Shown here piece by piece: positions 1-64,000 of a stretch of DNA of 64,000 nucleotides (positions are counted from its first letter, which is position 1; every line of letters starts with the position of its first letter). A program made the translations under genes and the position numbers. The notes beneath the pieces were generated by a model. The model was given only the letters and a program-made list of their open reading frames with translations. It was not told where the DNA came from and ran no database searches. This DNA comes from an uncultured Clostridia bacterium (GTDB lineage: Bacteria; Bacillota; Clostridia; Oscillospirales; CAG-382), in assembly GCA_944375955.1 (NCBI GenBank), contig CALWBE010000027.1, forward strand, positions 28,227 to 92,226. Direction: 5' to 3'.

Positions 1-253
1 TAATATAGACGATTCGTATTCACCTCTTGACAAGCAGTATAAGCTTTTAAAGGCAATACTTGCATATTTTGAAAAATCCAAAAAAGCCGTCGAGCAGGGC
101 GCGGATATTGAAAAACTTTCAAATATTCCGGCAAGAGAGACTATAGGAAGACTAAAATCAGTGCCTCTTGAGAAATTTGACGGTGAGCTTTCGGCATTGC
201 TTGAAGCTCTCGACGAACAGATAGACGGCGTACTTCACAGCGAGGAGGACTGA
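1..253 (+). CDS. atpA: V-type ATP synthase subunit A, C-terminal end (5' part lies outside the window)
   Basis: The frame is open from the window edge to TGA 251-253. The translation ...[23 protein letters not shown]... looks like the C-terminal helical region of V/A-ATPase catalytic subunits. It lies directly upstream of the B and D subunit genes. Confidence 0.75.
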
Positions 254-257
254 TAAA

Positions 258-1640
258 GTGGAGATTACCAAGGAATATAAAACTATAAGGGAAGTTGCCG
301 GACCTTTGATGCTTGTTGATAAGGTCGAAGGAGTAACTTATTATGAACTTGGCGAAATCGAGCTTCCAAATGGTGAGATCCGCCGCTGCAGAGTTCTTGA
401 CGTGAATGAAGATAAAGCGCTCGTGCAGCTTTTTGAAAGCTCTGCAGGAATTAATCTTGCAGAAAGCAAGGTGCGTTTTTTAGGTCACGGAATAGAATTC
501 GGAGTATCTGACGATATACTCGGCCGCGTTTTTTCTGGCATGGGTTCACCCATAGACGGAGGTCCTCGGATTATTCCGGAGCAGAACCTTGATATAAACG
601 GAACTCCTATAAATCCGGCAGCGAGAAATTACCCGTCTGAGTTTATACAGACAGGAGTTTCCACTATTGACGGATTGAATACGCTTGTACGAGGACAGAA
701 GCTGCCGATATTTTCCGGCTCAGGTCTGCCGCATGCAAAGCTTGCCGCTCAGATAGCAAGACAGGCTAAAGTATTGGGGTCGGACAGTAAATTTGCCGTT
801 GTATTTGCGGCAATAGGAATAACTTTTGAAGAAGCTGATTTCTTTATAAGCGATTTTAAAAGAACCGGAGCTATTGACAGAACGGTGCTTTTCATAAATC
901 TTGCCTCAGACCCGGCAATCGAAAGAATTTCAACTCCGCGTATGGCGCTCACTGCGGCAGAATATCTTGCTTTTGAAAAGAATATGCATGTGCTTGTTAT
1001 CATGACAGATATAACAAATTATGCCGAAGCATTAAGAGAGGTTTCGGCAGCTCGTAAGGAAGTGCCTGGAAGGCGTGGATATCCGGGATATCTTTATACG
1101 GACCTTGCTACCATGTATGAAAGGGCAGGAAGAAAGCTGGGATGTGACGGATCTATAACAATGATACCGATCTTGACTATGCCGGAAGACGATAAAACTC
1201 ATCCGATCCCCGATCTTACCGGATATATTACAGAGGGACAGATAATTTTGTCGCGAGAAATATACAGAAAAGGTTATTTGCCTCCGGTAGACGTTCTTCC
1301 TTCGCTTTCAAGACTTAAGGACAAGGGTATAGGCGAGGGAAAAACGAGAGAGGATCATGCTCAGCTTATGAATCAGCTTATAGCATGCTATGCAAGGGGA
1401 AAAGAAGCATTAGAGCTTATGGTCGTATTAGGAGAAGCGGCGCTTACTCCGGCTGATAGATTATATGCGAAATTTTCAGAAGAGTTTGAAAAGAGGTATA
1501 TAAATCAGGGCTTTGAGGAAAACCGCACTATTGAAGAAACTCTTGATCTCGGATGGGAACTGCTAAGGATATTCCCGAAAAGCGAGTTAAAGAGAATAAA
1601 ACCGGAAACTCTCGACAAATATTTTAAAGAGGAGCGATAA
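258..1640 (+). CDS. atpB: V-type ATP synthase subunit B
   Basis: 460 aa with a GTG start 9 nt after GGAGG. It aligns along its full length with V/A-ATPase B subunits ([22 protein letters not shown], TQIPILTMPxDD-like block [20 protein letters not shown]). Confidence 0.95.
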
Positions 1641-1641
1641 T

Positions 1642-2301
1642 ATGCCTCAAAAACAAGTCACTCCTACGAGAATGGAACTTACCCGCCTGAAGAAGCGGCT
1701 TATGACCGCACGCCGCGGACATAAGCTGTTGAAGGATAAGCGGGACGAGCTTATGAAAATTTTTTTGGATACTGTCAGGGAAGACAAGGCTCTGCGAAAG
1801 AGGATCGAGGAAAGAATGCAGCTTCTGCATTCAGGATTCAATCTCGCCGCTGCGGTAACGTCAAGAGAGATCATGGAGGAAGCGCTTGTATATCCGAAAA
1901 GCGAAGGAGAATTGTCTGTTTCTTATAAAAATGTCATGAGCGTGGTAGTTCCGGAATATTCTTATGAAGTTAAGACTAACGGCGGAGAAAGTCCTTACGG
2001 ATACGGTTTTGCTTTTACATCGGGCGAACTTGACAATGCGGTAGGCGAACTTTATGATATGCTGCCCGATCTTATGCGTCTTGCAGAAGTTGAAAAGCAG
2101 TCGCAGATGCTTGCCGATGAGATAGAAAAAACAAGACGGCGCGTAAATGCGCTTGAATATATTATGATCCCTGGCTTTGAAGAGAATATTAAAGCTATCA
2201 TAATGAAGCTTGATGAAAATGACCGCGGAAATACTACGCGTCTTATGAAAGTTAAGGATATGATGATCGAAGAGCAGAGAAAACAAAATAATATGCGCTG
2301 A
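1642..2301 (+). CDS. atpD: V-type ATP synthase subunit D
   Basis: 219 aa. The N-terminus PTRMELTRLKKRLMTARRGHKLLKDKRDEL is the hallmark start of V-ATPase D subunits. It is tightly coupled to subunit B (2-nt gap) and has an AGGAG RBS. Confidence 0.92.
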   Translation: MPQKQVTPTRMELTRLKKRLMTARRGHKLLKDKRDELMKIFLDTVREDKALRKRIEERMQLLHSGFNLAAAVTSREIMEEALVYPKSEGELSVSYKNVMSVVVPEYSYEVKTNGGESPYGYGFAFTSGELDNAVGELYDMLPDLMRLAEVEKQSQMLADEIEKTRRRVNALEYIMIPGFEENIKAIIMKLDENDRGNTTRLMKVKDMMIEEQRKQNNMR

Positions 2302-2347
2302 GGTCAAAAATATTTAATTAAATAATTAATTGCTTATGATTGAAAAG

Positions 2348-2390
2348 CGGGAACAGGCTGCGCTGTGCGTAAGCAGTTCCCGTTATATTA
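2348..2390 (+). terminator. Probable intrinsic terminator of the V-ATPase operon
   Basis: Hairpin CGGGAAC (2348-2354) / GTTCCCG (2376-2382), with further partial pairing, followed by a T/A-rich tail. Confidence 0.55.
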
Positions 2391-2429
2391 TAAAAATATC
2401 TATATAAAATCGGCAGGCGAGGTTCTACT

Positions 2430-2816
2430 ATGAAGAATGCAGAAAAGATAGATAAAAATTTTTCGGTTAAGAACAGCTTAAACCGTAAAGGAATAAAGTT
2501 TTACGACTGTGAAAAGGATCCTTTTTCTATACACGGAGTTTTTAAAGAAGGCGATTTGTTTGTCAGAATGCCGAGAGAGAAAGCGAAAACTGTAAATGAA
2601 GGAGTATATACTCTGTGCAGCCATACAACAGGAGGCAGAGTCTGTTTCAGAACAGACAGCGCATATGTTGCAGTAAATTGTACGATAGGCAGTTTTATTT
2701 GTCACCCACATATGCCTCTTACAGGCGCTGTAGGATTTGACCTGTATGCAGACGGCATTTACAGAGGAACTTTTATAAAGTTTTGTTTATGTTTAGTAGT
2801 AATATATTTTTTATAA
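2430..2816 (+). pseudogene. 3'-truncated remnant of an esterase with an N-terminal beta-sandwich domain plus SGNH domain (only about 115 N-terminal aa retained)
   Basis: The translation (FSIHGV...FVRMP...GGRVCFRTDSAYVAVNC...GAVGFDLYADG) matches the N-terminal non-catalytic domain that I recognise from roughly 350-aa SGNH/GDSL (CE2-like) esterases. After ...YRGTFI the frame runs into AT-rich sequence and stops. No GDS/DxxH catalytic blocks follow. Confidence 0.6.
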
Positions 2817-2888
2817 ACAGTAAATATTTACATATACAAATCAAAATAATTAATTTTATTAGAATGTCGTATTTTTGATAAAAAACAC

Positions 2889-2917
2889 TTTACAAATCGA
2901 AAAATGAGTGGTATACT
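2889..2917 (+). promoter_or_regulatory. Sigma-A type promoter of pyrR
   Basis: TTTACA (2889-2894), 17-nt spacer, TATACT (2912-2917). Confidence 0.55.
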
Positions 2918-2932
2918 TTATTGGAAAAAAAG

Positions 2933-3060
2933 AAATCTTTAACAGCGGTACCGTGTTGCCGGCAAGATTGACAATATTAAGTTGTGATATATCTATGTGT
3001 ATATCCTGTGCGTATCTTGTCGAGGTTTATAAAAAAAGCTGAGATGAGATTTTTTTTTTG
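2933..3060 (+). promoter_or_regulatory. Candidate PyrR-dependent transcription attenuator (anti-antiterminator / antiterminator / terminator)
   Basis: AAUCUU (2934-2939) pairs with AAGAUU (2964-2969) and is followed by UAAC, like the lower stem of PyrR binding loops. The same GCAAGAU (2962-2968) can instead pair with AUCUUGU (3014-3020). AUCUUGUC (3014-3021) in turn pairs with GAUGAGAU (3043-3050), directly before a run of 9 T (3051-3059). The canonical CCAGAGAGG loop is not present. Confidence 0.45.
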
Positions 3061-3093
3061 CGAAAAACATAATGAGAGAAGGCAAATCTGCAC

Positions 3094-3633
3094 TTGAGTA
3101 TTTTTAAATCAAATCTTATGGATGATAAGGCGGTGTTAAGGTGCCTTGCACGCATGTCGCATGAGATAATCGAAAGGAATAAAGGCGCAGAAAATACAGT
3201 ACTTATCGGCATAAAAAGACGCGGAGCACCGATCGCTGAGATTATCGCAAAAAATATAGAAAAAATAGAAGGCAAGCCCGTCGAATGCGGATTTATAGAT
3301 ATAAACTTTTACCGTGATGATATCGAACTCAATCAAGACGTTCCGGTTGTGAGAAAATGTGATCTGCCTTTTTCAATTGTTGATAAAAAGGTAATTATAG
3401 TTGACGACGTCCTATATACCGGACGAACTGTAAGAGCAGCGATAGAAGCAGTTTTTTCGCTTGGCAGACCCAGCATGATACAGCTTGCCATACTTGTTGA
3501 TCGCGGTCACCGCGAGCTGCCGTTTAGGGCGGATTATATCGGGAAAGCGATAGCAACGTCAAAAAAAGAATTTATTAAAGTACGAATACCTCCGTATGAT
3601 CCAGACTGCGGGGTAGATCTTTATGAACGCTGA
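3094..3633 (+). CDS. pyrR: Bifunctional pyrimidine operon regulator / uracil phosphoribosyltransferase PyrR
   Basis: 179 aa. It resembles PyrR throughout (RMSHEIIERNKG..., VLIGIKRRGAPIA, PRPP-binding block VIIVDDVLYTGRTVRAA). TTG start after a GAGAGAAGG RBS; ATG 3118 is an alternative. Confidence 0.92.
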   Translation: MSIFKSNLMDDKAVLRCLARMSHEIIERNKGAENTVLIGIKRRGAPIAEIIAKNIEKIEGKPVECGFIDINFYRDDIELNQDVPVVRKCDLPFSIVDKKVIIVDDVLYTGRTVRAAIEAVFSLGRPSMIQLAILVDRGHRELPFRADYIGKAIATSKKEFIKVRIPPYDPDCGVDLYER

Positions 3634-3704
3634 AGCTTTATTTAGTTATATACACGGCAGAAAGCCGCTTATATATAAATTACATATTTTACGGAGGATA
3701 TAAA

Positions 3705-5225
3705 ATGAAACTAATTTACGGCGTTAATGACAAACCAAAATTCGGTCAGCTTATTGTTTTTGCCATTCAGCAGCTGCTTGCTATTATGGCAGCAACTCTT
3801 GTTGTTCCTGTAATTACCGGTCATGGTATGAGTTCGGCTGCTGCTCTTTTAGGCGCAGGCTTGGGAACTTTGGTATATGTATTTTTCACACTTAAAAAAA
3901 GCCCGGTTTTTCTTGGATCTTCATTTGCTTTTCTCGGATCAATGGCAGCGGCTTTTGCAGGCGCTACAACGGTTGAACTTGGTTATGTCGGACTTATATT
4001 AGGCGCATGTTTTGCGGGAATTGTATATATTATTATCGCACTTATAGTAAAGATTGCAGGAGTAAAGTGGATAGACAAACTTATGCCTGCGGCAGTAATC
4101 GGGCCTACGGTTGCTATAATCGGTCTTTCTCTTGCCGGAAATGCTATAAGTGATCTTTCAAAAGTAAATTATTCTTATGAGATAGAGGACGCCGAAAATT
4201 ATAGGATAGTTGAGACAGTAAAGATTTCCGGAACCGAAGATGCGGCAGAAAATGTCATTGTATCTGCAGAGGTCACAGACGCAGAAGGTAACCCTGCTTC
4301 CGGAGTAGCCGCAGTATATGATGAGGCTTCGGGTGAATATAATCTTGTTAAAACGCCGGGTTCCGTGTATGTAGCAGTAATATGCGGACTTATCACTTTG
4401 TTTGTTACAATGCTGTGTTCATGCTACGGTAAGAAGATGACACGTCTTATACCTTTTATTATAGGTATTCTTGCCGGATATGCAGCTGCATGTATTTTTT
4501 ATATAATTGGTATGGCTTCAGGAAATGATGCGCTTATGATAATAAATTTTGCACCCTATGCTGATTTGGTAAAAGACGGGGTGACTCTAAGTACATTTTT
4601 CAGCGTTCCTGAGTTTACTTTTGTTACAGCTTCAAAAGGATTATCTCAAATTAATTCTCAGTATATTGTTTCAATCATAGTTGCATATGTGCCGGTTGCA
4701 TTTGTCGTATTTGCAGAACATATAGCAGATCACAAAAATATTTCAAGTATTATAGAAAAAGATCTTCTTACTGATCCCGGTTTGTCTAGAACACTTCTTG
4801 GAGACGGTGTTGGAACTATAGTCGGAGCTTTCTTTGGCGGATGTCCGAATACTACATACGGTGAATCTGTCGGATGTGTCGCAATAACCAAGAACGCATC
4901 GGTAGTTACTATAATTGCCGCGGCAATAGGAGCGATACTTATATCATTTATAAATCCTTTTGTTGCTTTTGTAAACTCGATACCTTCATGCGTTATGGGC
5001 GGAGTATGTATGGCGCTTTACGGATTTATAGCAGTATCAGGACTTAAAATGATCAAGAATATTGATCTTGAATTAAACAAGAATCTTTTTGTAGTATCGG
5101 TTATATTGATAGCCGGTATCGGAGGATTTGTACTCAGTTTCGGAGAAATAACAATAACATCTATTGCGTGCGCATTAATACTTGGAATTATAACAAATCT
5201 TATTGTCTCAAAAGCGAAGGAATAA
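3705..5225 (+). CDS. pyrP: Uracil/xanthine permease family (NCS2) transporter, probable uracil permease, with an internal hydrophilic insertion
   Basis: 506 aa polytopic membrane protein. It has NCS2 family blocks (QQLLAIMAATLVVP, FAEHIADHK, GCPNTTYGESVG) and sits immediately after pyrR, as in Bacillus pyr operons. Confidence 0.88.
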   Translation: MKLIYGVNDKPKFGQLIVFAIQQLLAIMAATLVVPVITGHGMSSAAALLGAGLGTLVYVFFTLKKSPVFLGSSFAFLGSMAAAFAGATTVELGYVGLILGACFAGIVYIIIALIVKIAGVKWIDKLMPAAVIGPTVAIIGLSLAGNAISDLSKVNYSYEIEDAENYRIVETVKISGTEDAAENVIVSAEVTDAEGNPASGVAAVYDEASGEYNLVKTPGSVYVAVICGLITLFVTMLCSCYGKKMTRLIPFIIGILAGYAAACIFYIIGMASGNDALMIINFAPYADLVKDGVTLSTFFSVPEFTFVTASKGLSQINSQYIVSIIVAYVPVAFVVFAEHIADHKNISSIIEKDLLTDPGLSRTLLGDGVGTIVGAFFGGCPNTTYGESVGCVAITKNASVVTIIAAAIGAILISFINPFVAFVNSIPSCVMGGVCMALYGFIAVSGLKMIKNIDLELNKNLFVVSVILIAGIGGFVLSFGEITITSIACALILGIITNLIVSKAKE

Positions 5226-5254
5226 GCAAACAAATAATAAATATATTTATGACG

Positions 5255-5282
5255 GCGTTGATTTATATATCAGCGCTGTTTT
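5255..5282 (+). terminator. Terminator after the permease gene
   Basis: GCGTTGAT / ATCAGCGC hairpin (one G-U pair) followed by TGTTTT. Confidence 0.5.
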
Positions 5283-5289
5283 AAAAAAT

Positions 5290-5330
5290 AAAAATCAGCA
5301 AAGCATTAAAAATGCTTTGCTGATTTTTGT
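5290..5330. terminator. Bidirectional intrinsic terminator (pyrP side and rplL side)
   Basis: Perfect 13-14 bp hairpin ATCAGCAAAGCATT / AATGCTTTGCTGAT (5294-5324), flanked by an A-tract and a T-tract. Confidence 0.8.
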
Positions 5331-5359
5331 ATTTAATACTAAAGGCAAATGATGTACTA

Positions 5360-5734
5360 TTACTTGATAGTAACAGTTGCGCCTGCGGCAGTAAGAGTAG
5401 CCTTCATAGCTTCAGCGTCTTCCTTGGAAACGCCTTCCTTAATAACCTTAGGAGCGCCTTCTACGAGATCTTTAGCTTCTTTAAGACCGAGACCTGTGAT
5501 TTCACGTACAGCCTTAATAACATTAAGCTTGCTGTCGCCTGCTGCTGTAAGTTCAACATCAAATTCAGTCTTTTCTTCTTCAGCAGCTGCTGCGGGAGCT
5601 GCAACACCGGCTACAGCTACGGGAGCTGCGGAAACGCCGAACTCTTCTTCAACTGCCTTAACGAGGTCAGCGAGTTCGAGAATTGTAAGTGCCTTGATAT
5701 CTTCAATAATCTTAAGTGACTTTTCAGATGCCAT
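5360..5734 (-). CDS. rplL: 50S ribosomal protein L7/L12
   Basis: [34 protein letters not shown]..., an Ala-rich hinge, and ...GATVTIK. ATG at 5734 lies 8 nt after GGAGG. The longer track ORF (to 5782) was rejected. Confidence 0.95.
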
Positions 5735-5814
5735 TTTTATATACCTCCAAAAATATAATTTATTGTCAAAACATATTGACATTTATGCGGCGAAAATACG
5801 CCGAAAATTTAGAA

Positions 5815-6333
5815 TTATTCCGCTGCTGATTCTGCGGGTACGCCGCCTTCTTTGTCGATAATTGCCTGAATTGCATAAGCAAAATTGTACAAAGGAGACT
5901 GTATGCTTCCGAGGAATTTTGCGATAAGTCCTTCTCTTGACGGGATTGCCGCGAGAGACTTTATCTCATTTGTGTCGATAACGCGGCCGTCGATAAAGCC
6001 TGCCTTAACTTCAAAGTTTTCGTTATCGTCTGCAAATTTGCATAAAACTTTAGCGGGAGCAATGGGGTCGTCTGATACGGCAATTGCCGTCATACCTTCA
6101 AGCACAGATTCAAAGCCTGTAATACCTGCGATTTCAGCGGCTTTTTTAATGTAGGTATTTTTGACAACCTTGTAAGTTACATTGTTCTTGCGGAGCTCAG
6201 CTCTGAGGGCAGTATCTTTTTCAACAGTGATACCGAAGTAATTAACGAGAACGCCGCTCTGAGCATTTTTGATTGCTTCAGCGAGATCTCCGACAAGTTT
6301 CTGCTTTTCTTCAAGAATTTTTGCGCTTGGCAT
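5815..6333 (-). CDS. rplJ: 50S ribosomal protein L10
   Basis: The start MPSAKILEEKQKLVGDLAE... is typical of L10. ATG at 6333 follows GGAGGTGA. It lies directly upstream of rplL. Confidence 0.93.
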   Translation of the reverse strand: MPSAKILEEKQKLVGDLAEAIKNAQSGVLVNYFGITVEKDTALRAELRKNNVTYKVVKNTYIKKAAEIAGITGFESVLEGMTAIAVSDDPIAPAKVLCKFADDNENFEVKAGFIDGRVIDTNEIKSLAAIPSREGLIAKFLGSIQSPLYNFAYAIQAIIDKEGGVPAESAAE

Positions 6334-6521
6334 TGATATTTCACCTCCAATAAAAAAAGTTCTTTTTGGACCGCAAAAGCGTAACCGGAAAAGAACAAGA
6401 AACACAATATATACCGCAGTGCGGATTTTAAGTGAAATACTTATTTCTTTCCTCGGCAGGCGGAAAAAATAACCGTTAGCGTGTAGTCATAACAAATACA
6501 CGACCTGCTTTCTTAGGTCAG
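6334..6521 (-). promoter_or_regulatory. rplJ 5' leader, position consistent with the L10 ribosomal-protein leader (autoregulatory RNA)
   Basis: There is about 188 nt of untranslated leader between a consensus promoter and rplJ. It contains hairpins (for example GACCU...AGGUC near the 5' end). Firmicutes are known to carry an L10(L12)4-binding leader here. I could not run a covariance model. Confidence 0.45.
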
Positions 6522-6527
6522 TACAGA

Positions 6528-6556
6528 ATTATATCATTATTTTACTGTTTTGTCAA
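6528..6556 (-). promoter_or_regulatory. Consensus sigma-A promoter of rplJ-rplL
   Basis: On the minus strand: TTGACA (6556-6551), 17-nt spacer, TATAAT (6533-6528). Confidence 0.8.
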
Positions 6557-6666
6557 TATATTTTTTTAAAACATTTAAAAAAAGGGAAAATATAATAAAT
6601 GAAGGCTATTTTTGCCGAACATTTTATATTTTTACGGCAATATTAAACATAATAAAATAAACTTTT

Positions 6667-7836
6667 CTATTTTTGCGTGTCAGTAACTAATATTTTCCCG
6701 TTTTCAATATATATTCGGTGGGCCCGCTTTCCTATGAGACAAAGTATTTCATAGGAAATTGTGCCGCAGATTTCAGCAAGTTCTTCAGCCGTTACCGTTT
6801 CATTCCCGTCGCTTCCGATTATAGTTGCTTCATCAAAGAGTGTGGCCTCCGGTATATCAGTAACATCGGTCATAGTCATGTCCATACATATTCTGCCTAC
6901 AACCGGCGCGCGCTTACCTTTTATAATAACGCAGCCTTTGTTTGAAAGCAAACGGTTAAATCCGTCGGCATACCCTGCCGCTACAGTAGCCACACGCATA
7001 TCGCGTTCAGCCGTATACGTAAGACCGTATCCGATTTTTTCTCCTTTTTTAACATTAAGGATCTGTGCAATATGCGTTTTAAAGCTCATTACAGGCAATA
7101 GGTCGCTGCCCGGAAATTCACACCCGTAAAGACCTATTCCAAATCGGACAAGATCGCAGTGATACTGTGAGTATTTGATAGTTCCGGCACTGTTGCAGAT
7201 ATGTTTGTAAGAAAATTCTATTCCTTTTTCGGAAAGCAGCGATACTGTTTTTTCAAAACGGTTAAACTGCAGCTGAGTAAAGCTGACATCACTGTTATCA
7301 GCGTCGCAGAAGTGTGAAAAAATTCCCTCGGGAACTATATATGGATTGCATTTTATTATTTCAGCGGCATCGCAGAGCTCGTCAGAGAGACAGTATTCCG
7401 ACACTTTAAAGCCTATACGGTTCATACCGGTATTAAGGGCAATATGGATTTTTATGGGCTCGGGATTTTTACAGTTATAAATATAGCTTTTGAGAAAATC
7501 GAGCGATTCGGAAGAGTCTATTGTAACAGAAATATCATTTTTTACGGCGTCGGAATATCTTGACGGCAACATGGGGCCGAGAACAAGCATCATACCGCCA
7601 ATGCCGCATTTCCGAAGCGTTATTGCTTCGTCGATGTTAGCCACTGCAAAATGCCTTATACCGCAGCGATACATTTTTTCGGCGACCATTTCCGCACCGT
7701 GATTGTATGCGTCGGCTTTTACTACGCCGAGTATTTTTGATTTTCCAAGATTTTTTTGTATAGATTTAAGATTATGTTCAAGATTATCTAAGTTTATCAG
7801 AGCATAAGATGAGAATTTTTCGTATTCCTTTTCCAT
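6667..7836 (-). CDS. alr: Alanine racemase
   Basis: 389 aa. It has the PLP-lysine motif VVKADAYNHGA and is similar to Alr along its full length (GIGLYG, MDMTM block CMDMTMTDV). Confidence 0.93.
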   Translation of the reverse strand: MEKEYEKFSSYALINLDNLEHNLKSIQKNLGKSKILGVVKADAYNHGAEMVAEKMYRCGIRHFAVANIDEAITLRKCGIGGMMLVLGPMLPSRYSDAVKNDISVTIDSSESLDFLKSYIYNCKNPEPIKIHIALNTGMNRIGFKVSEYCLSDELCDAAEIIKCNPYIVPEGIFSHFCDADNSDVSFTQLQFNRFEKTVSLLSEKGIEFSYKHICNSAGTIKYSQYHCDLVRFGIGLYGCEFPGSDLLPVMSFKTHIAQILNVKKGEKIGYGLTYTAERDMRVATVAAGYADGFNRLLSNKGCVIIKGKRAPVVGRICMDMTMTDVTDIPEATLFDEATIIGSDGNETVTAEELAEICGTISYEILCLIGKRAHRIYIENGKILVTDTQK

Positions 7837-7893
7837 AATAATGCCATTCCTTAATATATGAAAAGATAACCGACATGCGGTTTTTTGAAAATA

Positions 7894-8535
7894 TCATGAA
7901 GGATATTTTATTTTTGTAAAATTAATTGTTGCAGATATATCCCCTGAAACGGCGGTATACTGCATCGGAACTCCCGATGCCGCGTCAAAAATCAAAGTGC
8001 ATACAATATCATCGCCAAGTTCAAATATACAGCTTTTAGGCACTGCGGTATCAGGGAAATTACCTTCAGGCATATCGCAGTCTTTTACGGATCCGTGAGG
8101 CAATGAAGAAAGACAAGATGCCGCTTCATCCGAGAAGAAAGAAATTAGAAGATTAATTTTTGTCAAAGCTCCGTCTGGAAGCGGTATTTTCATTCCGTAG
8201 TAATTAAACATTAAAATGTCGGCTTCTCCATTTTCATTGCTTTCAACTGAAAGACCTTCAAATGCTTCGGGAGAAGAAAAAGCAATGTTTACGGTATCTT
8301 GTTTTGAAGCTACCGCACTGCCTTCAATAGTATCGTCGCCGTTTCCTGCAAGAGAGAAATCAAATTCTGCAGAATATCCTTGTGAATACAGAAGTTCAGT
8401 CAGCCGGTCAATACCTGAATCGGCAGAACATGAACCGGCAATAAGCATAGTCATAATTGCCGGAACAACGGAAGCTATCAAAAGAACGCGATGTATTGCC
8501 GGCAAAAGAAAACTGCATGATCGTTTTAGTTTCAT
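7894..8535 (-). CDS. Hypothetical secreted protein / probable lipoprotein
   Basis: 213 aa. An N-terminal hydrophobic signal ends in ...MLIAGSC (lipobox-like). No catalytic motif recognised. Confidence 0.6.
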   Translation of the reverse strand: MKLKRSCSFLLPAIHRVLLIASVVPAIMTMLIAGSCSADSGIDRLTELLYSQGYSAEFDFSLAGNGDDTIEGSAVASKQDTVNIAFSSPEAFEGLSVESNENGEADILMFNYYGMKIPLPDGALTKINLLISFFSDEAASCLSSLPHGSVKDCDMPEGNFPDTAVPKSCIFELGDDIVCTLIFDAASGVPMQYTAVSGDISATINFTKIKYPS

Positions 8536-8680
8536 AAAAAACCGCCTCTTTCCGAATAATTTATCATTGATACAATTTATTCGGAAAACGGCACCGATAT
8601 TCGCAAAGCCATATTACATATTATTATAACTCAAATATTTAATATAAGCAACAGCAAAAACAAAAAATATTCAATTAAAA

Positions 8681-8718
8681 AGTAAAGCGGACATTTTATT
8701 ATAAAATGTCCGCTTTTT
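8681..8718 (-). terminator. Terminator downstream of the 1309-aa gene
   Basis: Perfect hairpin AGCGGACATTTT / AAAATGTCCGCT (8686-8714) with flanking A and T runs. Confidence 0.75.
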
Positions 8719-8728
8719 GCTATATTTG

Positions 8729-11700
8729 TTACTGACCTTGCGATTCAATATATTGATTATAGTCGTCGATAATTTTTTGCGCATATACTGCGTGATCATC
8801 GGCAGCAACGGCAGACTGGGCTATATTTAAAAGACTTGTTGAATAACTTTGTCCGTAAACTGTCACAATTTCTCCGTAATTATCCGTATAAGTGATATAC
8901 GGACGTACGATATAGTCCTGTGCGTAATTTTTTACTTGTATATCTGTAATACAAACAGTATATGAAACATAATTAGGATTGCTTGTATCATACTTTTTTA
9001 CTGCAGGAACAACAGCGGCATTCGGTGTATTTTTATCAAGCCGTGATTCTGAGGAAAGATATTTCGAAGGAATAACCACAAAACCATATCCGGTTTCTTT
9101 GCCTTCTTCACATAAGATATTATCCTGATTATACCCTTCAATAGCAGAAAGTATATTATATCCTATATTGCAGATAAATCTGAGAGCATTGCCTTGTACG
9201 CGGAACTGAGCTCCTATAACGACAAGTTTGTTTATCATATCTTGAGGTGTGTCAGCTTCCGAATAATCGGAATCAAAATCAATAGCAAAACGTATTTCTG
9301 TAATATTATCTGTTTCAGGAATTACATACAAACCGTTTTCATTCGGCAAAAGCAAATTTCCATTGATTGTTGGAACAAGATTTAAAGAATCCGAATTCAA
9401 TTTAAAACCTGATAAAATTCCGTCGGAAAATACCGGTTCTGCACTGCCGCCGTAAACCATAATTTTATAATCAGCCTGAAGAGAGCTGTCAAAAGAAGCG
9501 ACTGAAAGTTCGGCATTATTTATTACAGCAATATGCTTTTTTGAGCTGTCAGTTTTGTAAACAGGCTTAGACGCATCCTGTTTTATAACAAGGGGAGATG
9601 AAATTTGGTAAATATCAGATCCTTTACTGTTTATTATTACAGCTGTATTACCGGCAGATGCTTTTGAGTCAGGGGCAGAAAAGTTGCTCATATAAATTCC
9701 GTTCGGGAAATCCCCTCCGTATATATTGAAAACAGTGTCTCCGAGTATTGCTCCGTATTTGTAATGTCCGGTATATACATTGTTAAATATACCGCCGTAA
9801 AAATTGTAGTTGATATCATCATTAATTGAAACTACTCCGGTTGTTGAATTTCGAACTCCGGCTATCACTCTCTGAAATTCGCCGCCGTAAAAATTATATT
9901 CGGCTTTTACTGATACCGAAGAACTTCCGGTAGTCCACATATAGAATGCCGCTGCGTCTCCATAGCTGCCACCGTAAATATCTATATAGCTGTTTCCGAG
10001 ATTGTAGGAATTGGTACCGAGATTAAGGGTCATATCTTTTGTTCCGGAAGCGTCGATGTTTCCTGAACTTCCTTTTACGGTATTTTCTGTTATAATGTCT
10101 TTCCCAAGCGTTAATCTAACGCCATTTGAGAATAGTCCGGCTTCGTCAACAGGAGCTTTTATAGTTATACGGTCATAGGTAATATTTCCGCCGTATTTTG
10201 CTGTTCTGCCTGAATCTGTAGTCATAAACCATATACGGTTTTTCTGTTGTTCCTCAAGAGTGCTTCCATATCCGCAAACTGTGACATCTTGTCTTTCGGT
10301 TTCAGATATTTCAAGATCTTCAGCAGTATTTAAAATTATGTCTCCTTCAATATATACATTGCCGCCTGAATTGCCTAAAGAATATACAGCGTCTGCAATA
10401 GAAGTGTAAATTTCAGCTCCGACATTTTCTATATAACCGTCTTCGCTTACATATGCTTTGCCGTTTTCAGTAAATATTTCCGGCATTGAATGTACTAAGC
10501 GTATGCCTGAAATATATAATTTGTCGGTATTGTCAATCTGTTTTAAAGGAGTTGTTCCGTACGGATCGAATTTATACTGCCTGATTTTATAGTTATCTTC
10601 GGAAAAGAATGAAAGAGAATCTTCCAGAGAAATAACGCAGCTTGCCCATTGGTTTGTGACAAGATCAGCGGTTTTGTCAAGCTGCCTTAATGATGAATTA
10701 AAGAATCTCCACCGCATTTGCGGCGCCGGATCAAAAGAACTTTCAGTATCATGATAATAGTAATAATCTATTATTATATACGGAGTAATATTTATATCGG
10801 GAAAAGGGTTGCTCCAGTTGTTCATTATCATGCAGTAATCAGAATTGTAGTTGCTTTCTATCTGATCAATCAGCATGGTGTTTCTGCCTTCAAAAGAAAC
10901 ATTATATTGAATTGTCCCAGCATTTTCGTTGCTGCTCCATCCGTTTTTGTTTATGTCCTCTAGTGAAAACTCATATGAAGGATAAGCCTCTTTTCCTCCT
11001 TCAATTATTATTTCGGTCTTCAAAATTTCGCTTTTGGCATTATAATCATCAGCCGCATAAACGGATATTGAGATATCTTCATTTTTAGGAAGATTTGTGA
11101 ACGTATATGAGTATGTTCTGTTGTTTAATACTGACGCGTCGGCGTAATCGTAGTAAAAAGATGTCAGTTCATGGGTTTCAGAATGACCGTTTTTCGTTTC
11201 AGCAGAGAGAAAATAAGATATTACTCTAATATCATCTGATGCTGCCGGAAATGAAACGGAGACTGAATAGTCATCGTTTATTTCGGCTGAGATTTCAGAC
11301 TTTTGAGCGAATACAGGAGCTGTGTTTTCCGAGCTTCTTGTTTCAAAAGTGTATTTGTCAAGATGACTTCCGTCAGGAGAGATATTTGAAATTATCCAAG
11401 GTTCTCCTATAATTTTAATATCTCCGTTTTCAAGGTCTGAATTGTAAAAATCAATTCGGTTTATTCTAACATTTCCTGAAGTGTCAACTTCGACATATTG
11501 CCCCTGCGATAAGTTGCGGTATTCTGCTCCGCTGTATCCTGAAAAGCCCTGTCCGTTTTCCGGAAGGGTGTTTGCGTACAATGAGAAATATTTGGCATAA
11601 CCGTATTGCACGGCTCCTGTGTCAACAGCGGTAAAAGTACCTTTGCCTCCCTGCCATATAGACAGTTCACGATTTAGAAGAGAATGTTCATGACCGCCCC

Positions 11701-12658
11701 ATATAATTACCTGAGGGTATTTTGTAAGTACAGGCATAAGATCTGAAGATGCGGACGAAGCGCTTGGAAGAATTGTATTTTTTACTCTTGCGTGACTTGC
11801 TATAAATACTGCTTTTGACGGATTTTGGGTAGTAATAGCAGAAAGAGTTTCATCAAGCCAAGCTATTGTTTCATCCGAATAAGAAGCGTCGTATGTTTCG
11901 GGTTCAACGGTTATGAAATTATATCCGTTTATTTCCACTATACGATTTCCGTAGTCAAGTCCGTCTGCGCCTAAATATTTGTCTTTGCCGTAAAAAAACT
12001 CATAATTAGGGCCTGATTTTTCATCATATTCTGTTATAAGACTCTTGTTGTATTGACAAATTTGTTCTGCAGTTGCGGAAGGATTTCCGGGAATTTCATT
12101 TTGCCATTGGTAACCGGATATAATTTTCTGATATAATTTTGCCGAATAAAATCCGGTAGTATCCGGTACTCCGTTTTCATTAAGTCCTATACCTCCGGCT
12201 GTGTCGTGGTTGCCGTTAGCATATATTAATGCGGTTCTGTCAGTTTTGTCTGCAGAATTGAAATTTTCAAGAGTTATATCTCGGAAAGCGGCAATTTCCT
12301 TATAATTTTGTTCAAGTTTAGTAGACAAAGACGATATATTTCCGCTCGAATTCATTGCGTCGGTAATATCTCCGTCAATAAAAACTGCATCAAGCTTTGT
12401 GCTTCCGTCCTGGTTTTTTCCAGCAATTGAAAGGAGCGCTTTGTATGCCCGGTCAAGTTTCTGATTGCCGGCTATGTTCCACGTACCGCTCATATGAATA
12501 TCAGAAAGTACACCAAAACGCAAAACAATATTGTTTTCGTCAAATTCATCAGAATTTGTTCCTGCAGCGTAAATATAAGCTGTAGGTAATAGAGACATAA
12601 ATATTGCGGCAATAGTAATAAAAACTGTAATTTTTTTCAGTTTTATAAGATATTGCAT
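8729..12658 (-). CDS. Large secreted multidomain protein: N-terminal calcineurin-like metallophosphoesterase plus several beta-rich domains
   Basis: The start was moved to ATG 12658 (AAGGAG 7 nt upstream; MQYLIKLKKITVFITIAAIF... signal peptide). Metallophosphoesterase motifs are present: LSDIHM, DGDITD, GNHD, GGHEH. Downstream there are five spaced copies of a (Y/F)N(F/I)YGGxF-like motif and a roughly 140-aa domain shared with the neighbouring AraC protein. Confidence 0.85.
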   Translation of the reverse strand: MQYLIKLKKITVFITIAAIFMSLLPTAYIYAAGTNSDEFDENNIVLRFGVLSDIHMSGTWNIAGNQKLDRAYKALLSIAGKNQDGSTKLDAVFIDGDITDAMNSSGNISSLSTKLEQNYKEIAAFRDITLENFNSADKTDRTALIYANGNHDTAGGIGLNENGVPDTTGFYSAKLYQKIISGYQWQNEIPGNPSATAEQICQYNKSLITEYDEKSGPNYEFFYGKDKYLGADGLDYGNRIVEINGYNFITVEPETYDASYSDETIAWLDETLSAITTQNPSKAVFIASHARVKNTILPSASSASSDLMPVLTKYPQVIIWGGHEHSLLNRELSIWQGGKGTFTAVDTGAVQYGYAKYFSLYANTLPENGQGFSGYSGAEYRNLSQGQYVEVDTSGNVRINRIDFYNSDLENGDIKIIGEPWIISNISPDGSHLDKYTFETRSSENTAPVFAQKSEISAEINDDYSVSVSFPAASDDIRVISYFLSAETKNGHSETHELTSFYYDYADASVLNNRTYSYTFTNLPKNEDISISVYAADDYNAKSEILKTEIIIEGGKEAYPSYEFSLEDINKNGWSSNENAGTIQYNVSFEGRNTMLIDQIESNYNSDYCMIMNNWSNPFPDINITPYIIIDYYYYHDTESSFDPAPQMRWRFFNSSLRQLDKTADLVTNQWASCVISLEDSLSFFSEDNYKIRQYKFDPYGTTPLKQIDNTDKLYISGIRLVHSMPEIFTENGKAYVSEDGYIENVGAEIYTSIADAVYSLGNSGGNVYIEGDIILNTAEDLEISETERQDVTVCGYGSTLEEQQKNRIWFMTTDSGRTAKYGGNITYDRITIKAPVDEAGLFSNGVRLTLGKDIITENTVKGSSGNIDASGTKDMTLNLGTNSYNLGNSYIDIYGGSYGDAAAFYMWTTGSSSVSVKAEYNFYGGEFQRVIAGVRNSTTGVVSINDDINYNFYGGIFNNVYTGHYKYGAILGDTVFNIYGGDFPNGIYMSNFSAPDSKASAGNTAVIINSKGSDIYQISSPLVIKQDASKPVYKTDSSKKHIAVINNAELSVASFDSSLQADYKIMVYGGSAEPVFSDGILSGFKLNSDSLNLVPTINGNLLLPNENGLYVIPETDNITEIRFAIDFDSDYSEADTPQDMINKLVVIGAQFRVQGNALRFICNIGYNILSAIEGYNQDNILCEEGKETGYGFVVIPSKYLSSESRLDKNTPNAAVVPAVKKYDTSNPNYVSYTVCITDIQVKNYAQDYIVRPYITYTDNYGEIVTVYGQSYSTSLLNIAQSAVAADDHAVYAQKIIDDYNQYIESQGQ

Positions 12659-12738
12659 GTTTTTTCTCCTTTTTGACAAATATTTTATTGCTTCTATAAT
12701 TATTATATCTTAATATATTTTTGTTTAAATACAGAAAA

Positions 12739-14181
12739 ATGCTGATAAAGTGGACAAATCAGCTATTGACTCAAAATAATTTTTTTGATACACTGAATAT
12801 GGCGGTGATAGATGTGGATCAAAGAAATATTAATTCAGACAATATTAAATTGTTTAGCAGCATATCATGCGAATTTTGTTTACTTGTTTCAGACGGTATA
12901 TGTCCTGTCTTAAACAGTGATTTCCGAATAATTTATACATTAACTGGAAGTATATCTGTAAAATGTTCAGGAATAAATAGTGTTTGCAGCAAAGGTGAGC
13001 TGACGATATTGTCCAAAGAACAATCGCCGGAACTTTTTCCGGACAGTTTTTTTTCTGCTTATTTTGTTGATTTTTCAGGTAAAAGGATATTTGAGATTAT
13101 CGATTTACTGCAGTTAAAAACCGGAAAAATTTATAATATTAAAGCGGACAATATTTTATCAGCTTTTGAACAGATGGAAACTGAATTTTCATTATACATA
13201 AATTTAGGATATAAATTATCGTTGGCAGCATCAATTGTGCATATTTTAACAGCGGTGTCTAGAAATGTTAACAGTATAGTTATTCCCGGGGATAATATAG
13301 GAATAGACGGATTTTCGTGGAAAGATATCGCAATACGCAAAGTTGGGATATTTCATGGCAGAAAGTCAATTATGGTAACACCTAATGTTGAGAATGCCGG
13401 AATTGTCGTACTGGAAAATTATTCTTTGGCAGATTATAAAATAGATTTAAAAAAATTTAAATATGTACAGATGAGTTATTATTATGAAAGTGAAGAAACA
13501 TGTCAAAGATATGCGAGTATACGTATTTTAAGATTGTATTCTGATGAGGAACATTTAAAAAGAGACGAGTATTTTTCAATATATAATGAGTATTATCATA
13601 ACGAGTTTTTTGTGCCTATTGTACGCAACAGATGGGCTCATGCAACATTTTATCTTGATTTTTCTGAAGATATATCCGGTGTAATAAGAGATTGCAGCAG
13701 CGCTTTATTAAGGCAAATCAAAATAAATCCGTTTGGTATATTGCCGGCGGCAGAACTTCCACCGAATGATAAAATGTATATTTCTTCTATAACTTTTTAT
13801 AAAGAGGATCCGAATATATTAAATTACAGAGATGAAAACAAAAGTATTTTAGATGTATTAGATCTTATGAACGAACATTATAATCAGGATAAAGGATTAA
13901 ATTTTTATGCGGACGCTTGTTTTTTGAGTGTATCGCGTTTCAGTCATTGGTTTAAACAGCAAATGGGGATGTCACCTGCAAAATATATAAATGATTTGCG
14001 TATCGGATATGCTAAAAGTTACCTTACTGCTTATTATACAAATTCGATTGAGTATGTATCAAGGCAATGTGGGTATAAAGACCAGCATTATTTTTCAAGG
14101 GTATTTAAAAAAAATGTAGGCATGACGCCTACAGAATACAGAAAAAATTTGAAAATAAAAAATAAAAAATTCCGTCTGTGA
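12739..14181 (+). CDS. AraC family transcriptional regulator, atypically long, with an inserted domain
   Basis: The C-terminal dual HTH of AraC/XylS is present (SVSRFSHWFKQQMGMSPAKYINDLRIGYAKSYL...GYKDQHYFSRVFKKNVGMTPTEYR). The start is uncertain (ATG 12739 chosen; the track gives TTG 12721; ATG 12799 is also possible). Confidence 0.8.
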   Translation: MLIKWTNQLLTQNNFFDTLNMAVIDVDQRNINSDNIKLFSSISCEFCLLVSDGICPVLNSDFRIIYTLTGSISVKCSGINSVCSKGELTILSKEQSPELFPDSFFSAYFVDFSGKRIFEIIDLLQLKTGKIYNIKADNILSAFEQMETEFSLYINLGYKLSLAASIVHILTAVSRNVNSIVIPGDNIGIDGFSWKDIAIRKVGIFHGRKSIMVTPNVENAGIVVLENYSLADYKIDLKKFKYVQMSYYYESEETCQRYASIRILRLYSDEEHLKRDEYFSIYNEYYHNEFFVPIVRNRWAHATFYLDFSEDISGVIRDCSSALLRQIKINPFGILPAAELPPNDKMYISSITFYKEDPNILNYRDENKSILDVLDLMNEHYNQDKGLNFYADACFLSVSRFSHWFKQQMGMSPAKYINDLRIGYAKSYLTAYYTNSIEYVSRQCGYKDQHYFSRVFKKNVGMTPTEYRKNLKIKNKKFRL

Positions 14182-14199
14182 TACCAGACGGAATTTTTT
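14170..14199. terminator. Bidirectional terminator between the AraC gene and the SGNH hydrolase gene
   Basis: TTCCGTCTG / CAGACGGAA hairpin (14170-14193) with an A-run before and TTTTTT after. It overlaps the AraC stop codon. Confidence 0.8.
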
Positions 14200-14207
14200 A
14201 TTAATTA

Positions 14208-14867
14208 TTAAATAATTTTATGTTCATAATCAAAATCGCAGTGCTTTAAAAATTCTCTTGCCATTAAGAGAGCTCCTACGCGGTTTGGATGAACCCTGTC
14301 CCAGGCTATATAGGCTGAGTGACGTGATTTGCAGTAATTTTCAAACATAAGCTGAAAATCAATAAATACGCAGCCGTGTTTTTCAGACAAATCTCTGCAT
14401 ATAGCGGTATACTCGTCCATTCTTTTACGCATGGGATCATTTCTGTTCGGTTCAATATAATACGGAGAAGCGATAAAAACGCCCTTTACCTTATTTTTAA
14501 GCATAGAGATCATTTTTTCTATATTTCTGCTGTATTCCTCTGGAGTTACCTGATCGTTTACCTGCGGAAGATCAAATTGGCGCCATACATCGTTTATGCC
14601 TATGCATATGGATACCCAATCGGGTGACTGTGAAATTACGTCGCGTTCGAAGCGTTCAAGAAGAGTGCGGCTTGTATTGCCGGAAATACCGGCATTTACA
14701 ACTCTTGTCAGCACTTCCGGATAGCAAGCTGACAAAAGATTTTCAATCTCACGAACATATCCATTGCCTAATGCGTCAAACAATCCTTCTCCTACAGGAT
14801 TAGCACTGCCCATGTCGGTGACAGAGTCTCCGGCAAAAAGAATTTTTTCATAATCTTTGAAAATCAT
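14208..14867 (-). CDS. SGNH/GDSL family hydrolase (lipase/acylhydrolase-like)
   Basis: 219 aa with all four SGNH blocks: FAGDSVTD, GISGNTS, GINDV, DRVHPN. Confidence 0.88.
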   Translation of the reverse strand: MIFKDYEKILFAGDSVTDMGSANPVGEGLFDALGNGYVREIENLLSACYPEVLTRVVNAGISGNTSRTLLERFERDVISQSPDWVSICIGINDVWRQFDLPQVNDQVTPEEYSRNIEKMISMLKNKVKGVFIASPYYIEPNRNDPMRKRMDEYTAICRDLSEKHGCVFIDFQLMFENYCKSRHSAYIAWDRVHPNRVGALLMAREFLKHCDFDYEHKII

Positions 14868-14908
14868 AATTTATCCTTTCTCCGGCTGATTTGCCGGAAA
14901 CAATATTA

Positions 14909-15610
14909 TTATATTGTTTTGCCGATGTAATCTATATCGTCTTTAAATATCTGCCAAGGTTCAGCAGAAGTATCGGGGAGGGAGTAAAAAGTTTCTGATT
15001 TTTTTGAACCGGGATTCATAAAACCTACGGAGTATGACCATAAACCTATTGAAGAAAACATGTCCTTAGCTCCGTATTTTTTATCTCCGGCAAGCGAAAA
15101 TCCGCGGGAGGCAAACTGAACCCGTATCTGATGAGTTCTTCCGGTATTTAAGGATATTTTCACAAGCGATATATCGTTTTCTTCAGAATAAGCGACGGTT
15201 TTATAATAAAGTGAAGCTTCTTTTGCACCTCGGCGGGGTTTGTCGACAACAAAACTTTTTCCTAAAAAACGATCATAAAAAAGCAGGTCTTTCATTTCGC
15301 CGCCTTCTTCGGGAGTTTTCCCGTGTACTTCTGCTATATATTGCTTTATAAAATAAATCCTTCCGGCAATTTGTGAAGAAAGTTCTGCTGCGGCATTCCT
15401 ATTTTTGGCATAAACCATTATTCCTCCTACGCCTCGGTCAAGACGATGAATAACTCCGACATAGGGTTCGGTTTCTTTTTCCGAAAGGTATGAAAAGATA
15501 ATACTGTACAAATTCTCGCCTTCTGAGTCGTCCGGCTGAGATAAAAGCCCTGAGGGCTTTTCGCATACGATAACTTGATTGTCCTCATAAATTATTTTAA
15601 GAGGTGGCAT
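14909..15610 (-). CDS. RluA family pseudouridine synthase
   Basis: 233 aa. IIYEDNQVIVCEKPSGLLSQP and the catalytic-Asp block VIHRLDRGVGGIMVYAKN, with the C-terminal GRTHQIRVQ motif. Confidence 0.88.
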   Translation of the reverse strand: MPPLKIIYEDNQVIVCEKPSGLLSQPDDSEGENLYSIIFSYLSEKETEPYVGVIHRLDRGVGGIMVYAKNRNAAAELSSQIAGRIYFIKQYIAEVHGKTPEEGGEMKDLLFYDRFLGKSFVVDKPRRGAKEASLYYKTVAYSEENDISLVKISLNTGRTHQIRVQFASRGFSLAGDKKYGAKDMFSSIGLWSYSVGFMNPGSKKSETFYSLPDTSAEPWQIFKDDIDYIGKTI

Positions 15611-15798
15611 AAGATTTATTCCCTCGAAAGCTTCCTTCTGATTTTATTTTTTATTATATAATAAAAGAAATTACAAGTCAACATTTTTACCATAATACCG
15701 CAAAAAAATACAAAAAACGAGTAACTGTCCCGTTTTTTGTACAGATAAACATATATAATGAAACTGAAAGATAAAAACTCAGAAAGAAGGCATGAAAA

Positions 15799-16095
15799 AT
15801 GATGAAAAAAATAAGAAATTCTGTTATATTGATATGTGCACTGTTTTGCTGGGGTGTTGCCGGAAGCCTTGAACTGGAGAGACTTACAATGCTTGAAGCG
15901 TCTTTTTATATTTGTATATCTGCTGCAATATGTGCGGGAGCATTTTTCTCGGAATTTATATTTAGGGCGTTGAAAATTTATTTGCGCATACGCATATATT
16001 CACGGCGCAGGAAAAATACTGCAGGTAACTCTTTAAAAACAAAAGCTTCACGCAAGACGGAATTTTCATCTCATAAAACCGTAAAAACTGCGTGA
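15799..16095 (+). CDS. Hypothetical small membrane protein
   Basis: 98 aa with two predicted hydrophobic helices and a basic tail. AGAAAGAAGG lies upstream. No family recognised. Confidence 0.45.
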   Translation: MMKKIRNSVILICALFCWGVAGSLELERLTMLEASFYICISAAICAGAFFSEFIFRALKIYLRIRIYSRRRKNTAGNSLKTKASRKTEFSSHKTVKTA

Positions 16096-16237
16096 TAATA
16101 TAAATAGCCGCTTTTTTTAAAAGTAATATTCGTGAAAAGTGAATGAACGGAAAATAAAAGACAGCGGATGACAGAAAAAGTTTTATTCGTGCAAGTATTA
16201 TTAAAAGGTAAAAAAACGGTAAATTTACAGTAAATCA

Positions 16238-16266
16238 TTGAAAAATTTCGTTTTAGGGTGTATACT
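16238..16266 (+). promoter_or_regulatory. Sigma-A promoter (extended -10) upstream of the DUF1858 gene
   Basis: TTGAAA (16238-16243), 17-nt spacer ending in TG, TATACT (16261-16266). Confidence 0.6.
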
Positions 16267-16307
16267 ATATAGGTAAAATATTTAGATAAAAATGGAGGAT
16301 AAGAAAA

Positions 16308-16511
16308 ATGACTCAGATAACAAAAGATACAATTATTGGAGATATTCTCGATGCGGAAAAAGACTGCTCTAAGTTTTTCCTTGAAATAGGCATGCATTGC
16401 CTCGGCTGTCCTTCGGCAAGGGGGGAAACTGTAGAACAGGCATGTGAGGTTCACGGTGTAGACTGCGACGAGCTGGTTGAAAAGATCAATGATTTCCTCG
16501 CTTCCAAATAA
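16308..16511 (+). CDS. DUF1858 / hybrid-cluster-protein-associated redox disulfide domain protein
   Basis: 67 aa. TIIGDIL...FLEIGMHCLGCPSARGETVEQAC..HGVD is the characteristic small CxxC protein. Strong GGAGGA RBS. Confidence 0.8.
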   Translation: MTQITKDTIIGDILDAEKDCSKFFLEIGMHCLGCPSARGETVEQACEVHGVDCDELVEKINDFLASK

Positions 16512-17259
16512 AAGGCGCCGTATCGGAAAACGGCTGAAAACGGTGGCAGAATCTGCCGCCGTTCGTTTATCATCTGAAACTTTTGAAGAAACGCTCTGTG
16601 CGGTCGATGTAGGAACAGACCACGCAAAGCTCGCCATAGCTTTAATAGCGGATTACGGGTTTGAAAGCGTTGCGGCAACCGATATAAACGAAGGCCCTTG
16701 CGCCGCAGCTTTAAAGAATATAAGATCTGCCGGTGACAATATTTGTGATAAAATAAAAGTGATAAAGACGGACGGACTTAACGGACTTGAAAATATAAAG
16801 TGCAACAGGATAATAATAGCCGGAATGGGCGGCGAACTTATAGTGAAAATATTGTCGGAAGCCGAATTTACAAGGGAAAAGCAGGGGCGTATAAAATTTG
16901 TGCTGCAGCCGCAGTCTAAAGAGTATGCTTTGCGCAGATATCTTTATGAAAACGGATATTTTATAATAGATGAGAGATGGATAGAGGACGCAGGAAAGGA
17001 ATACTGCGTTATATCTGCAGTTTATGACGGTTTAATTCGCAGCGGTACGCTTTTTGAGATGTATTTCGGAAGGTTTGGAGCGGAACGCGCAGAGCAGGCG
17101 TTTGTGAAGTTTTTTTATAAAAAATACAGAGCGTTAAGAGAGAGTGCCGAACAGCGGAAAAACAGGGTTCATGGAGAAAGCAAAGATATTTATAAGGATG
17201 AAGAACTGCTTTTAAAACAGATGAAAGAATATATGGCTGAAAGGAACTGGATGATATGA
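16489..17259 (+). CDS. trmK: tRNA (adenine22-N1)-methyltransferase TrmK
   Basis: IGKRLKTVAES...VDVGTDHAKLAIAL...IIIAGMGGELI matches TrmK (YqfN). The Nif3 gene follows, as in Bacillus. The start is uncertain (ATG 16489 or TTG 16477); both overlap the upstream gene. Confidence 0.85.
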   Translation: MISSLPNKRRRIGKRLKTVAESAAVRLSSETFEETLCAVDVGTDHAKLAIALIADYGFESVAATDINEGPCAAALKNIRSAGDNICDKIKVIKTDGLNGLENIKCNRIIIAGMGGELIVKILSEAEFTREKQGRIKFVLQPQSKEYALRRYLYENGYFIIDERWIEDAGKEYCVISAVYDGLIRSGTLFEMYFGRFGAERAEQAFVKFFYKKYRALRESAEQRKNRVHGESKDIYKDEELLLKQMKEYMAERNWMI

Positions 17260-18017
17260 TAACGGTAAAAGATATTGACGAATTTATGAGTTCGTGGGCG
17301 GATCCTAAATATTCCGAGTCTTGGGATAATGACGGAATAATGTTTTGCGGAGATTTGTCTTATGAGGTTAAGAAGCTGTTAATATGTCTTGATATCAATG
17401 AAAAAACCGTGAAGGATGCGGAAGATTTTAAAGCTGATCTTATAATTACTCACCATCCTTTCATATTTAATGCTTTAAAAAGGATACAGGACAGAAATTG
17501 GCAATACATATCAAGGCTTGTGGAATCGGGGATATCCGTATTGTCTTATCATACCAGACTTGATGCGGCACCGGGCGGAGTCAACGACGTTCTTGCAGAA
17601 AAGATAGGTCTTTCGGATACTCGCAGCTTCGGAGGAGAAAAGGGAATAGGGCGCGTGGGAAAGCTTGCAGCTCCGATGAAGGCGCAGGATTTTTCAGAGC
17701 TTCTTAAAAATGTTTTAGGATGCGGAACAATGCGCTGTTTTATGAATGAAAAAATGATTTCAGAAGTATCTGTAATAGGCGGAGGGGGAAAGGATTTTAT
17801 ATTTGAAGCGGCTCATATATCAGACGCTTATGTCACCGCTGATCTTTCTCACAATTCATTTATAACTGCGAGCGAACTCGGTATAAGTATATTTGACGCC
17901 GGACATTATCATACAGAAAATCCTGTAGTAAGCCGTGTGGCTGAAAAAATTAAGGAAGAGTTTCCGCATATAGCGGTAAAAATTGGGGATTCAGGATGCC
18001 CGTTTGTGTTAAATTAA
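17256..18017 (+). CDS. Nif3-like dinuclear metal centre protein (YqfO family)
   Basis: 253 aa. WDNDGIMF, LIITHHPFIF, and a C-terminal GHYHTE motif. ATGA overlap with trmK. Confidence 0.88.
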   Translation: MITVKDIDEFMSSWADPKYSESWDNDGIMFCGDLSYEVKKLLICLDINEKTVKDAEDFKADLIITHHPFIFNALKRIQDRNWQYISRLVESGISVLSYHTRLDAAPGGVNDVLAEKIGLSDTRSFGGEKGIGRVGKLAAPMKAQDFSELLKNVLGCGTMRCFMNEKMISEVSVIGGGGKDFIFEAAHISDAYVTADLSHNSFITASELGISIFDAGHYHTENPVVSRVAEKIKEEFPHIAVKIGDSGCPFVLN

Positions 18018-18035
18018 TAATTGAAAGGATAAAAA

Positions 18036-19853
18036 ATGCCATTTGACGCAGGACTTGTTGCGGCGGTGACCGCAGAACTGAAACAAAGGCTTGCCGGAGC
18101 GAAGATTGAAAAGATACAGCAGCCTGAAAAAGATGAGATAATACTTTCATTAAAAAACGGAAGGGAAACAGGGAAACTTCTTATAAGTGCAAAATCGGGT
18201 TCGGCAAGGATAGGTCTTACAGAGCTTGAGAAAGAGAATCCGCAGTCTCCTCCCATGTTCTGTATGCTGCTAAGAAAGCACCTTTCTGGAGGTATCATAG
18301 CAGATATAACACAACTCGGATTTGAACGCGCGGTTGAGATAAAAATATCGACATATAATGAGCTGGGTTTTCCTACGGAAAAATATCTGATATTTGAAAC
18401 TACCGGACGTTACAGCAATATAATTTTCTGCGGAAGCGAGAAGCAGGTCATATCAGCACTGAGACTGTCCGAGCTTTCATCGGATGAAAAAAGAAAGCTG
18501 ATGTGCGGCTTTAAGTATGAGCCTCTGCCGGTACCGGATAACCGTATAAGTCCGCTGGATGTTACAAAAGAGCTTTTTTTAAAAAGACTTATGGATTTTG
18601 CAGATTCAGCCGGAACGGAATACCCATGTGAAAAATATCTCATATCGTCTTATGCGGGAATATCGCCGCTTATAGCACGGGAAACGGTATACCGCACATT
18701 CAGGGGCAAATCCTCAATGCTTTCGTCCATAGTATCCGACGTCGGACTTGCAGATAACTTGTATCTTAATTTTTCTTCGATATATTCTCCGGTCAGCAGC
18801 GGGAATTTTACGCCTTATCTTATAAAAAACAGAAACGGGGAATCGGTTGAATTCTCATTTTGTGAGATTTTTCAGTATGAGACATCTGCAGTTTGCGTAA
18901 AGTTAGAAAGCTTTTCGGAACTGCTTGACAGTTATTATGGTGAACGTGATCTGCGGGACAGGATAAAACAGAAATCGCAGGACATATTTAAGCTTTTGTC
19001 AAATGCCGAATCCAGAATAAGCAGAAAAGCGGAATTGCAGCGCGCTGATATAGAGGCATGCAAGGAGAAAGAAAAATATAAAAAATACGGCGATCTTATA
19101 ACTGCAAATATGTATATGCTGAAGAAAGGTATGAAAAACGTATCTTTAACCGATTACTCGGAAGAAAGCATGCCGAAAGTGGAAATAGAACTTGAGACTA
19201 ATCTTACCCCATCTCAGAACGCGCAGAAATATTATAAAAAATACAATAAAATGAAGTCAGCCGAAGCAAATCTTGCGGTTCAGCTTGAGCAGTCAGCTTC
19301 GGAACTTTCATATATAGATACGATATTTGAAAGCCTGACAAAAGCGCAGAACGAAAAAGATCTTGAAGAGATAAGGGACGAGCTGCGTACAGGTGGATAC
19401 GGCAAGAAGCTTGAGTCGCTTTCAAAATCAAAAAACAACGCTAAGAAGGCTGCGCGCAAAAAGATGAAAAACGAATATAATCCAATGGTATTTAAAACAA
19501 GCGGGGGATATAGAGTGCTTTGCGGCAAAAATAATCTTCAGAACGATTATATAACTACAGTTGCTGCCGGCAAAAGCGACTATTGGTTTCATGTTAAGAA
19601 TATGCCCGGCTCGCATGTTGTCATGTTTTGTGGAGATGACGAGCCTGACGCGAGAGATTTTACCGAATGTGCAATGATCGCGGCATATTATTCAAGCGGA
19701 AAAAAGATTCCTGGAGTTGCGGTCGACTATACAAAGGTGAAAAACATAAAAAAACCGTCGGGAGCAAAACCCGGATTTGTAATATATGATACCAACTATT
19801 CGGCATATGTAACAGCTGACGAACAGACCGTTTTATCTTTAAGGCAAAACTGA
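18036..19853 (+). CDS. rqcH: Rqc2-homologue RqcH (NFACT / fibronectin-binding protein A family)
   Basis: 605 aa. NFACT-N start MPFDAGLVAAVTAELKQRLAGAKIEKIQQPEKDEI, a central coiled coil, and the C-terminal NFACT-R block (WFHVKNMPGSHVV). Confidence 0.9.
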   Translation: MPFDAGLVAAVTAELKQRLAGAKIEKIQQPEKDEIILSLKNGRETGKLLISAKSGSARIGLTELEKENPQSPPMFCMLLRKHLSGGIIADITQLGFERAVEIKISTYNELGFPTEKYLIFETTGRYSNIIFCGSEKQVISALRLSELSSDEKRKLMCGFKYEPLPVPDNRISPLDVTKELFLKRLMDFADSAGTEYPCEKYLISSYAGISPLIARETVYRTFRGKSSMLSSIVSDVGLADNLYLNFSSIYSPVSSGNFTPYLIKNRNGESVEFSFCEIFQYETSAVCVKLESFSELLDSYYGERDLRDRIKQKSQDIFKLLSNAESRISRKAELQRADIEACKEKEKYKKYGDLITANMYMLKKGMKNVSLTDYSEESMPKVEIELETNLTPSQNAQKYYKKYNKMKSAEANLAVQLEQSASELSYIDTIFESLTKAQNEKDLEEIRDELRTGGYGKKLESLSKSKNNAKKAARKKMKNEYNPMVFKTSGGYRVLCGKNNLQNDYITTVAAGKSDYWFHVKNMPGSHVVMFCGDDEPDARDFTECAMIAAYYSSGKKIPGVAVDYTKVKNIKKPSGAKPGFVIYDTNYSAYVTADEQTVLSLRQN

Positions 19854-19876
19854 CTCCTAAAGCAGATAAGTATATG

Positions 19877-19911
19877 CGGCGGCAGATGATTTGCATTTTA
19901 GTCTGCCGCCG
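19877..19911. terminator. GC-rich hairpin between convergent genes (probable bidirectional terminator)
   Basis: CGGCGGCAGA / TCTGCCGCCG, a 10-bp perfect stem. The flanking U-tracts are weak. Confidence 0.55.
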
Positions 19912-19935
19912 TTAAAAACTTTACGGAAATTCAGT

Positions 19936-21210
19936 CTATATCCGTGAACTTATATATTCTTTTATATTGCAGTATATCTGTGCGGCCTGAGCTCTTGTAA
20001 CATCAGCATTCGCGTCCGATACAGTGTCTCCGCTGCCTGTTCCTACAAGTATGCCGCATGATGCAAGTGACGGCGAACTTGCCGGAGATACTGCCTGAAC
20101 CGCGCCTGACGCAGAGTTTGCAGGCAATGCTAACAGTCTCGAGAGAATAGCAGCTGCCTCAGATCTTGATATAACGTCGGTGCTTTTAAAGCTGACTCCG
20201 CCGTTTCCGTCCGGATATCCGTTTATTATACCCATTTCAAGAGCTGTCTGAGCATAGCTTTTTATATTTATCGGGATTTGCGAGTCATCTGAAAAAGATG
20301 TGAAATTAACTCTGTTAACGCTGTCCTCAAGACCTGCGGCTATCATTGATATTGCCAGGAAGTCGCCTCTTGTAACGGTTTTGTCAGGGTTGAATACCAG
20401 TTTTCCGTTTCGTATTTCACCGCCGAATACTCCGTCAGAAACCGCTTTTATCGCACTGTTGTGTGCCCAGTGATTTGTCATATCGGAAAAAGTTACGTTG
20501 CTTTCCGGTTCTGTTATATGAACTGTTATTTTATAAGTGTCGGTTTTGTTTCCGTACGTGTCGCAGACACGGAAACTGAAAATATCACGTCCGGTAAAAT
20601 CAGTTTTTGGGGTGTACATGAAAAAGCCGGTATTTTTATCAAGCAGCTGTACTGTTCCGTGCTTTGCAGAGGATACGATAGAAAACGTCATTTCGTCTCC
20701 GTCAGGGTCGGAAGCTTTAAAAAAGCCTTTATATGAAATGTTTTTCTGCGTTTCAAATGAATTTTCACCTATAACCGGTGCCAAATTAAGCTTTTCGAGT
20801 ACAAACACAGTGCATACACCGTATTTGTTACTGTCTCCGGCGGCGTCGCAAAAGGTGAATGAGCTTTCACCTGTTCTTCCGGATACCGGTTCAAAACGCA
20901 TTTCATCTATACTTCTTCTTGTGACTGTTTGTCCTGCTGTTACTTCTCTTCCTGCTATGATAAGCCTTCCTACACTTTTTTCAGGCAGCGTCATAATAGT
21001 AACATAGTCCGCTTTGCCTATTACTGAGTCAAAATCTCCGGAAGAAAAATCTATCGGACTGTTTATCACCCCGCATTTTTTAACTTCGGTTTTGGATTTT
21101 ATAATTTCAAGCGCCGGTGAAAGGTCATATGCTGCCGATACCGATAAAACCGTCAGCTGCATTACAGCTATAAATGCTGCGATAAATGATATAAATTTGA
21201 TCTTCTTCAT
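19936..21210 (-). CDS. Secreted cell-surface protein with Ig/cadherin-like domain and C-terminal SLH repeats
   Basis: 424 aa. Signal peptide (MKKIKFISFIAAFIAVMQLTVLSVSAA), an Ig-like block (DPDGDEMTFSIVSSAKHGTVQLLDKNTGFFMYTP), and SLH-like repeats (FSDMTNHWAHNSAIKAV...VTRGDFLA). Confidence 0.8.
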   Translation of the reverse strand: MKKIKFISFIAAFIAVMQLTVLSVSAAYDLSPALEIIKSKTEVKKCGVINSPIDFSSGDFDSVIGKADYVTIMTLPEKSVGRLIIAGREVTAGQTVTRRSIDEMRFEPVSGRTGESSFTFCDAAGDSNKYGVCTVFVLEKLNLAPVIGENSFETQKNISYKGFFKASDPDGDEMTFSIVSSAKHGTVQLLDKNTGFFMYTPKTDFTGRDIFSFRVCDTYGNKTDTYKITVHITEPESNVTFSDMTNHWAHNSAIKAVSDGVFGGEIRNGKLVFNPDKTVTRGDFLAISMIAAGLEDSVNRVNFTSFSDDSQIPINIKSYAQTALEMGIINGYPDGNGGVSFKSTDVISRSEAAAILSRLLALPANSASGAVQAVSPASSPSLASCGILVGTGSGDTVSDANADVTRAQAAQIYCNIKEYISSRI

Positions 21211-21334
21211 AATGCAATGATCATCCCTTTCATATTAAGTTTAAAAAAATGGTTACGGTACTATTTTTTCCATATAAACGTTTTTTATGCTAAGATGTGA
21301 TATTAAAAATTATTTTGTCAGGAGAATATCTGCT

Positions 21335-23071
21335 TTGAAAATAGTGTTAGTTGCTCAAAACTCCTCATATACCCATACAAATGCCGCGGTGCGTATATTT
21401 GCACGATTGCTTTCGCCTAAACATGAAGTAAAGATAATTGAGACTACGGTTAATGACCGCGGCGGAGCCGAAGCGGTCAGCGAAAAGCTGTATCGTGAAA
21501 AGGCAGATATGTATGCTTTTTCGGTTTATATATGGAACCGAACCGAACAGCTTTTATCTGCCAGAATAATAAAGCAGTTGCTTCCTGACTGCATTGTGGC
21601 AATAGGAGGACCTGAAGTATCGTATGAAAAAGAGGATTTTATCAGTAGAAATCCGTATGTGGATTATCTTATAAGAGGAGAGGGCGAACAGGCAATATGT
21701 GATATTGCCGACGGCAAGTATAAACGAGGAAGCATAATAGACGGAGGTATTTTCAACGGCTTTTCAGTGTCTTCTGAACCATATTATTCTGAGACAAATT
21801 CAATCGGCGGCAGTCTTGGAGAGAATGAGAACTATGACGGTAAGCTAATATATTATGAATCCTCAAGAGGATGTCCGTATAATTGTTCGTACTGCCTTTC
21901 TTCAGCAAAAAGACCGGGAGAGCATGTCAGGGCGAAAACGGCGGAATTTGCAGCTGAAGAAATAAAAATTTTGATGTCTCATAATGTAAAAGCAATAAAA
22001 TTTGTCGATAGGACTTTTAACTTTGATATAGCGCGCGCAAAGTACATTTTCATAAAAATTATGGAATTTGCGAAAGAAAATACTGAAAAAGGAAAGTATT
22101 CGGGACCTACATGTCATTTTGAAATTTGCGCAGCACTTATTGACGATGAGACGATAGATATATTATCAGACGCTCCGGAAGGTCTTTTCAGATTTGAAAT
22201 AGGTGTGCAGACAGCAACGTCGGAAACGCTTGAGGCAATAGGAAGAAGAAATGACACAGAAAAAATAATTACGGCAGTGAAAAAGCTGAGAGAACGTACT
22301 CGTGTTACTGTTCATCTTGATCTTATATGCGGTCTTCCTCTGGATACGGTTGAAGGAATAAAAAAGTCGTTTAATCTGATCTATGGGCTGTGCGACTGCC
22401 TTCAAATGGGATTTCTTAAGCTTTTACCCGGAACTCGCCTTAGGGAGGAGGCTGGGAAATACGGTATGATATATCTTGATATGCCTCCGTATACGGTGCT
22501 TTGTAACTCCACTGTCAGCTTCGATGAAATGCGAATGCTGTCACGTATAGCAGACGCGGCTGAGAAATTTTCCGAAAAGGACAGCGGCTTTTTTTCATCG
22601 GTAGAATATCTTATAGGAAAAGCCCGGTCTGCTTTTGACTTTTATGACGAATTAAGTAGTTTTCTCTCTAAAAACGGTGCGGTATCGTCAAGAAAAATGT
22701 ATGAAGAAATATTTTTATTTGCAGAAAAACAAGGATATTTAAAAGATGGGAGTTCAGATATTTTACGTGAGAAACTGAGATATGATTTTCTTTTGTCAAA
22801 TCAGGGAACTCCGCCTGCAGCAATAGACAGAAAATACAGTGACGATGAAAAAGAGTATATTTTTTCTGTTCGCCGGGCGGTGATTCATGAAAAACCTAAA
22901 GAAGATATCAAATTGTTTGTTCCCGCTCTTGAAGCTCATTTGTTTTTGTTTGATGAAGATTCAGTATATCTTATTGACAGAAAAAATCATTGTTTTGAGG
23001 TTAGGAAAAAAGCAGAGTTGTGCAATATGTACAACATTGAGCCTTGTAATTGTGCAAAAGACAAATTCTAA
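21335..23071 (+). CDS. B12-binding-domain radical SAM protein with DUF4080-type C-terminus
   Basis: Start moved to TTG 21335 (GGAG 10 nt upstream; LKIVLVAQNSSYTHTN is a typical N-terminus). Radical SAM triad: SSRGCPYNCSYC. Confidence 0.82.
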   Translation: MKIVLVAQNSSYTHTNAAVRIFARLLSPKHEVKIIETTVNDRGGAEAVSEKLYREKADMYAFSVYIWNRTEQLLSARIIKQLLPDCIVAIGGPEVSYEKEDFISRNPYVDYLIRGEGEQAICDIADGKYKRGSIIDGGIFNGFSVSSEPYYSETNSIGGSLGENENYDGKLIYYESSRGCPYNCSYCLSSAKRPGEHVRAKTAEFAAEEIKILMSHNVKAIKFVDRTFNFDIARAKYIFIKIMEFAKENTEKGKYSGPTCHFEICAALIDDETIDILSDAPEGLFRFEIGVQTATSETLEAIGRRNDTEKIITAVKKLRERTRVTVHLDLICGLPLDTVEGIKKSFNLIYGLCDCLQMGFLKLLPGTRLREEAGKYGMIYLDMPPYTVLCNSTVSFDEMRMLSRIADAAEKFSEKDSGFFSSVEYLIGKARSAFDFYDELSSFLSKNGAVSSRKMYEEIFLFAEKQGYLKDGSSDILREKLRYDFLLSNQGTPPAAIDRKYSDDEKEYIFSVRRAVIHEKPKEDIKLFVPALEAHLFLFDEDSVYLIDRKNHCFEVRKKAELCNMYNIEPCNCAKDKF

Positions 23072-23090
23072 AAAATATGGATTATTTTGC

Positions 23091-23119
23091 TTGCAGATTT
23101 TTAAAAAGAATGATATAAT
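23091..23119 (+). promoter_or_regulatory. Sigma-A promoter upstream of the solute-binding protein gene
   Basis: TTGCAG (23091-23096), 17-nt spacer, TATAAT (23114-23119). This gives a roughly 145-nt leader. Confidence 0.55.
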
Positions 23120-23272
23120 ATATCCATAATGCTTTATTGTGTCATTGTGTGCCAAATTGCGCTCTGACGCTGAAAGCACGCAGGGAAAGAAGTCTTCTTT
23201 CCGGCCCCCGGTACTGCATGATTATTTTACGGTATTCGGTAAGCAACCATCCACATACAGGGAGGAATATAA

Positions 23273-25201
23273 ATGAAAACAAAAACAATCAAGTCTTGTG
23301 TTGCTCTTTTAATGGCTTTTTTGATGACGGCTGCTGTATTGAGCGGCTGCAGCAGAAAAAAATATGACGAGAACGGCAATGAGATAATTGACAAGGGTGC
23401 GGAGATCAATATGTATATTGCTGATTTCCCGTACGATCTTGATCCCGGAAGAATACAGTTTGACGCCGATCTCGGCAAATATTACAGTCTTATATACGAG
23501 GGACTTTTTAAAATAGGAGAAAACGGCAAGCTTGAAGCAGGTCTTGCCAAGGAATGGGAATACGAAGAAGATGAAAGAGACGGAAAGCTCAAGCTTCAAA
23601 TCACACTTGCGTCAACAAGCTGGTCAGACGGAGTGTCGCTTGATTCAGACGATGTAGTTTATTCTTTTAAGCGTATACTTTCACCAGGCAATAGCAATCC
23701 CGCTGCGGCTTTGCTTTATCCTATAGAAAATGCTAAAGATGCAAAATCAGGTCTTGTAACGATCGATGATGTAGGTTTTTCAGCTATAAACAGCAACACT
23801 ATTGAAATAGTTTTTGAAGAAGAGTTTACAGATGTTGAATATTTTCTTCGTACCCTTGCAAACCCAGTGTTTACACCTTTGCGCGAGGATATTATAACTA
23901 ATTACGGAGAAGACTGGGCACAGCCTATGTATCTTAAAGAACCGAGAGACGGCGCTGAAAACGTATTTAATACAATAGTTACGAATGGACCGTTTACGGT
24001 TAAAGAGTGGACACGCGATTCGATCCTTCTTGAGCGTTCAACGTATTATAAAAATCTCAGCACAACTGATAAATATACGAAATATGTAACACCATACAGA
24101 ATAATGATAAATTTCAGCAATGATGCAGACACTCAGCTTGCTAATTTTGAGCTTGACGAAGAAATGGAAAGAGTATTCCTTATAGGTTCTTTCTCAAAAG
24201 ACGGATATGCCGCAAATGAAAAGGATCTTAAGAGTTTCGCAAATGCAAGCGCATATACATATTATTTCAATACAGAGAATAAGGTACTTTCAGACGAAAG
24301 AGTCAGAAAAGCTTTGTCTATTGCGCTTGACAGAAATGAGATTGCCTCTATAGTCGGCAGGGGAGTTGTTCCGGCAACCGGATATGTGCCGGCGGGCGTT
24401 GAATGTGATTCTAAAGGCAAAAAAGATTACCGCGAAGAAACGGGAGATGTAATATCTGCTTCCGCAAACCTTGATGAGGCAAAGAATCTTCTCAAGGAGG
24501 CAGGGGTAAACAGCGGAAAATTGACAATAACGATACGCGGGGATCTCGATTGGGAAGCAGAAGTTGCTGATTATGCAGCGGAAGTTTGGAAGGGTCTCGG
24601 ATTCAATGTCAGTATAAGCAAGGTAAATGCATATTCAAGTGCAAAGAGTGAGATTTCTGCATATGAAGAAAAGCTTGCCACCGGAGATTTTGATATAATA
24701 GGCCTTGATTACTGCGCACTTTCTACCGACGCGTATTCATTCCTTGTTCCGTATGCGAGGGAATACAGCGGAAGCGTTGTGCTTGTTGATGACGACGCCG
24801 AACCGTCAACACCTCATGTTACGGGATTTGACGACCAGGAATACAACGAGCTTATTAACGGAACTATTGAAAGAGATGAAGACGGCGAGATTATTTCTGC
24901 GACAGGAATATTAGGAGCGAAAAACGCTTCAGCAAGATATGAAATTTATAAGCAGGCAGAAGCAATGCTTACAGAAAAGGTTCCGTCTGCACCGTTATTC
25001 TTTGGAACAAACAGCTATCTTGTGTCAAATAAGCTTTCAGGAGTAAAATATAATTTCTACGGAGCTCCTATACTTACAAAGACCAGCCTTAAAGGCTATG
25101 AAAAGTATAAGATGTCCGAGCTTACCGACGAGGCTGAATCTACCGAAAATAACTCTACAGATCTTTCCGATGAAGGTGACTCGACAGATAGTGGTAATTA
25201 A
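23273..25201 (+). CDS. ABC transporter substrate-binding lipoprotein, family 5 (peptide/oligosaccharide type), orphan
   Basis: 642 aa. Lipobox LSGCS. The SBP_bac_5-like body has (Y/F)xLxLxxGxKWSDG-type blocks (LQITLASTSWSDGVSLDSDDVVYSF). An acidic C-terminal tail is present. There are no adjacent permease or ATPase genes. Confidence 0.8.
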   Translation: MKTKTIKSCVALLMAFLMTAAVLSGCSRKKYDENGNEIIDKGAEINMYIADFPYDLDPGRIQFDADLGKYYSLIYEGLFKIGENGKLEAGLAKEWEYEEDERDGKLKLQITLASTSWSDGVSLDSDDVVYSFKRILSPGNSNPAAALLYPIENAKDAKSGLVTIDDVGFSAINSNTIEIVFEEEFTDVEYFLRTLANPVFTPLREDIITNYGEDWAQPMYLKEPRDGAENVFNTIVTNGPFTVKEWTRDSILLERSTYYKNLSTTDKYTKYVTPYRIMINFSNDADTQLANFELDEEMERVFLIGSFSKDGYAANEKDLKSFANASAYTYYFNTENKVLSDERVRKALSIALDRNEIASIVGRGVVPATGYVPAGVECDSKGKKDYREETGDVISASANLDEAKNLLKEAGVNSGKLTITIRGDLDWEAEVADYAAEVWKGLGFNVSISKVNAYSSAKSEISAYEEKLATGDFDIIGLDYCALSTDAYSFLVPYAREYSGSVVLVDDDAEPSTPHVTGFDDQEYNELINGTIERDEDGEIISATGILGAKNASARYEIYKQAEAMLTEKVPSAPLFFGTNSYLVSNKLSGVKYNFYGAPILTKTSLKGYEKYKMSELTDEAESTENNSTDLSDEGDSTDSGN

Positions 25202-25248
25202 TTAAGAAATAGAATACAAATAAAGCATCATAACTATTATTAAGTCAT

Positions 25249-25277
25249 GCCCCAAACCGTATTTTACGGTTTGGGGC
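25249..25277 (+). terminator. Hairpin after the SBP gene (probable terminator)
   Basis: GCCCCAAACCG / CGGTTTGGGGC, an 11-bp perfect stem with a 7-nt loop. There is no clear U-tract. Confidence 0.5.
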
Positions 25278-25358
25278 AGATTGATAGAATACAGCAGGTT
25301 TTTGTTTGAAATAAACCTAATTTTATAAATTTAGAAAGATTTTTTGGAGAGAGATGAA

Positions 25359-26198
25359 ATGAAAGAAAATATGTCTGAAGATAGTAACTACAGAAGATAT
25401 GTTGATCATGACATACACACTCACACACACCTATCATTGTGTTGTCATGAGGCTGGAATAGCTGATACTTATATAAAAGATGCAGAAAAGCGAGGCCTTA
25501 GGATTCTCGGATTTTCAGATCATATGTGGGACAATAAAATAAACTATCCGCTCACCGATTTTTATAAGGCACAGGATTACGAGCATATTATTCAGATAAA
25601 GTCGGAAATAAGCGAAAAAACAGATAAATTAAAAATACTTATCGGCGCAGAAACTGAATTTTGTATGGCTGACACACTCGGTATTTCCGAATCATGCGCC
25701 GAGAAACTTGATTTTGTTCTTGTACCGCATTCACACACTCATATGCTCGATTTTGTAATGCCAAAAGAGTATGACAATAATATAGAAAAACATTCCGATT
25801 ATCTTGTAAAAAGCTTTATGGCTCTTTGCAGACACCCGATGAGAAGGTATATTACGGCTATTGCACATCCTTTTGTTCCGATCTGTAAAAAATCTGATTA
25901 CTGCGAGAGAATATATGAGGCAATATCTGATAATACATTTACAGAATGTTTTGACGCGGCACGTGATGCCAATATAGGTATAGAAATAAATACTTCATGG
26001 TGCAGGAAGCTGACGCATGATCAGATAGCCGCAAGCGGATATATGAGAGTACTAAAGCTTGCGGCCAAAAGCGGCTGCAAATTTTCACTCGGCTCAGACG
26101 CACATGGCTTGTCTGAGTTGGGCACAATAGAAAAAGCTGCCGATATAATGCAGATTATCGGTATTACAGACCGCGATTTCATATCGCTTGTAAAATAA
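25359..26198 (+). CDS. PHP domain (histidinol-phosphatase-like) metal-dependent phosphoesterase
   Basis: DHDIHTHTHLS N-terminal PHP motif, with later FSDH and GSDAH motifs. Start set to ATG 25359 (GGAGAGAG RBS). Confidence 0.75.
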   Translation: MKENMSEDSNYRRYVDHDIHTHTHLSLCCHEAGIADTYIKDAEKRGLRILGFSDHMWDNKINYPLTDFYKAQDYEHIIQIKSEISEKTDKLKILIGAETEFCMADTLGISESCAEKLDFVLVPHSHTHMLDFVMPKEYDNNIEKHSDYLVKSFMALCRHPMRRYITAIAHPFVPICKKSDYCERIYEAISDNTFTECFDAARDANIGIEINTSWCRKLTHDQIAASGYMRVLKLAAKSGCKFSLGSDAHGLSELGTIEKAADIMQIIGITDRDFISLVK

Positions 26199-26206
26199 GG
26201 TAGAGT

Positions 26207-27085
26207 ATGTCGGATAACTTTTTGCTTGAAAAATACAATTTTAAAATGCAGAAAAAATACGGGCAGAATTTTTTGACTTCTGCTCAGATACCTTCACGTA
26301 TTGCAGCTAACTGTACAGATTTTGACTTTTCATCAGGGAATTGTGCTGAAAGTCTTATACTTGAAATAGGTCCCGGCGCAGGAATTTTGACAAAAGAACT
26401 TGCAAAACGTTTTTATTATGTACTTGCAGTTGAAATTGATGAGGAATTGATCCCGATACTTTCAGAATCACTTTCAGAATTTAAAAATATAACTGTAGTT
26501 AATTGTGATATTATGAAGGAAGAACTTGCTTCTCTGCTGGATAAATATCGCAGAAAAGAAAACGGCGAAGTGCTGCCAGTTTCTGTTTGTGCAAATTTAC
26601 CTTATTATATTACGACTCCAGTGCTTATGAAGCTTTTGGAGGAGTATGGCTCATTTTCATTTATAACAGTAATGGTACAGAAAGAAGTTGCGCGCAGATT
26701 ATGCTCGAAACCCGGAGAATCCGATTACGGAGCAATTACAGCAGCTATAGGGTTGTACGGAAAAGCAGAAAAACTGTTTGATGTATCTGCAGGAAATTTT
26801 AACCCAAAACCAAAAGTAGATTCAAGTGTGGTAAAAATTTCTATTTATGATCCTCCAAGATATACAAGTGAACAGATAAAAAAGACGTCAAAGGTTATCA
26901 AGGCGGCATTCTCCATGAGGAGAAAAACTCTTGTAAATGCGCTTTTGGGAGTTTCATCAGGACAGTATAGCAGCAAAGAAACGCTTTCTGAATTGATAGA
27001 GAAAAAGTTCGGAAATAAAAATATACGCGGAGAAGAATTGTCAGTGGAGCAGTTTGCACTGCTTGCCGATATAATACTGCAGTAA
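26207..27085 (+). CDS. rsmA: 16S rRNA (adenine1518/1519-N6)-dimethyltransferase RsmA/KsgA
   Basis: 292 aa. KKYGQNFL, the SAM motif LEIGPGAGILT, and NLPYYITTP. Confidence 0.93.
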   Translation: MSDNFLLEKYNFKMQKKYGQNFLTSAQIPSRIAANCTDFDFSSGNCAESLILEIGPGAGILTKELAKRFYYVLAVEIDEELIPILSESLSEFKNITVVNCDIMKEELASLLDKYRRKENGEVLPVSVCANLPYYITTPVLMKLLEEYGSFSFITVMVQKEVARRLCSKPGESDYGAITAAIGLYGKAEKLFDVSAGNFNPKPKVDSSVVKISIYDPPRYTSEQIKKTSKVIKAAFSMRRKTLVNALLGVSSGQYSSKETLSELIEKKFGNKNIRGEELSVEQFALLADIILQ

Positions 27086-27273
27086 AAAATTCTAAGAACT
27101 GGGTAAAGCCATATATACTGTTCTTTGTTTGTTAACATCTTTATATTTCATTTTTAAGTTACTATTCAATAAATCAAATTGTAATCAGCATAATGAAGAA
27201 TTTTAACAATTTATATTTTTTGATTATGAAAAATGTGTTAAGATCGAAAAGAGAAATTTATGAGGTATAAATT

Positions 27274-27891
27274 ATGGCAATGATTATTATAAAAAGGAAG
27301 TCAAGATTTGTTGGTTTATTACAAAAACACGAAGTATATTTAGTAAATAAATTTGTAGGAGAACTAAAAAGTGGAGGAGTTTTAGAGATACCAGCTAATG
27401 TAGGTAGTTATTTATTATCCTTTAAAAGCAATATGAAAAAATTTGGGAAAAACACAACATTTAAAGTCATTGTTAACGAAGAAAATGAAATAGTTGAATT
27501 AATAACAAATTTTAATTATAAAGGCGAGTACGTTGTGAAATATGCAGACAATAGTCCTCATATTCCTACATTTAATGATAATTCTAACGCCATAAACCTA
27601 TCAGAAACATCGGCATATGATCAAACAGCAGATATATCAGTTGAAAATGTTACTCAAACTACTATTCAAAATAAATCTGGTATTTGCTGCCCTCGTTGCG
27701 GAAGTTACGATATCTTGCCTGTATCAGAAATATCAACAAAAGGAAAAGATTTTGACGCAGGCAATGCTTGTTGTGGATTTCTACTATTTGGTCCATTAGG
27801 TTTATTATGCGGAGCAACAGGAAAAGGAAAACAAACAACTACTTCTATATATTGGATGTGCAAGGGATGCGGAAACAAATTTCAAGCATAA
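27274..27891 (+). CDS. Hypothetical protein with C-terminal split zinc ribbon
   Basis: 205 aa. CPRCGS...CKGCGNKF flanks a Gly-rich hydrophobic segment (CCGFLLFGPLGLLCGATG). The gene is AT-rich. No family recognised. Confidence 0.55.
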   Translation: MAMIIIKRKSRFVGLLQKHEVYLVNKFVGELKSGGVLEIPANVGSYLLSFKSNMKKFGKNTTFKVIVNEENEIVELITNFNYKGEYVVKYADNSPHIPTFNDNSNAINLSETSAYDQTADISVENVTQTTIQNKSGICCPRCGSYDILPVSEISTKGKDFDAGNACCGFLLFGPLGLLCGATGKGKQTTTSIYWMCKGCGNKFQA

Positions 27892-27923
27892 TTGACAGTA
27901 AGACTAAATTATGGGTTAAAATT

Positions 27924-28241
27924 ATGTCATTAGCACGAAAATTATGGGGTTGTCATCAGATACCAGAACGAAGTTTTTTCCTACATGGATATCAATTCCC
28001 TTTGTGTGCCCGTTGTACTGGTGTTTTCGTTGGATATTTGTTTGCTATTCTTTTTTTGCTTTTAGGTTGTTTAATTCCGATTTTATTATCCATATCTTTT
28101 ATTTTCCCACTAATATTAGACGGAGGAATACAACTACTATTAAATATTATTTCTAACAACAAAAGAAGGTTTATTACAGGAATACTTTTTGGATTTGGAA
28201 TTATTCAGTTGATAGCGAATGTTTGTTTTCTAATATTTTAA
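27924..28241 (+). CDS. DUF2085 family membrane protein
   Basis: WGCHQIPERSFFLHGYQFPLCARCTGV is the DUF2085 signature. The start is set at ATG 27924 rather than the longer track ORF, which overlaps the previous gene. Confidence 0.75.
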   Translation: MSLARKLWGCHQIPERSFFLHGYQFPLCARCTGVFVGYLFAILFLLLGCLIPILLSISFIFPLILDGGIQLLLNIISNNKRRFITGILFGFGIIQLIANVCFLIF

Positions 28242-28550
28242 CTTAAAATTTATATTTGTTATATAAAATGGCTTTTTACATAAAAGTTTAGTCGTACAAT
28301 CGATTAGTAAACAGCAAATGTATTTTCCACTCTGCGCATGCTGTTTACGAATTATATTATATAGATTTTTGGCAATTAGTTGAAAAAATTTTTCTGCACA
28401 ACAAATTATGAAAGAATTAAATAAAGATGCGGTTTAAAATCTTTTAACGATATTATATTATGATTGTATTTTGATAATTTTTAACCGCGTAAAACAGGCA
28501 TTTTTTAATACTTATTGCATATTTATTTTCCATTTATATAGGCAAAAACA

Positions 28551-28596
28551 AAAAGCACAATCACAACTCGTTTTTGAGTAATGTTTGTGCTTTTTT
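28551..28596. terminator. Hairpin with flanking A/T runs in an AT-rich spacer (candidate pnp terminator)
   Basis: AAAAGCACAA / TTGTGCTTTT outer stem with an inner ACTC/GAGT stem. Confidence 0.45.
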
Positions 28597-28710
28597 ATAC
28601 CCTATTCTGTCTCAAATAGCAATGCTAAATATTTTCAAAGTTTAACTTTTTTAGGTGGAAATATTTTTTTACCTTTATTTATAAAAGCTAATTACTGTTG
28701 TGCTATAAAA

Positions 28711-30795
28711 TCACATACAGTCTTTTCTTGAAAGATTGATACGGCCCTTATCGTCTATTTCGATAACTTTTACCTTTATTTCATCTCCTACAGAAACGAC
28801 ATCTTCAACTTTTTCTACACGCTTTTTGTCCAGCTTGGAAATATGGACAAGGCCTTCTTTACCGGGAGCATATTCAACAAAGCATCCGAATGTCATAATT
28901 CTTGTTACTTTGCCGATAAATTCTGTACCGACTTCAGGATCCTTTGCAATAGCATTAATAATACTTAAAGCTTTGTATCCGGCATCACGGTCAACTGCAG
29001 CAATAAATACTGAACCGTCATCTTCGATATCGATTTTAGCCCCGGTATCAGCGCATATTTTCTGAATAACTTTTCCGCCGGTACCGATAACCTCACGGAT
29101 CTTATCGGGGTCAATCTTAGTTGAAATCATTTTAGGAGCATACTTTGATACATCAGCTCTGGGTTCAGGGATAGCCTTAAGCATAACTTCATCAAGAATA
29201 TATATGCGCCCTTTTCTTGTTTGCTCAAATGCAGCTTTTATAATTTCCGGAGTAAGTCCGTCAATTTTAAGATCCATTTGAATTGCGGTAATGCCTTTTT
29301 TGGTTCCCGCAACTTTAAAGTCCATATCACCGAAGAAATCTTCAAGTCCCTGAATGTCAAGCATTGTCATCCATCTGTCGCCTTCTGTAACAAGGCCGCA
29401 TGATATACCGGCAACAGGAGCTGTTATCGGAACTCCTGCGTCCATTAAAGCAAGCGTTGAAGCGCATATTGAACCCTGAGAAGTTGATCCGTTTGAAGAT
29501 ACAACTTCCGAAACGAGTCTTAAAGCGTAGGGGAATTTTTCCGTATCCGGGATAACGGGAACAAGAGCGCGTTCAGCAAGAGCTCCATGACCGATTTCAC
29601 GGCGCCCGGGACTTCTTGAAGGCTTAGCTTCACCCACAGAATAAGCCGGCATGTTATAATGATGCATATATCTTTTATATTCTTCATTGTCAATTCCGTC
29701 AAGAAGCTGCTGATCGCTGACAGGACCTAACGTTACTGTTGTAAGCACTTGTGTCTGACCTCTTGTGAAAAGAGCAGAACCGTGAGTTCTCGGCAAGATT
29801 CCGACTTCAGAGGCAAGCGGACGGATTTGATCAAGCCTTCTTCCGTCTACGCGCTTGCCGTCGTCAAGCAGCCATCTTCTTACAACAAATTTTTGCAGTT
29901 TGTATAAGCATTCAGACATTTCTGCTTTTGCCTCAGGATATTTTTCCTCAAAATGAGAGAAAACATCATCATATACGACATTAAGTCTTTCTTCACGAAC
30001 GGTTTTGTCATCAGTGTCAAGAGCGGCTCTTACTTTTTCTATCGCGTATTCTGAAATCGCATCATACATATCATGATCAACTTCACATGAGGGATAAGAA
30101 AATTTAGGCTTGCCGATCTCGGCAACAATGGTATTGATAAAATCAACCACTTTTCTTATTTCTTCATGAGCCTTCATGATTGCTTCAAACATTTTATCTT
30201 CCGGAACTTCTTTTGCGCCGGCTTCGATCATAACTACTTTCTTTTCGCTTCCGGCAACTGTAAGTTCAAGCTCACTCTTTTCGCGTTGTGCAGCTGTGGG
30301 ATTAACAATGAGTTCACCGTCGACAAGACCCATAAATACGCCTGCGATAGGTCCATTCCACGGAATATCAGATATAGCAAGGGCAATAGAAGCACCTATC
30401 ATTGCAGTGATTTCGGGCGAGTTGTCGGGATCTACCGATAAAACCAAAAGATTTAAACATACATCATTGCGCAAATCTTTTGGAAAGAGCGGACGTATAG
30501 GTCTGTCAATAACTCTTGATGTGAGTATTGCTTTTTCGCTCGGCTTGCCTTCTCTTTTTAAAAAGCTTCCCGGTATTTTTCCGACGGCATAAAGCCTTTC
30601 TTCAAAATCCACTGATAAAGGGAGAAAGTCAATTCCTTCACGTGGAGCGGCACTTGCTGTAGCGGTTGCTAAAATTACGGTTTCTCCGTATCTCACAAGG
30701 GCAGAACCGTTTGCAAGCTGTGCAATTTTACCTGTTTCCACAATAAGAGGTCTTCCCTCAAATTCATATGAAAACGTTCTGTAGTTTTCAAACAT
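28711..30795 (-). CDS. pnp: Polyribonucleotide nucleotidyltransferase (PNPase)
   Basis: Two RNase PH domains, KH and S1 (FEGRPLIVETGK..., GTGGKVIQKI, GKVTRIMTFGCFVE). ATG 30795 gives 694 aa. A second in-frame ATG with its own GGAGG lies at 30864. Confidence 0.95.
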   Translation of the reverse strand: MFENYRTFSYEFEGRPLIVETGKIAQLANGSALVRYGETVILATATASAAPREGIDFLPLSVDFEERLYAVGKIPGSFLKREGKPSEKAILTSRVIDRPIRPLFPKDLRNDVCLNLLVLSVDPDNSPEITAMIGASIALAISDIPWNGPIAGVFMGLVDGELIVNPTAAQREKSELELTVAGSEKKVVMIEAGAKEVPEDKMFEAIMKAHEEIRKVVDFINTIVAEIGKPKFSYPSCEVDHDMYDAISEYAIEKVRAALDTDDKTVREERLNVVYDDVFSHFEEKYPEAKAEMSECLYKLQKFVVRRWLLDDGKRVDGRRLDQIRPLASEVGILPRTHGSALFTRGQTQVLTTVTLGPVSDQQLLDGIDNEEYKRYMHHYNMPAYSVGEAKPSRSPGRREIGHGALAERALVPVIPDTEKFPYALRLVSEVVSSNGSTSQGSICASTLALMDAGVPITAPVAGISCGLVTEGDRWMTMLDIQGLEDFFGDMDFKVAGTKKGITAIQMDLKIDGLTPEIIKAAFEQTRKGRIYILDEVMLKAIPEPRADVSKYAPKMISTKIDPDKIREVIGTGGKVIQKICADTGAKIDIEDDGSVFIAAVDRDAGYKALSIINAIAKDPEVGTEFIGKVTRIMTFGCFVEYAPGKEGLVHISKLDKKRVEKVEDVVSVGDEIKVKVIEIDDKGRINLSRKDCM

Positions 30796-31127
30796 TTTTT
30801 TTGCCTCCGTTTCCTTATTTTGATTATGGAGGCTGCTGAAAAGATTTTTAAAACTTTCAAACATAGATATTCCTCCGTTTTTGATTTTTATATAACGTAA
30901 CGGGAGGCGAAAAGGCTTAGCACTTAAAAATAACGTTCGAGAATTATTGTCGAGCGGCATTTTTAAATGCTAAAACTGTCTTGACGCCTTCCGAAACATT
31001 TTTTCATGAAAATATTAAATGAAGATTTAACGCTGTAAGAAAAAATTTATTAACATATAATGTAATGTTAAACGGCATAAAAAATAAAAAGGCACATAAA
31101 ACGGCGGTGCCGGGACTGCACTTTTTT

Positions 31128-31156
31128 GGGGCTGCCGCAGTATTTGCGGCAGCCCC
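31128..31156 (-). promoter_or_regulatory. Strong GC hairpin between rpsO and pnp (attenuator or processing site candidate)
   Basis: GGGGCTGCCGCA / TGCGGCAGCCCC, a 12-bp perfect stem with a 5-nt loop, 14 nt downstream of the rpsO stop. The run after the stem on the transcribed strand is A-rich, not U-rich. Confidence 0.55.
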
Positions 31157-31169
31157 AAGGGCAAAAAAA

Positions 31170-31436
31170 TTATTTTCTCAGACCGAGCTTTTCAATGATC
31201 GCACGATAACGGTTGATATCTTTTTTCTGGAGATATCCGAGAAGATTTCTTCTGTGACCAATCATTTTAAGAAGGCCTCTTCTTGAATGATGGTCGTTGT
31301 TGTTAGTGCGGAGATGCTCTGTAAGTGTATTGATGCGAGATGTAAGGATAGCGATCTGCACTTCAGGAGAACCGGTATCGCCTTCATGAGTACGGTACTG
31401 TTCAATAATCTGCTGCTTTTCTTCTTTTTGCATCAT
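31170..31436 (-). CDS. rpsO: 30S ribosomal protein S15
   Basis: 88 aa. ...[24 protein letters not shown]...[21 protein letters not shown]. The start follows AAAGGTGG. Confidence 0.93.
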
Positions 31437-31797
31437 AATACATTCCACCTTTCTTTAATAAAATTACGATATATAGTCCGAAACCGAGGCAATAGGCGGG
31501 TGAAAACCTCTTAAACTGCGAAACACAGTAAGGCAAATATCCTTATCACCGCGAGCATGGACACATATTCGCAAAAATAAGTATAACATAAAACTTTAAA
31601 AAAGTAAACAGTTTTTGGAATTTTTTTAGTTTTTTTAATAGATATAACTTATATATAAATATTTTAACCTGAAAAGCTGCAAATAATCGTTAAAAATAAA
31701 TAAAAAACTTGCAGATACGAATTTTATATGGTAAAATATATAACAGTAGAAATATAGTAACAAACAGAATTATTTTATAATATATAAATATGCGGAG

Positions 31798-32190
31798 GTG
31801 GCGGTTACGCAGGAAAGATATTTTAATAAAAAAATTTTTTCTATGCTTATAGAGCGTGCGCGCGGTGACCGCAGCATACATCGTTTTGCAATTGATTCTG
31901 GGATAAGCTATGTTCAGATGAGAAAACTTTATTCGGGCCAGCAGGAAAATCCGCCTGGAAAAAAGCTTATAAAGAAATTATCAGAAAACAGCCTCGGAGG
32001 CGTGGAGTATGAGGATTATATTTTTGCTGCAGGAATAGTTGAAAAGGACAGAGAAACAGAAGTTCCGGATGCGCATGACATACAAATAATAGAAAAATTG
32101 AAGGCGTTGTCTTCAGGGCAGAGAAAGACTGCTGAGGAATTTATTGATTTTCTGCTATTAAATTCAGGCAGACGCGGTGGCAGGCTATGA
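31798..32190 (+). CDS. Helix-turn-helix (XRE-like) domain protein
   Basis: The N-terminal segment LIERARGDRSIHRFAIDSGISYVQMRKLYSG resembles XRE-type HTH domains. The start is uncertain: the GTG at 31798 abuts the GGAGG, so the true start may differ. Confidence 0.5.
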   Translation: MAVTQERYFNKKIFSMLIERARGDRSIHRFAIDSGISYVQMRKLYSGQQENPPGKKLIKKLSENSLGGVEYEDYIFAAGIVEKDRETEVPDAHDIQIIEKLKALSSGQRKTAEEFIDFLLLNSGRRGGRL

Positions 32191-32849
32191 CAGCCATAGC
32201 AGCTGTTGGTGTAGTTTTAGCTTTTCTTATAATTTTTACCGCTGTGCTTTTGTTTTTTCTTGTATGCCGTCTGATTTTCAAGTATGACAGTGATACAGGT
32301 GAGATAAGTCTATTTTTTGAGGCGCTTTTTGTAAAATTCAGAATTTATCCGAAGGATCCGGTAAAAGCGCGTAAAAAAAAGATAAAGGCAGAGCTTAAAA
32401 AAGCAAAGAAAAGAAAAAAAGAAAAAAAGAAAATCCTAAGAAACGGCCTTTCTGATATAGCAAAAGATGCTCATGCGGTTTCGGATTCAGGAGAAAAAAA
32501 GCCGACCTTGTCTGAAAAGGCGTCACACTTATCTGAAATGTTAAAGAAAATTGCCGCTAAGATACGAGTGCTTGTGCCAGGGATTATGCGCTCTATCTCT
32601 CTTGAAATCAGACGGCTTGATATAGTTGTCGGAGGAGAGGATGCTGCGGAAGCCGCTGTAAGTTACGGAACTGTATGCGCCGGAGTAGATATGCTTTTTG
32701 CCATAGGAGAAGAATGCAGGCGTTTTACTGTAGGTGACGACGTATTTGTGGCGATTGATTACGGCGGAGAAAAAATACGGGCTGAAATCGAACTGATTAT
32801 AAGAGTTCGGGCATATAAAGCATTGATAGCAGTGCTGCGCGCAATGTAA
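32187..32849 (+). CDS. DUF2953 (YtfI-like) sporulation-associated membrane protein
   Basis: 220 aa. It has an N-terminal TM helix and a Lys-rich linker, and sits immediately upstream of a GerW/YtfJ gene as in the Bacillus ytfI-ytfJ pair. ATGA overlap with the previous gene. Confidence 0.6.
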   Translation: MTAIAAVGVVLAFLIIFTAVLLFFLVCRLIFKYDSDTGEISLFFEALFVKFRIYPKDPVKARKKKIKAELKKAKKRKKEKKKILRNGLSDIAKDAHAVSDSGEKKPTLSEKASHLSEMLKKIAAKIRVLVPGIMRSISLEIRRLDIVVGGEDAAEAAVSYGTVCAGVDMLFAIGEECRRFTVGDDVFVAIDYGGEKIRAEIELIIRVRAYKALIAVLRAM

Positions 32850-32879
32850 TGTAAAAAATATGAAACGGAGGATCTGAAA

Positions 32880-33308
32880 ATGGCTGATATGCCGTTAAGT
32901 GAAGTTATAAAGACATCGCTTGAAAACATAAAGAACGTTTTAGACGCCAATACTGTAATAGGAGAGCCTATCACAGTACTTGAGGACACCGCAATAGTAC
33001 CTATATCGAAAATTTCAGTTGGATTTGCGTCTGCAGGAGCTGAATATAACGGAAAAAAAGAGCTTAAGAACAAGAATTTCGGCGGCGGCGGCGGAACCGG
33101 CGTTACGATGACCCCATTGTGCTTCATCGTAGTCAGGCGCGACGGAGAAGTAAGAATGCTAAATGTCGATCAGAACAGCGGATATAACGGAAACGAGGGG
33201 TATGTAGGCATTGTAAACGCAATAGACGAGCTTTTAAATAAAGCGCCGGGAATGATTGAAAAGGTAAAAGACATATTTACTAAAGATAAAAAGGAAGAAG
33301 ACGTCTGA
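32880..33308 (+). CDS. ytfJ: GerW family sporulation protein (YtfJ)
   Basis: 142 aa. VIGEPITVLEDTAIVPISKISVGFASAGAEY...FGGGGGTGVTMTPLCFIVV is the YtfJ/GerW signature. Confidence 0.85.
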   Translation: MADMPLSEVIKTSLENIKNVLDANTVIGEPITVLEDTAIVPISKISVGFASAGAEYNGKKELKNKNFGGGGGTGVTMTPLCFIVVRRDGEVRMLNVDQNSGYNGNEGYVGIVNAIDELLNKAPGMIEKVKDIFTKDKKEEDV

Positions 33309-33395
33309 GCAGTACGAAAAAGTATATTAGACACAAAAGTTTGTACTGCGGATTGCGGTTAGGGAGTAATATTGTTTGATCTGATTTTATATGAG

Positions 33396-33430
33396 CGGAA
33401 ACAGGACTATCTTGTTTCCGTTTTTATTTT
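33396..33430 (+). terminator. Intrinsic terminator after ytfJ
   Basis: CGGAAACA / TGTTTCCG stem followed by TTTTTATTTT. Confidence 0.75.
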
Positions 33431-33469
33431 ATATTATCAAATGTATTTCGCAAAGCTGCCTAAAATTTT

Positions 33470-34264
33470 TTAATTTATCATAGTTCTGTAATTTTTAGGA
33501 GAAACTCCAAAATGTTTTTTAAATACGGTTGAAAAGTAATATATGTTTTCAAATCCGCATATTTCGACAATTTCAGATATAGTGTAGTGACCTGTTATAA
33601 GAAGTTCTTTTGCCTTGTCAAGTTTTAGCATTGTGACATACTTTACAGGAGGCATACCGTATTTTTTTATAAAAATTTCTTTAAAATAATCATATGACAA
33701 AGATGATTCAGCACACATTTTTTTATAATTGAAACCGCGCTGAGTAAAGTGCTTTATCATATAATTGTAAGAAGGCAGTATTTTTTTTGCTTGAATATCA
33801 GTAAAATAACGGTTAGTGTGTTTTTTTATCTTTTTTATAATATCATAAAATATAGACATGCATTCAGAATAAAATCCTAATTCTTTGGAATTCCAAATAT
33901 TATATATTTTTGTAAAAAGCGGCTTTAATTCATTCATATTTTTTAAACTTACTGCATAATCAGGCATCTCATCAAAAGTGTCAAAGAAAATATCTATACA
34001 TAAGGATGACGCTATTTTTTCAACAGTATATTCTCCCCCGGAGATGTCTTTCGGCAAATATCTTATAGAGTTTGCCGTATCTTTTAACATGTTGCCGTTG
34101 AAACAAGTCAATAATTCACCTGAAATAAAGAAAATAAGCTCATATGCAGATAATTTTGAAGGATAGTGAATTATATTTTTAATACTGCTGTCCGTTTTCA
34201 TTTCATACATATTTACAGTATATATTTTTGAAATGTTTATTATTTCATTTTCAAACAGATACAA
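33470..34264 (-). CDS. AraC family transcriptional regulator (divergent from the glycyl-radical enzyme gene)
   Basis: 264 aa. C-terminal AraC HTH (SLSYDYFKEIFIKKYGMPPVKYVTMLKLDKAKELL...GFENIYYFSTVFKKHFGVSPKNYR). TTG start 8 nt after GGAGGTG. Confidence 0.88.
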   Translation of the reverse strand: MYLFENEIINISKIYTVNMYEMKTDSSIKNIIHYPSKLSAYELIFFISGELLTCFNGNMLKDTANSIRYLPKDISGGEYTVEKIASSLCIDIFFDTFDEMPDYAVSLKNMNELKPLFTKIYNIWNSKELGFYSECMSIFYDIIKKIKKHTNRYFTDIQAKKILPSYNYMIKHFTQRGFNYKKMCAESSLSYDYFKEIFIKKYGMPPVKYVTMLKLDKAKELLITGHYTISEIVEICGFENIYYFSTVFKKHFGVSPKNYRTMIN

Positions 34265-34419
34265 ATTATAAACACCTCCGAATTTTATTATATTAAATAT
34301 TTTCTCAAAGTCAATAAAAATCCTTATAAATTATAAAAACATTAAGTTATATATTTACATTTTATTGATAGGCAAATATAATTCATATATCATCCTTAAA
34401 GAACGGGAGAATCAGCAAA

Positions 34420-36543
34420 ATGACTGAGAGAATAAAAAAGCTTTCCGATATGACGGTAAAAGGTGAAATGTATATTGAGCATACAGAAACAAAATATGAC
34501 AGAAAAGATATTTTTTTGCCGCCTGTTATAATGAGTGCGAAAAGATCTAAGGAATATATATTGAATCAAAAGCCGTATGTCAGCGAATATACAGCTCTTA
34601 CGGGATATTTGCGTTTTAACGGTGATGTTATGGGAGATATTTTTAACCGTAACGGTCACCGGAACTATAAGATGCTGATGGATAATTTTTATAATAAACC
34701 GGTTGATGGACTGTGTACTTTTGAATGGCAGCACAGCGTTGCGGATTTTGAAAAAGTAATAAAAATAGGAATAAAAGGCTTCAAGGCGGAAATTGAAGTT
34801 TCAAGGGTAAATCATACAGATAAAGAAAAAAAGGATTTTTTGGATGCACTTGATATAATAGCTGACGCAATTATCGGATGGGCTGAAAAATGTTCTGCTG
34901 CTGCGCGCATAAAGTCATTGGAAGTTGCCTGTCCCGAATATAAAGCAAATCTTATAAAACTTTCTGATGCTCTTTGTAAAGTGCCTGCAAATCCGGCTGA
35001 AAGTTTTTACGAGGCGGTTTTAACTCTTTATTTGATATATGCTTTTGTACCTGACAGTATAGGAACTATAGACAGATATTTATATTCGTTTTATAAAAAA
35101 GATATAGAAAACGGAGTCCTTACTAAAGAGGAAGCAAAGTCATATTTGCAGGAACTTTTTTTAATGCTTCAAGCGAGAGTATCAATAAAATCAGACCGTT
35201 TTTATAGAGGAGGCGAATCCCATTTTTGTATCGGAGGCTATCTTGAAAATGGTGAGGATGGGTTTAATGAGCTGTCAAGGCTTATTCTTGACAGTCTGCT
35301 TGAGCTTCCCACATGGATCCCGCAGATTTCTCTGCGCTGGACGAAAAAAACTCCCGAGGACGTTTTAAAATATGTTATGGACTGTGAAAGAAAGGATCCC
35401 AATAAAAGAATAGCTTTTGTTAATGACGAACCGAGAATAAAAGCGTTTATGGAGATAGGCGGTTTTCCATATGAGCTTGCCTGTAAATATACTATGGTAG
35501 GGTGTAACGAACCTCAGCTTCCAGGTGGGATTTTTATGGGCGGATGCTATGCGAATATAGCAAAATCAATAGAAAATACTCTTTATAACTGCGGTGACGA
35601 GATATGCGAGGCAGAAAATTTTGAGGATTTTTATAAAATTTTTGAAAGAGAATTGTATAGTACAATAAAACTTTGTACGGATTATTACAACAAATTCCAA
35701 TCTGTAAGGGCAAGAGATATAAATTTAGTAAGTACAATGTTTTTTGAGGGTTCAATAAAACGTGCTGAAAGTATAACCAGAGGCGGCGCCGAGAATGCTG
35801 TTGCTGACCTCAGTTTTATTGGAATAATAACTGTTGTCGACTCACTTTCGGTAATAAAGCAATTCGTTTATGTAGAAAAGAAAATATCAATGAAAACTCT
35901 CTTAGAGGCTCTTAGGGCAAATTGGAACGGATATGAGATTCTGCATAGTGATATACTGAAAAACGGCAGGTTTTTCGGGAATGATGACGAAATCTCAAAT
36001 TATTGCGCATATAGATTTGCATGCAGTGTGTCAGAATATTTTAAAGATAAGCGGACTGATATGGGTTATAAATTTATGATAGGCAATCTTATAGGCTACA
36101 ATCAACATCATAAATGGTTTGGAGATTATGTAAGAGCCACTCCTGACGGCAGATTAAACGGAGAAATGATATCATATGGCATAGGGCAGAATAATGGGAA
36201 AGACAGAGAGGGGCTTACGGCGCTTTTAAGCTCTGTTGCCAAGCTGAATTCACATGTGATTTTTTGCGGGGAGACTGTAACTAATGTTTTTATTGATGAA
36301 CAGCTTGTAAAGAACGATAAAAATTTTGAAAAACTTGTAAAACTGTTTGAGACATATTTTAAATTGGGAGGGCTGCATTATCAGCTGAATTATGTGTCAA
36401 AGGAGGATTTGAGAAACGCGCAGACAACGCCGGAAAAATACAGGAATTTAAGAGTGCGCGTGTCCGGTTTTTCAGATTACTTTATATTTCTCAATGAAGA
36501 TTTGCAAAACGAAATTATATCAAGGACCGAAAAGTCAATATGA
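34420..36543 (+). CDS. Glycyl radical enzyme (PFL-like fold), short form, substrate unknown
   Basis: 707 aa. The C-terminal glycyl-radical motif is RVRVSGFSDYF (Gly683). The candidate thiyl loop is TMVGCNEPQ (Cys362, Glu364). A dedicated activase gene follows. Confidence 0.85.
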   Translation: MTERIKKLSDMTVKGEMYIEHTETKYDRKDIFLPPVIMSAKRSKEYILNQKPYVSEYTALTGYLRFNGDVMGDIFNRNGHRNYKMLMDNFYNKPVDGLCTFEWQHSVADFEKVIKIGIKGFKAEIEVSRVNHTDKEKKDFLDALDIIADAIIGWAEKCSAAARIKSLEVACPEYKANLIKLSDALCKVPANPAESFYEAVLTLYLIYAFVPDSIGTIDRYLYSFYKKDIENGVLTKEEAKSYLQELFLMLQARVSIKSDRFYRGGESHFCIGGYLENGEDGFNELSRLILDSLLELPTWIPQISLRWTKKTPEDVLKYVMDCERKDPNKRIAFVNDEPRIKAFMEIGGFPYELACKYTMVGCNEPQLPGGIFMGGCYANIAKSIENTLYNCGDEICEAENFEDFYKIFERELYSTIKLCTDYYNKFQSVRARDINLVSTMFFEGSIKRAESITRGGAENAVADLSFIGIITVVDSLSVIKQFVYVEKKISMKTLLEALRANWNGYEILHSDILKNGRFFGNDDEISNYCAYRFACSVSEYFKDKRTDMGYKFMIGNLIGYNQHHKWFGDYVRATPDGRLNGEMISYGIGQNNGKDREGLTALLSSVAKLNSHVIFCGETVTNVFIDEQLVKNDKNFEKLVKLFETYFKLGGLHYQLNYVSKEDLRNAQTTPEKYRNLRVRVSGFSDYFIFLNEDLQNEIISRTEKSI

Positions 36544-36605
36544 AATAAAAAAACGGCGTTTAAATGCCGATAATTTTGTAAGTTATATATGTTAAAGGAA
36601 TAAAA

Positions 36606-37454
36606 ATGAAAGCCATAATATTTGATATTCAAAGAAGTTCTTTCGTTGACGGGCCCGGTATACGGACAACAGTATTTTTTAAGGGTTGCAATCTCAGGTG
36701 TAAATGGTGTCATAACCCGGAAAGCCAAATCATAAAACCGCAGATCATGTTTTATAAAAGCAAATGCATTTCCTGCGGGAAGTGCAGGGAAGCATGCCCG
36801 AACAACATGGAAAAATGCGACATGTGCGGAAAGTGTACATACGCTTGCCCAAACGGCGCAAGAAGAATATGCGGCAGGGAATATACTATAAGTGAAGTTT
36901 TAAAAGAGATTTTAAAGGATAAAGCATTTTATGAGACATCCGGCGGAGGAGTTACATTTTCCGGAGGAGAGTGTATGCTTCAAATAGATTTTCTGGAAGA
37001 GATTCTAAAAAAATGCAAAGAAAATAAAGTTCACACAGCAGTTGATACAGCTGGTTGTATTCCATGGGAATATTTTCTTAAAATAATGCCTTATACAAAT
37101 TTATTCCTTTATGATGTAAAATGTTTTTCTGATAAATTGCATATTTTGGGAACAAATTATTCAAATAAACTCATTCTTGAAAATCTTAAGAAGCTTTCAG
37201 ATGAATTTTTAGGAGATATAATAATAAGAATTCCGGTTATCGGAGGTTTTAATGACGATACAGCCGAAATAAGAAAGATATGCGGTTTTATAAAAAGCCT
37301 TAGAATAAAAAATACGGAGATTCTGCCGTATCATAAAATGGGAGAATATAAATATGAAGCTCTTGGCATGAAAGCTTTAAAATACAAAGTTCCGGATCCT
37401 AAAGAAATAAAGCGTTTAAAAGAAGTTTTTTGCAACATTCAACAAGGGGAATAA
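36606..37454 (+). CDS. Glycyl-radical enzyme activating protein (radical SAM, with ferredoxin-like insert)
   Basis: 282 aa. FFKGCNLRCKWCHNPE radical-SAM triad, plus two extra cluster motifs (CISCGKCREACP and CDMCGKCTYACP) and the GGVTFSGGE motif. Confidence 0.9.
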   Translation: MKAIIFDIQRSSFVDGPGIRTTVFFKGCNLRCKWCHNPESQIIKPQIMFYKSKCISCGKCREACPNNMEKCDMCGKCTYACPNGARRICGREYTISEVLKEILKDKAFYETSGGGVTFSGGECMLQIDFLEEILKKCKENKVHTAVDTAGCIPWEYFLKIMPYTNLFLYDVKCFSDKLHILGTNYSNKLILENLKKLSDEFLGDIIIRIPVIGGFNDDTAEIRKICGFIKSLRIKNTEILPYHKMGEYKYEALGMKALKYKVPDPKEIKRLKEVFCNIQQGE

Positions 37455-37468
37455 TATGATAAAACTAA

Positions 37469-37513
37469 CGGGCATGACCTGAATTTTATTCGGTTCGTGC
37501 CCGCTAATTTTAT
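37469..37513. terminator. Hairpin terminator after the activase gene
   Basis: CGGGCATGA / TCGTGCCCG (9 bp, one G-U pair) with an inner GAAT/ATTC stem, then a T-rich tail. Confidence 0.6.
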
Positions 37514-37520
37514 ATAGTTT

Positions 37521-37853
37521 TTAATATTTTGTATTAAGGTCTTTTTCTGACGGCGCAGTGTTAAATAGCTTTTTATATGCCTTGTAAAATCCTGAATAAT
37601 CGTTAAATCCGCATTGCATAGCAGCCTGCATGGGAGGTGTCGAGTTTTTTATTTTCTGATTTGCGGCGGTAAGTTTTTTCTTCAATATATATTGATATGG
37701 TGAAATATGCAAGTTTTTTTTAAATTCGTGAGATAAATATGAGACAGAAATATGCAAATAATCTGCAACTGTGCTTATAAGAAAGGTCGTAGAATATGCA
37801 AAGTATTTGCCGGTAGGAAAACGAGGCATATCAACAAACAGAGCGCATACCAT
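37521..37853 (-). pseudogene. AraC family regulator fragment (C-terminal HTH half only)
   Basis: Only the DNA-binding half is recognisable (VADYLHISVSYLSHEFKKNLHISPYQYILKKKLTAANQKI...GFNDYSGFYKAYKKLFNTAPSE). No sensor domain is present. The upstream part of the ORF is read-through into the aldolase fragment on the other strand. Confidence 0.7.
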
Positions 37854-38232
37854 GTATAATCCTCCAGAACTTTTGAAGTATATTAAAGAAGCAAATGAAA
37901 GGATGAAAATATATGCTCAGATAGAAACAAAGCTTGGGTTTGATAATATAGATGATATACTTAATACTGAAGGTGTAGACGGTATTTTTATAGGACCTAA
38001 TGATTTGGCAGCTGATTTAAATTGCATAGGAGATAAAAATATAATTTTGTCATATCTGGAAAAGGCGGGAACAGCTGCGAAAAAAGCCGGTAAGCCTTGG
38101 GGAATAATTACTACGGATAAAGAGTTTACGGAACATTCTAAAAAATATGGATTAGGCATGATATCTTATGGCAACGAGATAAACATGCTGAAAAATGAAA
38201 GTGAAAGAATAAAGGAGATGTTACAATGGTAA
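37771..38232 (+). pseudogene. HpcH/HpaI aldolase family fragment (C-terminal about 60 percent only)
   Basis: AKYLPVGKRGIS...IYAQIETKLGFDNIDDILNTEGVDGIFIGPNDLAADL matches the central and C-terminal part of HpcH/HpaI (class II) aldolases. The roughly 100 N-terminal residues are missing, and no plausible start or RBS exists. Confidence 0.65.
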
Positions 38233-39263
38233 AAAACATAACAATAAAGCAGATATGCAGCTCCAGCTTATGCTGTGAGCCGATCTTAAGAAAAACTGCA
38301 AACGGAGATCTTCTGTGCATTTGCCAGCTTGACGGACCTTACGAACCGCATATTGAAAACAGAGTATATGCTTTTCATAGCAGCGATAACGGAGTTACAT
38401 GGTCTAACAGCGGGAAGATATATCCCGAGGATGGACAGGCGGTTTATTGCACTGAAGTATCTGTTTCTGGAAATGAAATATCGGCATATATCACTGTTCA
38501 TAGCGGCAGTTTTCTTGATTGGAAATGTTTTGTTATGAAAAGTTTTGACAATGGATATAAGTGGATAAATGCAGGTACGCCGCCATGTTTGCCCGAATAT
38601 ACATTTATTAGAGGAAGAATTGTCGCTGCAAACGGAAATATAATTATACCTTATCAGAATTATCCGGTAACAAGGGAAGAACATGACAGAATATTGCGTG
38701 AGGAGACTGATAAAGCTGTATTTGTGAATACAAAAACAGAGTACTGTGAAAGTGGAGTTATTTTGAGCTGTGACGGTGGAAAGACATATGAAAGATATCC
38801 TGCCTGTCGTATGGATATGTCAGACGGATGGATATGGTCTGAGCCGACAATTGCAGAGCTTTCTGACGGAACGATAGTAATGTTAATGAGAAAGTGCAGA
38901 AGCGGATGGCTGTGGCGGTGCGATTCATATGACGGAGGAAAAAGTTGGAGCGAATGCCGGAAGACCGATATTCCCAATCCTTCAAATAAACCCAAATTGA
39001 TTAAAATCGATGAAAAACGGATAGCTTTGCTGAATACGCCTAATAACTATGGAATGGCGGAAAACAAATCAACATGGGGGCAGAGATATCCGCTTGAGCT
39101 GTGGATAAGCGATGACGGTATGAAAACCTGGGGCAGCAAGACGGTACTTACAGATTTCCCGGGAAGTTATTCATATTCTGATGGTTTTTATGAAGACGGT
39201 CATATAAAATTCAGTATTGAACATAACAGACATACGGCACTGTTATTTGATGTTGAATTATAA
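38226..39263 (+). CDS. BNR/Asp-box repeat beta-propeller protein (sialidase-like fold), cytoplasmic
   Basis: 345 aa with no signal peptide. Five Asp-boxes: SSDNGVTW, SFDNGYKW, SCDGGKTY, SYDGGKSW, SDDGMKTW. AAGGAG RBS. It overlaps the aldolase fragment end by 7 nt. Confidence 0.8.
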   Translation: MVKNITIKQICSSSLCCEPILRKTANGDLLCICQLDGPYEPHIENRVYAFHSSDNGVTWSNSGKIYPEDGQAVYCTEVSVSGNEISAYITVHSGSFLDWKCFVMKSFDNGYKWINAGTPPCLPEYTFIRGRIVAANGNIIIPYQNYPVTREEHDRILREETDKAVFVNTKTEYCESGVILSCDGGKTYERYPACRMDMSDGWIWSEPTIAELSDGTIVMLMRKCRSGWLWRCDSYDGGKSWSECRKTDIPNPSNKPKLIKIDEKRIALLNTPNNYGMAENKSTWGQRYPLELWISDDGMKTWGSKTVLTDFPGSYSYSDGFYEDGHIKFSIEHNRHTALLFDVEL

Positions 39264-39300
39264 TAATATAATTCATAGAATATTTGAAATCAAGCGTAAC

Positions 39301-39349
39301 AAAAAATCCCTTGATATCAAAACATTTAGTTTTGTATCAAGGGATTTTT
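39301..39349. terminator. Bidirectional terminator between convergent genes
   Basis: ATCCCTTGATA / TATCAAGGGAT, an 11-bp perfect stem (39306-39345), flanked by AAAAA and TTTT. Confidence 0.8.
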
Positions 39350-39374
39350 CATTAGAATTTACTGTTTATAAATA

Positions 39375-40274
39375 TTATTTATATTTAAACTGCTGTGAAG
39401 CATATCCGCAAGAGCGGCAAAGAGCCTCACATTCTTTTTTGCCTTGAAAAGAGCTTATGATATCCAATGCGCGCTTTGATGAAAGTATTTTTTCAAGATC
39501 ATTTTCGAAGATATTACCTAAAGACATGACTCCGTCGGCGTCAAGACAACAAGGAACGACTGTACCGTCGCACAGTATTCCTATCTGATCTCTGATTGCA
39601 TAACAAAAAGTAGGACCGGCATTAAATTTGCCGGTGTTTTTTTGATTTGGCCACTTAAATTTTTTTCCGAATTCAAGATACACTTCTTTTTCCCCGAGCG
39701 GGGCATTAAAAAGCTTAAAACCGGAACGGTTTTTAATCCAGCCATCAGGGAAAAGCATATGAAGCTTTTCAAGAAAAATATCATTTTTTTTATCTTTATC
39801 TTCTTCTATGTTCCACAATCGTAAAACGCATATTACGTTTGTATCTGAACACTTTTTCGCAAAGTCCGCTGCGTTTTTAATATATTTTTCAAATTTTTCT
39901 CCGGTTATCTGAGAGGGAGCGGATTCTATAATATCTGCTGCCTGAAGCGAGATGCTTACTTTTTTTATATCTCCTGTTTTGTATATAAAATCTCCTTTTT
40001 CCTGCAATAAAGTCCCATTTGTTGTAAGCATAACCTCAAATCCGCAAAGACGCGCAGCATGAGCCATTTCTGGCAAGGCTTCATTAAGCAGAGGTTCGCC
40101 CATGAGATGAAGATATAAATATTTTGCCTTACCCTTTATTTTGCCGAGTATAGTTAAAAACTCCGCATATGTCATAAAGCGTTTTTCACGGCTTGTCCCA
40201 TGGCAGAAAGAACACGAAAGGTTGCATACGTTATTTGTCTCAAGATATATTTTTGTAAGTTGGTTTTTATTCAT
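39375..40274 (-). CDS. Radical SAM protein with C-terminal Cys-rich SPASM/twitch-like domain
   Basis: 299 aa. YLETNNVCNLSCSFCHG radical-SAM triad. The C-terminal cysteines are CYAIRDQIGILCDGTVVPCC...ECEALCRSCGY. The start codon overlaps the stop of the upstream PduB-like gene (ATGA). Confidence 0.82.
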   Translation of the reverse strand: MNKNQLTKIYLETNNVCNLSCSFCHGTSREKRFMTYAEFLTILGKIKGKAKYLYLHLMGEPLLNEALPEMAHAARLCGFEVMLTTNGTLLQEKGDFIYKTGDIKKVSISLQAADIIESAPSQITGEKFEKYIKNAADFAKKCSDTNVICVLRLWNIEEDKDKKNDIFLEKLHMLFPDGWIKNRSGFKLFNAPLGEKEVYLEFGKKFKWPNQKNTGKFNAGPTFCYAIRDQIGILCDGTVVPCCLDADGVMSLGNIFENDLEKILSSKRALDIISSFQGKKECEALCRSCGYASQQFKYK

Positions 40275-40987
40275 TTTATATATGACGTACCCGGAGATTT
40301 TGGTATGCTTCCAAGTGCCGTTAGCATTTCCATACCGATTCTGCGGGCTGAGATTACAGCTTCTTTTACACTGTCAGTTTCTCCTGCAAATGCAATTATA
40401 ACTTCATTTGAAAAGCTTGTGCCGTTTTTAGGAGACATATATTTTAAAAGTTTTACCGGAAATTCTTTCATAATACGGTCAGCAAGTACAAAACCTATTG
40501 CGGCAGGGGAAGCGGCGGCAAAGCCGAAAGCTTTATTTTCGGGAGCGCCAAATGCTTTTTTTAATGCTTGTCCGGCACTGGATGAAAAAGCAAATTCAAG
40601 ATGACCGGCATCGCTTATATATACTTCTCCGGCATTTTTCTCGGTGAGCTGCAAAGAAATTTCAACCGCGCGCCGAGTATCGGAAACCGTTTCTCCGCCT
40701 ATTACTATAAAATTTCCATGACCGCCCCAGCCTTTGGTATCGCGTGGAAGTTCTATAGATATTATTTCTGTGTCAGTTGACTTTACAGCTTCATCTGCGG
40801 CAATTATCTGCCCTGCAGCGCCTGTTCGTGAGGAAATAAGTCCGACCGCCGAAATATTTTCGGGTATACCGGCAGCTTTTTTAAGTTCACTTTCAACAGA
40901 GGGAATAATAAGACCGATCGTATCAAGAAGTGTAACGCCGACAAATTCGGGCTGAGAGCATTTGCCGAAAAGCGTTTCGTCAATCAT
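40271..40987 (-). CDS. PduB/EutL-type tandem-BMC-domain (BMC-T) shell protein homologue, orphan
   Basis: 238 aa. It is collinear with PduB as I remember it: EFVGVTLLDTIGLII, LISSRTGAAGQIIAADEAVKSTDTEIISIELPRDTKGWGGHG, AGHLEFAF, KAFGAP, GTSFSNEVII, SARRIG...LGS.PK...SYI. GGAGGG RBS. Confidence 0.8.
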   Translation of the reverse strand: MIDETLFGKCSQPEFVGVTLLDTIGLIIPSVESELKKAAGIPENISAVGLISSRTGAAGQIIAADEAVKSTDTEIISIELPRDTKGWGGHGNFIVIGGETVSDTRRAVEISLQLTEKNAGEVYISDAGHLEFAFSSSAGQALKKAFGAPENKAFGFAAASPAAIGFVLADRIMKEFPVKLLKYMSPKNGTSFSNEVIIAFAGETDSVKEAVISARRIGMEMLTALGSIPKSPGTSYIK

Positions 40988-41057
40988 TTTAATTCCCTCC
41001 GTTAAAGAAAATTATCTTATTAAGTATACCATAAAACTGTCATTTTGTAAAGATGTG

Positions 41058-42059
41058 TTATCTCATTCCTATAGAAGCAAGATATTCATCCATTCTTTTA
41101 TTTGAACCGGAAGGATCGCTGAAACGATAATCTTTAGGAAGATTAGACAGTTCGTAAGAAAGACCTTCCTTTAGGGTCTTAAAATTTTCTTGCTTCAAAC
41201 CGGCTACATCAAGAATTTTTGAATTGTCTATAATTCGGTTAAACAATCTGTCATATTCAAGTTGCCATACAGTATGCATATTTCCGGGCATTATTATATC
41301 AGTATATATTTTTTTATCTGTAAAAATATATTTCAATCCTATGATCTCTGAATAATATTCAGCAATTTCTCGCCAGCTGTGATGCTCTGAAGTTGAAAAT
41401 GTAAAACTTTCACAGTATGCGCGAGGATTTAAAATTATGCCTGCAAACATTTTGGCGACATCTCCTGCCCATGTCATTGTGCCCTGTATATCGGCAGCTT
41501 CTTTAGGAAGCACTACGGTTTTTCCTTCGCGTGCACGGTTTATAACGCACGGCGCCTCAAGTGTTACAAGCTGATAGCGCTTTTTTGAATAAGTTATTGC
41601 GGGACGTACAATAGTCCAATTTTTATATTCTGAGTTTTTAAGAATATCTTCACCGCGGGCTTTGTAAAGAGCATAATCCTCTGTAGCAAGAAATTCACGG
41701 TCGTTTGAAACGTCTAAAAGACGAGGAGAATTTTCGGTTATAGGATAATTCCCGGCATATATGCGGTATGATGACAGATAGATATAGTGCTGTGTAGATT
41801 CAAGAAATATTTTGTACCTTTCGCGGAATTCTTCAGTACTATAAATGAGAAAGTCAATAATTGCATCATATTTTTCATCAAGTATTTTTTTCAGCGTGTC
41901 AATATTTTTCATATCCGCTTTTATATATTTTGGATTGTCTGATGTTGCATCAACATCATCAAGAGAGGGGACAACGACAGAATAACCGCGGTTTACAAGT
42001 TCGGGAACGACATAAACTCCCATGGCGCCGGTACCGCCGATGACAAGAACTTTTTTCAT
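41058..42059 (-). CDS. NAD(P)-dependent epimerase/dehydratase-type (extended SDR/NmrA-like) protein
   Basis: Rossmann motif KKVLVIGGTGAMGVYVV. Start set to ATG 42059 (AAGGTG 9 nt upstream) rather than the GTG at 42071, which lies inside that RBS. Confidence 0.75.
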   Translation of the reverse strand: MKKVLVIGGTGAMGVYVVPELVNRGYSVVVPSLDDVDATSDNPKYIKADMKNIDTLKKILDEKYDAIIDFLIYSTEEFRERYKIFLESTQHYIYLSSYRIYAGNYPITENSPRLLDVSNDREFLATEDYALYKARGEDILKNSEYKNWTIVRPAITYSKKRYQLVTLEAPCVINRAREGKTVVLPKEAADIQGTMTWAGDVAKMFAGIILNPRAYCESFTFSTSEHHSWREIAEYYSEIIGLKYIFTDKKIYTDIIMPGNMHTVWQLEYDRLFNRIIDNSKILDVAGLKQENFKTLKEGLSYELSNLPKDYRFSDPSGSNKRMDEYLASIGMR

Positions 42060-42234
42060 GTTATTATTCACCTTTCATAAAATATTAAATAGTTTATTTC
42101 AAATATTCGCGGGATCGACGAAAGTATATCATTTAAAAATAAATAAGTAAAGTATTTTAGACAAATAAAAACGTTTATTATAAAAAATAATCGTTTATTG
42201 TAAATATATTATAGATTTTTAAAAGAAAAAAGTT

Positions 42235-42996
42235 TTAACTTAAACTTTCATTTTTAAATTTACCGGGCGTATATCCGGTTTCTTTTTTAAAACGATTAGA
42301 AAAATATTTTTGATCTGAAAATCCGCACATATAAGCGACTTCGGAAACAGTGTAGTATCCGGAGCGCAAAAGGTCGCATGCACGTGAAATTCGAAGTTTT
42401 GAAATATATTTTGACGGGCTTATATTAAAATGGCTCTTAAATATACGCCTGAAATAAACCTCGCTTACATTTGAAGCGTCAGCAGCATCTTTAATACGGA
42501 AAAAGGTATCGGCGAAATTTTCTTTTATAAGTTCAGTCCCTTTTAGTATGTTTTTGGGTATTTCAGACATGTTGTCATCATATGCTGATGTCAAATAGAG
42601 AATCTTATAAAAAACAGAAAGAGCTTGAGTGCGGTATCCGCATTCTTTTTTTTCCCAAATATCGAATAATTTTAAAAACAGACCGTCAAATAGTATTTTA
42701 TCATTGCAGTTAAGAAGTTTAATACCGTCAGTTTTTCTGCCGCCGACTGTATCAAAATGAACGGCTATTATTTCATCATAATTTGTTTCCTGAGAGTATT
42801 TTGTGTTGTTTCCTATAAGAACAGCAGAATGTTCCCTAACTGTAAACTTGTTATTTTTGTATTCAAATATTGTATTTCCCCTAAGTCTGTACCCAACGCA
42901 TAAAAAGCCTCTTGGCTCTGTTGAAAATTTTGATTTTTCACGTTTTGCTTTAAATACGCCTTTTATTATGATTGGTTCACCGTCTTCAAGTATCAT
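42235..42996 (-). CDS. AraC family transcriptional regulator (divergent from the GH13 gene)
   Basis: C-terminal AraC HTH (NVSEVYFRRIFKSHFNISPSKYISKLRISRACDLL...GFSDQKYFSNRFKKETGYTPGKF). Start set to ATG 42996 (AAGGTG RBS). Confidence 0.85.
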   Translation of the reverse strand: MILEDGEPIIIKGVFKAKREKSKFSTEPRGFLCVGYRLRGNTIFEYKNNKFTVREHSAVLIGNNTKYSQETNYDEIIAVHFDTVGGRKTDGIKLLNCNDKILFDGLFLKLFDIWEKKECGYRTQALSVFYKILYLTSAYDDNMSEIPKNILKGTELIKENFADTFFRIKDAADASNVSEVYFRRIFKSHFNISPSKYISKLRISRACDLLRSGYYTVSEVAYMCGFSDQKYFSNRFKKETGYTPGKFKNESLS

Positions 42997-43196
42997 TTTT
43001 TCACCTTTTAACAAAGTATAAAAATTCAAAATATATAAAAGTCTTTAGTTTATAGAATTTTAGCATACGAAATTATGGGTGTCAAGTTTCGGTTTTTAAA
43101 CTTTTTGTATCAAAATAAGGGTTGATTCAGCGGATTTAGGTTGTTATTATAATTTTGTGAAGAATATTAAAAGAAAAAAATGGAGAGATTTTCTGT

Positions 43197-44615
43197 ATGC
43201 ATATTAATACTAAAATAACTAATTCTAAAACAGCATTTTTGAATAAGTCGGTTATTTATCAGCTGTTTCTTCGCGCGTTTACTCAGGATGGTACATTTAA
43301 TTCCGCTTCGAAAATGCTGCCATATTTAAGAGAACTTGGTGTAGATATACTTTATTTATGCCCGTGTTTTTCCGCTGACGACGATGAGAATCAAGAATAC
43401 TGGAGTCCTAGACAAAAACTTGCAAATACAAACAATCCAAAGAATCCATATCGTATAAAGGATTATTACTCAATAGATGAGGAATACGGCACAGAGGAAG
43501 ATTTTGCGAATTTTGTTGAGAAGGCTCATGATTACGGTTTCCGTGTTATTCTTGATCTTGTATATTTTCATTGCGGTCCTAAAGCGGTATTTATAGATAC
43601 ACATTCTGATTTTGTAGTACGTGATGAAAAAGGAAACATAGAAACAGGCGCGTGGCTGTTTCCGAAACTTAATTATGAATCATCGGAACTGCGCGAATAT
43701 TTATGGAAAAACATGTGTTACTATGTTGAAAAATTCGGAATAGACGGTTACCGCTGTGATGTAGGGGATGCCGTTCCTTTGGATTTTTGGGAAGAGGGAA
43801 GGCGAAGACTGGAAAAAATAAAACCCGATATATTTATGCTGAATGAAGGAGGAAACCCAGCAAGTCTTAAAAACGCATTCGACATAAATTATGACTTTGA
43901 ATGGCCAGAAGTTTTGTTTAACAGCATGATGTCAGGCAGGATACATAGCTGTAACGACGAGAAGACAAAAGCTGAGAAAGAATATACCGCAAAAAGTGTG
44001 CCGGAATACTGGAATAAATGCGTCAAAAGATATAGTGACGAAGGAGCGGATACATTTGCAGTAGTGCGATTTGCCGATAATCATGATTATGCAAACGATG
44101 CATATGATAATCGAAAAGACGCGATAGCGCCTCCTAATGTAATGACGGCAATGCTTGCTTTTTGCATTTTACTTGACGGGGTGCCGTTTATTTATAACGG
44201 AGTTGAAATACGAGACCGCGCCCGGCATAGTATTTTTTCGGGTGCAAATTATGGCAGATTTTGTATTGACTGGTCAGAGTTATTGACTGGTGAAGGCAAA
44301 AAAAGGTTTGAATCGATAAAAAGGCTTATAGATATACGTCATAGATATGAAGAAACTTCAGAAGGCGAAACATATTGGCTTAAAGTTTCAGATGAGAAAA
44401 GCATGTGTGCATTTGAGCGGAGATTAGGAAATTACAGTACTGTAGTTTACGCGAATTTTACGGAAAAAAGTTTAAATGCTGAAATAGAATGCGGCAATGC
44501 TTTAAAAATTGAGAGGCTTTTTATAAACGACAGTGACTGTATCTATGATAAAGGAATATTAAAATGTTCGATTTTACCGTATGGCTGCGGAGCTGTAAGG
44601 ATTAAGCGTGATTGA
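43197..44615 (+). CDS. Glycoside hydrolase family 13 (alpha-amylase family) enzyme, cytoplasmic
   Basis: 472 aa with no signal peptide. GH13 conserved regions: VILDLVYFH (I), GIDGYRCDVGD (II), FMLNEG (III), FADNHD (IV). Confidence 0.85.
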   Translation: MHINTKITNSKTAFLNKSVIYQLFLRAFTQDGTFNSASKMLPYLRELGVDILYLCPCFSADDDENQEYWSPRQKLANTNNPKNPYRIKDYYSIDEEYGTEEDFANFVEKAHDYGFRVILDLVYFHCGPKAVFIDTHSDFVVRDEKGNIETGAWLFPKLNYESSELREYLWKNMCYYVEKFGIDGYRCDVGDAVPLDFWEEGRRRLEKIKPDIFMLNEGGNPASLKNAFDINYDFEWPEVLFNSMMSGRIHSCNDEKTKAEKEYTAKSVPEYWNKCVKRYSDEGADTFAVVRFADNHDYANDAYDNRKDAIAPPNVMTAMLAFCILLDGVPFIYNGVEIRDRARHSIFSGANYGRFCIDWSELLTGEGKKRFESIKRLIDIRHRYEETSEGETYWLKVSDEKSMCAFERRLGNYSTVVYANFTEKSLNAEIECGNALKIERLFINDSDCIYDKGILKCSILPYGCGAVRIKRD

Positions 44616-44644
44616 CGCGATTTTATAATAATGAAAAATAAAAA

Positions 44645-44680
44645 AGCCGTAAGAAAAATTACTGTTTTCTTACGGCTTTT
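44645..44680. terminator. Bidirectional terminator between GH13 and lemA
   Basis: AGCCGTAAGAAAA / TTTTCTTACGGCT, a 13-bp perfect stem with flanking A and T runs. Confidence 0.8.
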
Positions 44681-44771
44681 AAAGTTATTTACTGCGCTAT
44701 ATACCATATGCCTTAATAAAAACATAAGCTTTGATAAAAAATTAAACAGTATATATAATTATTTTTATTTT

Positions 44772-45440
44772 TTAAAAAAATACGCCTTTTGCTTGTTCTT
44801 TAATATCCTGCGAAGTTGCAAACGGAATTCGAGTGGTATATCCGTTTTTGGCTGCCACGATCTTTTTTGTCGGCCATGCAAAAATGTCTTTGTTCCATTC
44901 GGTTATTGTATCGTTATAAAGTTCTCGTGCAGCTGTGATTTCTCTTTGAAGATACATGTTTTGCTGCATTGCATCTGCAATTTCGGCGTGAGCTTTTAAA
45001 TCAGGATAATTTTCAACCGCAACATTTATGTCTCTTGAAACTGTTTCAATCTTGTCGCCGATTTCATTTCGTGCTGTGTCAGAATCAGCATTATTTCCCG
45101 ATCTGTATTTTGCTATATTTTCGAGTGTGCTTTTATCAAGGTCTATCGCCTTGTCCAAAAGACGGGCGCAGTTTTGCAGAACCATTACTCTTTGTTCAAG
45201 ATAGTTGTCTATCTGAGAAGCATTTCTCTGTATTTTTTGCTGCAGCTGATCAAAGTGTTTTTGAGCGTTAATTTTCATAAAAAGAAATATAACCCCTGGA
45301 AAAATTCCTAATACCCATAAGATTATTTGAAATAAAGTTGAGCCAAATCCTACTTCAGCAGGTATCTTTTTAACGATTACATTTGTTTCCAAGCCTTCTT
45401 CTCTGACCTCGGGATTAAGCTCGTCTAATTGATTAGCCAT
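44772..45440 (-). CDS. lemA: LemA family membrane protein
   Basis: 222 aa. One N-proximal TM helix, then the LemA helical body (...RVMVLQNCARLLDKA..., ELYNDTITEWNKDIFAWPTKKIVAAKNGY). Strong AAGGAG RBS. Confidence 0.85.
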   Translation of the reverse strand: MANQLDELNPEVREEGLETNVIVKKIPAEVGFGSTLFQIILWVLGIFPGVIFLFMKINAQKHFDQLQQKIQRNASQIDNYLEQRVMVLQNCARLLDKAIDLDKSTLENIAKYRSGNNADSDTARNEIGDKIETVSRDINVAVENYPDLKAHAEIADAMQQNMYLQREITAARELYNDTITEWNKDIFAWPTKKIVAAKNGYTTRIPFATSQDIKEQAKGVFF

Positions 45441-45467
45441 TTTTTATCTCCTTATTATTTATAAATT

Positions 45468-47075
45468 TTACTTAAACAAACACAAGCCGTTTCTTGTTGC
45501 GATAATATCTTTATCTTTAACGGAACCTGAATCTGCAACAAAAAAATTGCTGCTTGATTTTAGAGGTACATATTCATCCCAGCTAACAGACACATTGTGA
45601 TAGCGTCCGTCTCCTCCAAGTACCGAAACGATATCGATCTGAGGAACAATATCATATGTATAAGCGGTAACGCATATTTCCTCGGCGTTATCTTTTGATT
45701 TTATAAAGCGCGACTTTAAAATCGCTTTAGTTTTTGTGCCGGAATGTACCATATATTCGCTGTCTGCAGCGTTAGCCAATGCCTCGCATTCTTTTTGTGA
45801 ATATTTCTGAGTCATATCGGGAATAGGATTAAGGGAATTAACAGGCCTTTCCTGATATATCGGTATTGCTAAAATAGGTGCGAAGTCAAAATATACAGCT
45901 TTAAAAAATTCGGTGTTCTTATTTATAAAATTTTCTTTTATAATATCAAAAGAATAAGAAATATAATCATCCGGCTCTAAATTTATTTTTCTTCCCTGGC
46001 TGTGGTTTGATATTATCTTATTCATGCGTTTAGTTTTTATAAAGCTGAAATCGTCACCGTATCCCGTATCCGACAGTATAAGATCAACCATATTTGTTTG
46101 AGCGAGAGGTGTAAATAAGGTTCTGTATTGTACTTCATCTGTTCTGTCAAGGGCGTCGAACAGTACTTCAAAATCGGAATTTGACATGCTCATAAAGTCG
46201 TCGTTTTGACTTATAGCTTCATCTGTCATTTTTTTCAGCTTTTTTTCGCCTTTCTTAACATACTTTTCGATTTGCTTATCATTTTTCAAATGAAGCAGCG
46301 AGGCGTCGCGGCTGAATGACAAATCAGGACCTCCCTGTGAGCCATAGTTTAAAACGACCTGATTTGTATAAAAAGGTTTAGGTTTTATAACTGAGGCATG
46401 CAAAGTTTGTGTTCTTGTCCGTCTGCGCCTTTTTCCGTCGGCATCTATATATGTTTCTGACCAGTGAATTGTTTTATAGCCGTGATAGGTTTCCGTTCCC
46501 ATGGTGTGAATGAGTTTGTTTTCGAAAACAAACGGATTTTCATTGTATTTTCCAGCAAGTACTTCTTGAGTTGTCTGCTGATCTTTATCCGGTTCGCAGA
46601 AATCAAAGTTTGTTATCATATCTGTTTCCTGCTTTGCGGAAAAACACGGTTCGAATGACAGTTGCGGAATAGTTGTTTCTATAATTTTTAAAGCGTCGCG
46701 GCATGTAAAAAGCCTGTTAAGAGGCAGCATTTGAGCTTGAGCCTCTTTTAAAAAAATTTCTGATTCTTGTTCGTTCTTTTCTATTTGATTTTTTAAATCG
46801 CGTATTTTAGGAGTTATTTTTAATATTACTACTGGTATAAGCAAAATTGTGATTATCATTAAAACTCTTATAATCTTAAAAAATGTCAGTTTTTTTCTAA
46901 TTTTTCTTAGGTTATCATTACAATTTATATAATTTTTTACGGTTTCATGGTTTTGATCTATATTTATACCTGATTGTTTTACAAGATTGTCAAAAAAACT
47001 GTTTGTGTTGTCTAAGTGCAAAGCTTTCAGGCTTTTTTCGTATTCTTCTAACGGGTTATAAATTACAGAATTCAC
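45468..47075 (-). CDS. Hypothetical membrane-anchored protein (535 aa), operon partner of LemA
   Basis: GTG start after AAAGGGGG. It has about 75 cytoplasmic residues, one TM helix (FFKIIRVLMIITILLIPVVILKI) and a short coiled coil, followed by a roughly 400-aa domain that I cannot assign. It ends 27 nt before lemA. Confidence 0.65.
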   Translation of the reverse strand: MNSVIYNPLEEYEKSLKALHLDNTNSFFDNLVKQSGINIDQNHETVKNYINCNDNLRKIRKKLTFFKIIRVLMIITILLIPVVILKITPKIRDLKNQIEKNEQESEIFLKEAQAQMLPLNRLFTCRDALKIIETTIPQLSFEPCFSAKQETDMITNFDFCEPDKDQQTTQEVLAGKYNENPFVFENKLIHTMGTETYHGYKTIHWSETYIDADGKRRRRTRTQTLHASVIKPKPFYTNQVVLNYGSQGGPDLSFSRDASLLHLKNDKQIEKYVKKGEKKLKKMTDEAISQNDDFMSMSNSDFEVLFDALDRTDEVQYRTLFTPLAQTNMVDLILSDTGYGDDFSFIKTKRMNKIISNHSQGRKINLEPDDYISYSFDIIKENFINKNTEFFKAVYFDFAPILAIPIYQERPVNSLNPIPDMTQKYSQKECEALANAADSEYMVHSGTKTKAILKSRFIKSKDNAEEICVTAYTYDIVPQIDIVSVLGGDGRYHNVSVSWDEYVPLKSSSNFFVADSGSVKDKDIIATRNGLCLFK

Positions 47076-47275
47076 GTTTTATCCCCCTTTTCTGATAGTA
47101 TATCATAAAATATTTGCTTTGTAAATAGTAAAAGGATAATGATAAAAGACATAAATTTGAATAAAAAAACTGACCATACACAATGATCGGTTTATTATTT
47201 TTATATAAGATGTAGATATAAACCGGAATTAAAATAAAATAAGCTTGGTGCAAAATTTTACACCAAGCTATGTTG

Positions 47276-47353
47276 TGGGGTGAGTAAAGAGATTCGAACC
47301 CTCGACCTTCAGGGCCACAACCTGACGCTCTAACCAGCTGAGCTATACCCACC
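47276..47353 (-). tRNA. tRNA-His (GTG)
   Basis: Hand-folded cloverleaf with anticodon loop TTGTGGC. There is an extra 5' G(-1) pairing with C73, as is typical of tRNA-His. CCA is encoded. Confidence 0.9.
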
Positions 47354-47397
47354 GTATATAAAAAAATTTCGCACGTGTGGCTGAATAACGGCGAAAA

Positions 47398-47474
47398 TGG
47401 CGTGCCTTGAGGGACTCGAACCCCCGACCTACTGCTTAGAAGGCAGTTGCTCTATCCAGCTGAGCTAAAAGCAC
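47398..47474 (-). tRNA. tRNA-Arg (TCT)
   Basis: Cloverleaf: acceptor GTGCTTT/AAGGCAC, anticodon stem ACTGC/GCAGT, loop CTTCTAA, T-arm GGGGG-TTCGAGT-CCCTC. CCA is encoded. Confidence 0.9.
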
Positions 47475-47491
47475 ATAGCCAAAGATAAAAA

Positions 47492-47565
47492 TGGAGCGGG
47501 TGATGGGAATCGAACCCACGCAATCAGCTTGGAAGGCTGAGATTCTACCATTGAACTACACCCGC
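47492..47565 (-). tRNA. tRNA-Gly (TCC)
   Basis: Cloverleaf: acceptor GCGGGTG/CACCCGC, anticodon stem TCAGC/GCTGA, loop CTTCCAA, T-loop TTCGATT. CCA is encoded. Confidence 0.9.
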
Positions 47566-47687
47566 ATACCGCAAATATAATGCGTAAATGTCATATCATT
47601 TAACCGCTCATATATATTACCATATTAAAGGCGGTTTGTCAATACTTTTGGAAAAAAATATTATAAAAACTTTATAAAAAATAATAT

Positions 47688-47719
47688 GCGCGGATCACGT
47701 TATTATAGCGGATCCGCGC
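47688..47719 (-). terminator. gyrA terminator
   Basis: GCGCGGATC / GATCCGCGC, a 9-bp stem. On the minus strand it is followed by a U-rich tail (ATATTATTTTTT). Confidence 0.7.
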
Positions 47720-47797
47720 AGGGGAATATTGATGTATATTTATATAAAAATAAAACTAAGAAGAATGAAGTAATAACCGTGATTTAAACAAAATTAA

Positions 47798-50386
47798 TTA
47801 TTTGACGTTCTCTGCGGTTTCTTCTGAATTTTCATCTGCGTTAACATTAACATTTTCATTTTCGTATGAAACTGAATCTGGGGACTCAGAGCTTTCATTT
47901 ATCTGTTCCGTCTCAGAGTTTGAATCGTCTTTTTCTTCCTCGGGAGCTACTGGTGTAAAGCCTACTATAACAGTATTTTCAGGGACTTTCATTATAGTTA
48001 CTCCGCCTGCAGTGCGGCTGTAGGTATTGATACTTGCTATCTTTGTGCGTATGATGGTGCCTGTATCGGTAATAAGCATGACATCTTCGTCCTCACTTAC
48101 TGCCGCAATGCCGCACAGCTTGCCGTACTTGCCGTTTATATTATGGCATCTGACACCTTTTCCTCCGCGGTTATGAATAGGAAATTCCTCCTGGAGAGTA
48201 CGTTTGCCAAATCCGTTTTCTGTAATTGAAAGTATTTGTCTGCCGTCGCCGGGTTTTACTGCAGCTGCTCCTACCACATAATCATCTTCTGCAAGTTCTA
48301 TTGCTTTTACTCCTCTGGCGGTGCGGCCTAATGTTCTGGCTTTTTCTTCGGTAAAGTGAACTGCCATACCGTTGTGAGTTGCTATTATTATATGATTTTT
48401 GCCGTCTGTTTTTAATACATATAACAGCTCGTCACCGTCATCAAGATTTATGGCAATAAGGCCGTTTCGTCTTGCATTTTTATATTCAGTAAGCAAAGTT
48501 CTCTTGATAACACCCTGCTTTGTTATCATGGTAAGATATTCATTTTCAGAAAATTCACCTACTGAAATATATGCAGTTATTTTCTCATCCGGAGAAAGCT
48601 CGATAACGTTTATAAGATTTGTGCCTTTAGACCCTTTTGAAGACTCTGGAATTTCATAGCACTTTTTAATAAATACTTTTCCGAAATTGGAAAACATAAG
48701 CAGATAGTTATGCGAGTGTGAAATGAATACATTTTCTACGAAATCCTCTTCTTTGGTATGCATGGCTGTTATACCCTTGCCGCCGCGTCTCTGTGCTGAA
48801 TAAGTGTCGGCAGGCATTCTCTTTATATATCCGGCATGAGATATTGTTATTACACAATCTTCTCTTGCGATAAGATCTTCCATAAGTATTTCATTTTCTA
48901 CAGGTATTATTTCTGTACGGCGTTCATCTCCGTAGCGTCTGCGTATATCAAGAAGCTCTTGCTTGACTATTTCTCCAACTTTTGTTTCGTCTGCAAGTAT
49001 TCCTTCAATTTCCTCTATTTTAGCATGCAGTGATTCTAATTCGTCAATAAGTTTTTCTATTTCAAGACCTGACAGGCGTCCAAGCGGCATCTGCACAATT
49101 TCCTGAGATTGTATTTCAGTTATATTGTATCTCGCTATAAGAGCGTCTTTAGCATCCTGTATAGTTTTTGAAGCACGTATAATCGATATAACGTCATCAA
49201 TATTGTTTATTGCTATCATCAAACCTTCGACAATATGAGCGCGCTTTTTTGCCTTGTCGAGATCATATCTCAGACGGTTTTCTACAACATTCAGCTGATG
49301 ACGTATATAGTGCTGAAGTATCTGCTTTAAAGTGAGAACTTTAGGTTCACCGTTTACAAGTGCAAGCATGTTCATAGCACATGTATCTTGAAGCTGGGTG
49401 TATTTATACAGTTGATTAAGAAGAATAGTTGCATTTACATCTCGCCTTACGTCAATGACTATTCTCATACCGCCGCGCCCGGATTCGTCACGTATAGCTG
49501 TTATTCCATCAACTCTTTTTTCCTTTACAAGATCTGCTATACTTGATACAAGAGAGCTCTTGTTTACCATATATGGTATTTCAGTGACAACGATAGAGGT
49601 TTTTCCGTGATTTTCTTCAAAAGTGGCTTTTGCACGCACCATTACTTTGCCACGTCCGGTAGCATATGCCTCTAAGATTCCGGATGTCCCGTATATCTGA
49701 CCGTAGGTTGGGAAATCAGGACCTTTAATAAACTGAAGCAGATCGGAAAGTTCTGCATCCGGATGCTCAAGAAGATAGACGGTGCCGTCAATGACTTCGG
49801 TCATATTGTGAGGAGGAATATTTGTAGCCATACCGACTGCTATTCCTATTGATCCGTTTACAAGTATATTCGGAAATCTTGAAGGCAGTACAGTAGGTTC
49901 TTTGAGTTTATTATCAAAGTTGGGCATAAACTCAACGACGTTTTTATCGATATCCGCCATCATCTCTTCTGTTATCCGCGCCATTCTGGCTTCAGTATAA
50001 CGATATGCGGCTGCCCCGTCTCCGTCTACGTTGCCGAAATTTCCGTGACCTTCTACCAAAGGATAGCGCAGTGAAAATGGCTGTGCAAGCCTAACCATAG
50101 CGTCATATACAGCTCCGTCTCCATGCGGATGATAGTGACCGAGAACATTTCCGACGGTGGTAGCAGATTTCCTGAACGGCTTATTATATGAAAGACCGTC
50201 TTCATGCATAGCGTAAAGTATTCGTCTGTGTACTGGCTTTAAACCGTCTCTTACGTCAGGAAGAGCGCGGTCGATTATAACAGACATGGCATATTCAATA
50301 AATGAGCGCTTTACTTCCTTTTCAATTTCAACATTTAATATTTTATCACGGAAGGCAGTTTTTTCGTCTCTTATTTCTTCATCCAT
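47798..50386 (-). CDS. gyrA: DNA gyrase subunit A
   Basis: 862 aa. [21 protein letters not shown] and active-site Tyr block [11 protein letters not shown]. The C-terminal beta-pinwheel repeats end in an acidic tail. Confidence 0.96.
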
Positions 50387-50492
50387 TTAGGTTGTCCTCT
50401 CTTGTACATGTAATATGTTGTATTTAATCTTAATCTTTTAAAATACGGAGTTGGAAGATTAAAATATATAACTCATCCGGTAATTTAAAAAT

Positions 50493-52280
50493 TCAAGCTG
50501 CGTCAGAAGTCGAATTTTGTTCTTGCTGCTGTTTCTGTTCCTGTTCTTGCTTTAAATGTTCTTCATATTCTTGGCGTGCAGCTTCTTCCTGTGCTTCTAT
50601 CATAGCATCATACTTATTTTTCTCGATAACATACTCATTTGCAAGCCTTTTTCCGCGAGAGTTGTTCTGAAGATACAGCTTTGCAACATCAAGCTGAGAG
50701 TCGATATAAATGTATTTGTCTTTATAGGAATTTATAGTTGCAGTCATATAAGTAACCATTTCGGAAGATACATTTCTGTCAGGATTTTTGTCATTCATAA
50801 CAATACGTTTGTATATCATTACCGCAGCTTCTGTAGAATCGTCGCAGTAACCGTCAACGGCGCTCTTCCTCAAAAGTCCGAGAATTTCAAATCTCTGTTC
50901 AAGTGCAAGGGTAGGATCATTTTTCTCGCCGTTTTTGATTTGAACAAAATTTTCGTGATTGAAATAAGCAAGTCCTGAAGGGAAATCATATTTTCTCGGA
51001 ACAAGCGGAACCGCTATATCAGGCTGAAGACCTATTGAGTTGTATGAATTTTTGTCTGCTGTGAGTATTTCAAAATTAGTTATCGTAAACGCATCGCCGT
51101 TGATAACATTGTACACATTCTGTCCCAAAGCTTTTCCGTATGACTGCTCGCCTATGAGAACAGCACCGAGCTGTGAATTAAGTATATAAGCGAAAAGTTC
51201 TGCGGCACTTGCAGAGTTTTCATTTATTAAAACTGCATATTCTTCGAAAGAGTCTCCGATATATTCTCCTTCAGAATAAACTGCAAGCGGCTCTTCAGCG
51301 TTTCTCGAATTTATGTAGAACATTACTTTTTCACCGTTGGTAAAAAGACTTCCGAGTGAAATTGCCGCATCAAAATATCCTCCGGGATTGTCGCGCAGAT
51401 CTATTATGAGTTTTTTACATCCTGCAGCTTTAGCTTCGTTAAAAGCATCTTTGAACTGATCGACAACATTAGGCGTATCGAAAGCAGTTATTTGTATTGT
51501 TGCTATTAAAGTATCTTTGTCTATAGAGAGGTATACATCTTTATTAACAGCGGTGCCTTTAGGCAGACTTATTTCCACAAGGGATTTTGTACCGTCGCTG
51601 TTTGTACGTTCAAAAACCATTGCAACTTCTTTGGCGGGATCCCAATTAAGAGTATTGTATTCTTTCAGCTTTTCCGGATCGACATTTTGTTCTTTATATG
51701 TGTTATATATTTTTGAAAGAGAAGGATCTTTGTCTGTAAAAGGCATAAAGTTAAGAAGATATTTTATACCTGTAACAGTTAAACCTTCAACGTTTATTCC
51801 GTCCAGAGAAACAAATCTGTCACCGGGGAGAATTCCGGCAAAAGCGGCATTTGACTGAGGAAGAATTTCAGTGACATATACGCCTTCGGTAGATTTTCTC
51901 GGATCGTCGGGATCAAAAGAATCGGAATCAGCGACTACAATACCGTAAGACTTGCTTGTAGAAGACATAAAATCAGAATTTGCTGTATAATAAGCGCTGT
52001 AGGGGTCGTTTGCAGACAGAAGGGAATTTGCAAGAGCTGCGAGCATATATGGGTTTTGCTGAAGATAATTGTAAAGCATATTGTCGATTAAAGTCTGCCT
52101 GTCAGTTTCATAAAGGCTTGTCTCGAGGTATAGATCTATTATTTCTTGAAGCAACTGATAATTTGCTTCGCCTTGAGATTCTGCGATGCTGGTTGCGTAT
52201 GCGGATATATTAAGACTGCTTGACAGCAATATCATAGCTGCCAGAAGAAAAGTTAAATATTTTTTCAAGATCTTTTTCAT
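50493..52280 (-). CDS. S41 family C-terminal processing peptidase with PDZ and a peptidoglycan-binding-like domain
   Basis: 595 aa with a signal peptide. PDZ-like block (VTEILPQSNAAFAGILPGDRFVSLDG) and the S41 catalytic Ser block INENSASAAELFA with downstream SYGKALGQ. Confidence 0.85.
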   Translation of the reverse strand: MKKILKKYLTFLLAAMILLSSSLNISAYATSIAESQGEANYQLLQEIIDLYLETSLYETDRQTLIDNMLYNYLQQNPYMLAALANSLLSANDPYSAYYTANSDFMSSTSKSYGIVVADSDSFDPDDPRKSTEGVYVTEILPQSNAAFAGILPGDRFVSLDGINVEGLTVTGIKYLLNFMPFTDKDPSLSKIYNTYKEQNVDPEKLKEYNTLNWDPAKEVAMVFERTNSDGTKSLVEISLPKGTAVNKDVYLSIDKDTLIATIQITAFDTPNVVDQFKDAFNEAKAAGCKKLIIDLRDNPGGYFDAAISLGSLFTNGEKVMFYINSRNAEEPLAVYSEGEYIGDSFEEYAVLINENSASAAELFAYILNSQLGAVLIGEQSYGKALGQNVYNVINGDAFTITNFEILTADKNSYNSIGLQPDIAVPLVPRKYDFPSGLAYFNHENFVQIKNGEKNDPTLALEQRFEILGLLRKSAVDGYCDDSTEAAVMIYKRIVMNDKNPDRNVSSEMVTYMTATINSYKDKYIYIDSQLDVAKLYLQNNSRGKRLANEYVIEKNKYDAMIEAQEEAARQEYEEHLKQEQEQKQQQEQNSTSDAA

Positions 52281-52299
52281 TTTTTCCCTTCCTTTACAT

Positions 52300-53031
52300 T
52301 TAAATATTTTTGTTTATGTCATATAGTTTTGAAATCTCAAATTTGATTTTGGAATTTTCACATTTTACCGCTCCTACTTCTACTGTATAATCAAGCTCAA
52401 GGGAGCCGGTAAGATCATCCCTAATACTGCAGCTGAGTTTTTTCGTATTTACTGAAAAATCTACCGTTATATCGTCAGGTAGCAAAAAAGACTCATTTGA
52501 GACTGGATAATCAACTGATTGCATAGTTCTTTTTTCTTTAAGAAAAGATATATTTGAAAAAGGAGAAAACGGAAATACAGCCGATACTGTATCTTCTCCC
52601 GTTATACAGACAGTACCGGGCATTACGGCTCCGTATTGTATAACTATTGAATTGCCTGCCTGCACTGAAATATTTCCGAGATATGAGCAGTCAAGACGGC
52701 AAGGCGATGGATTAAATACCTTTTTTGCAACTGTAAATTTTTTGTCGACAGTTTTCATTATGTTGTTTCTTATATTGCAGTATTTGGCGACATAGCTGTC
52801 TTGAAGGGTCGGAAAAAAAGCAAAGTAATCGTCAAGTATACCGGGCATATGGGATATTGCGGGAGAAACATGAGGATTGTCACAATAATCTTGAGACGAC
52901 GAAAAAAAAGCTATGCCGTATGGATTTGTATAAAGCTTCCTGTCAGCAAAAAAATGTTCCCCGGAAACTGTTATTCTGCAGTTTGGCGTAAACATTTCAG
53001 TAAGAAGAAGCGATTTAATATCTTCGGTCAT
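52300..53031 (-). CDS. Hypothetical protein
   Basis: 243-aa ORF co-oriented between murI and the S41 peptidase gene. No recognisable motif and no obvious RBS. Confidence 0.4.
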   Translation of the reverse strand: MTEDIKSLLLTEMFTPNCRITVSGEHFFADRKLYTNPYGIAFFSSSQDYCDNPHVSPAISHMPGILDDYFAFFPTLQDSYVAKYCNIRNNIMKTVDKKFTVAKKVFNPSPCRLDCSYLGNISVQAGNSIVIQYGAVMPGTVCITGEDTVSAVFPFSPFSNISFLKEKRTMQSVDYPVSNESFLLPDDITVDFSVNTKKLSCSIRDDLTGSLELDYTVEVGAVKCENSKIKFEISKLYDINKNI

Positions 53032-53088
53032 TTTATATTATAGAATTGCCTTTCACGAATTGTTTTGAAAAATAAATCGGCTGTTATT

Positions 53089-53907
53089 TTAAAGCGATAC
53101 TTTTGTCACATTTTCCGTAGGCTCACCCAAAAAAATAGAGGCAGTCGCTTTAAAGTTTTGCGTTTCGTCGCTTACGAAAAATCTGACTGAACCCCCAGAG
53201 TTACCATTCAAAAGATTACGTTCGCTTAAAAGCTGTTTTGCAGCAAGCGCAGACTCGTATCCGGAATCGATGATTTTTATATCATGCCCCAATATTTCGG
53301 CTGCGACGGAGGAGATAAGACCGCTTATTATAGGGTAGTGGGTACAGCCGAGAATTAAGGTATCGGCACCTGTTCCTTTAAGCTTTGATAAGTATTCTGA
53401 AGCGATAATCCGAGTAACCTCACAGTTTTCAGATATGTATCCGGCTTCTATAAGCGGAACAAACATCGGACATGCAACAGAAAATACGCTGAGGCTGGCG
53501 TCAAGTTTCATAAGTTCGGATTCATAAGCTTTTTTGCTGATAGTTGCCGGCGTTGCAAATACCGCGATCTTTCCGTTTGCCGACGAAGAATATGCAGCGG
53601 CACATGCCGGCTTTATAGCTCCAATTATAGGGAGGTCAAATTTTTTTTCAAGAGAGGGAAGCGCCACAGCACTGACGGTGCCGCAGGCTACGACAGCCAT
53701 TTTTATATCAAATCCGGAAAGAAATTTCATATCATCGTAAGCGTATTGTATGACTGTTTCAAAAGAACGGGTACCGTAAGGAACCCTCCCGGTATCTCCG
53801 AAATATATAAAGTGCTCATCGGGCAGAATTTTTCTAAGTTGCTTTATGGCAGTAAGCCCGCCGAGTCCGGAATCGAAAACCCCGATCGCACTGTTTTTAT
53901 CTGACAT
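53089..53907 (-). CDS. murI: Glutamate racemase
   Basis: 272 aa. IGVFDSGLGGLT, and the two catalytic Cys blocks VVACGTVSA and LILGCTHYP. Confidence 0.93.
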   Translation of the reverse strand: MSDKNSAIGVFDSGLGGLTAIKQLRKILPDEHFIYFGDTGRVPYGTRSFETVIQYAYDDMKFLSGFDIKMAVVACGTVSAVALPSLEKKFDLPIIGAIKPACAAAYSSSANGKIAVFATPATISKKAYESELMKLDASLSVFSVACPMFVPLIEAGYISENCEVTRIIASEYLSKLKGTGADTLILGCTHYPIISGLISSVAAEILGHDIKIIDSGYESALAAKQLLSERNLLNGNSGGSVRFFVSDETQNFKATASIFLGEPTENVTKVSL

Positions 53908-54066
53908 ATAAGCTCCAGGATTTAAAAAATTATTACATTATATTATATCATTTTTTTTAAATTATGTCAAATAAAATCTACTGTAATTTAAAAAATATAA
54001 GTACATATTATTTACAAAAATACCACTTTTGAGTATAATATAAATAAATATAATGCGGAGTTTGAA

Positions 54067-54951
54067 ATGATGTATACAAAACACGAAAAAAACGGCATTC
54101 TTTATTATACAAGTCCTCTTTTTGACAGGTATGAAATCCCGCATATGTTTGCGGCAAGATTTGGCGGAGTCAGCAAAGGAGTCTTTTGCTCTTTAAATAT
54201 ATCTCAGAACAGAAAAAATTTATACGGCGATTGCGACAGTCCTGAAAATATAAGAGAGAATATAAGACGCGCCCTTAAAATCATAGAGCGTGACGAGAGC
54301 ACGGCAGCTATGATGAAACAGATACATTCAGACTTGGTATGTGTCGCCCATAGCACATGTAAAGAGGTTTTTGATTCGAAAATCGATTTTCAGGAATGCG
54401 ACGGACTTCTTTCCATGAAAGGTGAGGGAAGAATAGATACGGTTTGTGTAAAAACAGCGGATTGTGTGCCGGTCCTTTTGTATGATATAAAAAATGACAT
54501 GATATGCGGAATACATGCCGGATGGCGCGGTACAGTAAGCAATATATGCGGAAACGCTGTAAAAATAATTAGAAAGATTAACAGTGACGCAGAGATCATA
54601 GCGGCGATAGGCCCCTGCATTCAAAGCTGTTGTTATGAAGTCGATGATAAGGTGTACGGTGCGGCGATGTATACGTCTGATATGCTTAAGATTGACCGCA
54701 ACCTTACAGACAGCTGCTTTGCGGAAAGATATTTTTCGGAAAACGGGCAGAAGTATAAGGCATCATTATCTGGCCTGAATAGAATTTTTCTTGAACATGC
54801 AGGAGTCAAGAAGGAGAACATATCCGAATCAGAAATGTGCACATGCTGTTTCAAAGATGAATGCGAATGCCTGGAAAATGTTTTTTTCTCTCACAGAGCT
54901 TCTGCCGGACATTCTGGGACACAGATGAGCGCAATTTCGTTGAGAATTTAG
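54067..54951 (+). CDS. pgeF: Peptidoglycan editing factor PgeF (YfiH/DUF152, purine nucleoside phosphorylase/laccase-domain family)
   Basis: 294 aa. MKQIHSDLV, CDGLLS, KTADCVPVLLYD, GIHAGWRGT. An unusual Cys-rich stretch (CTCCFKDECECLE) lies near the C-terminus. Confidence 0.85.
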   Translation: MMYTKHEKNGILYYTSPLFDRYEIPHMFAARFGGVSKGVFCSLNISQNRKNLYGDCDSPENIRENIRRALKIIERDESTAAMMKQIHSDLVCVAHSTCKEVFDSKIDFQECDGLLSMKGEGRIDTVCVKTADCVPVLLYDIKNDMICGIHAGWRGTVSNICGNAVKIIRKINSDAEIIAAIGPCIQSCCYEVDDKVYGAAMYTSDMLKIDRNLTDSCFAERYFSENGQKYKASLSGLNRIFLEHAGVKKENISESEMCTCCFKDECECLENVFFSHRASAGHSGTQMSAISLRI

Positions 54952-55015
54952 AATATACATTAACAGCATATAAATTTATTATTAAATTTGTTATTACGGC
55001 TTATACAGATAAAAA

Positions 55016-55050
55016 CGCCATGGATATGAACTTATCCATGGCGTTTTTTT
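55016..55050. terminator. Bidirectional terminator between pgeF and pckG
   Basis: CGCCATGGATA / TATCCATGGCG, an 11-bp perfect stem flanked by AAAAA and TTTTTTT. Confidence 0.85.
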
Positions 55051-55064
55051 ATTTAATTTTTAAA

Positions 55065-56849
55065 TTATTTTTTAAGATTAGCTTCAAGCTTTGCAAGCTC
55101 TTCTCGGAGTTCTGCCGGTATTGTTGATCCGATTTTGTCGTAGAAAGCTTTAATACTGTCAAGATCTTCAAGCCAGTGCGCCTTGTCGACTGAAAGCAGC
55201 TCACGGATAGTATCAATAGAAATATCAAGGCCTTCAATATTGATATCCTCAGCGTTAGGAACATAACCTATAGCAGTTTCGACCGCGCCGACTTTGTTTG
55301 CGCAGCGAGCGAGAATCCATATAAGAACTCTGAGGTTGTCTCCAAATCCCGGCCAAATGAAATTGCCTTCGTCATCTGTCCTAAACCAGTTAACATGGAA
55401 AATTTTAGGAGGATTTGAGATTTTCTTGCCCATGCTGAGCCAATGAGTGAAATACTCGCCCATATCATATCCGCAGAAAGGCAGCATTGCCATAGGATCT
55501 CTTCTTACGACACCGACAGCACCGGCTGCTGCAGCAGTAGTTTCGGACGCCATGATAGATCCGACAAATGTACCGTGCTGCCAGTCTCTTGACTGATATA
55601 CGAGGGGAGCTGTCTTTGCACGTCTGCCGCCGAATACGATAGCGTCAAGCGGAACACCTTCGGGACTGTTGAATTCAGAAGAAATGCAGGGGCACTGAAT
55701 TGCGGGAGCCGTAAAGCGTGAGTTAGGATGAGCGCCGCATGTGCTCTTGTCGTGCTTGTCATATTTTGTATAGTCCCACTTTTCACCTTTCCAGTTGAGG
55801 GCGTTGTGAGGAGGATTGTTGTCAAGTCCTTCCCACCAAACTGTGTTGTCGTCAAGATTGTGTACGACATTTGTGAATATAGTATTTCTTCTTGTTGTTG
55901 CAAGTGCATTGGGGTTAGATTTTTCACTGGTTCCTGGAGCTACTCCGAAGAAACCGTTTTCAGGGTTGACAGCCCAAAGTCTGCCGTCTTTGCCTATACG
56001 GATCCAAGCTATATCATCGCCTACGCACCAGACCTTATAGCCTTTTTTGCGGTAAATTTCCGGAGGAATAAGCATTGCAAGATTTGTTTTTCCGCATGCG
56101 GACGGAAAAGCTGCTGCAATGTATTTGATTTCGCCGTCAGGAAATTCTACGCCTAAAATAAGCATATGTTCTGCAAGCCAGCCTTCTTTTCTTCCAAGGT
56201 ATGAAGCTATGCGGAGAGCAAAGCATTTTTTGCCCAGAAGAACATTTCCGCCGTAACCTGAGTTGATCGACCATATAGTGTTATCTTCAGGGAAATGACA
56301 GATAAAGCGATTTTCCTCGTCGAGGTCGGCTTTAGCGTGAAGACCTTTAATAAAGTCTGCGCTGTCTCCCAGACTGTCAATAACTTCTTTACCGGCACGT
56401 GTCATGATAAGCATATTGAGAACGACATAAATTGAGTCGGTAAGTTCTATTCCTATTTTTGAGAAAGACGAGCCTACAACACCCATAGAATAAGGAATAA
56501 CATACATAGTTCTTCCTTTCATTGAACCGCGGTAAAGCTTTGAAAGCTTCTCATAGCACTCGCTTGATTCCATCCAGTTATTTGTAGCGCCTACGTCTTC
56601 TTTTTTCTTTGTACAGATAAAAGTTCTGTTTTCAACACGGGCAACATCGTTTATTGCTGTTCTGTGAAGATAGCAGCCGGGAAGCTTTTCCTGATTAAGT
56701 CTGATCATCTCACCTGTGGATACGGCTTCTTCTCTGAGAGCGTCTGCCTGTTTTTCGCTTCCGTCGATCCAGACAATTTTATCGGGACATGTGAGAGCTG
56801 CCATTTCATCAATCCATGTAAGAACATGTTTGTTTGTGGTCATATTCAT
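55065..56849 (-). CDS. pckG: Phosphoenolpyruvate carboxykinase (GTP)
   Basis: 594 aa. The kinase-1a loop FPSACGKTNLAML and full-length similarity to GTP-dependent PEPCK. Confidence 0.93.
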   Translation of the reverse strand: MNMTTNKHVLTWIDEMAALTCPDKIVWIDGSEKQADALREEAVSTGEMIRLNQEKLPGCYLHRTAINDVARVENRTFICTKKKEDVGATNNWMESSECYEKLSKLYRGSMKGRTMYVIPYSMGVVGSSFSKIGIELTDSIYVVLNMLIMTRAGKEVIDSLGDSADFIKGLHAKADLDEENRFICHFPEDNTIWSINSGYGGNVLLGKKCFALRIASYLGRKEGWLAEHMLILGVEFPDGEIKYIAAAFPSACGKTNLAMLIPPEIYRKKGYKVWCVGDDIAWIRIGKDGRLWAVNPENGFFGVAPGTSEKSNPNALATTRRNTIFTNVVHNLDDNTVWWEGLDNNPPHNALNWKGEKWDYTKYDKHDKSTCGAHPNSRFTAPAIQCPCISSEFNSPEGVPLDAIVFGGRRAKTAPLVYQSRDWQHGTFVGSIMASETTAAAAGAVGVVRRDPMAMLPFCGYDMGEYFTHWLSMGKKISNPPKIFHVNWFRTDDEGNFIWPGFGDNLRVLIWILARCANKVGAVETAIGYVPNAEDINIEGLDISIDTIRELLSVDKAHWLEDLDSIKAFYDKIGSTIPAELREELAKLEANLKK

Positions 56850-57103
56850 ATTTATTTCCTCCTGTAAAGAATAATATATTATTTTAAATATTACAATTTA
56901 GAGCTTGATTTTTTTAAAAATATTTAAGCCCAAAATCTTAAGCCATTATAATTATAAACCATAAAAGCTTTTTTTTCAAGTGATTTTCATAATTTTACCT
57001 TTTTAGTGCTATAAATGATACACATTGTTAATAATTTGGCGAACTTATTAAAAATAAATATTTTAAAAAATATATTTAATGTTGTTTTTTTAAAAAAAAC
57101 GTG

Positions 57104-57150
57104 TTATAATAACCTCATATCGCGCAAAAGCGCGCGCCGTGCTGGCGCAC
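57104..57150 (+). repeat. Direct repeat copy 1 (31 nt identical, similarity to about 47 nt), including a TGTTATAAT extended -10-like box
   Basis: TTATAATAACCTCATATCGCGCAAAAGCGCG at 57104-57134 is identical to 57218-57248. The following 16 nt match at 11 of 16 positions. Confidence 0.9.
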
Positions 57151-57217
57151 ATCGGTCAAAACAAGAAGTTTTGACATATGAGAACATTGAAATTTGATTT
57201 CCGAAGATGAAATCAAA

Positions 57218-57264
57218 TTATAATAACCTCATATCGCGCAAAAGCGCGTACTGTGCCGGAGCAC
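57218..57264 (+). repeat. Direct repeat copy 2
   Basis: Identical 31-mer 114 nt downstream of copy 1. It lies about 90 nt upstream of the TIGR03905-family gene. Confidence 0.9.
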
Positions 57265-57350
57265 CTTTGTTTTGAGTACCGAGCCGGAAAATTTTAAAAT
57301 TTGGTGTTTAAGTGCAAGATAAATACAGCATGATACGGGAGGGGACCTAA

Positions 57351-57605
57351 ATGCCTGAAATAGTATACAAAACAAGCGGAACCTGTTCACGAGCCATAAA
57401 AGTGAGCGTTGAGGACGGAAGAATCAAAAGCGTGGAATTTGAAGGAGGGTGTGCCGGAAACACAGCCGGAATATCCAAGCTTGTGCAGGGCATGCTGGTA
57501 AAAGAGGCAATAGATCGGCTGTCCGGAATAAGATGCGGCTTTAAGTCGACATCATGTCCCGATCAGCTTGCCAAAGCGTTGCGTGAAGTGTCAGGCGAAA
57601 AATAA
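57351..57605 (+). CDS. TIGR03905-family TSCPD-domain small Cys protein
   Basis: 84 aa. YKTSGTCSRAIKVSVEDGRIKSVEFEGGCAGNTAGISKLVQGM...CGFKSTSCPDQLAKAL. GGGAGGGG RBS. Confidence 0.8.
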   Translation: MPEIVYKTSGTCSRAIKVSVEDGRIKSVEFEGGCAGNTAGISKLVQGMLVKEAIDRLSGIRCGFKSTSCPDQLAKALREVSGEK

Positions 57606-57648
57606 AATAATAATATGTGATATATAATTAGGAAGGAAAATTCAAAAA

Positions 57649-59112
57649 ATGTCAAATACAAGCGGTGACAAAAAGTTAGTTGAAAAAATAACGTCAAGGG
57701 ATACGGATTTTGCTCAATGGTATACAGATATAGTAAAAAACGCAGATCTTGCGGATTATTCAAGCGTTAAGGGCTGTATGATTATTCGTCCGTACGGCTA
57801 CGCCATATGGGAGAACATACAGAAAATAATGGACGCACGTTTTAAGGAAACGGGACATGAAAATGTATATATGCCCATGTTCATACCGGAGGGACTTCTC
57901 AATAAGGAGAAGGAGCATGTAGAAGGATTCGCTCCTGAAGTTGCATGGGTTACTCACGGCGGCAGCGAGGAGCTCACAGAGCGCCTTTGTGTGCGTCCGA
58001 CTTCAGAAACTCTTTTTTGCGAGCATTATGCAAAGATAATAAACTCATACAGAGATCTTCCTAAATTATATAATCAGTGGTGCAGCGTTGTAAGATGGGA
58101 AAAAACTACAAGACCTTTTCTCCGCACGCGTGAATTTTTGTGGCAGGAAGGTCACACGATGCATGCGACAGCTGAAGAAGCGGTAGAAGAAACATTGAGA
58201 ATGCTTGATGTCTATGCGGATTTTTGTGAAAAAGATCTTGCAATGCCGGTAATAAAAGGACCGAAAACTCCGTCTGACAAATTTGCAGGCGCTGTGGACA
58301 CATATGCGATTGAGGCGCTCATGCATGACGGAAAGGCGCTTCAGGCGGGAACATCGCATTATTTCGGAGACGGATTTGCGAGAGCGTTTGGAATTACATA
58401 TAAGTCGAAAGACAATAAAGACGAATATCCTCATCAAACGTCATGGGGAACCACGACGCGTTTGATAGGCGCTATAATAATGACGCACGGGGATGACAAC
58501 GGTTTAGTTCTGCCTCCGGCGGTCGCTCCGATACAGGTTGTGATAGTTCCGGTAGCGCAGCATAAGCCGGGAGTGCTTGAAAAGGCACATGAGCTTTACG
58601 ATAAGCTGGCGGCAAACGGAATACGCACAAAACTTGACGACAGCGATAACAGTCCCGGATGGAAGTTTGCCGAATATGAGATGAAGGGCGTTCCGGTTCG
58701 TATAGAAATCGGCCCTAAGGATATAGAGAACGGACAGTGTGTTGCCGTAACAAGACACAACCGCGAGAAGACGTTTATTGCGCTGGATGATATGCTTGAG
58801 GGCTTTAAGACTGCGGTGCAGGAAAAGCTTGAGGAAGTAAGAAGCGCGATATATGAAATAGCTCTTGAAAACCGCAGAAAACATACATATAATTGTACTA
58901 CTATCGATGAAATAAACAGCGCTTTAAAAGAGAAAGGCGACGGATTTGTACGCGCTATGTGGTGCGGCAGCGAAGAGTGCGAGGACAAGGTGAAAGAATT
59001 GACCGGAGTCGGAACACGCTGCATACCGTTTGAACAGGAAAAACTGTCAGACAAGTGCGTTTGCTGCGGCAGACCTGCAAAAAAACTTGTTTATTGGGGA
59101 AAAGCGTATTGA
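57649..59112 (+). CDS. proS: Proline--tRNA ligase (archaeal/eukaryote-like type with C-terminal Zn domain)
   Basis: 487 aa. [35 protein letters not shown], the class II motifs, and the C-terminal ...[16 protein letters not shown]. Confidence 0.93.
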
Positions 59113-59224
59113 TTTTATTTTACTTAATATTTGCATATAAATTAGTAAAAGGTAAAAAATAAAACAAAATTGAAAATATAAGTAAAATAAATAGGAAAAC
59201 GCATACAAGTTCACAAAATATTTA

Positions 59225-59261
59225 CAAAAGGATTTGCATAAACCTATTGCAAATCCTTTTG
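59225..59261 (+). terminator. proS terminator (14-bp perfect inverted repeat)
   Basis: CAAAAGGATTTGCA (59225-59238) / TGCAAATCCTTTTG (59248-59261). This is an A-tract, stem and U-tract architecture. Confidence 0.7.
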
Positions 59262-59275
59262 TGTTATGGTAAAAT
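59247..59275 (+). promoter_or_regulatory. Candidate sigma-A promoter of the S10 operon leader
   Basis: TTGCAA (59247-59252), 17-nt spacer, TAAAAT (59270-59275). The -35 box lies in the 3' arm of the proS terminator. Confidence 0.5.
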
Positions 59276-59281
59276 AATCAA

Positions 59282-59755
59282 GCTTGATGTGCGATGAAGC
59301 GGGAGGTTGCGTCCACAAGGACGGTAATTTCCGTGGAGTATGTCCGATAACCGGGCGACAGCAATACTGGTCACAGATGTCTGCACTTTGGCGCCGGAGT
59401 TCTACAAGCGGAACTCAAATGAAGCGCAAAAGTTTCAATGTCAGGCATGCGGCTGGATGCTTTCTTTGTTAATATCGTGCTGGAACGGCGGCTGCTTGCG
59501 GCTGTACGCCGGTGGATATGCCTGCTGATCTGTTTTCGTATTAACGGTGAAGAAAGGTTAAAAAAAGATTGTAACAGCACCCGGATATATCCAATGCGTT
59601 TGTTTGTTAAGATGCGTGGAAATGATCCGGTTTTATTTTGGGTAAAATACGAAACACCCGGATGAGTGTTCAGAAATTACTGTGCCGCATTTAAAAGCTT
59701 CCCTCAATAAATATAAGAGACGGGGGATCAAAACTTTTTAAAAGGAGGCAAAACA
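59282..59755 (+). ncRNA. Long structured 5' leader of rpsJ / candidate cis-regulatory RNA (unassigned)
   Basis: About 470 nt lie between the candidate promoter and rpsJ with no credible ORF. The 59284-59560 segment is much more GC-rich than its flanks and holds several hand-foldable helices (59386-59432 and 59442-59524). Confidence 0.4.
59581..59639 (+). terminator. Terminator-like hairpin inside the rpsJ leader (candidate attenuator)
   Basis: CCGGAT (59581-59586) / ATCCGG (59625-59630), plus an inner TCCA/TGGA helix, followed by TTTTATTTT (59631-59639). A second CACCCGGAT copy at 59655-59663 could compete for ATCCGG. Confidence 0.45.
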
Positions 59756-60067
59756 ATGGCAGCAAAGGAAAAAATCAGAATCAGACTTAAGTCTTACGAC
59801 CACACTCTTATCGATCAGGCATCTGAAAAGATAGTAGATACTGCAAAGAGAAACGGCGCTAAGGTTTCCGGTCCTATACCGCTACCGACAGATAAGGAGA
59901 TCGTAACGATCCTTCGTGCGGTACACAAGTATAAGGATGCGAGAGAACAGTTTGAATTCCGTACACACAAAAGACTTATTGATATCTTGAATCCTTCGCA
60001 GAAGGCTATCGAAGCTCTTATGAGTCTCGAACTTCCTGCAGGCGTTGAGATTGAAATAAAATTATAA
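59756..60067 (+). CDS. rpsJ: 30S ribosomal protein S10
   Basis: 103 aa. [50 protein letters not shown]. Confidence 0.96.
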
Positions 60068-60175
60068 GCTGCGGTTATTACCGCCGCAGTGATGCCTTTA
60101 GCATCGAAGGTCAAGTTGACCGTTGCCGGATAGGCAAATTTAAGCGGCCAACCAATAACCTAAGGAGGAAGAAAT

Positions 60176-60805
60176 ATGAAAAAAGGTATTATCGGTAAAA
60201 AACTCGGTATGACACAGATATTTGATGAAGCCGGCAACGTTATACCAGTTACAGTAGTAGAAGCCGGACCGTGTGTTGTTGTTCAGAAGAAGACAAAAGA
60301 AAACGACGGTTACGAGGCTGTACAGCTTGGATTTTCGGATATTGCCGAAAGAAAAGTTACAAAGCCGGCAAAGGGTCATTTTACAAAAGTAAGTGTACCT
60401 TTCAAGAAGCATCTCAAAGAGTTCAGACTTGACGACTGCGCATCTGTTAATGTGGGCGATGAGATCAAGGCTGATGTGTTTGAGGCAGGCGAAAAGGTGG
60501 ATGTGACAGGTATTACAAAAGGTCACGGATATACCGGAGCTATTAAGCGCTGGAATCATCACCGCCTCAGAATGACTCACGGAACCGGTCCCGTACACCG
60601 TCAGGTTGGTTCAATGGGAGCTAACTCAACGCCGTCAAGAGTTTTCAAGAACAAGAAGATGGCAGGACAGTACGGTAACGAACAGGTTACAACACTGAAC
60701 CTCAGCGTTGTGAAGATCGACGCGGAAAAGAATCTTATCGCTATAAAGGGCGCTGTACCGGGCGTCAGAGGCGGTATCGTATTTATCCGCTCGGCAGTTA
60801 AATAA
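60176..60805 (+). CDS. rplC: 50S ribosomal protein L3
   Basis: 209 aa. [33 protein letters not shown]. Confidence 0.96.
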
Positions 60806-60825
60806 ACCGAGGAGGAGGAAAAATA

Positions 60826-61452
60826 ATGCCAAATGTTGCAATATATGATATGGCAGGTAAGGAAAAAGGCAGCATAGAGCTTTCATCCGAAATTTTCGGA
60901 GCAGAAGTTAACGAAGCAGTTCTTCATTCCGTTATCCGCGCTTATCTTTTAAATCAGAGACAGGGTACACAGAGCACACTTACTCGTGCTGAAGTATCCG
61001 GCGGCGGCATAAAGCCTTGGAAACAGAAAGGAACAGGCCGCGCAAGACAGGGATCGACACGTTCTCCTCAGTGGACACACGGCGGAGTGGCACTCGGACC
61101 GAAGCCGCGCTCATGGAGAGTGTCAATCAATAAGAAGGTAAAGAGAATAGCTTTAAAGTCAGCTCTTTCATCAAAGGTAAACGACAATGAGCTTATCGTT
61201 GTCGATAAGATTGCTACTGATGAGTACAAGACAAAAGCGATTGTAAATATGCTTGCCGCATTGGGAGCAGACAGAAAAGCTTTAATCGTTATTCCCGAAG
61301 TTGACAAAAAAGTAATCAAGTCAGCATCCAATATTCCCGGCGTAAAGACAGCAATTCCGGGTACGATCAATGCATATGACATATTAAAGTATGACAAGCT
61401 GATCGTAGATGAAGCTGCAATAAAGGTAATTGAGGAGGTTTATTCAAAATGA
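60826..61452 (+). CDS. rplD: 50S ribosomal protein L4
   Basis: 208 aa. ...RQGTQSTLTRAEVSGGGIKPWKQKGTGRARQGS. Confidence 0.96.
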   Translation: MPNVAIYDMAGKEKGSIELSSEIFGAEVNEAVLHSVIRAYLLNQRQGTQSTLTRAEVSGGGIKPWKQKGTGRARQGSTRSPQWTHGGVALGPKPRSWRVSINKKVKRIALKSALSSKVNDNELIVVDKIATDEYKTKAIVNMLAALGADRKALIVIPEVDKKVIKSASNIPGVKTAIPGTINAYDILKYDKLIVDEAAIKVIEEVYSK

Positions 61453-61742
61453 GAACAGCGCATGATATAATAATCCGTCCGATAATTACAGAAGACAGTA
61501 TGCAGAGACTTTCCGGCAAGGCATATACATTTGAAGTTGCAGCCGGCTCAAATAAAATTGAGATAAAAAAAGCAGTCGAGGAGCTCTTCGGAGTAAAGGT
61601 TGCCAAGGTAAACACTATCAGCATGAAGAGCAAGAGCAAGAGAGTGGGTTATCATATCGGAGAAACTTCCGAGTGGAAGAAAGCAATCGTAACGCTCAAA
61701 GAAGATTCAAAGACCATCGAATTTTTTGACAGCATGATGTAA
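61449..61742 (+). CDS. rplW: 50S ribosomal protein L23
   Basis: 97 aa. DIIIRPIITEDSM...YTFEVAAGSNKIEIKKAVEELFGVKV. ATGA overlap with rplD. Confidence 0.95.
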   Translation: MRTAHDIIIRPIITEDSMQRLSGKAYTFEVAAGSNKIEIKKAVEELFGVKVAKVNTISMKSKSKRVGYHIGETSEWKKAIVTLKEDSKTIEFFDSMM

Positions 61743-61936
61743 AAGCCAGCGCTTGACTTACATTATCATTAGAATAAGGCAATCCCGCAAATGCTTATAG
61801 AAGTGTTAATGTGGGAAACGCCGTATTAAAAAATAGTAAGAAGCGTACGCCGCGGCAGCGGTGCGTGCAGACGGACGATGACCCGTCGGAAATGCACGAA
61901 GGCTTCGGTTGTCATCGAGAAATGGAGTAACTAATA
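61743..61936 (+). promoter_or_regulatory. Unusually long structured spacer between rplW and rplB (function unknown)
   Basis: 194 nt. The GC-rich block 61843-61917 contains hairpins at 61848-61863 and 61865-61897, and an alternative helix CGATGAC (61876-61882) / GTCATCG (61911-61917). Confidence 0.4.
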
Positions 61937-62770
61937 ATGGCAGTTAAAACTTTTAAGCCTACTACTCCGGCAAGAAGACAGATGGCCGTACCGGGCTTTG
62001 AGGAAATCACCAAAAAGACTCCCGAAAAAAGCCTTATTACGGTAAAGAAAAAGCATGCCGGTCGTAATAATACAGGTAAAATAACAGTTCGCCATCACGG
62101 CGGCGGGAACAGAATCAAGTACAGAATAATAGATTTCAAAAAGAATATACTTGATGTTCCGGCAAAGGTAATCGGAATTGAATACGATCCTAACAGAACC
62201 GCATATATCGCGCTTCTCGAGTATGAAAACGGCGTAAAGACATACAGTATAGCGCCTGTCGGACTCAAGGTTGGCGATACGGTACTCAACGGTAAGAACG
62301 CTGATATCAAGCCCGGAAATGTGCTTGCTATTGCAGATATCCCTGTTGGTACACTTATTCACAATATCGAGCTTTATCCCGGCAAGGGCGGTCAGCTCGT
62401 GCGCAGCGCAGGAGCGGCTGCACAGCTTATGGCGAAAGAAAACGGTTTGGCACAGGTAAGACTTCCTTCAGGTGAAGTGAGAATAGTTAGACTTGAGTGC
62501 AAAGCGACCATAGGTCAGGTAGGAAATCTTGAACATGAGAATATCAATATAGGTAAAGCAGGAAAGAAACGTCATATGGGCATACGTCCTACAGTGCGCG
62601 GATCAGTAATGAATCCTTGCGACCACCCGCACGGAGGCGGTGAAGGAAGAGCACCTGTCGGAAGACCCAGTCCTGTAACGCCGTGGGGCAAGCCTGCAAT
62701 GGGATATAAGACCCGCAATAAGAAGGCACGCACCAATAAATTTATTGTAAAGCGCAGAAACGATAAGTAA
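61937..62770 (+). CDS. rplB: 50S ribosomal protein L2
   Basis: 277 aa. ...[16 protein letters not shown]..., ...[16 protein letters not shown]. Confidence 0.96.
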
Positions 62771-62815
62771 TTTTGCGCCGACAACTTTAAGATTTTCAGT
62801 AAGGAGGCAAAATAG

Positions 62816-63091
62816 ATGAGCAGAAGCGTAAAAAAAGGACCGTTTGTTGAAGCTAAGCTTTTTGCGAGAATAGAAGCTATGAATGCTTCAGGCGAAAAAA
62901 GAGTGCTTAAGACGTGGTCAAGGGCTTCCACAATTTTTCCGCAGTTTGTAGGACACACTATCGCGGTGCACGACGGAAGAAAGCATGTGCCGGTATATGT
63001 AACCGAAGATATGGTTGGACACAAGTTGGGCGAATTTGCTCCCACAAGAACTTTCAAAGGTCATTCGGGTTCAAAGACATCGAACAGCTAA
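62816..63091 (+). CDS. rpsS: 30S ribosomal protein S19
   Basis: 91 aa. [11 protein letters not shown]...[30 protein letters not shown]. Confidence 0.96.
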
Positions 63092-63166
63092 TATTATAAA
63101 CAATGCCCGCATAAAGGCGTCTGCTAATTAAGGCAGGACCAGATTTGCGAAAGGAGGAATTTCAAG

Positions 63167-63502
63167 ATGGAAGCAAAAGCTTATTTAAAGGATTTAAGAA
63201 TTTCACCTCGAAAAGTTAAAATAGTTCTTGATTTAATCAGAGGAAAGGATACTACAACAGCGATTGCCATTCTTAAGAATACACCAAAGGCTGCATCGCT
63301 GCCTGTTTTAAAACTTCTGCAGTCAGCAGTAGCAAACGCAGAAAACAATAACCATCTCGACACAACAAACTTATATGTGTCGCAGTGTTTTGTAACACCC
63401 GGAAGAACCGCAAAGAGAATAATGCCCCGTGCTCAGGGCAGAGCATTCAGGATATTGAAGAGAAGCTCGCACGTAACTTTGTCGGTAGCCGAAAAAGAAT
63501 AA
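63167..63502 (+). CDS. rplV: 50S ribosomal protein L22
   Basis: 111 aa. [23 protein letters not shown]...[21 protein letters not shown]. Confidence 0.95.
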
Positions 63503-63593
63503 TACACGGATACATCCGTAAGCAAAAAATAATATGTATGTGAATAGGAATTCACATCGCATAAAGCTCTAAGAAGGAGGCAGTTAACGGAGT

Positions 63594-64000
63594 ATGGGTC
63601 AGAAAGTTAATCCGCACGGACTTCGCGTCGGTGTAATTAAAGACTGGGATTCCAGATGGTTCGTAAAAAAAGAAATATTTGGAGAAACCCTTGTAGCAGA
63701 CTACAAACTCAGAACATGGCTTAAGAAAAAGCTTAACGACGCTGGCGTACCGACTATCGAGATAGAACGTGACAGCGCAAAAGTTAAAGTAATTATCCAT
63801 TGTGCAAAGCCCGGAATGATAATCGGAAAGGGCGGCACGGAAATAGAAAAACTGAGAGGAGAAATAGAAGCATTTACAGGAATGCCCTCATCAGTAAACG
63901 TAATAGAAGTAAAGCAGCCGGATCTCAACGCACAGCTAGTTGCTGAAAGCATAGCAGCACAGCTTGAAAAGAGAATAGCGTTCCGCCGTGCAATGAAGCA
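63594..64000 (+). CDS. rpsC: 30S ribosomal protein S3 (3' end outside the window)
   Basis: It is not in the ORF track because it has no stop in the window. ATG 63594 follows AAGGAGG. The translation starts [23 protein letters not shown]... and the frame is open to the window end. Confidence 0.93.

Follow-up and report, generated by a model that had tools for sequence, protein, structure and literature searches.

AraC-family regulators are among the commonest bacterial sensors, and to our knowledge nearly all of those known rely on a cupin, or on a related N-terminal domain, to read small molecules. In AraC of E. coli, which acts at araBAD, and in BgaR of Clostridium perfringens, the cupin is the effector site; dimerisation helices and a C-terminal double helix-turn-helix (HTH) complete the protein, and the regulator gene is divergent from its target. 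The linker between the dimerisation and DNA-binding domains of AraC-type proteins is normally short and flexible. The I1-I2 layout of the AraC site at araBAD is also known, two direct repeats with a 21-bp period of which the proximal one abuts a weak −35. YSIRK-targeted surface antigen transcriptional regulators (TIGR04094) are AraC-family proteins of Firmicutes that likewise stand beside a gene for a large secreted or surface protein. In Clostridium thermocellum, the RsgI anti-sigma-I factors sense polysaccharide via CBM3, CBM42, or PA14 modules that are related to cellulosomal modules (PMC4711584, PMC6852018, PMC10328401). They span the membrane, hold the CBM outside the cell, and signal by proteolysis to a sigma-I factor; the sharing of modules tunes regulation to the substrate of the enzyme.

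The locus described here lies in a 64,000-nucleotide stretch of DNA, called the window, from an uncultured gut Clostridium. On the minus strand, an open reading frame and its translation define the gene for a giant secreted metallophosphoesterase (MPE) at 8729 to 12658, encoding 1309 residues from the ATG at 12658; a database protein of 1309 residues (P0009) is 98% identical and begins at the same ATG. The protein (P0001) is composed, in order, of a signal peptide, the MPE catalytic region, an Fn3-like domain, a CBM-like module, a beta-helix-like region of YGG repeats, and a C-terminal domain. Its calcineurin-like metallophosphoesterase domain (residues 53 to 333; nt 11681 to 12523, minus strand) belongs to the Pfam Metallophos family (PF00149; 31.8 bits against a cut-off of 21.5, E = 2.4e-7). 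The motifs SDIH, DGDITD, GNHD, and GGHEH can be read in this domain, and the core metal-binding residues (D/H of DIH, G/D of GD, GNHD, and GGH-x-H) are invariant in eight MPE orthologues. Across orthologues the catalytic region is 56 to 65% identical. A sequence search of the PDB found no relative of the MPE.

Divergent from this gene, on the plus strand, is a gene for an AraC-family regulator (P0002) at 12799 to 14181. The listed open reading frame runs from 12721, and the N-terminus called for the protein (TTG at 12721 or ATG at 12739) is probably spurious. Residues 1 to 35 of the 480-residue call do not align to homologues and have a pLDDT below 50 in the AF2 model, and the called start is further doubted because a conserved operator and promoter fall inside the called 5′ end. 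With the start probably at about 12799 to 12814 (ATG 12799 or GTG 12814), the gap between the two genes becomes about 140 bp rather than the 80 bp given in the initial annotation.

The AF2 model of the regulator (pLDDT 83.7) places a cupin at residues 43 to 113, helices at 137 to 178, a beta-sandwich at 179 to 354, and the HTH region at 370 to 479. In AF2 and Foldseek, the cupin and its two long helices (nt 12844 to 13272, plus strand) have the form of an AraC/BgaR-type sensor and dimerisation domain. The modelled cupin matched 6nwo, the lactose sensor BgaR (TMt 0.71, rmsd 3.2 Å), and 2arc, the arabinose-binding domain of AraC (TMt 0.56 to 0.62), and the predicted structure has the cupin and dimerisation helices of the AraC/BgaR/RhaS subgroup. 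At the sequence level, weak Pfam AraC_binding or Cupin_2 matches to this domain were obtained in two regulator homologues only. The DNA-binding domain with its two HTH motifs (nt 13846 to 14175, plus strand) scored 75.2 bits with Pfam HTH_18 (cut-off 33.6) and 65.5 bits with HTH_AraC (cut-off 26.6) and matched AraC-family DNA-binding domains at an rmsd of 1.1 to 2.6 Å (Foldseek), which assigns the protein to the AraC/XylS family. Membership in TIGR04094 was rejected; the HTH alone aligned (E = 1e-14), and its 54 bits lie far below the cut-off of 200.

The regulator differs from AraC and BgaR in having a CBM-like beta-sandwich of about 175 residues between the dimerisation and DNA-binding domains (residues 185 to 362; nt 13273 to 13806, plus strand, the start being approximate). 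The region is supported by BLASTP, shuffles, hhalign, and AF2, and was mostly modelled at a pLDDT of about 88 to 96, with one 10-residue block at 78. That the extra length of the regulator is a domain inserted between its N-terminal region and the HTH, as first proposed from the sequence, is borne out by Pfam, AF2, and Foldseek. No AraC-family solved structure in the Foldseek list has a comparable insert.

The inserted module and the CBM-like module of the MPE (residues 566 to 737; nt 10469 to 10984, minus strand, from the HMM envelope, AF2, and Foldseek) are homologous. The four peptide pairs on which the initial annotation had based the resemblance are all present in the two translations, and its coordinates for the domain were essentially right. 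Composition-adjusted BLASTP of the full-length proteins gave one collinear alignment, between residues 596 to 736 of the MPE and 211 to 367 of the AraC protein (nt 10472 to 10894, minus strand, and 13351 to 13821, plus strand), with 38.5 bits, E = 1e-6, and 22% identity. Tyr, Ile, and Asn are abundant in both segments, and bias of this kind had been named at the outset as a possible source of the similarity. The module-against-module score was 39.3 bits, whereas 300 shuffles of the AraC segment scored 14.0 ± 2.5, with a maximum of 23.1; at a z of about 10, Tyr/Ile/Asn composition therefore does not explain the similarity. Profiles of five MPE domains and five AraC domains aligned over 134 columns in hhalign (probability 97.9%, E = 3.2e-13). 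AF2 models of the two modules contain ten strands and one helix in identical order, with an extra insert of about 20 residues between strands 6 and 7 in the AraC copy. The shuffles, hhalign, and the shared strand order refute a chance or compositional origin as far as homology is concerned.

The module is predicted to have a CBM-like fold of the glycan-binding type. AF2 modelled the MPE copy as a 10-stranded beta-sandwich of about 170 residues (pLDDT 94, pTM 0.89), and its top Foldseek matches were CBM22 (4xup), CBM30 (1wmx/2c24), CBM16 (2zey), and the N-terminal CBM-like domains of GH50 proteins, the groups that dominate the top 50. The best PDB matches (4xup, 1dyo, 1wmx, 2c24, and 2zey) had E values of 1e-4 to 1e-3 at probability 1.0, with TM scores of 0.45 to 0.57 and identities of 8 to 13%, a likeness at fold level only. 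At that level the model has the jelly-roll of about 150 to 180 residues seen in CBM4/9/16/22/30, and the early guess of a glycan-binding domain holds for the predicted fold class, with CBM22, CBM30, and CBM16 nearest (TM about 0.5). By sequence, the module belongs to no CBM family. A known CBM or DUF was sought for the two window copies, and neither matched Pfam at E ≤ 1; the module had no NCBIfam match and no match at E ≤ 10 in a PDB sequence search, and 1 of 49 family members gave a marginal CBM_4_9 match (E = 0.024). Like the beta-jelly-rolls of CBM22, CBM30, CBM16, and CBM4_9, the module is found in modular secreted enzymes and SLH/dockerin proteins, but it is marked by motifs of its own (NG[WF]S, F-x-G-[RK], YYY, N-x-W, Q-x-[KH]-x-x-P-[FY]-G, and D-x-x-Y-I). 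It is carried by at least 150 protein clusters at 50% identity, mostly giant SLH or dockerin surface proteins with 2 to 8 copies each, and three further giant proteins of the genome to which the window belongs carry it with no AraC gene nearby. Because the module is so promiscuous across the family, finding it in two adjacent genes does not by itself imply a common ligand.

The gene pair itself is conserved. The regulator stands divergently beside an orthologous MPE in nine lineages with an informative contig (the window, L001, L008, L016, L017, L019, L021, L025, and L026; 10 contigs) and in two genomes of the same genus (G001 and G002); in G003, the two genes are on different contigs. Within the genus, both proteins occur in four genomes and neither in six. 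Regulators of the nine pairs are 27 to 42% identical, and the paired MPEs carry the module at about residues 555 to 730 wherever the contig covers that position, except in L008, where it is absent from the usual position within the 654 residues available. With this exception, related loci keep both copies. The possibility raised initially, that the domain is a widespread module scattered at random, is correct as to its spread but not as to its linkage, since the association of AraC and phosphoesterase genes is not random. The locus has no linked sugar transporter gene.

The region between the genes contains a putative operator resembling that of araBAD. A promoter scan identified a putative MPE promoter at 12702 to 12729 on the minus strand (−35 TTTAAA at 12729 to 12724, 16-nt spacer, −10 TATAAT at 12707 to 12702). 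Next to it lie two 21-bp direct repeats. The promoter-proximal repeat, R2 (TTTATCAGCATTTTTCTGTAT on the MPE strand; 12729 to 12749, minus strand), was recognised from the self-match period; it abuts the MPE −35 or overlaps it by 1 nt and is the less conserved of the two. The distal repeat, R1 (GTCAATAGCTGATTTGTCCAC on the MPE strand; 12750 to 12770, minus strand), is a conserved box derived from nine upstream regions, with the consensus GTCAAYAGCnnnTTTGTCCAC. R1 was present in 9/9 MPE upstream regions, including that of G003 with its split genes, each time ending 20 nt before the −35, and all nine loci have the same geometry of box, 20 nt, TTTACA-like −35, 17 nt, and −10. The self-match at a 21-bp shift gave 96/189 identities, compared with 19 to 67 at other shifts from 12 to 31, and R1 and R2 agree at 9 to 12 of 21 positions in each of the nine loci. 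In its own 2.18-Mb genome, the strict R1 box is present in a single copy. The putative promoter of the AraC-type gene, also from the promoter scan (12766 to 12794, plus strand), has its −35 (TTGACT) inside R1, followed by a 17-nt spacer and a −10 (TACACT); at other loci, the box ends with TTGACA, after which come 17 nt, a −10, a leader with a ribosome binding site, and the AraC start codon. In sequence, the tandem 21-bp repeat upstream of a weak −35 appears araBAD-like, and its position beside or overlapping the −35 is that of operators of the AraC subgroup.

Divergent synteny, co-occurrence, and an operator in fixed register with the MPE promoter indicate that the regulator very probably controls the neighbouring MPE, as the initial annotation had suggested. 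AraC genes very often lie next to genes of many kinds, and the neighbourhood could be coincidental, with an AraC protein that does not regulate the MPE. Against this, the pairing has been kept between regulators as divergent as those of the nine lineages, and the operator stays with the MPE gene when the pair is split. There is only a very slight chance that either the resemblance or the neighbourhood is accidental.

We favour the explanation that the locus is a lineage-specific, self-contained enzyme-regulator pair in which the regulator's module reads a signal common to the module of the enzyme; taken as a whole, it is plausible, though not quite probable. The CBM-like module of the MPE would presumably anchor the enzyme to its substrate, a glycan or phosphoglycan. 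The regulator would bind the two 21-bp repeats, probably as a dimer, at about −77 to −36 of the MPE promoter, with R1 being araI1-like and the weaker R2, which abuts a poor −35 (TTTACA), being araI2-like. Transcription of the MPE gene would be switched on when the proximal repeat is occupied, and since R1 contains the −35 of the divergent promoter, the regulator may also regulate itself. Most economically, the signal would be a soluble imported fragment of the polymer that is bound outside the cell by the enzyme's module. As with RsgI, the regulator would bear the same kind of module as the substrate-binding module of the secreted enzyme under its control. It lacks a signal peptide and membrane helices, matches no Pfam model of RsgI type or for a membrane domain, and presumably binds DNA itself; its module would thus meet an imported fragment in the cytoplasm. 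The parallel with RsgI is one of regulatory logic, by analogy, and not of family membership.

Module-bearing AraC proteins form one clade of 12 clusters, seen in one genus only, and their module copies form a single clade (support 99 and 100/99), which points to one origin for the fusion. Among 11 members of this subfamily, the cupin has a mean pairwise identity of 19.5% and 0 invariant residues, the CBM-like module has 38.9% and 20 invariant residues, a good many of which are polar or aromatic (E, N, R, Q, K, W, and Y), and the HTH has 45.9% and 14. The lack of invariant cupin residues argues against a conserved effector pocket in that domain, and the effector site may therefore have moved. 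Because the module is about as conserved as the HTH and the cupin has no invariant residue, the inserted module is most likely the signal-reading part of the regulator. The retention of a complete cupin domain is a point against our preferred explanation.

That cupin, of BgaR/AraC type and complete with dimerisation helices, would be expected if the regulator controlled the MPE through a module that is structural (a rigid spacer, or an oligomerisation or docking element, positioning the DNA-binding domains on the 21-bp repeats) or that binds some other effector; the signal, if a sugar, would then be read by the cupin, as in AraC and BgaR. The occurrence of the family in more than 150 unrelated surface proteins, often in tandem, also suggests a structural or generic-adhesion role, and a sister relationship between the AraC and MPE clades could not be demonstrated. 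However, a spacer is not expected to match the DNA-binding domain in conservation or to keep 20 invariant residues of the kinds listed above, conservation across the subfamily is lowest in the cupin, and there are five derived residues that the AraC clade has in common specifically with the MPE clade. We consider a structural module, or one with another effector, possible but unlikely.

The shared residues bear on whether the two modules bind the same molecule. Five alignment columns are common to the AraC and MPE clades and rare among the other 202 module copies, compared with two shared by AraC and the others and none by MPE and the others; the residues shared in this way include polar S, R, K, and S. 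These five derived residues, and the fact that the module is so well conserved among the regulators, are the basis for supposing that the ligand may be common to both. The module of the regulator had been called a paralogue of that of the enzyme. Homology stands, but special kinship to the enzyme's copy is at most a possibility: both copies are clades within a far larger group of extracellular modules, AraC and MPE modules formed no clade in the best careful tree and were grouped in only 16% of bootstrap trees, the AU test spoke neither for nor against their sister grouping (p = 0.46 to 0.59), and with an AraC-only HMM, MPE copies (67 bits) scored no better than SLH-protein copies (up to 80 bits). 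The regulator's module might sense a ligand with a specificity that has diverged from that of the enzyme, the homology reflecting only that a building block abundant locally was used again. In CBM families, a few substitutions are commonly enough to shift specificity, and the low identity of the two copies, the long branches that set their clades apart, the lack of clear tree support for sisterhood, and the insert of about 20 residues in the AraC copy all fit such divergence. The conserved gene pairing and co-occurrence speak against it, as do the polar residues common to both clades, and we regard it as rather improbable. A bolder reading, offered as a doubtful possibility, is that the controlled enzyme's own substrate-binding module was the source from which the regulator captured its module, which would now sense a glycan or phosphoglycan in the cytoplasm, enzyme and regulator both reading the same molecule.

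These analyses define an unannotated, previously undescribed module family of about 170 residues, common among clostridial proteins of S-layer and cellulosome type. Here, a module of a type that is normally extracellular is built into the linker of an AraC protein, where selection holds it as tightly as the DNA-binding domain, and is genetically tied to a secreted enzyme with a homologous module. If capture did occur, the locus would be a one-component counterpart of the RsgI/sigma-I systems that sense through CBMs. It would also be the first example of a new CBM-like family, of at least 150 protein clusters, and of an AraC architecture with three domains in which the role of the classical cupin pocket has passed elsewhere. 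Should the module prove to bind a fragment of the substrate, gut Clostridia would have a simple route for matching secretion of a giant enzyme to the presence of its polymer, and a sensor module that is new and portable would become available together with its defined 42-bp operator. The ligand of the regulator would then also be a handle on the substrate of a conserved family of giant secreted phosphoesterases.

The giant secreted metallophosphoesterase (MPE) and the AraC-family regulator divergently transcribed beside it both carry a module, a CBM-like β-sandwich of about 170 aa. The MPE open reading frame occupies positions 8729-12679 of the minus strand (1316 aa; the database form has 1309 aa and begins at ATG 12658). 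Its N terminus contains a signal-like hydrophobic stretch, and Pfam identifies a Metallophos domain (31.8 bits; cutoff, 21.5) followed by a weak Fn3 match. Neither sequence nor profile searches found a relative of the MPE catalytic region in the PDB. The AraC open reading frame (12721-14181, plus strand; 486 aa) ends in an AraC-type double helix-turn-helix (HTH_18, 75 bits, and HTH_AraC, 65 bits, in Pfam). The initial annotation had matched the two proteins by eye through four pairs of peptides, all four of which are present in the translations, and the similarity was confirmed by BLASTP, shuffling, and profile-profile comparison. Composition-adjusted BLASTP of the full-length proteins gave one collinear alignment, MPE residues 596-736 with AraC residues 211-367 (38.5 bits, E = 1e-6). 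The domain-versus-domain score was 39.3 bits; 300 shuffles averaged 14.0 ± 2.5, and none exceeded 23.1. Separate profiles for the MPE and AraC copies, each built from five sequences, matched each other over 134 columns (97.9% probability, E = 3.2e-13). The alignment extends farther toward the N terminus than originally described (LNKNGWSS versus IGINGFSW), placing the modules at 10469-10984 (minus strand) in the MPE and at about 13273-13806 (plus strand) in the regulator. The two modules are almost certainly homologous.

An AlphaFold2 (AF2) model of the MPE copy, based on an alignment of 49 sequences (pLDDT 94, pTM 0.89), is a ten-stranded β-sandwich with one helix. Foldseek matched it in the PDB to CBM22 (4xup and 1dyo), CBM30 (1wmx and 2c24), and CBM16 (2zey), as well as to the N-terminal CBM-like domains of GH50 agarases and to the receptor-binding domains of phage tailspikes (E about 1e-4, TM 0.45 to 0.57, identity 8 to 13%). 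On the basis of this model and these matches, the module is predicted to have a carbohydrate-binding-module type of fold, and no solved structure is closely related to it. In AF2 models, the strands of the AraC insert correspond one to one with those of the MPE module, and the sole difference is about 20 extra residues between strands 6 and 7. From strand alternation alone, we infer that the conserved residues of the module would be exposed at the surface. As to whether the domain is a known CBM or DUF, its fold is CBM-like, but it belongs to no existing sequence family in Pfam, NCBIfam, or the PDB: neither window copy had a Pfam match at E ≤ 1, one of 49 family members had a marginal CBM_4_9 match, and searches of NCBIfam with the module and of PDB sequences with its profile returned nothing.

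The idea that the domain is specific to this pair of proteins did not hold. When 1.84 billion representative proteins were searched with the profile, at least 150 module clusters were recovered (90 at E ≤ 1e-10), and the typical carriers are proteins of 900 to 3300 aa with two to eight copies each. SLH domains scored above the Pfam cutoff in seven of eight large carriers scanned, and a marginal dockerin match below the cutoff was seen in one of the eight. Three more giant proteins in the window's own genome carry the module, one of which has an SGNH head followed by YGG-repeat and C-terminal domains like those of the MPE. Given the number of clusters, the multicopy giants, and these additional carriers, the module is a general-purpose component of surface proteins in clostridia. 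Several secreted proteins of 1000 to 2100 aa in the same genome are assembled from a common kit of modules (C51:4548-10937, C1:4249-8199, and C51:34963-37959 on contigs C51 and C1, all minus strand); the 2129-aa C51 protein combines an SGNH head, the CBM-like module, two YGG-repeat β-helix-like regions, and an MPE-type C-terminal domain. In a relative, a 2254-aa MPE orthologue (P0010) joins an MPE unit to an SGNH unit, with one CBM-like module in each. This fusion drew attention to the SGNH/GDSL-type hydrolase gene that lies convergent to the AraC gene (14208-14867, minus strand; 219 aa, no signal peptide). A functional tie to the MPE was rejected because the hydrolase is barely similar to the MPE-fused SGNH domain (E = 0.15) and the gene is not kept at other loci.

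The AraC domain had been described as a paralogue of the MPE domain. Homology stands; a sister-group relationship was neither supported nor rejected by a quick tree, a constrained tree, a careful C20 tree, and AU tests. The AraC and MPE copies were apart in the quick tree, whose backbone was weak, and the tree constrained to join them lay 8.7 log-likelihood units above the quick free search (AU p = 0.59). They were also apart in the C20 tree, where a joint clade appeared in 16% of bootstrap trees (AU p = 0.46) and the MPE copies formed one clade (100/99). An HMM built from AraC copies only gave scores of up to 80 bits for SLH-type copies, higher than the 67 bits of MPE copies. Five alignment columns point the other way: each has a residue present in at least 70% of both the AraC and the MPE clade and in under 25% of the remaining 202 copies. 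Among these residues are the Ser of NG[WF]S, the Ser of Y-I-S, an Arg, and the Lys of R-Q-x-K, which is His elsewhere. The corresponding counts were two for AraC with the others and zero for MPE with the others. These shared derived residues speak in favor of a special AraC-MPE relationship.

The same profile search returned about a dozen clusters of 436 to 456 aa that are all AraC family and have the module at the same site. All AraC copies group in a single clade of the domain trees (SH-aLRT 99 and UFBoot/SH-aLRT 100/99), so the fusion of module and regulator has a single origin. The AF2 model of the window's protein (pLDDT 83.7; 480-aa numbering) comprises a cupin (residues 43 to 113), two long helices (137 to 178), the β-sandwich (179 to 354), a short low-confidence hinge, and the HTH domain (370 to 479). 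Its N-terminal part resembles the BgaR lactose sensor (6nwo, TMt 0.71) as well as AraC's arabinose-binding domain (2arc), and no solved AraC-family protein with an insert was in the Foldseek match list. Among 11 subfamily members, the module (38.9% mean pairwise identity, 20 invariant residues) is nearly as conserved as the HTH domain (45.9%, 14 invariant residues), while the cupin (19.5%) and helical linker (20.1%) are far less so and have no invariant residue. This region-by-region conservation is the strongest indication that the module, rather than the cupin pocket, would bear the conserved function of these regulators. Between species of one GTDB genus (genomes G000 to G003), regulators are 32 to 42% identical, cupins about 20%, and MPE catalytic regions about 60%. 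For species of one genus, the locus, and the cupin above all, evolves unusually fast.

Alignment of the upstream regions on the MPE-coding strand revealed one layout at all nine loci: a box (GTCAAYAGCnnnTTTGTCCAC), exactly 20 nt, a weak -35 element (TTTACA), 17 nt, a -10 element, and a leader with an RBS before the MPE start codon. In the window, the -35 element reads TTTAAA and its distance to the -10 element is 16 nt. The layout is kept in G003, though the AraC gene sits elsewhere in that genome. The 20-nt stretch is a degenerate copy of the box: comparison of the box with downstream sequence gave a sharp peak at a shift of 21 bp (96 of 189 identities, 9 to 12 of 21 per locus), and the remaining shifts from 12 to 31 gave 19 to 67. 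This peak argues for two 21-bp direct repeats, distal R1 (the box; 12750-12770) and promoter-proximal R2 (12729-12749), the latter adjoining the -35 element at 12724-12729. AraC at araI1-I2 has the same direct-repeat arrangement. The regulator very likely controls the MPE through R1-R2, judging from this layout and from the conserved divergent pairing and co-occurrence of the two genes. Read on the other strand, the end of R1 doubles as the -35 element of the divergent AraC promoter, which is TTGACT in the window and TTGACA at other loci, so binding at R1 would also autoregulate the AraC gene. A perfect sigma-70 consensus (TTGACA-16-TATAAT; 12673-12700, plus strand) lies inside the MPE 5′ untranslated region and faces the AraC gene across R2 and then R1. 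This may be an additional araC promoter that an occupied operator would block; alternatively, AT-rich sequence may have produced the match by chance.

The strict box occurs once in the 2.18-Mb genome, at the locus itself, which indicates that the regulator is probably local, with a single target. Further regulon members were sought with a loose pattern, which gave 12 matches in the whole-genome scan versus about 6 expected.

The operator and the regulator's promoter fall within the first 26 codons of the AraC open reading frame as called (public databases list 480 aa from ATG 12739), and the segment they encode finds no alignment in homologues and is modeled at a pLDDT under 50. Both the listed and the public frames therefore probably begin too early, and translation probably starts at ATG 12799, the likelier candidate, or alternatively at GTG 12814. 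ATG 12799 is 4 nt past the -10 element (TACACT), and initiation there could yield a leaderless mRNA; GTG 12814 is preceded by the Shine-Dalgarno-like GGCGGTG.

Orthologous loci keep both genes. The divergent pair is found in the window, at related loci L001, L008, L016, L017, L019, L021, L025, and L026, most related loci being short metagenomic contigs, and in same-genus genomes G001 and G002. At paired loci the regulators share 27 to 42% identity and the MPE catalytic regions 56 to 65%. The module is present in all paired MPEs that cover residues ~555 to 730, except in L008. There, the orthologue (L008:1-1962, minus strand) lacks a module at the usual place in the 654 aa that the contig covers; its Fn3-like region passes straight to a Gly/Ala-rich region, and its AraC partner (P0008) has the module. 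In L016 (metagenomic contig SRR27608057_818445), the MPE-AraC pair is inverted against the same flanks as in window 5815-14181, and thus the pair moves as a unit. The flanking genes in L016 encode a small lipoprotein, alanine racemase (alr), and ribosomal protein L10 (rplJ). The one clear exception to linkage is G003 (GCA_964401015.1), where the regulator lies beside GH10, GH127, and aldose-epimerase genes and the MPE, which has two copies of the module, lies on a different contig adjoining a rumA-like gene. The GH10 gene adjoining the AraC homologue in L002 has no module. In that split-pair genome, the gene for the unpaired AraC homologue P0006 is preceded by a degenerate version of the box, 2 nt longer (GCGGATTTTTTATGCGCGGTGAC; L002:9930-9965), and the MPE gene retains the GTGGACAAAAT half of the box (L027:6027-6047). 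Such remnants upstream of both genes suggest that each may have retained a site after separation. Within the genus, both proteins occur in four species genomes and neither occurs in six; in a sample of 400 genomes spanning 178 genera of the order, the fusion was found only in the window's genome (four candidates were scored per genome, and absences are soft). The regulator-MPE system is narrow and lineage specific.

The RsgI anti-sigma factors of Clostridium thermocellum are likewise regulators with a CBM related to the CBMs of the enzymes they control (PMC4711584, PMC6852018, PMC10328401). The likeness is in logic only, because RsgI proteins are membrane borne with the sensor outside. No account of a CBM-like insert in an AraC protein emerged from a full-text literature search, an absence that is not proof. 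The regulator belongs to the AraC/XylS family, as judged by its DNA-binding domain, its cupin, and the layout of its operator, and the inserted module makes it a new architectural variant of that family. Whether the inserted module would be the part that reads the signal is, from the conservation pattern, an even question; more tentatively, it might read the same molecule as the module of the MPE.

Follow-up and report, generated by a model that had tools for sequence, protein, structure and literature searches.

Which reaction is carried out by the short glycyl radical enzyme (GRE) encoded in this stretch of DNA, and is it one already assigned to a characterised member of the family? The window analysed here, 64,000 nucleotides from an uncultured Clostridia bacterium, carries between positions 33470 and 37454 a self-contained cassette that consists of an AraC-family regulator, a GRE and a GRE-activating enzyme (Table 1). 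A preliminary description had assigned the enzyme to a GRE subclass not yet characterised, accompanied by its own activase and by an AraC regulator transcribed divergently, and our analysis supports this core claim. The open reading frames, motifs and spacings that it gave were borne out exactly by ORF calls and a scripted residue check, among them the 155-bp gap across which the AraC gene diverges and the distance between Cys362 and Gly683 (683-362 = 321 residues). We consider it likely that the locus is a substrate-inducible cassette for a previously uncharacterised GRE of the 1,2-eliminase/isomerase type.

Table 1. Features of the cassette, in coordinates of the whole window
Feature	Position	Strand	Basis or remark
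AraC-family regulator, 264 aa	33470..34264	-	TTG start, divergent from GRE
AraC-GRE intergenic control region, 155 bp	34265..34419	.	promoter-like sites scored by scan
AraC promoter-like site	TTGACT from 34314, TATAAT hexamer ending 34287	-	scan 11/12
Conserved box AAATTATAAAA	34328..34338	+	15 nt upstream of GRE -35
GRE promoter-like site	-35 TTTACA 34354-34359, -10 TATAAT 34377-34382	+	scan 11/12
Glycyl radical enzyme (GRE), 707 aa	34420..36543	+	Pfam, AF2, family invariants
His105	34732-34734	+	residue mapping
Cap-helix motif R263-G-G-E-S-H-F269	35206-35226	+	residue mapping
Cys loop G361-C362-N363-E364	35500-35511	+	residue mapping
Cys362, Asn363, Glu364	35503-35511	+	within TMVGCNEPQ
Gly loop R-V-S-G683-F	36457-36471	+	residue mapping
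Gly683	36466-36468	+	within RVRVSGFSDYF
G+C-rich hairpin CGGCGTTTAAATGCCG, then weak T-run	36554..36569	+	terminator-like scan match
GRE-activating radical SAM enzyme, 282 aa	36606..37454	+	NCBIfam TIGR02494, Cys motifs
Activase CX3CX2C motif, C28NLRC32KWC35	36687-36710	+	scripted residue check

The 707-residue product is a glycyl radical enzyme

The GRE product matches the Pfam PFL-like (2.2e-84) and Gly_radical (PF01228, 1e-22) families. Structure prediction, as called for in the preliminary description, gave a confident GRE fold (AF2 model, pLDDT 90.5, pTM 0.90), which Foldseek matched with a probability of 1.00 to about 50 GRE chains at TM scores of 0.75-0.81, those to HypD, PD, GD, HplG and CutC being about 0.8. 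On the predicted model and these matches, the protein adopts the ten-stranded beta/alpha barrel. The R-V-S-G683-F loop conforms to the glycyl radical fingerprint RVxG[FWY] and is invariant in 44 homologues; Gly683 aligns with Gly765 of HypD, and Cys362 with the catalytic Cys of HpsG, IslA, IseG, HypD and CutC. These domain and fold assignments, together with the cognate activase and the divergent AraC gene, identify the protein as a real GRE. Its length does not reflect a mis-called start, because no longer ORF is possible, a ribosome-binding site (GGGAG, 34405-34409) lies 10 nt before the ATG, 108 of the 120 best homologues fall within 705-709 aa and Met1 is invariant.

The activase contains Radical_SAM, Fer4_12 and Fer4 Pfam domains and scores 333 bits against NCBIfam TIGR02494, above the cutoff of 174. 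As described previously, it lies downstream of the GRE gene, which it adjoins as a cognate radical SAM activase, and carries CNLRCKWC and two ferredoxin-like CxxCxxCxxxCP motifs, starting at residues 54 and 71. The best equivalog was the HypD activase (332 bits, below the cutoff of 425). The hairpin CGGCGTTTAAATGCCG between the two genes is possibly a partial terminator that would lower expression of the activase relative to the GRE. Directly 3' of the cassette are two truncated genes, an AraC fragment and an aldolase fragment.

A decaying or catalytically dead paralogue, with the truncated neighbours marking an eroding region, might account for those fragments and for the lack in this copy of the SDR found in many orthologues. 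We find this scarcely credible. All three genes have intact reading frames, and also intact are the promoter-like site, the ribosome-binding site and the operator-like box, and an identical GRE protein with the same activase is present in an independent metagenome assembly. Furthermore, G683, C362, N363, E364, H105 and the RGGESHF motif are invariant across 44 family members of 57-79% identity, as are some 120 further columns in these homologues from different genomes, the length being kept within 2 aa. Misalignment of the Gly or Cys had been named beforehand as the mark of a dead paralogue; in the active-site alignment these two residues and Glu fall into register and do not vary within the family, which argues against a dead paralogue, and the GRE looks catalytically active.

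Active-site residues point to elimination or isomerisation

C-X-E, in which X is free, is the accepted motif common to all GRE eliminases and isomerases, and isomerases also have their initial steps in common with eliminases (PMC13450708). The window enzyme has C362-N363-E364, invariant in the 44 homologues. The Asn had been singled out as unusual, a view that we do not retain: since X is free and the characterised enzymes IseG and HpsG align with Thr at this position, Asn is a signature of the clade and not a mechanistic anomaly. Among cluster representatives, X was V in 39, N in 13, T in seven and I in six.

A second landmark is the beta-1 acid/base residue that faces the leaving group, which is His164 in GD, His166 in PD, His160 in HypD and Asp216 in CutC. 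His105, likewise invariant in the 44 homologues, occupies this position in the GRE. Local alignments to GD (1r8w) and PD (5i2a) begin with H105 of the query, paired with residue 164 and residue 166, respectively, and IslA H196 aligns to H105; representative P0184, which at about 1,130 aa is close in length to the Klebsiella-type long CutC, has Asp there. As aligned, Cys362, Glu364 and His105 match the eliminase/dehydratase triad, and the GRE most probably acts on a polar metabolite bearing a hydroxyl group, by radical 1,2-elimination (or isomerisation).

The arylacetate decarboxylase HPAD also carries C-X-E, with Glu two residues after Cys, and therefore the motif alone is no proof of elimination chemistry. 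The fold, too, is common to all GRE classes, and the enzyme could in principle be a decarboxylase (HPAD, IAD or PhdB type), a formate-lyase or an X-succinate synthase. We give very little credence to such an assignment, because HPAD (126 bits), BSS (133 bits) and PFL (59 bits) score far below the eliminases, and small subunits are not encoded beside the GRE in the window or in related loci. In addition, the GRE scored 78 bits against the pyruvate formate-lyase model TIGR01255 (cutoff 994), and the adjacent Cys-Cys pair of that enzyme is absent, the loop V-G-C-N-E having a single Cys (G361-C362).

The enzyme belongs to a clade of short G-C-N-E proteins

For the phylogenetic placement that had been proposed, an NJ tree was built from the 127 nearest 50%-identity cluster representatives. 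Thirteen G-C-N-E sequences and one G-C-H-E sequence formed a single, separate clade, in which the 14 representatives are 678-728 aa long; the median for the remaining representatives in the tree is 787 aa. In this tree the GRE sits in a monophyletic group of enzymes that are short (about 680-730 aa) and have a G-C-N-E loop. The shortness noted earlier stands as regards the 707 aa but is not unique to this clade: 14 other uncharacterised representatives have 690-730 aa. Compared with characterised GREs, the N-terminus is rebuilt and lacks about 60-80 aa, a difference that may affect the helical interface of the canonical dimer.

At least 259 species-level genomes contain relatives, and the 80 loci kept for inspection come without exception from uncultured gut Clostridia or from gut-metagenome bins closely related to them. 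Within the family, at least four subgroups differ in their post-Cys-loop motifs and are often found as tandem paralogues, and context clues from other subgroups may not transfer to the window enzyme. One JGI homologue, P0088, bears the automatic name 'trans-4-hydroxy-L-proline dehydratase'. A tentative suggestion, to which we would not yet commit ourselves, is that the clade acts on a new substrate class for GREs, possibly with an altered dimer interface, and that the subgroups represent related new activities in uncultured gut Clostridia.

The cassette is conserved in related loci

Comparative neighbourhood analysis, also proposed in the preliminary description, revealed a homologous divergent AraC gene in 71 of 83 related loci, an activase gene 3' of the GRE in 46 and an SDR gene in 37 (about 45%). 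The AraC-GRE(-activase) cassette is conserved, and the layout of AraC, GRE, activase and SDR extends to clade members of 33-44% identity; in subgroup A, activase and GRE are frequently not neighbours. The earlier observation that pathway genes are missing nearby holds for the window, where no aldehyde dehydrogenase, transporter or SDR adjoins the cassette and an SDR of the orthologue type was not found anywhere in the 64 kb. It does not extend to orthologous loci, which carry hints in the form of the SDR, dipeptidases and a PTE-family hydrolase, among others. M20 dipeptidases of the PepD and PepV types and an OPT transporter are repeatedly encoded beside family members, which makes a hydroxylated amino acid freed from dipeptides one candidate substrate on the tentative suggestion above. 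In subgroup C loci, genes for a PTE-family hydrolase, a beta-lactamase-fold hydrolase and CapA-like proteins recur, and a sugar lactone or lactam derivative is another candidate.

A GRE-associated microcompartment locus, in which BMC-H, BMC-T and BMC-P shell genes and an aldehyde dehydrogenase accompany the GRE, is present neither in the window nor among the related loci. The 64 kb contain a single BMC gene, which is of the PduB type and is encoded on the other strand, 2.8 kb downstream of the cassette; homologues of PduA/EutM and EutN were absent from the window, and about 90 related loci contained no BMC homologue.

A conserved box lies upstream of the GRE promoter-like site

The regulator matches Pfam HTH_18 (9.8e-19) and HTH_AraC (1.5e-13) and is 68% identical to the AraC protein beside the orthologue in locus L070. 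We predict that it serves the cassette as a dedicated regulator. The control region contains a promoter-like site for each gene, both of them consensus matches only, and the box AAATTATAAAA. With up to one mismatch and in the same orientation, the box was present in 24 of 68 AraC-GRE/SDR intergenic regions, and in 19 of these 24 loci, whose GREs are 48-100% identical, it is located 71-81 nt before the GRE start codon. The loci contain 199 matches on the same strand, 27 of them in these intergenic regions, which make up 1.7% of the sequence; exact copies number 16 in these regions, as compared with 36 in the 1.10 Mb of locus DNA when both strands are counted. The box is a candidate half-site of an AraC operator.

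Proposed mechanism

We propose that AraC would sense the substrate or a related metabolite and activate the GRE promoter via the AAATTATAAAA box upstream of the -35 element. The radical SAM activase would then take a hydrogen atom from Gly683 to give a stable glycyl radical, which in each turnover would move to Cys362. The resulting thiyl radical is expected to remove hydrogen from the carbinol carbon of a polar hydroxylated small molecule, Glu364 would deprotonate the carbinol hydroxyl and His105, the counterpart of GD His164, would aid a vicinal leaving group, most likely OH. On regaining hydrogen from Cys362, the product radical would yield a carbonyl product. Where a classical SDR is adjacent, as in about 45% of orthologous loci but not in the window, it may reduce this carbonyl or make the alcohol substrate.

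It is also conceivable, although we think it unlikely, that the enzyme is an isomerase like YbiW, PflD and HplG, opening a ring by C-O or C-N cleavage beside the carbinol radical to give an isomeric keto product without loss of water. Isomerases share the C-X-E loop and initial steps with eliminases (PMC13450708), and the three enzymes have the same fold as the GRE, the Foldseek TM scores for HplG (7vua, 0.80), PflD (8id0, 0.78) and YbiW (8id7, 0.79) being as good as those of dehydratases. The two classes are inseparable by sequence. Like the GRE, these enzymes are found in gut bacteria, close to genes for the breakdown of sugars or amino acids, many loci related to the window lie among glycoside hydrolase and sugar genes, and a keto product would suit the SDR. 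However, their sequence scores (150-174 bits) are lower than those of HpsG, IslA and HypD (224-253 bits), and each has dedicated residues for binding its substrate. Kinase, aldolase or thiolase genes are not linked to the GRE, nor are kinase, aldolase or phosphotransferase genes consistently linked in related loci.

Anaerobic reactions of GREs in the gut directly affect the host; they include the release of trimethylamine (TMA) from choline and of H2S from sulfonates, the formation of p-cresol and skatole, and the use of hydroxyproline. Assignment of a substrate to this GRE would bring to light an anaerobic transformation that at present goes unseen in gut communities adapted to fibre, and to such an assignment the linked AraC and conserved promoter box offer a practical route via a biosensor. 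The compact 707-aa architecture could also reveal dispensable N-terminal elements of the GRE fold. The short G-C-N-E enzyme is in these respects a solid discovery target.

Comparison with characterised glycyl radical enzymes

The GRE scored 162-306 bits against NCBIfam equivalogs with cutoffs of 1000-1150, in all cases less than a third of the cutoff. The best was HpsG (NF048011, 306 bits, cutoff 1000); HypD (NF043068) gave 279 bits (cutoff 1100), CutC (TIGR04394) 248 bits (cutoff 1050) and the PFL2/glycerol dehydratase subfamily TIGR01774 281 bits (cutoff 678). Identity to solved structures is 21-25%, placing the GRE at about equal distance from all of them. Judged by these scores, the 707-aa protein is an orthologue of no characterised GRE, and the tight clustering with such an enzyme that would have contradicted the preliminary description was not seen. 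A divergent orthologue of GD/PD, HypD, CutC, IslA, IseG or HpsG could be argued from the top sequence matches (HpsG at 3.8e-74, IslA, IseG and HypD), from the HypD activase as best equivalog of the activase and from the name given to P0088. This seems very improbable given the equivalog scores, a monophyletic clade set apart from other representatives, the lack of shell genes in about 90 related loci and the residue differences described below.

The best sequence matches are the sulfonate lyases HpsG (6LON, 253 bits), IslA (7KQ3, 250 bits) and IseG (5YMR, 234 bits). All three share with the GRE the barrel fold, the Gly loop, a C-X-E loop with aligned Cys and Glu, and a His at the GD His164 position; IseG and HpsG also have a polar residue at X, Thr as compared with Asn here. 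They exceed the GRE by about 100-120 aa, most of it N-terminal, and the alignments begin at query 98-107 opposite target 167-191. The Arg/Gln/Arg sulfonate triad (IseG R187, IslA Q193, IslA R678) is replaced by L98, E102 and N556, and no sulfite-handling genes are found near the GRE.

HypD (6VXC/6VXE), likewise an enzyme of gut Clostridia, whose product is reduced by a partner reductase, is the top Foldseek match (E 1e-39, TMq 0.80). Its Cys, Glu and Tyr450 (Tyr377 in the GRE) align, but the GRE is 82 aa shorter than native HypD and lacks the substrate and acid-base residues: the loop with the essential Asp278 and Trp277 is deleted, and Ser334, Asp339, Phe340 and Thr645 correspond to Asp259, Gly264, Glu266 and Asn561. 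These pocket assignments, like the others given here, come only from sequence alignments, which lose reliability in loops when identity is about 25-30%. CutC has Asp216 at the beta-1 position, in contrast to His105. On these comparisons, glycerol or 1,2-propanediol in a microcompartment, hydroxyproline, choline and sulfonates appear to be ruled out as substrate types.

The cap-helix motif RGGESHF is polar and charged, in contrast to the Phe found there in eliminases (GD Phe333, PD Phe338, CutC Phe389). GD and PD further differ in having Val at X and in their microcompartment context. Nevertheless, both superpose on the GRE model with a Foldseek TM of 0.79 at a structure-based identity of 23-24%, and their triads (Cys433, Glu435 and His164 in GD, 1R8W; Cys438, Glu440 and His166 in PD, 5I2A) correspond to Cys362, Glu364 and His105.

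Cassette architecture and fold

ORF calling and scripted residue checks recovered in place every element of the cassette named in the preliminary description, from the divergent AraC regulator through the glycyl radical enzyme (GRE) to its radical SAM activase. The script reproduced the 321-residue spacing between Cys362 and Gly683, the residues of the TMVGCNEPQ loop, the activase motifs (CNLRCKWC at residues 28-35 and two CxxCxxCxxxC motifs starting at residues 54 and 71) and the 155 bp separating the AraC and GRE genes. Pfam assigned PFL-like (2.2e-84) and Gly_radical (1e-22) domains to the GRE, and Radical_SAM, Fer4_12 and Fer4 to the activase, which also scored 333 bits against the curated GRE-activase family TIGR02494 (cutoff 174). 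The short length of the GRE is genuine, since a longer ORF is impossible, the ATG is preceded at 10 nt by a GGGAG ribosome-binding site and 108 of the 120 best homologues have 705-709 residues.

Features of the cassette and its surroundings in the window
Feature	Position	Strand	Basis or remark
AraC regulator ORF	33470-34264	-	ORF call
AAATTATAAAA box	34328-34338		conserved upstream of GRE
GRE ORF, 707 aa	34420-36543	+	ORF call
Cys362-Asn363-Glu364 of GRE	35503-35511	+	scripted residue check
Gly683 of GRE	36466-36468	+	scripted residue check
Small hairpin between GRE and activase	36554-36569		terminator-like scan
Activase ORF, 282 aa	36606-37454	+	ORF call
AraC fragment, 110 aa, HTH domain only (-), and HpcH/HpaI aldolase fragment (+)	37521-38232	-/+	
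BNR_2 sialidase-fold gene, intact	38226-39263		follows aldolase fragment
PduB-type BMC-T shell gene and neighbours	39375-40987, 41058-42071, 42235-43029	-	TIGR04501, 312 bits (cutoff 310)

An AlphaFold2 model of the GRE, based on a 44-member family alignment, gave a pLDDT of 90.5 and a pTM of 0.90. In this alignment Gly683, Cys362, Asn363, Glu364, His105, R263-G-G-E-S-H-F269 and G555-N-L-x-G-Y560 are invariant, which strongly disfavours the alternative that the Gly or Cys positions are misaligned and the protein is a dead paralogue. Foldseek matched the model to essentially all solved PFL-like GREs at TM 0.75-0.81, with only 21-25% identity, and the scores for HypD, propanediol dehydratase (PD), glycerol dehydratase (GD), HplG and CutC were within noise of one another. 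Among solved structures, sequence scores are highest for the sulfonate lyases HpsG, IslA and IseG (234-253 bits), with HypD next (224 bits).

A separate clade of compact enzymes

Word-indexed searching returned many unnamed proteins of equal length and 56-100% identity to the query. When 1.84 billion 50%-identity cluster representatives were searched exhaustively with HMMER, only about six full-length representatives (33-50% identity) aligned from residue 1; alignments of the remainder (29-35% identity) started at query residue 100-105, indicating that residues 1 to about 100 are clade-specific. This N-terminal region is conserved and was modelled confidently as four short helices; helices preceding the GRE barrel form a conserved dimer interface (PMC13450708). 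Compared with GD and HypD (787 and 789 aa), the window enzyme lacks about 60 residues before beta-1, query residue 105 aligning to GD 164, and about 20 further residues from internal loops. One of these internal losses, an 8-residue deletion, removes the loop that carries Trp277 and Asp278 in HypD.

In a neighbour-joining tree of 127 representatives, 13 G-C-N-E proteins and one G-C-H-E protein form a single clade of 14, with lengths of 678-728 aa against a median of 787 aa for the other 113. None of the NCBIfam equivalog models came near its cutoff on the GRE (HpsG, 306 versus 1000; HypD, 279 versus 1100; CutC, 248 versus 1050; PFL, 78 versus 994), and the broad PFL2/glycerol-dehydratase subfamily model reached 281 against 678. 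Such low scores argue against tight clustering with a characterised GRE and, together with the tree, bear out with corrections the earlier proposal of an uncharacterised subclass. Two PDB entries annotated as formate acetyltransferase, 38la and 38lb (687 and 739 aa), match the GRE weakly (28-29 bits), with alignments that stop at about query residue 610; they could be a further group of short or non-canonical GRE-like proteins and are unrelated to this clade.

Catalytic residues and predicted substrate

The C-X-E loop is the signature of eliminases and isomerases, in which Cys performs hydrogen-atom transfer, Glu is hydrogen-bonded to the substrate hydroxyl and X is not fixed (PMC13450708). 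In our alignments X is Thr in HpsG and IseG, Ile in IslA and Val in HypD and CutC; among the representatives we counted V 39, N 13, T 7, I 6, Y 5, M 4 and H 3. The Asn noted initially as unusual is therefore a good clade marker, but X is too variable for it to signal a mechanistic departure. In all five enzymes examined, the catalytic Cys and Glu align with Cys362 and Glu364. The local alignments with GD and PD both open precisely at His105, which is matched to GD residue 164 and PD residue 166, the His that serves as general acid in these dehydratases; IslA His196 falls at this position too. In P0184, a long CutC-like representative, the residue is Asp, in keeping with CutC Asp216. With a Cys362/Glu364/His105 triad, the enzyme would abstract hydrogen from a carbinol carbon, after which a vicinal leaving group would be lost.

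The alignments also bear on known substrates. The sulfonate anchors IseG Arg187, IslA Gln193 and IslA Arg678 are replaced by Leu98, Glu102 and Asn556, which excludes a sulfonate. Hydroxyproline is likewise excluded, since HypD Asp278 is deleted and Ser334, Asp339, Phe340 and Thr645 have become Asp, Gly, Glu and Asn. In the cap-helix segment as placed by sequence alignment, GD, PD and CutC have Phe whereas the window GRE has F-Y-R-G-G-E-S-H-F, a sequence that suggests a polar or charged substrate. The substrate of the clade is very likely different from all known GRE substrates; we advance only tentatively the wider reading, that a new substrate class is combined with an altered oligomeric architecture.

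Genomic distribution and neighbouring genes

When one genome per GTDB species was scanned, at least 259 genomes encoded a relative. The 80 loci kept from them all come from metagenome-assembled or uncultured-isolate bins, sampled from the guts of humans (Hadza, Nepal), ruminants and birds. Their taxon labels are Clostridia, Oscillospiraceae, Acutalibacteraceae, Christensenellales, Acetatifactor, Eisenbergiella and Ornithomonoglobus; two loci carry only 'bacterium' or 'Firmicutes'. The closest named homologue, P0002 (79% identity), bears the database name 'MAG: Alphaproteobacteria bacterium'. The 80 loci are almost all labelled as Clostridia or as an order, family or genus within it, and none has a proteobacterial label; the label of P0002 is probably a mis-binning or taxonomic error.

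ORFs from 83 non-redundant loci were clustered by BLAST. A divergent AraC gene occurs in 71 of these loci, the activase in 46 and a classical reductase (SDR) of about 249 aa in 37, either between AraC and GRE or just after GRE. Beyond this AraC/GRE/activase/SDR core no gene was conserved across the 83 loci, so the functional unit is the cassette itself. Genes that recur beside it encode a PepV-type M20 dipeptidase (eight loci), a PepD-type M20 dipeptidase (in L007 and L012, both with an OPT transporter, and also in L034 as judged by BLAST clustering), a PTE-family hydrolase (six), a beta-lactamase-fold hydrolase (five), an EamA transporter (four), and CapA-like and Kelch-like proteins (three each). 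Distant clade members (33-44% identity) retain AraC, GRE, activase and SDR, some with PTE or with CapA and an ABC transporter, and the SDR is also present beside a 72% GRE orthologue (L011). The earlier statement that substrate-hinting neighbours are absent thus holds for the window, where a search of all 64 kb found neither an SDR nor another accessory gene, but not for the family. The SDR matches only generic solved structures (FabG, butanediol dehydrogenase, alcohol dehydrogenase; 1e-21 to 1e-29), ruling out a substrate assignment by this route.

The GREs of these loci fall into at least four subgroups. All have the invariant motifs; what sets the subgroups apart is the stretch directly following the Cys loop (residues 374-379), around the position of HypD Tyr450. 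Single genomes carry tandem paralogues from different subgroups (L056, L069 and L090). The substrates of the subgroups are probably related but distinct, so clues from the context of subgroups B and C apply only cautiously to the window enzyme; with this motif differing, transfer across the whole family is only partly justified.

Subgroups of the related GREs, with identity to the window enzyme
Subgroup	Residues 374-379	Identity	Neighbouring genes
A (includes window)	GGCxxN	65-100%	SDR in 2 loci; PepD-type dipeptidase in 2, one with adjacent OPT
B	GFDPMN	54-60% to window	SDR almost always
C	SNSKxN	52-56%	PTE, PepV-type dipeptidase, CapA, beta-lactamase-fold hydrolase, SDR
D	GSAQEN	57-58% to window	activase only

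Two or three consecutive AraC-GRE-activase cassettes were seen in L061 (1-11000), L046, L048, L055, L056, L069, L080 and L090. Among the enzymes encoded in these gut Clostridia bins are other uncharacterised GRE types, 744-762 aa long, which carry G-C-Y-E loops and share only 24-29% identity with the window enzyme. AraC-coupled GREs seem to have radiated in these lineages.

Two apparent links to nearby genes were rejected. BNR_2 sialidase-fold genes lie a few kb from the GRE in the window and in two otherwise different loci (L001 3190-4323; L004 6285-8030), in a separate operon and with mutual identity of only about 23%; the 343-aa gene between GRE and activase in L001 is Kelch/DUF6923-like and unrelated to the window BNR protein. 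This proximity is probably a coincidence in carbohydrate-rich genomes. As for a microcompartment (BMC), the PduB-type gene is an orphan: no BMC-H or BMC-P homologue was found anywhere in the 64-kb window, nor any BMC gene in the related loci. It overlaps the start of a radical SAM/SPASM gene by 4 bp, pairing an orphan shell protein with a SPASM maturase, and an NAD-epimerase gene and another AraC gene lie just upstream. Closer to the cassette, the AraC and aldolase fragments overlap head-to-head by 83 bp, the latter being the C-terminal two thirds (profile positions 99-213 of 221); it looks as if one deletion took the AraC sensor domain, the intergenic region and the aldolase N-terminus. We rejected the 110-aa fragment as a conserved small gene because its cluster mixed contig-end and truncated AraC ORFs.

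Regulatory region

Two promoter-like sites stand back to back in the 155-bp control region, both agreeing with the consensus at 11 of 12 positions. Alignment of upstream regions by eye gave a common layout of GTCAA, about 14 nt, (C/T)ATAAATTATAAAA, about 15 nt, TTTACA, 17 nt and TATAAT. With at most one mismatch, the AAATTATAAAA box occurs in 24 of 68 AraC-GRE intergenic regions, and in 19 of the 24, spanning GREs of 48-100% identity, it lies 71-81 nt 5' of the start codon. Exact copies number 16 in these intergenic regions, which make up 1.7% of the sequence, and 36 on both strands of 1.10 Mb of locus DNA. The box sits a short distance 5' of the -35 hexamer, a placement consistent with a candidate class II activator site for AraC. 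The hairpin between GRE and activase may attenuate activase expression.

Relation to known systems

The literature searched contained no published characterisation of the short G-C-N-E clade. A 2026 review that catalogues isomerases and the C-O, C-N and C-S eliminases names no member of the clade; no enzyme in its lists is shorter than 760 aa, and Asn does not occur at X in any of them. The review also stresses that whole GRE clades are still unvalidated (PMC13450708). The window cassette is a genuine GRE-activase system with the catalytic apparatus of an eliminase, in a separate, compact and uncharacterised clade. Since uncharacterised GRE clades are numerous and the established mechanism is intact, the clade should hold little surprise for specialists; it is a well-defined target for enzyme discovery.

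Follow-up and report, generated by a model that had tools for sequence, protein, structure and literature searches.

The stretch of DNA analyzed here (the window, 64 kb) carries a gene for a PduB'-type microcompartment shell tile, directly followed by the gene of a small radical-SAM enzyme. The shell gene is part of a large clade of stand-alone PduB genes that is widespread among gut Clostridia. Its arrangement with the enzyme gene is a lineage-specific operon, not a general shell-plus-enzyme module. The shell gene being of a common, catalogued class and the enzyme pairing being limited to one narrow lineage, the locus does not constitute a new system. Taken as a whole, the explanation as a satellite PduB' tile in a lineage-specific operon with a radical-SAM enzyme of the "twitch" type has, in our judgment, a slightly better than even chance of being right. 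The features concerned are the following.

39375 to 40274, minus strand: gene of the small radical-SAM enzyme, 299 aa (PF04055, PF13186, conserved cysteines, AF2 model)
40271 to 40274, minus strand: ATGA stop/start overlap of the two genes (junctions of seven paired loci compared)
40271 to 40987, minus strand: PduB'-type tandem-BMC shell-tile gene (BMC-T, permuted single-trimer type), 238 aa (Pfam, NCBIfam, PDB, fold)
40995 to 41000, minus strand: consensus Shine-Dalgarno sequence GGAGGG for the PduB-like gene (sequence)
41023 to 41051, minus strand: sigma-70-type promoter-like site upstream of the PduB-like gene, TTTACA-17-TATACT with extended TG (consensus-pattern prediction)
34420 to 37454, opposite strand to the pair: glycyl-radical enzyme and activase (Pfam, NCBIfam)
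36606 to 37454: the true activase of the window (TIGR02494, 333 bits)

Identity of the shell tile and its surroundings

By profile, sequence and predicted fold, the 238-aa protein is a true PduB/EtuB-type tandem-BMC trimer protein. The preliminary description had reckoned with the possibility that profile searches would not confirm BMC domains; this did not occur, the Pfam BMC profile PF00936 being found in two stretches of the protein (E 2.5e-19). The NCBIfam PduB profile NF011944 gave 294.8 bits (cut-off 173) and TIGR04501 (microcomp_PduB) gave 312.4 bits, a marginal pass at a cut-off of 310. The nearest solved relatives were EtuB (3io0, E 2e-62) and PduB of L. reuteri (4fay, E 4e-56), and all sequence blocks that had been listed for the proposed collinearity with PduB could be aligned to EtuB and PduB. 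The AlphaFold (AF2) model (pLDDT 91, with loop 81-90 as the single low-confidence stretch) superimposed on 4i61, 3io0 and 4fay with TM scores of 0.90-0.95 and an rmsd of 1.4-1.6 Å, whereas a TM score of only about 0.7 was obtained with EutL structures. The NF011944 match covered profile positions 41-269 only, and the N-terminal extension is therefore missing, as had been noted before; this extension tethers the enzyme core in full-length PduB, and the window protein corresponds to the short PduB' form.

Residues K69 and K174, both in D-x-x-x-K motifs, were invariant in 32 diverse clade members. They correspond, at a constant offset of 33 in profile coordinates, to K102 and K207 of Salmonella PduB, edge lysines that are required for shell incorporation. 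Clade-specific is Trp87 in the glycine-rich loop PRDTKGWGGHG: the tryptophan was present in 85 of 85 clade members and is missing in EtuB and in L. reuteri PduB. By homology to EutL and PduB, we regard this loop as the one that gates the pore. Values of dN/dS of about 0.05-0.15 pointed to strong purifying selection on the tile gene, the ratios being rough owing to saturation at synonymous sites (dS above 1.5, or undefined). Inspection by eye revealed neither cysteine ligands nor a recognizable modification motif in the tile. An anSME-type C/S-x-P-x-R motif was not found by eye either, and the tile was for this reason dropped as a candidate protein substrate of the anSME type.

Searches of the 64-kb window brought up neither a second shell gene nor a core enzyme of a metabolosome, which bears out the earlier statement that BMC-H, BMC-P and aldehyde dehydrogenase are absent from it. 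A six-frame phmmer scan of the window with PduA, EutM, EutN and PduN queries (approximate sequences) gave no match; the BMC-H queries found both Pfam-confirmed BMC-H genes of locus L077 as a positive control, the BMC-P queries having no such control. In Pfam searches covering most of the not already identified open reading frames of the window, large and small, PF00936, PF03319, aldehyde dehydrogenase and PduL were not found elsewhere. Past the right end of the window, about 8.5 kb of same-species contig held only a ribosomal-protein operon and, past the left end, about 1.4 kb held only one uncharacterized upstream gene. A satellite shell locus has been defined by shell protein(s) that do not include both BMC-H and BMC-P and by the absence of core metabolosome enzymes (Axen 2014; Sutter 2021), and on gene content the 64-kb locus, with its lone shell gene and no BMC-P or core enzyme detected, corresponds to this definition.

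The radical-SAM enzyme and its pairing with the tile gene

The 299-aa protein was recognized by the two profiles that had been suggested for it, Radical_SAM PF04055 (E 2.3e-13) and SPASM PF13186 (E 4.8e-13). It carries the motif CNLSCSFC, and the corresponding CX3CX2C cysteines C17, C21 and C24 were conserved in 98% of 120 homologues. The only invariant cysteines of the tail were C224, C242, C243, C286 and C289, with C235 at 80%, and C224, C242, C286 and C289 align with the C-terminal cysteines of BtrN. The tail had been described as Cys-rich and SPASM- or twitch-like. Here the twitch part stood, with the pattern CX12GX4C...CX2C, the one-cluster twitch pattern of BtrN, but the SPASM part did not: the enzyme departs from the seven-Cys motif CX9-15GX4C ... 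CX2CX5CX3C ... C, and its CX2CX5CX3C block was not found in the protein despite the PF13186 match. Judged by these cysteines, the protein looks like a BtrN-type twitch enzyme and not like a full SPASM enzyme. The folds nearest to its AF2 model (pLDDT 89.7) were those of SuiB, BtrN, BlsE, DesII, AbmM, anSME and SpeY, and BtrN gave the best target-normalized TM score (0.69-0.73; 0.58 when normalized to the query). Among the best 25 of 47 NCBIfam matches, none of the named radical-SAM equivalogs (MoaA, PqqE, anSME-like, sactipeptide maturases and others) came near its cut-off, the top match being TIGR04317 with 63 bits against a cut-off of 380, and the glycyl-radical activase profile TIGR02494 was not among these 25. 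The enzyme is no glycyl-radical activase; its substrate is probably a small molecule, for instance a sugar or a cyclitol. The search for its family returned at least 8000 candidates, compared with 2864 matches for the PduB-like protein, and the family appears more widespread than the PduB clade. With thousands of members, no named relative and a common occurrence in gut Clostridia, it may merit a study of its own.

The adjacency of the two genes does recur in other genomes, the question on which a neighborhood survey had been proposed, but only within one narrow lineage. It was seen directly in seven loci, with three more inferred, and these paired loci form one monophyletic Oscillospiraceae-like sublineage in the PduB tree and share the same radical-SAM clade. 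Within this sublineage the pair persists through at least four different flanking contexts, at divergences with saturated synonymous sites. Outside it, the two families are mostly found apart. The PduB gene was a lone gene in 76 of 80 loci and was followed by a radical-SAM gene in four; conversely, a PduB-like gene was found at none of 80 metagenome radical-SAM loci, 51 of these having at least 900 nt of upstream sequence. Radical-SAM orthologues also stand alone in L003, L004 and L090, and the subclade formed by L092, L172 and L173, nested among the paired radical-SAM proteins at 51-55% identity, occurs alone in three different contexts. Linkage of the two genes at a distance in a sister lineage was ruled out, L090 having no PduB-like gene. 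As the pairing is confined to one lineage and the families are mostly apart, we therefore describe it as a lineage-specific operon arrangement. That no module of a PduB-like protein with a radical-SAM enzyme has been described, as had been surmised, agrees with its absence from the two microcompartment catalogue papers and from full-text literature searches; searches on orphan BMC-T genes, on R. bromii microcompartments and on "microcompartment protein PduB" in omics data likewise yielded nothing relevant.

At the junction of the two genes, the window differs from its relatives. In six of the seven paired loci the genes are 45-60 nt apart, and this spacer contains a terminator-like hairpin and the enzyme gene's own ribosome-binding site; the window junction lacks the hairpin, the spacer and the Shine-Dalgarno sequence, and no terminator was called between its two genes. 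Since a hairpin separates the genes in six of seven loci, the ATGA overlap is, as far as these junctions tell, a derived state peculiar to the species of the window. The overlap itself was confirmed, but the co-translation and functional pairing that had been deduced from it do not follow for the other six loci. Upstream of the tile gene, the promoter-like site has counterparts in L002, L010 and L013 (TTTACA-17-TAnAnT+TG, 27-46 nt before the PduB-like start) and in L012 (TTGATT-17-TATACT+TG), and 32% of the upstream regions of the PduB clade scored at least 10/12 for a promoter versus 3% of control windows. The GGAGGG sequence was kept in all six assessable paired loci. The radical-SAM genes of the paired loci have only weak AAGG/GAGG sites, and that of the window has none. 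All statements on promoters, terminators and read-through are consensus-pattern predictions. As a spacer of 45-60 nt is too short to accommodate a second promoter, the enzyme gene probably depends on the promoter of the tile.

These data bear directly on the possibility of a true functional pair, in which the trimer would be scaffold, gated substrate conduit or protein substrate of the radical-SAM enzyme, with much tile and little enzyme being made. We regard such a pair as unlikely. The persistence of the pair over at least four flanks together with the missing room for a promoter fits selection for co-expression, and some functional link is possible; the adjacency in seven of seven directly observed lineage members (with the three inferred ones), the agreement of both gene trees in grouping the paired members and the tightening of the link to an ATGA overlap in the window point in the same direction. 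Weighed against this are the 76 of 80 PduB loci without the enzyme gene and the 80 metagenome radical-SAM loci without a PduB-like gene, the nested orthologues that do without a PduB neighbor, the hairpin that stands between the genes in six of seven loci, a radical-SAM family that seems commoner than the PduB clade, and a tile in which neither cysteine ligands nor a modification motif could be recognized by eye.

The stand-alone PduB clade and its proposed satellite status

In species-representative genomes, 299 PduB-like loci were confirmed, 80 of which were kept for neighborhood examination. BMC-H was found nearby in L077 alone, the remaining 79 loci having no other shell gene within 10 kb. 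The 80 loci revealed no universal neighbor and no substrate-responsive regulator as a recurrent neighbor, the surroundings being housekeeping genes. L077 was considered as a main locus that would tie the PduB with the loop tryptophan (W-type) to a metabolosome and turned out to be another enzyme-less shell cluster. Mean column identity amounted to 77% over 32 clade members from several Clostridia groups, and the paired sublineage shares only 57-64% identity with Lachnospiraceae members of the clade. In the window, L001 and L012 the pair has ytfI/ytfJ in its vicinity, and lone PduB genes were seen near spoVG in eight loci and close to cell-wall hydrolases in L077. A link to sporulation was discarded, the neighbors being inconsistent, the promoters of sigma-70 type and the literature search empty.

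In the BMC-Tsp tree of the microcompartment catalogue, the group Tsp_chartreuse3 comprises PduB proteins of 237-238 aa from Blautia, Ruminococcus and Clostridium-type Firmicutes and has the PduB of GRM5 main loci as its sister group; its labels all read "(sat)", with seven of eight representatives assigned to GRM5, GRM5-like or PDU1D_GRM5 and one to "incomplete" (Sutter et al. 2021, PMC8217296). The window protein resembles this group in length, annotation and host taxa, on which it was matched rather than by direct sequence comparison, and the genera of the group also dominate the 80 examined loci. For the shell gene, two alternatives had been put forward, recruitment of a BMC-T fold to a role outside shells or satellite status with respect to a distant microcompartment locus. 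As a classification, the latter is favored by the clade of lone PduB genes and by the catalogue label: the word "satellite" is no more than a name unless a main microcompartment locus with BMC-H and BMC-P is present in the same genome, and one catalogue representative is already "incomplete".

It is rather unlikely, in our view, that the whole W-type lone-PduB clade has a role free of microcompartments, for example as a constitutive sheet- or trimer-forming housekeeping protein, the satellite label then being a co-occurrence artifact in Lachnospiraceae that happen to have GRM5 loci. Such a role would suit the housekeeping surroundings of the 79 loci with no second shell gene, the sigma-70-type promoters and consensus ribosome-binding site with no recurrent regulator, the strong conservation, a loop tryptophan that is general in the clade and missing in EtuB and L. 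reuteri PduB, the "incomplete" representative and the single-gene satellites of A. woodii, which were not found in purified microcompartments. However, main GRM5 or PDU loci are present in the source genomes of seven of the eight catalogue representatives, the sister group of the clade is formed by PduB from GRM5 main loci, the two lysines required for tiling into a shell are invariant, and no carrier was shown among genomes known to lack BMC-H and BMC-P. A combined form of these readings, in which the invariant-Trp lone PduB' would be an independent, strongly expressed protein of roughly 300 Clostridia species (for example a constitutive gated trimer or sheet), encoded among housekeeping genes and recruited in the lineage of the window as scaffold, substrate conduit or protein substrate of the twitch enzyme, appears improbable. 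If it were true, the Trp-clade protein and the twitch enzyme would be the first case of a microcompartment-fold protein working with a radical enzyme outside microcompartments.

Finally, the tile might serve the glycyl-radical enzyme encoded at a distance of 3 kb, the two forming a glycyl-radical microcompartment in minimal or degenerate form. The glycyl-radical locus to which the preliminary description had drawn attention is indeed present, as enzyme and activase, and a decayed segment separates it from the pair, but the two locations are not kept together in related loci. Neither L001 nor L002, the two related paired loci with long flanks, has the island beside the pair, and the gene order differs: in L001 the PduB-like gene comes immediately after YtfJ, but in the window the island intervenes between YtfJ and the pair, on the opposite strand and with decayed gene fragments on the side of the pair. 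Of the parts that make up a GRM locus (glycyl-radical enzyme, activase, BMC-H, BMC-P, aldehyde dehydrogenase and phosphotransacylase), only the first two were found in the window, and PduL was likewise missing. The enzyme has only 707 aa, and compared with the family profiles its N-terminus is short, so that there would be no room for an encapsulation peptide. Although the GRM5 loci, which are the catalogue partners of the clade, are glycyl-radical microcompartments, this reading is largely refuted by the lack of conservation and must be considered very improbable.

Preferred explanation and comparison with known systems

According to the preferred explanation, that of a satellite PduB' tile in a lineage-specific operon with a twitch radical-SAM enzyme, the 238-aa tile would be a trimeric pseudo-hexamer of the permuted tandem-BMC fold that has kept its edge lysines and lacks the cargo tether. 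Stand-alone genes of the PduB clade are predicted to have their own sigma-70-type promoter, a strong ribosome-binding site and often a terminator after the gene. The tile would most likely be made independently of any microcompartment operon and would, again most likely, either become part of a GRM5/PDU-type microcompartment whose genes lie elsewhere in the genome or change its permeability. The twitch radical-SAM gene, of a normally stand-alone family, would have come to adjoin the PduB gene in one Oscillospiraceae-like lineage. Its transcription there probably relies on the polymerase reading through a leaky terminator, which would yield much tile and little enzyme. In the species of the window, comparison with the other junctions suggests that roughly 35 nt were deleted, and with them the hairpin and the ribosome-binding site of the enzyme, so that translation would restart at the ATGA overlap.

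If this explanation holds, the locus adds one more member and a lineage-specific operon variant to the satellite shell genes, which are listed by the microcompartment catalogues and never discussed there. The survey indicates that the satellite PduB' clade is large (299 species-level loci), strongly conserved and furnished with its own promoter and ribosome-binding site and often a terminator. A conserved clade with predicted expression signals of its own and a tryptophan in the presumed pore-gating loop is a reasonable candidate for a permeability-tuning tile that is independent of the main operon. For carboxysomes, permeability tuning by the satellites CcmK3/K4 is an existing proposal. The finding would gain much in importance only if the carrier genomes had no microcompartments at all.

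With PduB/PduB' of Salmonella and L. reuteri (4FAY, 4I61), the window protein shares the permuted tandem-BMC trimer fold at about 41-46% identity, the length of the short PduB' form and the lysines equivalent to K102 and K207. It differs from PduB in that its gene lies outside any pdu operon, the N-terminal cargo tether is missing, tryptophan replaces glycine in the PRDTKG-G/W-GGHG loop and TIGR04501 is passed only marginally. EtuB of Clostridium kluyveri (3IO0) is the best sequence match among solved structures and gives the best rmsd (1.4 Å). EtuB belongs to a small locus that is not known to include a pentamer gene, with the BMC-H gene EtuA and ethanol-utilization enzymes as its neighbors; the window gene, unlike EtuB, has no shell or metabolosome neighbor, and EtuB has glycine at the position of Trp87. 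From the Tsp_chartreuse3 entries the window gene is set apart by its radical-SAM neighbor, which the catalogue nowhere mentions (PMC8217296). Acetobacterium woodii has single-gene satellites (EutL Awo_c19100 and PduU genes) beside a proven main pdu locus, and these are poorly expressed and absent from purified microcompartments (PMC7593272). The window gene is similarly a lone BMC-domain gene with no microcompartment-related neighbors, but its clade has strong predicted expression signals and is of the PduB and not the EutL type.

The glycyl-radical enzyme activases of GRM loci (PflA/CutD type) are also radical-SAM enzymes in microcompartment loci, and the partner enzyme of the tile is of a different type. 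Closer to it are the twitch enzymes BtrN (4M7T), SpeY (7WZX), BlsE (7VOB), AbmM (8WM2) and DesII (8HZV), which are of similar size and, like it, have no peptide-recognition domain; unlike these, it stands outside any aminoglycoside or nucleoside antibiotic gene context. Its sequence similarity to BtrN is marginal (E 3.7e-4) and it has an additional invariant cysteine, Cys243, but it shares with BtrN the CX3CX2C motif and the C-terminal CX12GX4C...CX2C, the single-auxiliary-cluster pattern of that enzyme.

The PduB-type shell protein and the radical-SAM enzyme

The two genes considered here, together called the pair, are:
40271-40987, minus strand: PduB-type shell protein ORF, 238 aa (the tile), identified by Pfam, NCBIfam and PDB matches and by predicted fold
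39375-40274, minus strand: radical-SAM ORF, 299 aa, with PF04055, PF13186 and a CNLSCSFC motif

By all tests applied, the product of 40271-40987 is a PduB-type shell protein. The Pfam BMC profile (PF00936) matched it in two stretches (E 2.5e-19). In NCBIfam it scored 294.8 bits against a cut-off of 173 for NF011944 and 312.4 bits, barely over the cut-off of 310, for TIGR04501 (microcomp_PduB). By sequence, the nearest solved structures were EtuB of C. kluyveri (3io0, E 2e-62) and PduB of L. reuteri (4fay, E 4e-56), with which every block cited for PduB collinearity in the preliminary description could be aligned. The AlphaFold model (pLDDT 91) superposed on 4i61, 3io0 and 4fay with TM 0.90-0.95 and rmsd 1.4-1.6 Å, as compared to a TM of only ~0.7 for EutL structures. 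Since the Salmonella-type profile is matched only from position 41 onwards, the tile lacks the N-terminal segment, as had been claimed, and is a short PduB' form. It thus differs from full-length PduB in the absence of the segment that tethers the enzyme core according to Lehman 2017, as cited in PMC7593272, and to Kennedy 2021.

Mean column identity was 77% in 32 members of the tile clade from several Clostridia groups, with dN/dS of ~0.05-0.15 at saturated synonymous sites. Both D-x-x-x-K edge motifs are present in the tile, and their lysines, K69 and K174, are invariant in the 32 members and correspond at a constant offset of 33 to Salmonella K102 and K207, mutation of which keeps PduB out of the shell. 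This argues that the tiling surface is under selection. A Gly-rich loop reads PRDTKGWGGHG in 84 of 85 aligned clade members and PRDTKSWGGHG in the other one. Its Trp87 is clade-specific, EtuB and L. reuteri PduB having Gly at this position. The loop, residues 81-90, is the sole low-confidence part of the model (mean pLDDT 59); its homology with EutL and PduB suggests that it is the central gating loop.

The radical-SAM assignment held in the profile search, with both PF04055 and PF13186 matching, and no NCBIfam family came near its cut-off among the best 25 of 47 matches. Conserved cysteines in 120 homologues are C17/C21/C24, C224, C242, C243, C286 and C289; C235 (80%) and C282 (42%) are less conserved. 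Conservation of C224, C242, C286 and C289 gives a tail pattern CX12GX4C...CX2C, which phmmer aligned to the C-terminal cysteines of BtrN. Judged by its cysteines, the tail matches the single-auxiliary-cluster twitch pattern; of the SPASM/twitch-like tail first described, the PF13186 match and the one-cluster pattern stand, but not a full seven-Cys SPASM motif. Structure matches of the enzyme model (pLDDT 89.7) were twitch or SPASM enzymes only, BtrN having the best target-normalised TM (0.69-0.73). Those of similar size without a peptide-recognition domain were mostly sugar, cyclitol and nucleoside modifiers (BlsE, DesII, AbmM, SpeY), with the peptide epimerase EpeE also among them, and the model thus suggests a putative small-molecule oxidoreductase or lyase.

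Recurrence of the pair and the gene junction

A survey of GTDB representatives, one genome per species, with the PduB-like clade alignment gave 299 confirmed loci. In the best 80 of these, the radical-SAM gene was directly downstream of the tile in four only (L010-L013; tile 74-77% identical), the other 76 carrying a lone PduB-like gene. A 238-aa BMC gene also lies directly upstream of the radical-SAM gene in two other loci, L001 (enzyme 61% identical) and L002 (49%), and is not next to it in L003 (48%) and L004 (46%). Together with the window these are seven paired loci, which form a single clade when tile sequences are compared by neighbour joining; from contigs of identical length in the tile and enzyme match lists, we infer three further pairs.

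Genes flanking the pair
Window: upstream, epimerase; downstream, BNR protein
L001: upstream, YtfJ; downstream, HTH protein
L002: upstream, BipA; downstream, ABC ATPase
L013: upstream, pseudouridine synthase; downstream, unknown ORF, then alanine racemase
L012: upstream, contig end; downstream, YtfJ, inverted

At least four different flanking contexts indicate that the pair moved or survived as a unit. The radical-SAM family itself is very large, with at least 8000 candidates at E <= 1e-10 and 555 relatives found when metagenomes were searched with its alignment, and neither a PduB-like nor any other BMC gene accompanied the best 80 of these 555 (38-55% identity; upstream sequence of at least 900 nt for 51 of the 80). 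One clade of the enzyme tree (P0001-P0038) contains all paired members, and a subclade nested in it lacked the pair in 3/3 examined loci (L092, L172, L173), each in a different context. In the simplest history, the adjacency would have been gained once, kept in many descendants and lost at least once, with the enzyme persisting alone in that sublineage. The adjacency thus does recur, but in one narrow monophyletic lineage and not as a general module. That tile and enzyme are a true functional pair would fit their persistence as a unit; given the enzymes that persist alone, we consider it unlikely.

At the junction, the tile stop and the radical-SAM start overlap as ATGA in the window, as first described, but this is not the rule for the pair, the other six loci having a spacer with a hairpin. 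In L001 and L010, L011, L012 and L013, 45-50 nt follow the PduB-like stop codon, with a GC-rich hairpin (dG -11.5 to -14 kcal/mol), a T run, a weak AAGG/GAGG ribosome-binding site and then ATG. The database gene call of the L002 enzyme overlaps the tile stop; its family-aligned start (MSKLFSKIYFE) lies ~60 nt past that stop, 3' of a similar hairpin. In the window, only 12 nt separate the tile stop from the conserved LTKIYLE codons, and the junction has neither hairpin nor Shine-Dalgarno for the radical-SAM gene, which suggests that a ~35-nt deletion in this species created the overlap. In L001 and L013, no promoter-like site was seen in the intergenic spacer or the 3' portion of the tile gene, which points to an ancestral two-gene operon. 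It would have had an internal leaky terminator, yielding much tile and little enzyme, in place of which the window species may use termination-reinitiation coupling. The hairpin is almost identical in sequence (AAACGGATC...GATCCGTTT and T run) at L001 9952-9981 and at equivalent positions in L011 and L012, although the proteins of these three species-level genomes share only ~75% identity. Conserved beyond expectation, it may be more than a terminator, for example an element of mRNA stabilisation or attenuation.

Predicted expression signals in the wider clade are strong. Sigma-70-type sites scoring at least 10/12 occur in 32% of clade upstream regions vs 3% of control windows, consistently ~32 nt from the start. 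TTTACA-17-TAnAnT with extended TG precedes the tile in the window, L002, L010 and L013, and TTGATT-17-TATACT with TG in L012. The tile Shine-Dalgarno in paired loci is the consensus GGAGGG, and a strong hairpin terminator lies within 70 nt downstream in 30 of 77 clade loci. No universal neighbour was found for the lone genes in the best 80 of 299 loci; the commonest (SDR 16, HflX 13, MATE transporter 13, ParA 11, GyrB 8, SpoVG 8) are lineage synteny among housekeeping genes. BMC-H genes were nearby in one of these 80 loci only, L077. A microcompartment-independent role of the whole clade would suit such isolation; set beside the selected tiling surface, it seems to us unlikely too, slightly more so than the functional pair. 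L077 (Hespellia sp. MAG, 2039-6090) is a shell-only satellite cluster without metabolosome enzyme, in the order W-type PduB-like gene, Amidase_3 gene, BMC-H 3601-3873(-) and 3894-4193(-), surrounded by cell-wall genes (GH18+SH3, NlpC/P60) and MecA.

Surroundings of the pair in the window

The claimed absence of further shell genes or an aldehyde dehydrogenase in the 64 kb was upheld by Pfam and six-frame searches. PduA, EutM, EutN and PduN query sequences gave no match in the six-frame translation of the window; the BMC-H queries recovered both Pfam-confirmed BMC-H genes of L077, and the BMC-P queries were run without a control. BMC, EutN domain, aldehyde dehydrogenase and PduL were absent by Pfam from most remaining called ORFs, large and small. 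The window is otherwise unremarkable chromosomal DNA of an uncultured Oscillospiraceae/Ruminococcaceae bacterium; its gene content includes V-ATPase, alanine racemase, PNPase, S15, ytfI/ytfJ, gyrA, PEPCK, ProRS and the S10 ribosomal operon. Past the right end, a same-species contig continues with ribosomal-protein genes only; past the left, ~1.4 kb of a same-species contig brings in one uncharacterised upstream gene.

A glycyl-radical island (33470-39263) comprises:
33470-34264, minus strand: divergent AraC regulator
34420-36543, plus strand: glycyl-radical enzyme, 707 aa, PFL-like and Gly_radical domains, GCNEP and RVSGF motifs
36606-37454, plus strand: glycyl-radical activase (TIGR02494, 333 bits)
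37521-37853, minus strand: AraC fragment, 110 aa, C-terminal HTH only
37771-38232, plus strand: HpcH/HpaI aldolase C-terminal fragment, 153 aa, profile positions 99-213 of 221
38226-39263, plus strand: intact BNR_2 sialidase-like gene

The glycyl-radical enzyme is far under every NCBIfam equivalog cut-off (best HpsG, 306 vs 1000), and relative to the family profiles it lacks ~80-100 aa at the N-terminus. The two truncated fragments (37521-38232) overlap and are probably pseudogene remnants, in agreement with the decayed segment noted near the pair. The suggested tie of the tile to this locus could not be maintained: in the syntenic L001 the island is absent and the PduB-like gene directly follows YtfJ, whereas in the window YtfJ and the pair are separated by the island, which is thus an insertion unrelated to the pair. 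The radical-SAM enzyme of the pair was rejected as glycyl-radical activase, this role belonging to the separate activase gene.

Four AraC-family genes, one a fragment, occur in the window (12721-14181, 33470-34264, 37521-37853, 42235-43029). Immediately upstream of the PduB-like gene, and in the same orientation, are the last of these and an NAD-epimerase gene (41058-42071); in other genomes neither is conserved beside the pair. A B12-binding radical-SAM protein with DUF4080 (21287-23071, 594 aa) has the same relative position in L001. A 1316-aa protein with Metallophos as only recognised domain (8729-12679) and a 424-aa protein with SLH, Big_9 and cadherin-like domains (19936-21210) are probably cell-surface proteins. 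The minus strand carries a tRNA-His, tRNA-Arg, tRNA-Gly cluster at 47276-47565; the mechanical ORF 47056-47352 reads through tRNA-His and was discarded as an artefact. A 535-aa ORF without Pfam match (45468-47075) adjoins a LemA-family gene (44772-45440).

Relation to catalogued satellite shell genes

Satellite loci are defined as encoding only part of a shell, at a distance from a main locus (Axen 2014; Sutter 2021, PMC8217296). In the supplementary BMC-Tsp tree of Sutter 2021, a 237-238-aa PduB clade from Blautia, Ruminococcus and Clostridium, Tsp_chartreuse3, has all its leaves marked '(sat)' (3 GRM5, 3 GRM5-like, 1 PDU1D_GRM5, 1 'incomplete'); PduB proteins from GRM5 main loci make up most of its sister chartreuse4 (241-242 aa; PMC8217296). 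The same genera dominate our 80 screened loci, so that the lone-PduB phenomenon was already catalogued, though without discussion. By description, namely length, annotation and host genera, the window tile may belong to Tsp_chartreuse3. The catalogue text makes no mention of radical SAM. In A. woodii, the single-gene satellite EutL and PduU genes are poorly expressed and their products absent from purified microcompartments (PMC7593272), so that 'satellite' does not guarantee shell incorporation. The observation in the preliminary description was confirmed and its interpretation supported in part. On balance we lean towards a satellite PduB'-type shell tile with a lineage-specific, loosely coupled twitch radical-SAM neighbour; on this reading the pairing would be a lineage-specific operon variant.
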